Shown in pieces: positions 1-27,512 of a DNA stretch of 27,512 nt (its first letter is position 1; every line of letters begins with the position of its first letter). Below the pieces are notes generated by a model. It was not told the origin of the DNA. It did no database searches and saw only the letters and a list, made by a program, of their open reading frames with translations. This stretch comes from Pseudomonadota bacterium (GTDB lineage: Bacteria > UBA10199 > 2-02-FULL-44-16 > JAAZCA01): positions 1-27,512 of the forward strand of contig JAZDOG010000015.1 in the NCBI GenBank assembly GCA_043798915.1, written 5' to 3'. The translations under genes and the position numbers were made by a program.

Positions 1-978
1 TTACGGGTTGAATATGCTGGCGCATGGTATCATGTAATGCACCGGGGTTTTGGGCGGCGGAAGATATTTCTTGCTGATGCTGATCGGCAAAGGTTCTTTG
101 ATTTGCTGAGAGACATATCCGCGATGTGGGGTGTTGAAGTCCACGCCTATAGCCTGATGGATAATCACTATCACCTCCTGCTTCACACGCCTTCTGGACA
201 CCTTGCCCGCGCGATGCGGCACGCCGATGGCGTGTATACGCAATACTTCAATCGCAGAAACGCTATGGTAGGACCTGTTTTTAGGGGCCGCTACAAATCC
301 ATAGTCATTGAGAAGGACAGTTATCTGCAGGAACTCGTGCGTTACATCCATCTTAATCCAGTGAGGGCCGGCGTGAGCAAGAAGCCGTCAGATCACCGGT
401 GGACGAGCCACGCTGCATATTTCAATGCGCGCAAGAGGCCCCCATGGCTTGTTGTTGACGAGGCATTGGCGATGTTTGGAAATAAGCACGGGAAGGCATT
501 GCGGGAGTTGGATAGATTTGTGAGGGCCGGCATTCCGGAATACCTTGAGAAACAACTAAATGGAGCGCATCTGCCCAGCATACTAGGCACAGAAGGGTTC
601 AAAGATTGGATCAAAGATAATTTTATCAGACCGCTTAAGTCCAAAAAAGAAATACCGGCGGCAAGGCGCGCCACCAGGAGGCGCGTCACATTGAGGTCAG
701 TGAAGAACCTCATGCGGGATATTTATGGCCTTGAGAAGATAGCTGGGCATAGCGGAAACAAGCCGTCCTTGAATGAATCAAGGAGCATGACGATTTACCT
801 GCTCCGAAGAGCCTCCGGCATGAGTCATCTGGAGATCGCCGGGCTGATGGGCGACATCACCGTCGATGCCGTTTCAAAAAGCCTTCAGAGATTTGAGCGC
901 AGGATATTGAATGATGATTGTTTACGAGAAAAGACTGATACCTTTATTGGGCACCTACTGTCCGGTGTCCAGACTTGA
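1..978 (+). mobile_element. REP-associated tyrosine transposase (RAYT / IS200-like Y1 HUH transposase) with C-terminal helix-turn-helix extension; 5' end truncated by the window
   Basis: Frame is open from base 1 (LRVEYAGAWYHVMHRG), so the true start lies upstream of the window. HUH motif LMDNHYHLL, catalytic YIHLNP, WTSH motif. C-terminal 'RSMTIYLLRRASGMSHLEIAGLMG' resembles the DnaA-C/TrpR-like HTH found in this RAYT subgroup. Confidence 0.9.
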
Positions 979-2656
979 CCCCTTTTGACTTTTCCAGGCG
1001 ATTGTGCATGAGCTGTTCGAGGCTGCCTGATTTCTGATCCGCCGCCGCGATGAGTTTTTCCGCCTTGCCGTGTATTTCGCCGGACCACTTTTTGTCCGAG
1101 ATGCCGGCGAGGTTTATGAGGACGTTGTAATAGGCCCCATGCGCTGCGGCGCGGGCGGTCAGGCCCGCCACCCCCGCGTCCGAGAGCGAGTTCGGGTTCC
1201 CTTTTTCCGCGACAGACAGGGCGATATCCAACATGGAGATGGAGCGCTCGAGCGTGCCGAGCGGTTCGAGCGTCGCCCCCTTGTTCGCCTCCTCGATCGC
1301 CGCCTTGCGGGCCGCCTTCTGTTCGTCCGTGCCCTTCGGGAGGGAGAGGGCGTCCATCACGCGGTTGAATGCCGCGGTGTCGTCGTCGATCGACTTCACC
1401 TGCGCGCGCAGGAGTTCCTGGGCCCTGACGCCTATCTCCTCCATCTCGGCGCGATGCTTTTCAAAACCCTTCTTGTCGAACGTGAGGGCCGCGACCATCG
1501 AGGTGAGCGCGGCCGAGAGCGCCCCCGACAGAGCCGCCGCCGAGCCGCCGCCGGGGGCGGGGGAGGAGGAGGCGAGCTCGTTTGCAAAATCCTTCACGGT
1601 CATGGATGCGAGTGGTGTTGACATGGCGAACCTCTCCTCTATTATCTTCTTTGCTGGATCGAACTGGCCGACGTCGTTCAGGCCGAGTGAAATGATCGCG
1701 GTCCTGATTATTTCGCCTTCCGAGACACCGGTTGTCGAACCCTGTTTCCTCAGGAAATGCAGTCCGGCGTCGATGAGCACGCCCCTCGGCACCATCCCGA
1801 CGATCTCGCTTCCGGTGGCGCGAAGGCCCATCGCGGAGGCGAGCTCCGAGCACTTGTCGAAGATGAGGTGCAGCGGCGAGGCCGCGATGTCGAGGATGTT
1901 GATCGTGACCTGCGCGCGGTTGTACTCGGGTATCAGCCAGCCGGTCGCCTGCACTCCCTTGAATGCCCCAGGCTCCCGCTCAGGCGCCCCGTCCGGGCCG
2001 ATGATTTTATTGCCGTCCCTGTCGCGGCGGATGCGGCCGCTCTCGCGGATGGAGAAGGCGATCTCTTTGGCGCGGGCGGCATTCCTCGTGTTGAGGTTCA
2101 CGTTGTATGCGATGAGGAAGTTCCTGGCGCCGATGACCGTGGCGCCCGCCCTTGCGTTGAACTCCGCCGGGCCGAAGTCAGGCCTCCATTCCGGCTTTTT
2201 TAATTTCTCCGGAAGCGCCTCGTACTCGCCGGCGCGTATGTCGGGGAGGTTCCTTCGCCCCGGCTTCGTGGCTGCCTCGGCATAGAGATAGACCGGAATT
2301 TTCAGCTCTCTGCCAACCCTCTCACCAAGCCTCTTTGCAAGCTCGATGCAGTCGGCCATCGTCGCACCGGCTATCGGGACGAAGGGGCAGACGTCGCACG
2401 CTCCCTGGCGCGCGTGCTCCCCCTTTTGATGGCGCATGTCGATCAGCTCGGAGCCCTTCCTGATCGCCTGAAAAGCGGCCTCAAGGACCGTCTCGGGCGC
2501 ACCCGCAAACGTGTAGACCGTGCGGTTTGTCGCCGCGCCGGGATCGACGTCCAGAAGCTCCACCCCGGCCACGGAGCGGATCTCCGCCGCGATCGCCTCG
2601 ATGACGGTTGGGTCACGGCCTTCGCTGAAATTGGGCACGCATTCGACGAGAATCAT
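944..2656 (-). CDS. ftcD: Bifunctional glutamate formimidoyltransferase / formiminotetrahydrofolate cyclodeaminase
   Basis: N-terminal LVECVPNFSEGRD, NRTV, HARQGACDVCPFVP, GARNFLIAYNVNL; C-terminal cyclodeaminase domain with LASSSPAPGGGSAAA and GNPNSLSDAGV. Start overlaps the glgA stop. Confidence 0.95.
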   Translation of the reverse strand: MILVECVPNFSEGRDPTVIEAIAAEIRSVAGVELLDVDPGAATNRTVYTFAGAPETVLEAAFQAIRKGSELIDMRHQKGEHARQGACDVCPFVPIAGATMADCIELAKRLGERVGRELKIPVYLYAEAATKPGRRNLPDIRAGEYEALPEKLKKPEWRPDFGPAEFNARAGATVIGARNFLIAYNVNLNTRNAARAKEIAFSIRESGRIRRDRDGNKIIGPDGAPEREPGAFKGVQATGWLIPEYNRAQVTINILDIAASPLHLIFDKCSELASAMGLRATGSEIVGMVPRGVLIDAGLHFLRKQGSTTGVSEGEIIRTAIISLGLNDVGQFDPAKKIIEERFAMSTPLASMTVKDFANELASSSPAPGGGSAAALSGALSAALTSMVAALTFDKKGFEKHRAEMEEIGVRAQELLRAQVKSIDDDTAAFNRVMDALSLPKGTDEQKAARKAAIEEANKGATLEPLGTLERSISMLDIALSVAEKGNPNSLSDAGVAGLTARAAAHGAYYNVLINLAGISDKKWSGEIHGKAEKLIAAADQKSGSLEQLMHNRLEKSKGVKSGHRTVGAQ

Positions 2657-3873
2657 CTCTTTTTTCCGGATTCCCTTATGATGCGCTCATAATACGAAAT
2701 GGTCGATTCGGCGATCGCCTTCCAGCTGAATTTTTCCTCGACCCTTCTCCTGCCTGCCTTGGCAAATGCGGTGCGCTTCGGCTCATCGGCGAGGAGCTCG
2801 TTGATCTTCTCGGCGAGCGCCCTGGAGAATTTCGCCGGATCCCTGGGCTCGCCGGTTTCCTCGGAGGCCTTGTCATAGGAGATGAGGAAGCCTGTCTCGC
2901 CGGGGACGATGATCTCCGGTATGCCGCCGACGGCGCTCGCCACCACCGGCGTCTCGCAGGCCATCGCCTCGAGGTTGATGATCCCGAACGGTTCATAGAC
3001 GGAAGGGCAGCAGAAGACCGCGGCATGCGAATAGAGCTCTATCACATCCTTCTTTTCCACCATCTGCTCGATCCAGAGGACCTTGCCGTGCTTTTTCTTT
3101 GCGAGGTCAACCGCCTGCCTCATCTCAGCGGAGATCTGCGGCGTGTCGGGCGCGCCCGCGCAGAGGACGATCGCGGCGTCCTTCCTCAAGTGCTCGATCG
3201 CTCGAACGAGATGGATTATTCCCTTCTGCCTCGTGATCCTGCCGACGAAGAGGACATAGGGGAGGGCGGGGTCGATCCCGTATTTCTTGAGCGCCCCTGC
3301 CGACGGCTTCGGGCGATATTCATCGAGGTCGATGCCGTTGTGTATGACGGTCACCTTCCCGGCGTCGATGCCGAAGAGCCTGCATGCGTCCCTTTTCATC
3401 CCCTCCGAGACGGCTATGACGCCGTCGCTTTCCACCATCGCCGTCCTCTCGACCCAGCTGCTGACGCGATAGGCCCCTCCCAGCTGCTCTTCCTTCCACG
3501 GGCGCGAAGGTTCGAAGCTGTGGGTCGTGAGGACCATCGGCACCGCATAGAGATTTCGCGCCAGAAGCCCCGCAAAATGGCTGTACCAGGTGTGGCAGTG
3601 GACGATGTCGGCGCCCTTGATGTTGCACGCCATCCTCAGGTCGCGATCGATTGCGTCGATGGCCTTCTCGAAGCGCGCATCCGCGAGCTCGATGCCGTCC
3701 GCATGGCCGTGACCTATCACGGTCAGGTTGCCATCCTTCACCCTCTGATCGCCGAAGCAGTGGACCTCGACCTCTATCTGTTTGGCGAGTTCCCTCGTCA
3801 GGTAATCCACGTGCACGCCGGCGCCGCCGTAGATGTGCGGTGGAAATTCATTTGTGAAGATCGCCGCCTTCAT
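2653..3873 (-). CDS. glgA: GT4 glycosyltransferase, actinobacterial-type GlgA (GlgM, ADP-glucose-dependent alpha-maltose-1-phosphate synthase family)
   Basis: TNEFPPHIYGGAGVHV, HCHTWY, RPWKEEQLGGAY, FVGRITRQKG, CPSVYEPFGIINLEAMAC are the signatures of the glgA_Coryne/GlgM family. Confidence 0.92.
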   Translation of the reverse strand: MKAAIFTNEFPPHIYGGAGVHVDYLTRELAKQIEVEVHCFGDQRVKDGNLTVIGHGHADGIELADARFEKAIDAIDRDLRMACNIKGADIVHCHTWYSHFAGLLARNLYAVPMVLTTHSFEPSRPWKEEQLGGAYRVSSWVERTAMVESDGVIAVSEGMKRDACRLFGIDAGKVTVIHNGIDLDEYRPKPSAGALKKYGIDPALPYVLFVGRITRQKGIIHLVRAIEHLRKDAAIVLCAGAPDTPQISAEMRQAVDLAKKKHGKVLWIEQMVEKKDVIELYSHAAVFCCPSVYEPFGIINLEAMACETPVVASAVGGIPEIIVPGETGFLISYDKASEETGEPRDPAKFSRALAEKINELLADEPKRTAFAKAGRRRVEEKFSWKAIAESTISYYERIIRESGKKR

Positions 3874-5321
3874 GCAAGCCTCCCCAGGCAGTTCATGATG
3901 CCGCCGAGCGGTATCGGCAGCCAGTCCGGCCTGTTGTTGACCTCGTATTCGGCCTCATAGAGCGCCTTCTCCAGCTCGTGGATCGCCAGGGCCCTCTTCA
4001 AGAGTTCCCTGTCATCGAGCGGAAGGAACGCGGCTTTTTGCGCCTTGAGTTCCTGATAGTAGCCGTCGAGAAACGACCTGCGCGCCATTCCCTCCCAGTT
4101 GTTGCATATTTTCTGGATGCGCCCGAGCGTATCGGCGTCGGTCACCTCGTTTGTCTGGCGATAGTTGAGGTAGGCGTTGAACGAGGCGTAGTTGAACGAC
4201 CTGCACATCCCGGCCACGTCCTTGAGCGCCGCGTAGTGCGAGGAGCGCTGGTTGTATGGCTTCAAAGGCTCCCCCTCGAAATCGAGGATGTGGAACGTGC
4301 CGCCTGCGACTATAATTTGCCCCAGGTGGAAGTCGGCGTGCTGCCTGATCTTGTGTTTGAGCGATGCAAGGATGCTCGGCGCCTGATCGAAGATCGCTGA
4401 GACGGCCTTCTCGCTCGCGAGCGCGGGGATTATCGCCTCGACTCTTGCCCTCGAGTGTTTGAGCGAGGCGAACGTCCGAGAGGCCTGCGCCTTGAGTTCC
4501 TCCTTCCAGCGCTTCGCGTCTTCGAAGGAGATGTGGAGCATCTCAAAACCGGAGCCCGGTTCTCCGCCGGAGAGAGCCGAATGGAGGCCGGCGAGCACCT
4601 TGCCGAGCCTGTACATCATCTCGTTGTAATCGGCCATCTCAAGGCCCACCGACTGCTCCGTCGGCGGGATCGACTCGCTGAGAAAACGGTCGATCCCCTC
4701 GGTGAGTTTTCCAAGCGTCCAGTCCCAGCCGCTGCCGTCGTTCTTCACGTAGTCGAACATCGTTGCGATATGGTAGATGTGTCCGCTCTCATTTTTGTAT
4801 GAGACGTCCGCCTTGATGGCCGGGCAATTTCTGAAATTCGTCTTCGCCAGAAACCGGTTTACCTCCGCCTCCACGTTCTCGCCTTCGAGGATGCGCCTCA
4901 AGAGCTTCAGGATGAATCTGGGCTCCTTTTCGCTGCACGTGATGAGCGTGTTGGTCGAGCCGACTTCGAGCAGCCCGAAGGATGAGCTCCTGGCGTCGAT
5001 GCGCCAGTCGCCGAATTTACGGAAGAGGGCGTTTCCCTTCGCCGTGCTCCGGGCGCCTTCGTTGTCTATCGCTGTGAAGAGCGTGTCGAGAAACGCCCCT
5101 TCGGCGATCACCTCGAGCTTGAAGCCGCCGCGCTTCGTCGGAATAACGTAGAGATCGGGCGGCTGATCCTCGAAGGAGACCTCATAGATGCCGAGCCCAT
5201 ATGGATCGGCCAGCGGTATGCTGTCGAGGGGCGTGATCTCCCTGACGACCGCATCCTTCTGCTGAAACCAGCGCTGTCTCTTGAGCTCGTCGCAGGAGAC
5301 CTTTTGTTTGCCGGGTGTCAT
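3870..5321 (-). CDS. Maltokinase (Mak/Pep2; TreS C-terminal-like)
   Basis: N-terminal QRWF, GSTNTL, IRQHADFHLGQI, ILDFEGEP, LKDVAGMCRSFNYA, ELEKALYEAEYEVNNRPDWLPIPLGG match the maltokinase family. Confidence 0.9.
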   Translation of the reverse strand: MTPGKQKVSCDELKRQRWFQQKDAVVREITPLDSIPLADPYGLGIYEVSFEDQPPDLYVIPTKRGGFKLEVIAEGAFLDTLFTAIDNEGARSTAKGNALFRKFGDWRIDARSSSFGLLEVGSTNTLITCSEKEPRFILKLLRRILEGENVEAEVNRFLAKTNFRNCPAIKADVSYKNESGHIYHIATMFDYVKNDGSGWDWTLGKLTEGIDRFLSESIPPTEQSVGLEMADYNEMMYRLGKVLAGLHSALSGGEPGSGFEMLHISFEDAKRWKEELKAQASRTFASLKHSRARVEAIIPALASEKAVSAIFDQAPSILASLKHKIRQHADFHLGQIIVAGGTFHILDFEGEPLKPYNQRSSHYAALKDVAGMCRSFNYASFNAYLNYRQTNEVTDADTLGRIQKICNNWEGMARRSFLDGYYQELKAQKAAFLPLDDRELLKRALAIHELEKALYEAEYEVNNRPDWLPIPLGGIMNCLGRLA

Positions 5322-5337
5322 ATCGGGCGCCTATGCC

Positions 5338-6708
5338 TCAAGCCGCTTGAGGCTCCTTGATGGTTTTGCCTGCCCTGAGGTCGGAGACGCTCGGTTCATA
5401 CACCCTCTTGAGGAAGATCGCGGCGAGAAGCATCGAAGCGCCGCCGATCACCATGGCTATCGCCTTGTTGCCGCCGAAGAGCACCACCACGGGGCCGGCC
5501 AGAAGCGAGCAGACTATCTGGGGTATGCATATGAATATGTTGAAGGCGCCCATGAAGATGCCGTAGCGCTCCTTCGGGATCGAGTCGGCGAGTATAGCGT
5601 ATGGCATCGCCTGAGTGCTCGCCCACGCGATGCCGAGCGCGGCCATCGCGGCCATCGCCTGCATCGGCGTCCTGGCGTAGTACATCGATATGAACGCGGC
5701 GGAGCCGATCACGAGATTCACCGCGTGCACGGACTTGTTGCGGAATCTCTTCGTGAGCAGCCCCAGGATCGGTGCCGATATGAAGCAGATGGTGTTCAGC
5801 GCGAGATAACAGAGCGATGCCCACGCGATCCCTCTCTCATACGCGGGCGTGCCGGGCTGTCCGTTGAAGATGTTCGCCGCGACCATCGGCGAGAAGAATA
5901 TGAATATGCAGAAGAAGCCGAACCACGTGAACGAGTGGACGAGGCAAATCCTGCGCATGTTGGCAGGCATGTCGAGGACGATCCTCCACGTCTCGGCGAA
6001 GCTCGCGAAGAATGCCTTCTTCGTCGACTTTTTGCTCCGGAACTCCTCCATATTCTCAGGCGGATGCTCCCTCACCGTGAAGACCGTCCACAGGATGGTG
6101 ACGATGAATATGGCCGCGCCGATGTAGAAGAGTGCGTGCATAGAGGTGGGGCAAATGGGTTTGATCGAGTCGACGAATGAAACCCCGGTCCGCCCAAGCA
6201 ACTTCGTGATCCAGTCGAGGATCAATATCCCGCCGAGGCCGAAGGAGACCACCGAGCCCAGGCCGATCGCAAAGGACTGAAACGAGTACGCGGTGCCGCG
6301 CTGCTCCTCGGGGGCGATATCAGCGGCGAGCGCCCTGAAGGGCTGCATGCTGATGTTGATCGATGCGTCCATTATCCAGAGGAGCGAGGCCGCCATCCAC
6401 AGCGTGGGGGAGTTGGGCATCGCGAGGAGGACGATCGACGATAGGATCGCGCCGATGAGAAAGTAGGGGCGCCGCCTCCCCAGCCTCCCCCACGTGTGAT
6501 CGCTCATGTTGCCGATGATCGGCTGGATGAGGATGCCCGTGATCGGTCCGGCGATCCAGAACCAGGAGACCTGCTGCGGCGTGGCGCCGAGCCTTTCGTA
6601 CAGGCCGCTCATCTGCCCCATCTGGATGGACCAGGCGAACTGGATGCCGAAAAAACCGACCGCCATGTTGACCATCTGCCAGAATTTCAGCCTTGGTATG
6701 ACTGCCAT
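5338..6708 (-). CDS. MFS/GPH-family sugar (probably maltose/alpha-glucoside) : cation symporter, SLC45/SUT-like
   Basis: GFFGIQFAW, WIAGPITGILIQPIIG-SD, GRRRPYF, MDASINISMQPFRA, GAFNIFICIPQ; about 12 hydrophobic segments; sits directly upstream of the maltokinase. Confidence 0.88.
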   Translation of the reverse strand: MAVIPRLKFWQMVNMAVGFFGIQFAWSIQMGQMSGLYERLGATPQQVSWFWIAGPITGILIQPIIGNMSDHTWGRLGRRRPYFLIGAILSSIVLLAMPNSPTLWMAASLLWIMDASINISMQPFRALAADIAPEEQRGTAYSFQSFAIGLGSVVSFGLGGILILDWITKLLGRTGVSFVDSIKPICPTSMHALFYIGAAIFIVTILWTVFTVREHPPENMEEFRSKKSTKKAFFASFAETWRIVLDMPANMRRICLVHSFTWFGFFCIFIFFSPMVAANIFNGQPGTPAYERGIAWASLCYLALNTICFISAPILGLLTKRFRNKSVHAVNLVIGSAAFISMYYARTPMQAMAAMAALGIAWASTQAMPYAILADSIPKERYGIFMGAFNIFICIPQIVCSLLAGPVVVLFGGNKAIAMVIGGASMLLAAIFLKRVYEPSVSDLRAGKTIKEPQAA

Positions 6709-6781
6709 CTAAGCACCGCCTTTCTCAAAATAGCCAAGAGGCCATATGGACGGGGAGGGCCGGAAGCCCGGAATATATGCC

Positions 6782-6810
6782 GAATAACCGTAGCTATGAT
6801 TCTTTGTCAA
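6782..6810 (-). promoter_or_regulatory. Possible sigma-70 promoter for the transporter-mak-glgA-ftcD operon
   Basis: Perfect TTGACA on the minus strand (6810-6805), but only a weak -10 (TTATTC/TATTCG) 17-18 nt downstream. Confidence 0.35.
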
Positions 6811-6815
6811 GGCTT

Positions 6816-8465
6816 CTATGGCTGGAGGCGAAGGCCCCGAGGGGCGTCTATCGGCGGGGCAGAACGCGGCGGTATTATCGATGTTCGCCCGGGTTGCAGC
6901 CTCTTTGCAAAGACTGCTATCCCGCCCGGTGCGAGCGAGTAGGAATTGACCGGCCCGCTGGGGCCATCTCCATACCTGATTTTTCCGTCGCTGTCGACAA
7001 AGGCGTAGAATGCGAGGCCATTCCTGTAATCGGGTTCGACGGCGAAATTGGCCGTCTCAGGCTGCGGATTGTAGGCGATGACCGCTTCTTCCGATTCGGT
7101 CGCTTTATGAAAGAAAACTACTTTTCCATCCTGAGTCATCTGTGTGTAAGTCGTCATGCCGAGTATCGGATGAGCCCCCTTCAGCGCCAGGAGAGATATC
7201 ATCATCCCCCGCAGGGAGCCCTGCCCTTCATCCGGCGAAGGGCCGCCTGGCGCTTGAGGTTGATACTCAGGCAGAAAGACGCTCGGCTTCTGAGTGGAGC
7301 CGCTGAGCGTGCCGGCAAGCATCGTGAAGACGCCGGACAACGTCGCTGTCATGACCAGACGCGCCACCTGCTCTCTGGCTGCCGGAGACATCCCGGCAAA
7401 TGGCGCCGTATCGTGTGATGAAGCGAAGGATACGCTCAAGCCCCCGGCCTCCCATGTGGCGCGGAGCTGATCGATGTGCCAGCGGGCCGCGAGATCCCAC
7501 CATGCGAAGGCGTTCGTGACTCCGTCGAAACCATGTCCAATCAGCACCCGGATGTCCTGCTCCGCATTCCAGGTGCCTTGCGTCTCTGCGTAAAAAGCGG
7601 GCCTTTGAAGGCCAAGCCGGTCTGCAAACAGCCTTGAGCTTTCTATGAATCCCGTTTCCCAGAAAGGCAGGATGCGCACGGCCGAATCGGCCCGGAATAC
7701 ATTGACCCCGGCTTCAAGGAAGAGCCCCAGGGACATAAGATAATAATTTCCTACCGCCATGGCCGCAGGGCCGGTGAGGTCGATGGGCGCCACATCATGC
7801 CATGGGTCATAGCGACCCAAATGATCATGTGAGCCAGGTGTCTGTATTTCGCTGCCGGTGCGCAGGTAGACGTCGTTTCCGAACATCCCCTGGTGCAGGG
7901 CCAGCGTGTCGCCATCCCTGGCGGTATGGGCGAGCACGATGTCGCCGACGACCTTAAGGCCATGCTGGCCGGCAAATGTGGTGAGTTCGCGCAGCGACCT
8001 CCAGCCTTGCTGATAATATTCGGGAAGGTTCGCGAATGCGCCGCCTCTCGAATTGAGCCCATCTGCCAGCGCCTGCGGTCCCGGTGTCTCAAGAAGTTCG
8101 CTCGAACGGGCAAGGGCAAGGAAAGGCTGCTTGCCGGTTTGAAGGTAGGCATCATGGGACAACTTCGGATCCCACAGATGCCTCCCCACGGCCCCGTGGT
8201 CCCTCGGGGCATACGCCGAACCGAGTTTTTCGCCATGGGTTTGCATGCTCGGGGGGTGGACCGGCGAAAGCTGGATTGCCGTAAAGCCTATCTTTGCCAC
8301 ATCAGGGATTCTGGCCCTGATATCCGCAAACGACGTATGCGGTGGAAATTGAAAGATGGAAGGGGGCAGAGGAGATACAAAAGAGGGCGGAGGATATACA
8401 GCGAGCGGCGGTGTTGCGCTGACTGGAAACCCCGCCAAACTAACTGGGAGAGATGATCCACCCAT
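6816..8465 (-). CDS. GH13 alpha-amylase-family enzyme (divergent) with Pro/Ser-rich N- and C-terminal extensions
   Basis: GFTAIQLSPVHP, GSAYAPRDH, region I GDIVLAHT, region II FRADSA (Asp nucleophile), region III FYAETQG (Glu acid/base), region IV FASSHDT. Confidence 0.8.
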   Translation of the reverse strand: MGGSSLPVSLAGFPVSATPPLAVYPPPSFVSPLPPSIFQFPPHTSFADIRARIPDVAKIGFTAIQLSPVHPPSMQTHGEKLGSAYAPRDHGAVGRHLWDPKLSHDAYLQTGKQPFLALARSSELLETPGPQALADGLNSRGGAFANLPEYYQQGWRSLRELTTFAGQHGLKVVGDIVLAHTARDGDTLALHQGMFGNDVYLRTGSEIQTPGSHDHLGRYDPWHDVAPIDLTGPAAMAVGNYYLMSLGLFLEAGVNVFRADSAVRILPFWETGFIESSRLFADRLGLQRPAFYAETQGTWNAEQDIRVLIGHGFDGVTNAFAWWDLAARWHIDQLRATWEAGGLSVSFASSHDTAPFAGMSPAAREQVARLVMTATLSGVFTMLAGTLSGSTQKPSVFLPEYQPQAPGGPSPDEGQGSLRGMMISLLALKGAHPILGMTTYTQMTQDGKVVFFHKATESEEAVIAYNPQPETANFAVEPDYRNGLAFYAFVDSDGKIRYGDGPSGPVNSYSLAPGGIAVFAKRLQPGRTSIIPPRSAPPIDAPRGLRLQP

Positions 8466-8487
8466 CTTTCGTCAGTTCCTTTGCGAT

Positions 8488-8525
8488 AAAAAAAACGAGC
8501 ATGGCATCTATTACCATGCTCGTTT
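8488..8525 (-). terminator. Intrinsic terminator just upstream of the GH13 start codon
   Basis: Perfect inverted repeat AAACGAGCATGG-N9-CCATGCTCGTTT whose 3' arm runs into T8 on the minus strand (A8 at 8488-8495). Confidence 0.75.
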
Positions 8526-8534
8526 CATGACCGA

Positions 8535-8636
8535 TTATGTCGTCCGCGCCCTACGCCCGCTGGCGCGGACGGCGGCCGATCCGCCAAAACAAACGACAGG
8601 ATACTTCTTTTTATTGCTGCTCGTCACTTCGCGCAT
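8535..8636 (-). CDS. Candidate 33-aa small ORF / leader peptide (MREVTSSNKKKYPVVCFGGSAAVRASGRRARTT)
   Basis: ATG at 8636 preceded by AAAGGCGG; TAA at 8537-8535; lies between a sigma-70-like promoter and a terminator. Not in the supplied ORF track. Confidence 0.35.
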   Translation of the reverse strand: MREVTSSNKKKYPVVCFGGSAAVRASGRRARTT

Positions 8637-8680
8637 ATCCGCCTTTAGTGATCAGCTACGAGCACCGCCGTATGCGCATA

Positions 8681-8708
8681 AATTTACGCCCATATCGCGA
8701 GATGTCAA
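8681..8708 (-). promoter_or_regulatory. Sigma-70 promoter with AT-rich UP-like element
   Basis: TTGACA-N16-TAAATT on the minus strand, preceded by an A/T tract at about 8716-8742. Confidence 0.6.
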
Positions 8709-8735
8709 GGCATTCAAATTTTTTTTTTAAAAAAA

Positions 8736-9965
8736 TTAATTTGACAACGCAAAGTTTGCGAGGAGACCGATGTGACTGCCAAATCTGTCAGTGATCTCTA
8801 TCCTGAATTCATCTCCTCTTGCGGCCTGAACGCTGACATCCAGCTGTGCGGGAAAGAGCGGTGACACCTGTATTTGCTCGATGATGCGTCGGCGTCCCCT
8901 GGATATCTGCAGGATGTCAGCCCGGCCTTCGAAGAAGACGCCGAAAGAGCCGGTGAGTCTTTCTCCATCGAGCGCGAGCGGCGCGCATGTTATGCCAATT
9001 GTATTAATACCCGTGACGTCGCCTGCGCATCTCGCGGCCCCGATGAGAAACTCATCGGCCCTGTGTTCGCCGGGAGCCAGGGTCACAAGACTCCCCGTCG
9101 CCTCGAGTTCGTAATATGAGCTTTCGATGATGCCCGTGTACAGCTGAATCGAGCTGCCGCCGTCGGGGTATTGCGCGCCGGGGATATTATGCGGAGCCTG
9201 GAGCGCGAAGACGCCGCCGTTTGACGCGTGATACGGGCGCTGCCGGGCTGCTATCCAGGAGCGTCCGTCAAAACCGAGTTTGCATTCGTTTCCGGTGTAA
9301 GTGATTTTTGTTACGTCTTCGCGGGTATCGCCGCTGATGGGTTTGGCCGCCGGATCGCCCATCAGCACTGTGTAGCCGAGTTTCATTTTCGAAGCGGGCG
9401 AGGGGGGGATGAATATTCGAGAGGCCCCGGCGATTCCCGATAGCTGGACGATGATCCAGTTGGCCCAGGTCCGGGGCCGCTCGGTCATGTTGGTCATCGA
9501 CGGCGTCACCCGGACGAGCGACGAGGATGGCACGGATTCAAATCGCGTCGCGAGCTTGAGACCCAGGATGTCCGGGTCGTGTGCCTCGAGCCTGATGGCG
9601 TTGCCTCCCTCGACAACCATGGTGCGCGGGCTGTTCAGGGCCGGGGGCGGCGGCCAGTCGCGGCCCCAGGGTGTATCCCTCCACTGGCCTTGCGGCGCCA
9701 CGTCGGTCCTCACTCCCCCGAAGTTGTGGAACTCCGATGTGTCGTCCCCTGTCGCCGCATATATCCTGCCCCTCTCGCGTGCGGAGGTGTAGAGCATCTC
9801 CTCCCATGTGCCATGTGGCGCGGCCGGATACGGGGCCAGCGAATATTGCCACAGGCGCGCGGCCTCGCCGGCGACGATAAAGGACATGCACTGGTTTGCT
9901 ACGGAAACGGCATCCCATCCCGCGATGCCTGCCGGACTGATCGTTGGCAATAACAGTGGATTCAT
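8736..9965 (-). CDS. DUF4380-like protein (galactose mutarotase-like beta-sandwich); start moved to ATG 9965
   Basis: HNFGGVRTDVAPQGQW...WPPPPAL, MTN...RTWANWIIVQL and YYELEATG resemble DUF4380 proteins. ATG 9965 forms an ATGA overlap with the upstream stop at 9964-9962. Confidence 0.6.
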   Translation of the reverse strand: MNPLLLPTISPAGIAGWDAVSVANQCMSFIVAGEAARLWQYSLAPYPAAPHGTWEEMLYTSARERGRIYAATGDDTSEFHNFGGVRTDVAPQGQWRDTPWGRDWPPPPALNSPRTMVVEGGNAIRLEAHDPDILGLKLATRFESVPSSSLVRVTPSMTNMTERPRTWANWIIVQLSGIAGASRIFIPPSPASKMKLGYTVLMGDPAAKPISGDTREDVTKITYTGNECKLGFDGRSWIAARQRPYHASNGGVFALQAPHNIPGAQYPDGGSSIQLYTGIIESSYYELEATGSLVTLAPGEHRADEFLIGAARCAGDVTGINTIGITCAPLALDGERLTGSFGVFFEGRADILQISRGRRRIIEQIQVSPLFPAQLDVSVQAARGDEFRIEITDRFGSHIGLLANFALSN

Positions 9966-12883
9966 TTTTCCGTTCTCAGTGCTGTCCTGAACCATCTCGC
10001 CCGCCCCCAGCGCGGGGGAGGAGTGCCCATGTCCCTTGATATACTATAATGATCGAAGAGCCAATCCCTCTCGCCGAAAAATTTCCTTATCGCATCGCCG
10101 TGCGGACCGCTGCGCGCGGCCCACGTTGCGATGAGAAGGCCTCGACGGGCCTGCCTGCGGCCCGGTTCCAGGTCGACGGCGAGTTGATCGAGCATGTTCA
10201 GGTAGTGCGCGGCGTCTGCCGCAGGGACGGCTTTTTTTCCGCCAGCCGCGAGCATCGACGAAACCATCATGAAATATCTCTCTTCCGGTCTTGTCTCAAA
10301 CGGTTCGTCCTTGCCCCTGGTCGTGAATGCGAATGCGAGAAATGGGGAGAGATGTTCGACGAGCGTGCGGCCGGTGAGCGGCATCCAGAATCGCCAGCGC
10401 GTGCCGGCCTGAGCGGCCTGGGTCAAGAGCTTCTGCGCCGCATCTGCCTTGGGGGCGGCGATCTTCTCGCGGAAATCCCCGCGCATCGAGGCGCCTGCAA
10501 CCGGTTCCGATGCGACGCGCGTCATCCACGGGCATTGGATGAAAGTCTGGCACACCATCGAAGCCAGCGTTCCACCCCAGGTCGACCAGCCGAACATGAT
10601 CCTGAAGAAATTGCCGAGCGTCTCCGCGGAGAATGAGCGAAGCGCCTTGTTTTGCCACAGCCTCAGCTGGCCGAAGCCGAGGAGGAGGGCATGGGCAAAA
10701 CCGATCGGGATGAGGCCGATCTGTATCGCCATCGATGCCCCGAAGCTTTCGGAAAAAGTGTGAGGGCGGATTGCCCCCAGCAACATCTGAGCACCCACTC
10801 CTGCATATGTCACCTCAAGCAGCGGCGCGCGCAGGAAGTTGGAAAAATCCCAGCCCGTTGGCCTGATGCCGCTCATCAGCTGGTCGCGCGCCTGGAAGCC
10901 CACCGCGAGGCCGGGAATCACCCAGGCATCCTTCGGCGCGACGCCCAGCGAGAGGGCGAAGTCGGTTGCCAGAAGCCATGCGCCGGGCAGGAGAGAGAGC
11001 TCGAGCGCCCTCGTGAGCCGCGGATGGGAGGCGATCGCCCTGTTGCGCAGCTCGGGGCTGAACATCGTCGCACCGGCCCAGATCCCTGCGCCCACTTCCA
11101 TCACCGTCGCGAGGTCTTTTATCTCGAGCGAACCCGGGCTTATCCCCCGCACTCCGTTCAGCGGATTTCCTCCGACCCAGGAGAGAAAGCGGTGATCGGC
11201 GCCGAGGAACGCGCTGACCCCGGACCCGAAGGTCGTGGAGCCGCTGAAGGCCTTCCAGAACTGGCTCAGGCCGTCCGCAAATCCTGATCTTCCGATCAGG
11301 TCCCAGAGCGCGCTGCCCTGCTGCAGGGCCGGTGAGACAAGGCCTGCCATCGCGCTGCCCGGACCATGGAGCTGCGCCGTGTTGCCGGACGCATTGGTGA
11401 CGAGATGGCCGACGACCGGAACGCCGGCGAGAGACTGAAGTCCCGGGACCGCGCCGCCATAGATCATGTAGGTCGCGCCGAGTTCCCCAACCCTTGCGGC
11501 GCTGTCGCCCATCGTCTGGAGCGGAGTCCGTATCGAGTAGCCGGTGGCCAGCGCCTGCCCTGCCTCCGGAGAGGCAAACCCATTCATGAGTTTTCTTGCG
11601 CCGGAGGCAAATGTCGCTCCTGCGCCTGAGAATTGCATCAGCGTCGGCGCGTCGTGGTGACCCGCGAGCGCACCCCACGCCATCGCTGTCAGCGCCCCGA
11701 CGGCAGAGATCGCCCAATAATCGCCGCCGGATGAATGCGTGGCCTCTGCGAGACCAGCGCTCACCGCCGCGCCCCAGTGTCCCCTGGCACGGAGCTCGCG
11801 AAGCCTTCCCTTGTCATCCAGGAGGGGCGCGATCGGGCTTTCGGCCGAGGCCATGGACTCCGCCGCCAGCGTTTCGGGATACAATCGGAACAGGTCGCCG
11901 GCAATTTCGCGCGCTCGAAGCGAATAGCCGTGCGCCATCATCTGTCTGATCGCAAAGGCGTGCAGCTCCGAAGCGATGAATCTTTCCTGAGCGCGATTCT
12001 CGCCCGGGCCTTCTTCCTGGAGAAGATAATTGATTTCGTGCAGCTCTGCGATCGCGCGGGTGTACGCGGCGTTCCTTGCGTCGCGCGTCCTCTCAGCGGC
12101 ATGCTGCATGTGGATGTCGAATCTGCCCATCAGCGACTGCAGGTAGATGAGCCGTTCGGCGGGGTCCTTGATGTTCGTCTGGCCGCCGGAGTCCTGCAGC
12201 CGGGTCACGTTGGCCGTCAGAAGTTCCAGGGCCGTCGCCGCGCTTCCATGAGTCCTCCGCACGAGGTTTGCGCGGGCCAGGCGCTCATGCGACAGGAGTT
12301 CGGAATTGCCGCTCTGCGCCGCCTGGTTCCGCACACGGTCCAGGGCTCCGTAGGTCGCGGCATCCGCGCCTGCAAACCAGTTGGCTTCTCCCAGGGTGCA
12401 GAGCGCATACTCCGCGTCGGCCAGTGCGCCGTCTCTGTCGAGGGTTTGTCTTGTTTCACGAAACGCATTTCCGGCTGCCGCGACATCTCCCTGCATGAGG
12501 AGTGCGAGGGCGCTGGATAAATCAAATCCCTCAGCCGTCGCAGCTCGGTGGAATGATGAGGGGACGACCAATTTCGGCCCGAGGATCGCTTGAGCCAGTT
12601 CGTTGCCGTCCGATGCTGCGGCGTAGGCGCTTCTGAGATGGACATTTGCCGGCTGTCCCGTCAGCGGGGCATAGACGTTCGGAGGCGGCGCGTTCCAGCC
12701 GATCAATCGCTGAAGCGTCCCCAGCTGTGGAAATGTGACGGAAGGTGCAAAAGGTTGGACCGTCGGGGTCAGCGCGACAGCGGGTGCAGGCGGTGCCATG
12801 TCCCTGTGGAATCCTCTCCCGGAGCCAGCCCCCGCGGCGCCGCTGGTTTCGGAATCCCTATCAAAGCGGCCCGCTGCTTTCAA
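9962..12883 (-). CDS. Large hypothetical protein: helical (TPR-like) N-half, multi-hydrophobic-segment C-half; distant member of the giant-protein family in this window
   Basis: 973-codon ORF; start may be ATG 12799 (MAPPAPAV). Segment APLLDDKGRL...hydrophobic pair...ASPEAGQALATGYS parallels APQVFTAGGKL...ASEQYRQASMTGIS in 17177-22063. Confidence 0.75.
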   Translation of the reverse strand: MKAAGRFDRDSETSGAAGAGSGRGFHRDMAPPAPAVALTPTVQPFAPSVTFPQLGTLQRLIGWNAPPPNVYAPLTGQPANVHLRSAYAAASDGNELAQAILGPKLVVPSSFHRAATAEGFDLSSALALLMQGDVAAAGNAFRETRQTLDRDGALADAEYALCTLGEANWFAGADAATYGALDRVRNQAAQSGNSELLSHERLARANLVRRTHGSAATALELLTANVTRLQDSGGQTNIKDPAERLIYLQSLMGRFDIHMQHAAERTRDARNAAYTRAIAELHEINYLLQEEGPGENRAQERFIASELHAFAIRQMMAHGYSLRAREIAGDLFRLYPETLAAESMASAESPIAPLLDDKGRLRELRARGHWGAAVSAGLAEATHSSGGDYWAISAVGALTAMAWGALAGHHDAPTLMQFSGAGATFASGARKLMNGFASPEAGQALATGYSIRTPLQTMGDSAARVGELGATYMIYGGAVPGLQSLAGVPVVGHLVTNASGNTAQLHGPGSAMAGLVSPALQQGSALWDLIGRSGFADGLSQFWKAFSGSTTFGSGVSAFLGADHRFLSWVGGNPLNGVRGISPGSLEIKDLATVMEVGAGIWAGATMFSPELRNRAIASHPRLTRALELSLLPGAWLLATDFALSLGVAPKDAWVIPGLAVGFQARDQLMSGIRPTGWDFSNFLRAPLLEVTYAGVGAQMLLGAIRPHTFSESFGASMAIQIGLIPIGFAHALLLGFGQLRLWQNKALRSFSAETLGNFFRIMFGWSTWGGTLASMVCQTFIQCPWMTRVASEPVAGASMRGDFREKIAAPKADAAQKLLTQAAQAGTRWRFWMPLTGRTLVEHLSPFLAFAFTTRGKDEPFETRPEERYFMMVSSMLAAGGKKAVPAADAAHYLNMLDQLAVDLEPGRRQARRGLLIATWAARSGPHGDAIRKFFGERDWLFDHYSISRDMGTPPPRWGRARWFRTALRTEK

Positions 12884-12908
12884 GGAATAGTTTTCACCGT
12901 TTTCCGAC

Positions 12909-12935
12909 TTGTCGCAATTGGCATTTTAAAAAGGC
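12909..12935 (-). promoter_or_regulatory. Weak copy of the sigma-28-like promoter motif
   Basis: GCCTTTTT-N11-TGCGACAA on the minus strand, upstream of the 973-aa gene. Confidence 0.35.
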
Positions 12936-12970
12936 CAAAACCACAACCCGACACTTGAATTTCCTCCAAA

Positions 12971-13082
12971 ACCCTCCCTCCCTCGATGGGAGGGAGTCGG
13001 AGGGAGGGTGACCCTGCGAAATTCCTTCACCTGGTTTCCATTCTCACCCTCTCCCTGACCCTCTCCCATCAAGGGAGAGGGG
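12971..13082. repeat. Inverted pair of about 40-bp palindromic REP/CIR-like repeats
   Basis: Reverse complement of 12971-13011 is TCACCCTCCCTCCGACTCCCTCCCATCGAGGGAGGGAGGGT; 13044-13082 is TCACCCTCTCCCTGACCCTCTCCCATCAAGGGAGAGGGG. Each copy contains its own hairpin; the spacer is 32 nt. Confidence 0.85.
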
Positions 13083-13114
13083 AAAGCGGTGTCGGATTGT
13101 GGGCCAGTTAATAA

Positions 13115-13140
13115 GCAACTTTTTTTGTTTTTGACGATAA
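13115..13140 (+). promoter_or_regulatory. Sigma-28 (FliA)-like promoter
   Basis: GCAACTTT-N10-GACGATAA, about 55 nt before the ATG at 13195. Confidence 0.55.
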
Positions 13141-13194
13141 CTTAGCGTACAAGTCGCTAAATGAGAAATCTTCCAAGGAAGCAAAGGAGGTGTT

Positions 13195-13749
13195 ATGGGA
13201 GCGGTGACGGCGAAGGTTGGAACAGAACGGAATGCGTTCGATCTGGCATACACGTTTGAGAATGACGGGTTGGATCAAACATCGGCACAATGCAGGCAGA
13301 TGTTTCGAGGCACGCAAGATGCCGACCAAGCATGCTCCATCGTTCGTGATGCTTTTCAAAATGTCGGCGTGGAGCAGCGTGTTTCCGATCTGAAACGCTA
13401 TTTCTCCGATACGTTTGTCGCAGAGCTCTTGGAGGAGGACCGGCAGGAAGAAAATATGTCGGCGCGTCTCGCGATTGCCCTGCTTTTGGCGAAGAACTCC
13501 GAGGCGGTCCCGACAAATGAGCGTGTCCAGGCGGCCTACCAATTGGTCAGGCACCGGGGCGTATCGTCGGCGCGCGCACTCCGCATTGCCCTCGGGGACG
13601 AGAATGGCGAGGTCAGGCGAGCGGCCGCGCAGATATTGGGCAAACGTCAGGAGACCCGGATCCTCATGGAAGCTGTCAAAGATCCGAAAGCAGAAAACCC
13701 CATCAGAATCAGACGGAGCGAAAATAAAATTTCGATAGTAAGGGGTTAG
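13195..13749 (+). CDS. Hypothetical protein with C-terminal HEAT repeat
   Basis: Strong RBS AAGGAGG; ALRIALGDENGEVRRAAAQILG is a typical HEAT/PBS-lyase repeat. Confidence 0.7.
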   Translation: MGAVTAKVGTERNAFDLAYTFENDGLDQTSAQCRQMFRGTQDADQACSIVRDAFQNVGVEQRVSDLKRYFSDTFVAELLEEDRQEENMSARLAIALLLAKNSEAVPTNERVQAAYQLVRHRGVSSARALRIALGDENGEVRRAAAQILGKRQETRILMEAVKDPKAENPIRIRRSENKISIVRG

Positions 13750-13760
13750 GTTGCCTTGGT

Positions 13761-13846
13761 AAAGGGGTCATATCGGCTTCCGTTGTGTCGTCCCGCCCCA
13801 GGACTCCCCCCAAAAATAGTGCAGCCTTTTACCCTTTTGACTTTTT
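13761..13846. repeat. Short element bounded by motifs matching the 3' end of the RAYT gene
   Basis: AAAGGGGTCA (13761-13770) is the reverse complement of TGACCCCTTT (976-985); CCCTTTTGACTTTT (13832-13845) is identical to 980-993. Confidence 0.45.
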
Positions 13847-13896
13847 CCCACCGGTCAGTCGCACCTTTCAGGTGTGGCTGATGGCCGCAAAAATGC

Positions 13897-13926
13897 TAGA
13901 CAGTATGGCGTTTGAGCGGGTAGAAT
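13897..13926 (+). promoter_or_regulatory. Probable sigma-70 promoter for the two-gene module
   Basis: TAGACA-N18-TAGAAT, followed by RBS GAGGAGG and ATG 13951. Confidence 0.45.
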
Positions 13927-13950
13927 ACCATCATTCTGAGGAGGTGCCGC

Positions 13951-14226
13951 ATGGGACAGAAATTGACGTGGGAAGAGATTCGGACACAGTTTCCTGACAA
14001 ATTTGTCCTGATTGATAACTGCGATGAACATCAAATTGATGCCACGCACTCCGAAATCCTTGGTGGCGAAGTTGTTTTGGTCACTTCCGATGGAAAGCGA
14101 GTCTTTGATGAATACAAGCGCCGCGGCAAGCCCAGCGCCATGACCTTCGCCCACACACACTGGCTCAAGCTGGAAATTGAAGATATCCAGGCTCCCAGCC
14201 TCCGCTTGATGCACAACCATGAATAA
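13951..14226 (+). CDS. Small DUF5678-like hypothetical protein
   Basis: LTWEEIRTQFPDKFVLI...GGEVV resembles small proteins found upstream of retropepsin-like proteases; strong RBS; overlaps the next gene by 8 nt. Confidence 0.65.
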   Translation: MGQKLTWEEIRTQFPDKFVLIDNCDEHQIDATHSEILGGEVVLVTSDGKRVFDEYKRRGKPSAMTFAHTHWLKLEIEDIQAPSLRLMHNHE

Positions 14227-14632
14227 AATTCCATTTCAACTGAAACATGGATTGATATTCATTTTAGTCACGCTCGTCTATCGCGGCAACAGCACTATCT
14301 TGAAAAATTGTATCTTTGATACCGGAGCCGCTGGCACAACATTTGATTCGGATTTCGTGGCGCCGATTGGAATCGTGGCCTCACCTGCCAGCAGAATCAG
14401 GAGGCTTGCCACAATTGGCGGGTATGAGCGCGTGTTCACCCATGAACTCGATCAATTGTCGATCGGTGACGCTGTTTTCAAACAGATTGAAATCGAAGTC
14501 GGCGACCTGACATCCAAATTTGCCATCGATGGTATTATCGGGGTCGATGTTATTCAGAAATTCAATTGGGTAATGGATTTCACATCAAGCCAGCTCATTC
14601 CATCCTTGCCCTCCGCCCAAGGCCGCGCCTGA
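14219..14632 (+). CDS. Retropepsin-like (clan AA) single-domain aspartyl protease
   Basis: Catalytic IFDTGA, flap TIGG, C-terminal DGIIGVD motif; 137 aa; no signal peptide visible. Confidence 0.88.
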   Translation: MNKIPFQLKHGLIFILVTLVYRGNSTILKNCIFDTGAAGTTFDSDFVAPIGIVASPASRIRRLATIGGYERVFTHELDQLSIGDAVFKQIEIEVGDLTSKFAIDGIIGVDVIQKFNWVMDFTSSQLIPSLPSAQGRA

Positions 14633-14752
14633 TTTTTGCCGAGTGAGTTTCTCTTCTTGAAAATTCCGGAATTCCATGAAACGTCCCCATTCGTTTCAAA
14701 CGGCGCTGCATTGCAACGACTAATCTGTTGATTTATAAGGGCAAAAAATCTA

Positions 14753-14779
14753 GCAACTTTTTTTCATTCCTGCCGACAA
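14753..14779 (+). promoter_or_regulatory. Sigma-28 (FliA)-like promoter
   Basis: GCAACTTT-N11-GCCGACAA, about 60 nt before the ATG at 14841. Confidence 0.65.
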
Positions 14780-14840
14780 GGGGTTTGGATACAGCCATTG
14801 CTTTTCCCGGCCTCAATGTGACACAAGAGGTGTCCGAGAT

Positions 14841-16991
14841 ATGACTCCGCCTAAAGGCATCAGCTCGTTCGACGAAGTGGAGATGTGCCCTCAGAATCTT
14901 CTGTATCCGCAGTATTGCCAGCTGATGATGGATCCAGAATCGAAGCGCGGCATCTCATGCGGCAATCCCGGCTCCGACGCCGGATCTGCTGACCCGCAGA
15001 GATGGGCCCTCACTCTTGATCAGTTTGTCAACCGGGCGCTTCCGTTCCTGGATTCGGAGGGATACAGGGAAATCTGCGCCGGCGGAGAGGGCTCCGCGCG
15101 AGGCAGCCGCGCGATATTCGCAACGAAGAATCCCATGGCCGTCGTGCCGCCTCCCGCAACGCCCGGCGCCCCTTCTCAGGATCTCATCGATTTGATCGCC
15201 AACAGCAGCGTGCATACTACCTGTCAGGCGCCCAGGGATATTGAGAAGAGGACGCTCCCGGCCGACATCGACTTGAGCTCGGCCAGGTATCTCGCATCGA
15301 AGCTGCGCCATGCCGCGGACAGCTGCTTCTCCGCGGAGAAAAATGGCCTGATCAGCTACAAGCTGAACCCGGAGGTCGTGGCCAATGTAATTTCGGGCAT
15401 GGAGGCCGACAAAAAGAACAATGCGCTGCCCGCCGGCATGACCGCAGAGAAGGCGGACGAACTCATCGGCCTGCTCGGTGAGATCAAACCGATGACTCCT
15501 GCATGGGCGATTCTCATCCAATACGGCAGCCAGTTCGTCATCGCCGCGCTCGCTGCCCTGATAGGCGGCGGAGTCATGTGGCTCGTGATGAAGGCCGCGA
15601 CTGAGAAACAGATCAAGGCGATGAGCGAGCAGATGGCCAGGCAGCTCGAGGCGCAGCGTGAGCAGACAGATAAGCTCCTCGCCGCGCAGAGGGAACAGAC
15701 GGAGGCGCTTCAGAGGGGCCCGGAACTGAAGCTCGGGGACATTGCGACAGATTCAGTGGCCGAATGGAAGGAAAAGCTGGCTGCGGATCCGGACAGCGAG
15801 ATCCTCGGCCGCGATGATGAGGCGCTTGAATATCTGCACAGGCTGGCTGCGGAGAGGAACCCTGCGAATGTCTTTCTGGAAGGGGAATCGGGCGCCGGAA
15901 AGGATTTCGTCTACGACCGGGCCGCGCAGCTTGTCGCTCTGGAAGATTCCCGGGTGCCCGATATATTCCGATCAGGAAGGGCCAGGTTGTACAAGGTGAA
16001 TCCGGTGTCGTACTCTGCGACGCCCGGAACGGTCGGGTCGTCGGCTTCGCGCTTTCAGCTGATCGAGCAGGTGATGAGGGAGGGACACAGGGTTTATTTC
16101 CCCGAGTTTGCGGATGCCGCTTCTTCCGGCGCCCATTCCGCGGGCAATGCCGAGGCGCTCGGTGCGCTGTTCAAGGTGGTCGGGAGCGAGGCCTGGAGCC
16201 GTTTGTCCGGTTCCGGGACGACCGAGGGCCTGATGGCGATGCGGGCGGATCTCCGTTTTCGAGATCTCTTCAGGCGCATTGAAAGAATGCTTATCGCGCC
16301 GATGGATCCGGAGCTGATCCTCAAGATCGTCCGGGGGAAAGTGGCGCCCTCTCACGCGCTGGACCACAATGTGACTCTGGGCGAAGGGGTGGCGGAGGAG
16401 GCGGCAAGGATCGGTCGCGCCCGCTACGAATCGTGGAAATTGGCGGAGGTCAACGCCTGCAAGATGGTGCTGAAGGACGCGATCATGCTGGCCAAAGGAG
16501 AGGCCGGATGGACGAATGAAAACGTGTTCGTCAGCCGGGATCACGTGACGAGGGCGGCTGAGACGAGGGCGGCTGAAAGGAATCTGAGTCTCCAAAATTG
16601 GTGCGATGGCCGCGCCGGGCCGTCTCGAGAATTCGGGCCAGACGGTGCTCTGGCCATGAGTCTTGTGGGCGATGCAGTCAGTGAGTTATCCAGCCGGTTG
16701 CCGGGATACCGCGATTTGCTTCCGGCAAAACAAGCAGAAATTGCGGCTGTCGTATATGAAGCTTTGCGGGATGGGAATTTCAGGCGCGCATATGTCGCCC
16801 CGGATGGCAGGATAATGGCTGAGGGCCTGGAATGGTTGATCACTCGTGTGAGAAGGCCTGCATCAGTCGCCGCGCCGGCAGAGCCGGTGCGTCCTGAACG
16901 ACCGGCCGATGCTGCTGATGCTGGTAAGGATGATAAAGCAAAGGACGTCAAACGCGATAATAGGCGAGGGGGCAACCCTCCGGTCAGATAG
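14841..16991 (+). CDS. Membrane-anchored protein with a degenerate ClpA/ClpB NBD1-like AAA+ domain
   Basis: Hydrophobic segment FVIAALAALIGGGVMWLVM, coiled coil, then ILGRDDE, NVFLEGESGAGKD (Walker A), RVPDIF, VYFPE (Walker B position), SGSGTT and DLFRRI, in the same order as ClpB NBD1 motifs. Confidence 0.7.
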   Translation: MTPPKGISSFDEVEMCPQNLLYPQYCQLMMDPESKRGISCGNPGSDAGSADPQRWALTLDQFVNRALPFLDSEGYREICAGGEGSARGSRAIFATKNPMAVVPPPATPGAPSQDLIDLIANSSVHTTCQAPRDIEKRTLPADIDLSSARYLASKLRHAADSCFSAEKNGLISYKLNPEVVANVISGMEADKKNNALPAGMTAEKADELIGLLGEIKPMTPAWAILIQYGSQFVIAALAALIGGGVMWLVMKAATEKQIKAMSEQMARQLEAQREQTDKLLAAQREQTEALQRGPELKLGDIATDSVAEWKEKLAADPDSEILGRDDEALEYLHRLAAERNPANVFLEGESGAGKDFVYDRAAQLVALEDSRVPDIFRSGRARLYKVNPVSYSATPGTVGSSASRFQLIEQVMREGHRVYFPEFADAASSGAHSAGNAEALGALFKVVGSEAWSRLSGSGTTEGLMAMRADLRFRDLFRRIERMLIAPMDPELILKIVRGKVAPSHALDHNVTLGEGVAEEAARIGRARYESWKLAEVNACKMVLKDAIMLAKGEAGWTNENVFVSRDHVTRAAETRAAERNLSLQNWCDGRAGPSREFGPDGALAMSLVGDAVSELSSRLPGYRDLLPAKQAEIAAVVYEALRDGNFRRAYVAPDGRIMAEGLEWLITRVRRPASVAAPAEPVRPERPADAADAGKDDKAKDVKRDNRRGGNPPVR

Positions 16992-17176
16992 GAGAACATG
17001 TTGTGGATTGCGCTCTTTCTCCGCGAACTATAATGAGGAACCATTGTGCCTGGAGCACAACGAACGTTCGTCGATGGATGACAGAAATGCCTTGTCAAAC
17101 CTATATCGACGGGATAGTAGCGCCGTTCTTTCAGAAGTGCTCGTTGTTTGCGGTGGGGGGGATGTGAGGAGGGGGT

Positions 17177-20100
17177 ATGGGAGATTCCGGCAAGGTCGGC
17201 AGCTCATCGCCCAACGCGCAGACGTGTTCCAGCTGCCACGACCTTTCGGCCAAAAAGACTGTGCTCGATTCGTCGCACGCGCCGTCTTCTTGTTCTTCTC
17301 TGTTCGCGCACCAATCTTCATCTTCAACAACTCGCGCCTGGCCTTCCCACGAAGACTCCATTTTATCACCCGACAAGGATGAGATCAAAAAAAGCGCTTC
17401 GGATTCTGGAGCGCCGGACTTCGATTTCGCATCGATCCTGAGAAGCGAACGCGATTCACACTTTAGAGAAGATGCCTCGCTGAAAACGTGCAGCGCATGC
17501 TACGCAACTACGATAAACCATGGCCTCTTTTCAGAGACCTCCCCGGCAGTATCAGGACAGCCTTTTCAAAACACGGCGCCTGGCCATGTGTCGCCGCTGA
17601 TGGCGCTGGTGGAAACGATGCCTGCGGCGATTCCGCCCGATGCTTCTCTGGAAGGCGAATTGAAAGGCGCCATGGCCGCCTTCAAGAAGGCCGTCGATGG
17701 CGGCGATCAGGCGGCTCAGGAGAAGGCCTTCGAGAAGATTATTGAGACCGGCGCTCGCCGCCACCACCTTGAAGGTCTCTACGCCAGCCTGGAAAAAAGC
17801 AAACAGACAAAAAGAATAATTGAAAGTGAAGTTAAGAAGGAAAAAGAGCTGCTCAGAGCGAGTCTGCATTCGAGTTCATCGTGTCACGATGATCCGGCGG
17901 ATGCCGTTGCGAAAAAGACCAGACAAAAGGCCGTCGAATTCGAAAATGATCTTCGCCGGAACGATCCCGTATCAAAACAGGACGAGGTCATTGCGGCCCG
18001 CAGGAAGATCAGCGAGGAATCGCTGTCGGCATTCGAGAGCGACCTCCTTGAAGCAGTGGGTCAGATCGACCGGAATAATCCTTTCAACGACGGTGTGCCT
18101 CAGGAGCTGACTCTCTCCCCTGTCGCCGCGTCCATTTTCGCCGACACATTCAAGTCGTTCGGCGATTTTGATCGCGCGAAGAAATACTATAATATTGCGA
18201 GCGCCAGCCCTGTGCAGTCGGCAAGCGGAGGTGCATGGTATCACATGCAGGCGCTTGAAATGGATGTCTATTCCGGCGATCAAGAAAGAATCAAAGCGTC
18301 GATAAAAGTGGTCGAAGAAGTCAGGGACGGACTCACCGATTTGCTTTTCAGGGCCTATGACGAACAAATAATTGAAGAGCGTCCGCAGATGATGCCTGTC
18401 GGCACACCGAGCCAGGTCTACGAGCTGGATGCGCTGAGGTGGGGAATCCTCTATGACGCATATACCCAGCTCGACGGAGACAATAAGGCAGAACTTCAGG
18501 AGCTTGAAAAAGAGCGCCGTCAGATGGTGGCAGGTCGAATTGGAAAGGCCACCGCCGTCGAGGCAAGGCTCCATATTCGCAATATGGATCGCGTCGCCGT
18601 CTTCAAGACGGCTCGCTCCGGGGATATCGAACGGGCCCTGCGCGAGGAAGACCAGAACGCGGCCGCCGTCGACCAGCGTCAGCTCATAGATGACGTCCAT
18701 GCCGTGGAAAGGCTCGTAAAGCCTTACCTGAAGCCGGAAAAGGGGGACGTCTTTTTCGAGCAGGTGGCGACCCTCTACTGGCGAACATATTTCAACGGCA
18801 ACTTCGTACGCGATCTCCCACAGGCCGCAATATTCGATGTTTCGGATTTTGTGTTGAAGCCGATGACATGCCAGGGCTATGGCGTGGCACTGGGAGAGAC
18901 GAATTATATCGAATCCCAGTTAAAACAACTCCGCCAGGTCGCACCGCAGGTCTTTACGGCCGGCGGAAAACTCAACCGCGATGTCGATCTCTCCGGGACG
19001 GCGCAGGGCGAGGATGCCGCCAAACGCGTGATGAGCGCCTATTGGAAGAGCAACGATGCCGTGCGGGAAGCCGGCGTGCCTTTGGGACTAGGCGTAGGCT
19101 GTTTTGCGACCGGAGCTTTCTTTTCCGAAACCGTTATCATCCCCATGGTCGCCGCACTCCTATGCGGTTCAGGAGGAAGCTTCCTCAATCGTGAGATCAA
19201 TAAATCATCGGCCTCGGAACAATACCGCCAGGCCTCGATGACAGGCATCTCCGTGATCGGCGAAAAAGAAGCAGGCAGAATGCGCTCCGGCTGGTACTTC
19301 AGCGAGGGAATAAACAATCTCTTCAATGCCGCGGCTGTAGTTCCGATGGCGGCACTTTGGGGCAGGCTCGGGACACAAGCCGTCAAGGCCGGGCTCGCGG
19401 GTGCAGGCACATGGGCGTTCGCTGAAACCGGCGGACGCGCCCTCATGAAATCCATGGCCTCTTCCCCGCTGAAATTCGCAGGCAGTGCAATGGCGGGAAT
19501 AGGAAGGGGCGGAAAGGCGGCCCTCGGGTGGTACTGGAAGCTGCCGATCGGCACGAAATTCCGCGTTGCGGGTACGGGTGCAGGCCTGGGCGCAGCCGTG
19601 GCTGATTATGCGCTTATAGACAGGGATGGGAATTTTGTCTGGGGGGACGGCGAGTTGGACCACTGGTACGGTTATGCGGGCCTTGCCGCGGGCATGAGCG
19701 AAGGCGGATATCGCCTCTTCAAGGCTTCGTGGCGGTCGGCCTTCGCGGAGGCCGTCGGCAAGAGCCGTGTCAGATCCGGTCTGATCAGGCTTGGCACGGA
19801 TATGGTTGCCGTCGATTATTATATGGTCAAACCGAAAAAAGACGGCGGCTATGAATTCGTGGATTTCGGCGCCCCGCGAAAAACCCCCATCGAGAAACAT
19901 GACTTTGAAAAACAGTTTGACGTCGATACGTGGTTCGGCAGAGGCGGGCTGATGCTCGCGAGCGGCGACTGGATGCAAAGCGAATGGGGAATAATGAGCA
20001 ACTGGGACAGAGCTTTTTTAGGCGCCGGAAGCGTCCCTTTCCTGGTCGACGTGGCGTCGGATGGCGAATTAAACAAATGGTATGGCGGGCTGGGCGGATC

Positions 20101-22063
20101 GGTTGCCGTCTCCGTGCTGGGCAACAGACTTCTCAATGTCAGCGCCGCCGGGTCAATGATATTCCTGCCGATGAAACTGAGTTACGAATATCTGATGCAG
20201 CTGCAGCAGGACGTCGAGCCGACGGCCCCCGACCCAAAACGCATGATGTCGTCTACCGCGGAATCCATATTCATGATGATGTTGGTCAAAGGGACGTATC
20301 AAGGCGCCCACTATTGGAATACCTTTCCGTTTGGAAAAAATATGCTCAGGGCTTCCGAAAGGATTCCAGTCGTAAGGAATTTCCGCGGCATTCAGAATTG
20401 GGGCAATTATGCCTGGCTTGGCAATCAGACCATCGAAGTGGAAGGCAGTCCGAAGATGACAATTCATACCGGTTCTCCCCAGATCGAATCGTGGAAACCT
20501 GTTGAAGTATCGCCCTTGAACACGAGGAAGGTCAACGGCCCCGCAGGCAAGGGTGTGGAGATCAATTACAAGTTGCGCGGGGACAAGCTCTGGAACGGCG
20601 CCGATGGCGGGCAAAAGGATCAGCTGCTCCGTATTGTGCGAAGAGGCGCGTCGACCAAATTTTATCTCAACGAAACAGCGGTTACCGAACAGGATCTCCT
20701 GAATCAGGGCTATCTCTGGCGGGAAGAAAAGTTGACGTCGTTCCAACCCGATAGAAAGGGTGCGATTCGCATGTTCGGGCGCAAAATGACCGTGGATGAG
20801 GTCCAAAACCTCAACGATGGAGCCCGCTCCAAGGCTTTGGGCGAGCTGAAAGACCATGGCTGGCGGCCGAATGGCGATCATTTTGAACGGTGGTGGATCG
20901 AACATCCGTATCACCCCGAAGTGCTGCTTGAAAATCCGACCAGTGCAATGAGCACCGCCGATTTCAAGATACTGAAGTCGGTTGTTGAAGTAGGCGGCAA
21001 GGAAGTCCCCGTGTGGCTTAAGTTTTCAAGGCGCACCGTATCCGCAGATCAAGTTGTCGTCGGAGGAAGTGAAATAACTTTGTGGAAGGGGTTGCGTGAG
21101 AAACCAAGGTTCACGATTGCCGGAGTCGGCGCGCAGTTCTTCCCCATCGTCGCTGAGGCCTGGGGCGCCAACAGCCTCATATTTAGAAAAACGGCGAGCG
21201 GCGATCCCAGTTACCAGCCCTTGCAGCGCGTGTCCAACTATGTGCCGACGATTCTTGGCACATGGCCATTCATACAGGCGCCGCGGGGCATGGATACAGT
21301 GTCGGCAAGGTTTTGGGGTGGGGTTGTCGGCTACGCCCCTAATTTACTTGGAAATGCCCTCTTTCCCGCCTACCGCAACACGGCGCCGGGACAAGTGAGG
21401 CTTTACAACCATCTCGATGCCGGCGGCAGCACGGACTCATCGTGGTGGAATCCGCTGCAGATGGTGCTGTCTTCAGGCGATGCATTCGAATCGTTTGGAA
21501 AAATTACTACGAGTCTCAATGTTGGGCCGTGGGGTCCGGCCCGCGGCTCTACGTACGAAATTGAAGATATCGCGATGGACAACCTGCGCTATGGCCTCAA
21601 TTGCCGGATGGATATGGCCCATGGCAAAAAAATGCGCGAGTCGGAGGCGTGCGTCATGCTGCCTGAAAAGACGCAAAAGCAAATTCTCGATACGGACAGG
21701 GGCGTCAATCCCGATAAGATGAAGCGCCGCTTTGACGCATGGGCAAAGATATTTCGCGAGAAGATGGATGTCGAGAGGAAGGGCGATCTCTCAGAGAGAG
21801 ACCGCCGCCTTGTGATCGTCCTGGGCGCATGGTTCAAATCTCTCGTCAATACCCGGGGCGACCAGGTGGAGCTTGTCAACCTCAAACAATTGATATCTGA
21901 TTACGGCTGGTTTTTCGATAAAACCCCGAATCTTTCGACGGATTCGGAATGGAATGATTACATCTCCCAGGTCAATGGAGGCCGCTCGAATATGTCGAAC
22001 TTCTATTTTGACCCGCATATGCAGGACAGTGCCGCGCCCGCAGTTGATGAAACAATGCAATAA
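17177..22063 (+). CDS. Giant hypothetical protein (1628 aa) with N-terminal CxxCH, helical region and Gly-rich hydrophobic core; putative secreted effector/toxin
   Basis: Long ORF with RBS GAGGAGG; TCSSCH at 17222-17239; hydrophobic Gly/Ala-rich segments from about 19070; clear paralog at 24817 onward. Confidence 0.85.
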   Translation: MGDSGKVGSSSPNAQTCSSCHDLSAKKTVLDSSHAPSSCSSLFAHQSSSSTTRAWPSHEDSILSPDKDEIKKSASDSGAPDFDFASILRSERDSHFREDASLKTCSACYATTINHGLFSETSPAVSGQPFQNTAPGHVSPLMALVETMPAAIPPDASLEGELKGAMAAFKKAVDGGDQAAQEKAFEKIIETGARRHHLEGLYASLEKSKQTKRIIESEVKKEKELLRASLHSSSSCHDDPADAVAKKTRQKAVEFENDLRRNDPVSKQDEVIAARRKISEESLSAFESDLLEAVGQIDRNNPFNDGVPQELTLSPVAASIFADTFKSFGDFDRAKKYYNIASASPVQSASGGAWYHMQALEMDVYSGDQERIKASIKVVEEVRDGLTDLLFRAYDEQIIEERPQMMPVGTPSQVYELDALRWGILYDAYTQLDGDNKAELQELEKERRQMVAGRIGKATAVEARLHIRNMDRVAVFKTARSGDIERALREEDQNAAAVDQRQLIDDVHAVERLVKPYLKPEKGDVFFEQVATLYWRTYFNGNFVRDLPQAAIFDVSDFVLKPMTCQGYGVALGETNYIESQLKQLRQVAPQVFTAGGKLNRDVDLSGTAQGEDAAKRVMSAYWKSNDAVREAGVPLGLGVGCFATGAFFSETVIIPMVAALLCGSGGSFLNREINKSSASEQYRQASMTGISVIGEKEAGRMRSGWYFSEGINNLFNAAAVVPMAALWGRLGTQAVKAGLAGAGTWAFAETGGRALMKSMASSPLKFAGSAMAGIGRGGKAALGWYWKLPIGTKFRVAGTGAGLGAAVADYALIDRDGNFVWGDGELDHWYGYAGLAAGMSEGGYRLFKASWRSAFAEAVGKSRVRSGLIRLGTDMVAVDYYMVKPKKDGGYEFVDFGAPRKTPIEKHDFEKQFDVDTWFGRGGLMLASGDWMQSEWGIMSNWDRAFLGAGSVPFLVDVASDGELNKWYGGLGGSVAVSVLGNRLLNVSAAGSMIFLPMKLSYEYLMQLQQDVEPTAPDPKRMMSSTAESIFMMMLVKGTYQGAHYWNTFPFGKNMLRASERIPVVRNFRGIQNWGNYAWLGNQTIEVEGSPKMTIHTGSPQIESWKPVEVSPLNTRKVNGPAGKGVEINYKLRGDKLWNGADGGQKDQLLRIVRRGASTKFYLNETAVTEQDLLNQGYLWREEKLTSFQPDRKGAIRMFGRKMTVDEVQNLNDGARSKALGELKDHGWRPNGDHFERWWIEHPYHPEVLLENPTSAMSTADFKILKSVVEVGGKEVPVWLKFSRRTVSADQVVVGGSEITLWKGLREKPRFTIAGVGAQFFPIVAEAWGANSLIFRKTASGDPSYQPLQRVSNYVPTILGTWPFIQAPRGMDTVSARFWGGVVGYAPNLLGNALFPAYRNTAPGQVRLYNHLDAGGSTDSSWWNPLQMVLSSGDAFESFGKITTSLNVGPWGPARGSTYEIEDIAMDNLRYGLNCRMDMAHGKKMRESEACVMLPEKTQKQILDTDRGVNPDKMKRRFDAWAKIFREKMDVERKGDLSERDRRLVIVLGAWFKSLVNTRGDQVELVNLKQLISDYGWFFDKTPNLSTDSEWNDYISQVNGGRSNMSNFYFDPHMQDSAAPAVDETMQ

Positions 22064-22159
22064 TGACGCCGCACTGTGCATTAAAATTGACTTTTTCCGC
22101 ATACTGTATTCACTAATGCCCTCCTTAAATTATCTCAACATGAAGAGAAGAGGGGATAT

Positions 22160-23509
22160 ATGGCCAGCCGACTGATCGCAGCGCTCGCAGCTCAACCGCA
22201 TGCAACACCGATTGCCGACCCCAAAGAAATAAAATCCAAATACCGCAAATGGCGCATCCAGACGATGTATTCGATGATGATTGGATACGCCATTTATTAT
22301 TTCCTGCGAAAGAATTTTTCCATGGCGATGCCCGTCTTCTTGACGGAGCTGGGCTATACGAAGACGGATCTGGGCCTTATTCTGACGCTTTTTTCGGTGG
22401 TCTACGGTTTTTCCAAATTCATCAACGGCGTCCTGGCAGACAGGTCCAATCCGAGATACTTCATGTCCATCGGCCTTTTCTTTTCGGCCCTTGTGAATAT
22501 CTTCTTTGGGTTCTCATCGTCCCTTTTTGCGTTCGGCATATTCTGGCTCCTCAACGCATGGTTTCAGGGGATGGGCTGGCCGCCGTGCGCAAGGCTTCTC
22601 ACCCACTGGTATTCGCCCACCGAGCTCGGGACAAAGTGGGGCCTTTGGAATGCGTCCCATCAGCTCGGCGGGGCCGGGATCCTCGTTCTTGCCGGCTGGT
22701 TGATACCCGCCTACGGATGGCGTTCGGCCTTCTTCGTCCCTTCCGCAATTGCCGTGTGCGCGGCATTATTTCTGATCCTCACGCTTCGGGACACGCCGCA
22801 ATCCCTGGGGCTTCCCCCGGTCGAAGAATATCGCGGCGAGGCGAGTGTCAAGGACGAGCATGAAGACACGGCGGAATCGGTCAAGGAGATACTTTTTAGA
22901 TACGTCCTCACAAACAGACTGATCTGGCTCATATGTGTCGCCAATATATTTGTCTACATCGTCAGGATAGGCGTGCTGGATTGGGCGCCCACCTTTTTGT
23001 ATGAGCAAAAGCAGTGTTCGATGCTGAACGCCGGCATCATCACGGCCATATCCGAGGCGATGGGCATCGCAGGGGCGATCGCCGCGGGCTGGATATCCGA
23101 TGTCGTCTTCAAGGGAAGAAGGGGGCCGGCGAACGTGATCTTCATGCTTCTTCTGATAATGGCCATATTCGGGCTCTGGCGCGTCCCGCCCGGCCATCAG
23201 GTGCTTACCACCATTTATCTCATCGCCGTGAAATTTTTCGTCTATGGACCGCAGATGCTCGTGGGTGTGGCGGTGGCGGATTTAGCATCAAAGAAGGCCT
23301 CTTCGACGGCGACGGGTCTGGCGGGGACTTTTGGCTATATCGGCAGCGCTCTTTGCGGCGTGGGAACCGGCGTCGTCGTTGATAAATGGGGGTGGGACGG
23401 CGGCTTTATTTTCTTCATAGCAGCGGCCGTGATCGGCACGTTCCTGTTCCTGTTCACATGGGGCTATCGTTCAGCTGCCCTCGAGAACATCCACAATAAT
23501 CGCAAGTGA
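22160..23509 (+). CDS. MFS organophosphate:Pi antiporter (OPA family; UhpC/GlpT/UhpT-like)
   Basis: IGYAIYYFLRKNF, YGFSKF..G.LADRSNPRYFM, NAWFQGMGWPPC, WNASHQLGG, LRDTPQSLGLPPVE, YGPQML, TATGLAGTFGYIG. Confidence 0.93.
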   Translation: MASRLIAALAAQPHATPIADPKEIKSKYRKWRIQTMYSMMIGYAIYYFLRKNFSMAMPVFLTELGYTKTDLGLILTLFSVVYGFSKFINGVLADRSNPRYFMSIGLFFSALVNIFFGFSSSLFAFGIFWLLNAWFQGMGWPPCARLLTHWYSPTELGTKWGLWNASHQLGGAGILVLAGWLIPAYGWRSAFFVPSAIAVCAALFLILTLRDTPQSLGLPPVEEYRGEASVKDEHEDTAESVKEILFRYVLTNRLIWLICVANIFVYIVRIGVLDWAPTFLYEQKQCSMLNAGIITAISEAMGIAGAIAAGWISDVVFKGRRGPANVIFMLLLIMAIFGLWRVPPGHQVLTTIYLIAVKFFVYGPQMLVGVAVADLASKKASSTATGLAGTFGYIGSALCGVGTGVVVDKWGWDGGFIFFIAAAVIGTFLFLFTWGYRSAALENIHNNRK

Positions 23510-23534
23510 AGGACGAGACAATTCCATCCACCGG

Positions 23535-23666
23535 AAGACGGGAGATGTCATTTTGAATCTCGGTCTCCGCGGCCGGGCGCTCATCGTCGCCGATGAAACG
23601 ACGTGGGGCCTCGCCGGACAGGGCGTTGCCCGATCGATCGAAAAGGCCGGCCTCGACTCGCCATAA
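23535..23666 (+). pseudogene. Remnant of a glycerol-1-phosphate dehydrogenase (EgsA/AraM)-like or related DHQS-fold gene
   Basis: Intergenic frame reads KTGDVILNLGLRGRALIVADETTWGLAGQGVARSIEKAGLDSP*, resembling the N-terminal part of G1P dehydrogenases; no convincing start and only about 43 codons. Confidence 0.5.
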
Positions 23667-23712
23667 TCGCTAACCAATTGATTCCTAAAGCTAATATTTT
23701 TAAAAAAATCAC

Positions 23713-23739
23713 GCAACATTTTATCTGGTTTTGCGATAA
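23713..23739 (+). promoter_or_regulatory. Sigma-28 (FliA)-like promoter
   Basis: GCAACATT-N11-TGCGATAA, about 55 nt before the ATG at 23793. Confidence 0.55.
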
Positions 23740-23792
23740 CTATAGCGGATACGGCTGTGCTGCAAACGGGAATGTGCTGCAGGAGGCGTGAT

Positions 23793-24629
23793 ATGAGTGA
23801 CACAGGCGATGGGACAACCGCGGTGGCAAAATGCCCGGAGGGCTCAGTCTTGATTCCTCGCGGCGCGTTTCAGATGGGATGTGATGATCACGATGATAAA
23901 GGTAACGAGCTTGAGAGGCTGTTGCCCAGATGCAACGATATTGAGGCGCCGCCGCACCCCGTCGAGATAAGCCAGCCGTTCTGCATTGACGAGTACACAT
24001 TCACCGAGCGGAAGATGGAAGAGTTGAAAAGGGCAAAACCCGGGCGTTTCGATCACATCAAGACGACTTGTAATATCGATGCTCAGACCGGCTTGCTGGC
24101 GAGGATCAAGCGCCGGATTGGACTGGGGCCGGTTCGCGCGACCGAAACGTGTGAAAAACCTCTGGTGGGGGTAACCTGGCATGATGCGGCTGCCATCTGT
24201 TCGGCGCGGGGCATGAGGCTTCCCACCGAGGCGCAGTGGGAGTACGCCGCGCGAGGGGTGTCGGGGATAGATGAATATATGGGCCAGCCCACCGAGAGGA
24301 TGGAATATCAACTGAAAAAGTTTCGCAGTGGCCCGGTTCGAGATTGGAGGCTGGTTGTAGATAGAACGATGAGCAACAGTTGGGGTGTTTACGGCATGAG
24401 CGACAACATTCGGGAATGGGTGAGTGACTGGCTGGGGCCGTATTCGCCCTCGGCGGTCCAGGATCCCGCGGGTCCCGCCACCGGTTATTCCAGGGTCCTT
24501 CGCGGAGGCAGCTGGGTCATGCTCGACCTGTCGACGTTTCGAACGTCCAGCCGCTACGGAGCCGACCCCAAGGCCAAGAGCGACTTCATGGGATTCCGAT
24601 GTGTGGCGGATTCCATATCAGAAAAATGA
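23793..24629 (+). CDS. FGE-sulfatase / SUMF1 domain (C-type lectin fold) protein; start moved to ATG 23793
   Basis: CPEGSVLIPRGAFQMG, PLVGVTWHDAAAIC, RLPTEAQWEYAARG, NSWGVYGMSDNIREWVSDW, RVLRGGSW, GFRC; RBS AGGAGG precedes ATG 23793. Confidence 0.9.
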   Translation: MSDTGDGTTAVAKCPEGSVLIPRGAFQMGCDDHDDKGNELERLLPRCNDIEAPPHPVEISQPFCIDEYTFTERKMEELKRAKPGRFDHIKTTCNIDAQTGLLARIKRRIGLGPVRATETCEKPLVGVTWHDAAAICSARGMRLPTEAQWEYAARGVSGIDEYMGQPTERMEYQLKKFRSGPVRDWRLVVDRTMSNSWGVYGMSDNIREWVSDWLGPYSPSAVQDPAGPATGYSRVLRGGSWVMLDLSTFRTSSRYGADPKAKSDFMGFRCVADSISEK

Positions 24630-24683
24630 GTTCCAGGAAATGCCGGTTTTACGGTCATTTGCGGGCGAACGTCCAGATAACAC

Positions 24684-24710
24684 GCAACTTTTTCGTGGAA
24701 ATGCCGATAC
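24684..24710 (+). promoter_or_regulatory. Sigma-28 (FliA)-like promoter
   Basis: GCAACTTT-N11-GCCGATAC upstream of the 24817 gene. Confidence 0.65.
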
Positions 24711-24728
24711 TTATAATGGGAGGTCCTT

Positions 24729-24806
24729 ATGTGCGGAACGCGGATCGGGTCTCCGAAAGCGGTCGATGATGACGGGGCTTTAGTCCAATCCGGGGGAGTA
24801 GTGTGA
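24729..24806 (+). CDS. Candidate 25-aa upstream ORF (MCGTRIGSPKAVDDDGALVQSGGVV)
   Basis: GGGAGG RBS 5 nt before ATG 24729; its TGA overlaps the RBS of the 24817 gene. Confidence 0.3.
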   Translation: MCGTRIGSPKAVDDDGALVQSGGVV

Positions 24807-24816
24807 GGAGAGGGGC

Positions 24817-27512
24817 ATGGGAGGCGCTGGCAAGGAAATAACATGCTCAAGCTGCCACAGTATTTCACGGAAAAGAACCGCGCTCGATTTATCATCCGGC
24901 GAGAAGGAAATAATAAACGCATTCGCAATGCATGAGAGGAGCGCAGCCGCGCCCTCGCATCTTCCCGATGAGTTTCAATTCGTCGCTCGAAGCATGCTCA
25001 CCGGCATGAATGCTTTTAATATGCCGGTGATGAACATGAAGTGCCTGGGGCCTCTGAACGATTCCACGATAGTTCCTTACGCGGCAGCGGTTGAATCCGA
25101 TGGCGGGAAGGTCGACCCGCTTCGGGGAGAGCCCTTCGCGGCGCTTCCCGCTGCGATCTCGGGTGAGAACGGGTCTGCCGGCGCAGGCGCGCTCGATTCA
25201 TATGTGAGAGATCTCCATCATCGAATGGGCATCGATGGGCTTGAGGGGAGGATCAAGCAGCTTTCCTCCGGCGAAGACGAGCATTATGCCAGGATGAAAG
25301 AGGCCATCAAGGCAAGGTACGTCGCCAGAACGGTCATCTCCTGCCACGACGGCAATTATCGCGATCCGGAGCTTGTGCGGCAGGAACAAACCGCGCTGAA
25401 GGCGCTCGACGAGGCCCGCAGCTCCGACGTCGACGTCCTCACGGATATCCGCGACAGGCTGGTGAAAAAGCTGGAGGACAATGTCCTTCTTGCCGTGCGG
25501 ACGGCCCTCTCTCCTGAGGACGCAAAGAGAATCGACCTCGCTTTGAGCGCCGACGTTCATTCCGTCTTCGCGACCATATTGGAATCGCTGGGCGAGAAAG
25601 ACGCCGCGATGAGGCAGTTTGCCCTGGCCGGCAACCAGGCTGCGGAGCAGACCGACGCGGTCTTCTACCAGCTGCGCGCCATGCAACAGCTCTCCGGCAG
25701 GGAGCTGGCTGGATGGAGGAATGAGCTTCGCGATATCCTGGAGAAGAAGCTTCCTGCCCTGGAGTCCGTCGCGCGAAAAACCGAGGCCAGATTTGCGGCA
25801 GTCGAGAAGACGAGCAGGGCGACGGAAGAATTGGTGGGACGGCTGATGATGGCGGAAGATGAATCTCATATCGCCGCCCTCATGCGGGAGTTCGAAGGCG
25901 AACACGGCGAGGAATTTTCGGCGCTGGCCGATCCATCCGACAGCGTTCCGATGCCGGTGCTTCCGATGCTCGAGGACCGGTCGGACGGCGTTTCCATGCG
26001 GGGTTTTGCGGATCCGATGGGCGGCGGTTTCGTGCCGGGGTTGCAGGGAGCGGATCAGGAGGAAATGGCCGTTTATGCCGACAGGCGGCCGCCGGGCTCT
26101 GCGGAAAAAGTTCATCCGACGTGGACCCTTGCATGGAAGCTCCTCTACGAAGCCGAACAGAGCGCCGAAGAGCCCGACCTCGACGCCCTGCTGGAGCTCG
26201 ACGGGAAATTTTTCAGGAAAGTCGGCGATCGTGTCGCCGAGACGAAGGGCCATGTGCCTTTGCAGGAGTCCGTGCTTTACGCCGGCAACGCGGGCCAGAT
26301 TCTCATGCGGGCCACTTCCCGGATGGGCCGCATCGAGAAAGAGCTGCTCGACGGAGGGAGAGGCAAGGCTGAAGGCGCCTTTGATTTCTACCGGCGCGGC
26401 GCCGAGACGGTGATGCGGTCCATGGCGGAACATGCGGAAGGCGATTCAGGGGCATGGGTGCGGGAGATGATCGCCGGGCTCGACATGCGGCTCAATTTCG
26501 ACGGCCGCATGGCTATGCACCGCTACGTGGATGCGATGGATGGTTCGTTGCCCAGACTCATCAAGGAGCACGGCGATACCGAGAGCGCTCAGGACCGCTT
26601 CAAGGCGCTCAAGGAACTCTATCCGGACCACTTCACGCGGGAGGGCGCAGTTCTGGCCGGCGTGGATTTTTCGAAGACCGATGAGGGGCGCGACGCGGCT
26701 GCTCGCGAGCGCTCGCTCTATCTCACCAATGGCGACATAACCACGGACATGCTGGTGACAGCCGCCGGCAGTCTTGCGGGCGCCGGCCTGGGGTGTGTCG
26801 TGGGCGGCATCATATGCGGCGCGGCGGGCACCGTGGAACCAGGGGGGGGAAACGCCGCAGGGGCAACCATTGGATGCAAGGTCGGGGCGTACATCGGCGG
26901 GGTGCTTGGCGGCGCAGGTTCCGAGGCGGCCAACATGGCCTATAATGTGTCCAGGCATGCCGACGATGTCGAGGCGGCCCGAAGGTCCGGTGTGACGCTT
27001 GTGACAAGACAGGAGCACGATCGCTACAGAATGATGGCGGGCGTTTATCTCGGGGGCGCAGCAGCAAGCGGGCTGCTCTTTGCGAGGCCCGGCATGCTGC
27101 TTGGCGGCAGCGCGATCAAGGCGTCCTCGGCTGTGGCCGGGCGCTACGTAGCGGCAGGCGGAGCGCGCGGGATTGCGGAGGCGGCGTCCGGCGCGATCCG
27201 ATCCGGCATCAGGGCCACGGGCGACGTGTTTCGATTCACGTTTGAGAGCCCCAGGCTCGCCTTTGCGACCGCTGCTGAAGGCGCTGGAGGAATGATGGAG
27301 CGCGGGATTGAGGGGCTGACACGGCATATCTCGCAGTTCGAGATTAAATCGGAGGTTCCGAAGGCGATGCTCCGGTTCCTCTTCGGCACCGGTGGAGCTC
27401 GTCTTTCGGAAGCGGAACTCAAGCAATCATTCTGGATCCGTCAGTTGATCATTCATGGAATGAGGGCAGCAGAGGATGGGTCGCTCAAATTTCAAAGCTG
27501 GAGGAAGGGTTT
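24817..27512 (+). CDS. Giant hypothetical protein (>898 aa, runs off the window), paralog of 17177-22063; absent from the supplied ORF track
   Basis: Manual translation from ATG 24817 (RBS GAGGAG) has no stop to the window end: MGGAGKEITCSSCHSISRKRTALD... with many blocks matching the 1628-aa protein and a glycine-zipper segment at about 26760-26920. Confidence 0.88.
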   Translation, partial: MGGAGKEITCSSCHSISRKRTALDLSSGEKEIINAFAMHERSAAAPSHLPDEFQFVARSMLTGMNAFNMPVMNMKCLGPLNDSTIVPYAAAVESDGGKVDPLRGEPFAALPAAISGENGSAGAGALDSYVRDLHHRMGIDGLEGRIKQLSSGEDEHYARMKEAIKARYVARTVISCHDGNYRDPELVRQEQTALKALDEARSSDVDVLTDIRDRLVKKLEDNVLLAVRTALSPEDAKRIDLALSADVHSVFATILESLGEKDAAMRQFALAGNQAAEQTDAVFYQLRAMQQLSGRELAGWRNELRDILEKKLPALESVARKTEARFAAVEKTSRATEELVGRLMMAEDESHIAALMREFEGEHGEEFSALADPSDSVPMPVLPMLEDRSDGVSMRGFADPMGGGFVPGLQGADQEEMAVYADRRPPGSAEKVHPTWTLAWKLLYEAEQSAEEPDLDALLELDGKFFRKVGDRVAETKGHVPLQESVLYAGNAGQILMRATSRMGRIEKELLDGGRGKAEGAFDFYRRGAETVMRSMAEHAEGDSGAWVREMIAGLDMRLNFDGRMAMHRYVDAMDGSLPRLIKEHGDTESAQDRFKALKELYPDHFTREGAVLAGVDFSKTDEGRDAAARERSLYLTNGDITTDMLVTAAGSLAGAGLGCVVGGIICGAAGTVEPGGGNAAGATIGCKVGAYIGGVLGGAGSEAANMAYNVSRHADDVEAARRSGVTLVTRQEHDRYRMMAGVYLGGAAASGLLFARPGMLLGGSAIKASSAVAGRYVAAGGARGIAEAASGAIRSGIRATGDVFRFTFESPRLAFATAAEGAGGMMERGIEGLTRHISQFEIKSEVPKAMLRFLFGTGGARLSEAELKQSFWIRQLIIHGMRAAEDGSLKFQSWRKG

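Follow-up and report, generated by a model that had tools for sequence, protein, structure and literature searches.

The window, as we call the whole 27,512-nucleotide stretch of DNA analysed here, carries the gene for a 1628-aa protein and, running off its end, the beginning of a second gene of the same kind. The question raised by this locus is what such giant proteins might do for the cell that encodes them. The original prediction had read them as polymorphic toxins, in which a conserved delivery region precedes an exchangeable C-terminal toxin domain. The two genes, A and B, and their start regions are placed as follows.

17177..22063, plus strand: gene A (ORF and translation), 1628 aa, an A-type member of the family
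17163..17183, plus strand: start region of A, a GAGGAG-type ribosome-binding site and ATG, near-identical to that of B
24817..27512, plus strand: first 898 codons of gene B, a B-type member whose remainder lies on contig C79
24802..24823, plus strand: start region of B, matching the start region of A
C79 11551 down to 9224, minus strand: remainder of gene B, giving a joined product of 1627 aa

An alignment of the two upstream regions gave the common consensus TGTGAGGAG(A)GGGG(T/C)ATGGGAG for the start regions of A and B. Gene B had been proposed as a frame missing from the list of open reading frames supplied with the DNA; it does begin with an ATG at 24817 and continues for 898 codons with no stop before the end of the window. 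The window corresponds to contig C71 in a 2.34-Mb MAG of 105 contigs that is 97% complete. The final 141 bases of C71 reappear in reverse complement at one end of C79, an exact overlap found once in the genome; read across it, the frame of B stays open as far as a stop at C79 position 9224, yielding a protein of 1627 aa. Two comparisons speak for this join. In B-type homologues such as P0062, the matches to the C71 piece (residues 121-859) and to the C79 piece (residues 37-755) follow one another in order. In the relative G018, an A-type gene with its transporter precedes a glycerol-1-phosphate-dehydrogenase-like gene, a HAD phosphatase, RlmN and MTAP, and these four genes also come after B's transporter on C79. 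Judged from these sequences, B is cut by the contig end and is not naturally short.

When A was compared by BLASTP with the portion of B inside the window, two matches were returned that lie in order over the first ~800 residues: A 16-361 with B 9-290 (22% identity, E 3e-8) and A 407-749 with B 425-780 (25% identity, E 3e-14). The in-order alignment with the 1628-aa protein that had been made by eye is thus confirmed. A profile HMM for the hairpin module, made with B left out, recovered B at an E of 1.1e-39 among the 7026 ORF frames of the genome. With this search included, A and B are the only members in the source genome, which runs counter to the suggestion that the family had expanded there.

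Beyond about residue 780, BLASTP gave no match between A and B, even when full-length B was used, and to this extent the earlier statement that similarity ends after the hairpin is correct. It does not hold at the level of profiles. C-half profiles made from 31 A-type and 10 B-type sequences aligned colinearly, with A-profile columns 124-805 opposite B-profile columns 18-717 (score 48, E 1.3e-4, probability 53%), compared with scores of 18-19 and an E of 0.4 for reversed-profile controls. Blocks common to both C-half types are GG.GGS...NR, the EW.MQ.QQD.P...PDP.R region and GDP.YQP.QR...P.G.DT..A. Given the N-terminal and central BLASTP matches, the near-equal lengths after the join and the colinear C-half profiles, the homology of A and B most likely spans the full length of both proteins, their C-halves having diverged very far. 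One segment is specific to B: about eight ALTPxEKxxLxRL-like repeats at about residues 240-470 of the C79 part, a run that is skipped in 8 of 9 B-type homologues.

Searches beyond this genome returned relatives of the two proteins and no family of known function. Seven full-length orthologues of A were found at 43-51% identity, none informatively named. A profile of A 560-1628, searched against 1.84 billion representatives, matched 84 clusters at E <= 1e-3, which makes the family rare; ten members were looked up, and the five that carry a name are each called 'hypothetical protein', four of these five being NCBI records from Pseudomonadota or Deltaproteobacteria MAGs. We also searched the genomes of the phylum, a set of 93 that all belong to one class. 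The A-type profile was present in 20 of the 93 and the B C-half in 7, the union being 23. As far as we have seen, the family is confined to MAGs of one uncultured lineage. Neither A nor B matched a Pfam family at E <= 0.1, nor did the C79 part of B at E <= 0.001, and NCBIfam contained no family for A, for the window part of B or for its C79 part. PADLOC and PHROGs yielded no toxin or trafficking domain for either protein; a row to phrog_3405 (E 0.0033), which fell on the Gly-rich hairpin of B, was taken as low complexity. A PDB sequence search with the C-part of B gave no match, and this part had no homologues among longer proteins. Rows from the ESM Atlas (MCR-alpha, PT-TG) were discarded, because the best values (0.81 for the whole protein, 0.79 for residues 800-1628) were within the range of shuffled proteins. 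Literature searches found no paper that mentions any of four members by NCBI accession or locus tag, and none that joined organophosphate antiporter, hydrophobic hairpin and tetratricopeptide. This is a new family, without counterpart in library, structure or paper searches, and the earlier description of A and B as paralogues from an uncharacterised family with an N-terminal part in common stands.

The genes next to A and B bear directly on the toxin reading. Two of them lie in the window.

22160..23509, plus strand: organophosphate:phosphate antiporter (OPA) gene (MFS, GlpT/UhpC/PgtP-like), 449 aa, 96 nt past A's stop
23757..24629, plus strand: FGE-sulfatase-domain gene (PF03781, 5.1e-36), between the two giant/MFS pairs

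The MFS neighbour of A matched MFS_1 at 1.5e-56; on TIGR00881 (2A0104) it reached 426.5 bits, above the cut-off of 407.75, and on the model for the UhpC subfamily 450.6. No terminator-like site was seen in the gap between A and this gene. The MFS neighbour of B (448 aa, on C79, 108 nt past B's stop) is 44% identical to that of A; its 353.6 bits on TIGR00881 lie under the 407.75 cut-off, with TIGR00881 still its best match. The FGE-sulfatase gene was not beside members in the related loci compared and shows no sign of belonging to the unit.

According to excerpts of a published account, polymorphic toxins are marked by an adjacent immunity gene and by C-terminal diversity that arises through cassette recombination (Zhang et al. 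2012, Biol Direct 7:18, PMC3482391). The proteins studied here resemble the toxins, as characterised in those excerpts, in being large and multidomain, in having a common N-terminal part with more divergence toward the C-terminus (the C-halves of A and B cannot be aligned by BLASTP) and in occurring as tandem copies in some relatives, e.g. G013 (C3, 80-92 kb) and G014 (C33, 102-112 kb); a noise-level Atlas row of 0.78 to a PT-TG cluster points the same way. Measured against the same excerpts, the differences lie in the features that define the toxins. The original prediction looked for further members with swapped C-termini, but the post-hairpin regions of 68 long members formed two BLASTP single-linkage groups only, 58 A-type and 10 B-type, and these two are linked at profile level. 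The gradient of conservation is reversed: identity across the seven full-length orthologues of A is 0-28% for residues 1-140, 35-44% for 141-400, 52-62% for 801-1080 and 45-57% for 1321-1628, so that by sequence comparison the C-half, at 45-62%, is the best-conserved part. In the place of a small immunity gene, A and B are each followed by an antiporter of 448-449 aa, and an MFS gene likewise lies downstream on the same strand in 11 genomes. No Pfam match to toxin, PAAR, RHS, LXG, VgrG or PT-TG models was found at E <= 0.1, hence no recognised trafficking or toxin domain; the T6SS sheath protein VipB and VirB4 were absent from searches of the 97%-complete genome, and this genome holds two copies only. 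Each defining feature that could be tested fails, and we regard the polymorphic-toxin layout as so improbable that we rule it out.

What, then, is the design of these proteins? Their parts, in the numbering of A unless stated otherwise, are the following.

17177..17596, plus strand: variable N-terminal tail of A (residues 1-140), 0-28% identical to orthologues, which contains CSSCH (residue 17) and CSACY (residue 105)
18089..19036, plus strand: putative TPR-like alpha-solenoid in A (about residues 305-620), central to the region that A and B have in common
19058..19210, plus strand: predicted membrane hairpin of A (about residues 628-678), in which a two-residue turn connects two hydrophobic helices rich in Gly
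26746..26934, plus strand: predicted hairpin plus glycine zipper in B (about residues 644-706), with a Kyte-Doolittle segment at 644-676 and a charge-free run at 645-673
19574..22060, plus strand: C-terminal half of A, residues 800-1628, comprising a helical region, a beta domain and a helical domain
20429-21112, plus strand: beta domain of A, about residues 1085-1312, from the predicted structure

The N-terminus is variable and Ser/Pro-rich, and the tail is probably disordered. Near their N-termini, A, B and another six members, drawn from both types, carry a CxxCH motif; c-type haem binding through it is unlikely without a signal peptide. N-myristoylation was likewise dismissed, since neither of the two N-termini, MGDSGK and MGGAGK, fits the consensus. 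For the solenoid, a PDB sequence search with the family profile gave weak TPR rows only, and the nearest known proteins to the N-half are TPR-domain scaffolds (PlcR 2qfc, TTC0263 2pl2, ComR 5jub and LGN 4wng).

The Gly-rich hydrophobic hairpin that had been noticed in both proteins was recovered by a Kyte-Doolittle scan, at 632-671 in A, where two lobes are split at Glu651, and at 644-676 in B, whose second helix as read from the sequence is GxxxG-rich with glycine-zipper spacing. In A and in B this central hairpin is the only segment above 1.3, the only strongly hydrophobic region, and neither protein therefore has a signal-like segment at its N-terminus, in agreement with the earlier view that both lack a Sec signal. 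Lys/Arg residues are carried on the flanks of both sides. A structure predicted for A 560-1628 from a 36-row alignment (pLDDT 82.4, pTM 0.75) places the hairpin helices at 69-90 and 95-119 in the numbering of the model, followed in order by a low-confidence Gly/Ala-rich stretch, a helical region, the beta domain and a helical C-terminal domain. The low-pLDDT stretch after the hairpin, residues 696-812, consists of weakly hydrophobic Gly/Ala-rich helices in this model. The confidently modelled C-half had no fold match among solved structures in structure searches, and its consensus contains two conserved cysteines (DCRxD...SxxC).

A long bilobed hydrophobic domain in a protein with no Sec signal is also what is seen in the Inc proteins, which excerpts of two published accounts describe as type III secreted and specific to Chlamydiae (PMC3048545, PMC3656976). 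As portrayed there, the likeness extends to the little similarity outside the hairpin between subfamilies. One explanation is accordingly that the giant proteins are exported effectors of the Inc type, which would leave the cell without a Sec signal, perhaps through a flagellar-type export apparatus, and place the hairpin in a host or prey membrane, so that the antiporter could take up the phosphate esters thereby exposed. The variable Ser/Pro-rich N-terminus and the glycine-zipper spacing of the second helix in B would fit such a role. Phosphate esters, e.g. hexose phosphates, are found mainly inside cells, as would suit an antiporter that draws on an opened neighbour. The genome encodes FlhA, FliP and homologues of FliF/G/H/I/M/N, while flagellin (PF00669) and Flg_bb_rod (PF00460) were not found in the 97%-complete MAG; with a model of 31 positions only, the Flg_bb_rod miss counts as weak evidence. 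However, FHIPEP is present in 91 of the 93 phylum genomes and the family in 23, so there is no specific link between the export gate and the family, and no gene for a secretion chaperone, a needle or a translocon turned up in their neighbourhood. The highly conserved C-half of ~800 aa is also unlike fast-evolving effectors. In contrast to the Chlamydiae-confined Incs of those excerpts, the records of the relatives here read Bdellovibrio sp., uncultured Myxococcales, Deltaproteobacteria and Pseudomonadota MAGs; moreover, the hairpin here is in mid-protein, after about 630 residues, and secretion is hypothetical. On balance we consider an exported effector unlikely. A more elaborate form of the idea, in which the two genes make up a nutrient-piracy cassette whose giant protein is exported via the flagellin-less flagellar-type apparatus and inserts in a neighbouring cell while the antiporter harvests its phosphorylated metabolites, appears more doubtful still.

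The association with the antiporter extends well beyond the source genome. By a hand count from coordinates, an OPA-family MFS gene lies <=3 kb from a member in 16 of the 23 member-bearing genomes, from 8 families (G000, G013, G017, G018, G019, G020, G026, G035, G040, G054, G055, G056, G057, G066, G070 and G080). Eleven of these 16 have the MFS gene downstream in the same orientation, typically 0-110 nt away; it is upstream on the same strand in G055, divergent in G035 and convergent in G054 and G066. G070 encodes a 636-aa protein that corresponds to the B-type C-half only, directly ahead of the MFS gene. In five of the 23 (G014, G016, G021, G023 and G025) the MFS gene was not near or not found, and G008 and G060, where the gene is at a contig edge, were left unjudged. 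Conversely, the MFS occurs in 37 of the 93 genomes, 20 of which had no family member found; these member-less MFS genes are often beside ORFs of ~1,100 aa without a Pfam match and a GT4 gene. The five member genomes lacking a nearby MFS gene, together with the 20 of 37 MFS genomes lacking a member, indicate that the pairing is not obligatory, and because related genomes share synteny by descent, the 16 cases are non-independent and the counts describe a tendency, not a statistic.

In a tree of the MFS proteins, A's MFS grouped (support 98/91) with MFS genes of family f2 that adjoin A-type members and not with the clade of its own family, f1. This agrees with the closest homologues of A itself, which are f2 proteins (50-52% versus 29-33% identity), and on these sequences the giant protein and its MFS seem to have been inherited or transferred as a unit.

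Such joint inheritance need not mean joint function. The giant protein could be a membrane scaffold or remodelling protein whose adjacency to the MFS gene reflects inherited synteny or co-transfer without functional coupling. A TPR-like solenoid with a hairpin anchor is a generic scaffold design, there are members without the MFS as well as MFS genes without members, and in f1 genomes other large Pfam-less ORFs adjoin the same MFS clade. Against this, the adjacency has been kept across 8 families and four orientations, and each paralogue in the source genome is paired with its own MFS copy. We therefore think an unrelated scaffold rather unlikely, though it deserves serious consideration.

The explanation that we prefer, tentatively, makes the giant protein a partner of the neighbouring antiporter. 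Its hairpin would anchor it next to the transporter in the inner membrane of the producing cell, and both large parts would lie in the cytoplasm. A turn of only about two residues and Lys/Arg on both flanks suggest that both large parts would face the cytoplasmic side. The conserved gene pair with an organophosphate:phosphate antiporter suggests that the giant protein works together with the transporter, perhaps in physical contact; the TPR part might then recruit partners, and the C-half might bind, sense or process the imported phosphate ester. Several points count against this arrangement. The hydropathy scan behind the topology is crude; the Gly/Ala-rich helices that the model places at A 696-812 could cross the membrane, which would put the C-half outside; and the two conserved cysteines of the C-half consensus could form a disulfide outside the cytoplasm.

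The OPA transporters GlpT, UhpT, UhpC and PgtP offer a point of comparison for a partner of the antiporter. In the Uhp system of E. coli, UhpC acts with the UhpB/UhpA sensor pair, and this system is a precedent for an accessory protein encoded beside an OPA member. The partner here is different, being ~1,600 aa long and without a family, and the genes seen around the giant/MFS pair include neither a histidine kinase nor a response regulator.

The outcome for the annotation of this locus is that a false 'toxin' label is removed and that a clearly bounded family of two subfamilies, with a partner open to testing, is defined. Were the exported-effector reading right, a host- or prey-directed lifestyle would be indicated for the organism, and a nutrient-piracy cassette, if true, would extend an Inc-like strategy beyond the Chlamydiae to an uncultured lineage. 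If instead the pairing with the antiporter is functional, as our preferred reading of a membrane partner supposes, the giant protein would be a new kind of accessory protein, very large and hairpin-anchored, for the well-studied GlpT/UhpT family, and it would give insight into the handling of phosphate esters by this uncultured lineage.

The end of the window (contig C71) is identical over exactly 141 bases (27372-27512) to the reverse complement of one end of contig C79 of the same genome (L006, 11412-11552). Because this overlap occurs only once in the genome, we conclude that the window runs on into C79, which carries the 3' half of the gene for B, the 1627-aa paralogue of the 1628-aa giant protein A, followed by a second antiporter, a G1P-dehydrogenase-like gene, HAD phosphatase, RlmN, MTAP and thioredoxin reductase.

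The translation start regions of A (window 17163-17183) and B (24802-24823) were nearly identical, TGTGAGGAG(A)GGGG(T/C)ATGGGAG, despite a protein identity of only about 25%. As judged from the sequence, this match could reflect a common regulatory or ribosome-binding element, or else local gene conversion. Cysteine motifs were found in the N-terminal part:

17225-17239, CxxCH near the N-terminus of A, residues 17-21
24844-24858, CxxCH near the N-terminus of B, residues 10-14
17879-17890, SCHD/SCHA motif, deeper in the protein, A residues 235-238

Each motif recurs in a minority of family members, A-type and B-type alike, and they may form a metal site. Attachment of haem c at CxxCH seems unlikely, since a signal peptide is absent.

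The C-half of B contains an insertion that eight of nine B-type homologues skip, and two relatives encode short forms, each adjoined by an antiporter gene:

L006 (C79), about 10140-10830, minus strand, about eight ALTPxEKxxLxRL-like repeats, B residues about 1090-1320
L052 (genome G070), 6389-8296, 636 aa, B-type C-half only, with its own hydrophobic segments
L041 (genome G035), 7095-9539, 815 aa, likewise B-type C-half only, with its own hydrophobic segments

The closest orthologues of A among the genomes compared contain in-frame stops, one TGA and one TAG in L037 (G018, contig C30) and one TGA in L038 (G016, contig C60), which may be due to pseudogene formation, to faulty assembly or to recoding. 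A and its antiporter have their nearer counterparts outside the family to which the genome belongs, in family f2. Taken together with a transposase gene at the window start, this closeness hints at transfer of the pair.

37-978, plus strand, IS200-like (Y1) transposase gene
9962-12883, minus strand, 973-aa ORF

The 973-aa ORF had no match in Pfam, NCBIfam or PADLOC. Large ORFs of relatives resemble it weakly (22-25% identity); one (L048, 3939-7379) lies immediately 5' of the same antiporter clade and another (L038, 12184-16863) is close to the A-type gene of G016. These ORFs may constitute a second large-protein family lacking annotation.

Flagellin and Flg_bb_rod had no match in the source genome. 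Homologues of FliF, FliG, FliH, FliI, FliK-like, FliM, FliN, FliP and FlhA were found there, as flagellar-type export genes at two places:

contig C20, about 51-68 kb (L062)
contig C42 (L061, 9882-12059)

FHIPEP, the export-gate family, is present in 91 of the 93 genomes of the phylum. Judged by homology, the genes of the source genome may encode an export apparatus of flagellar type that operates without a filament.
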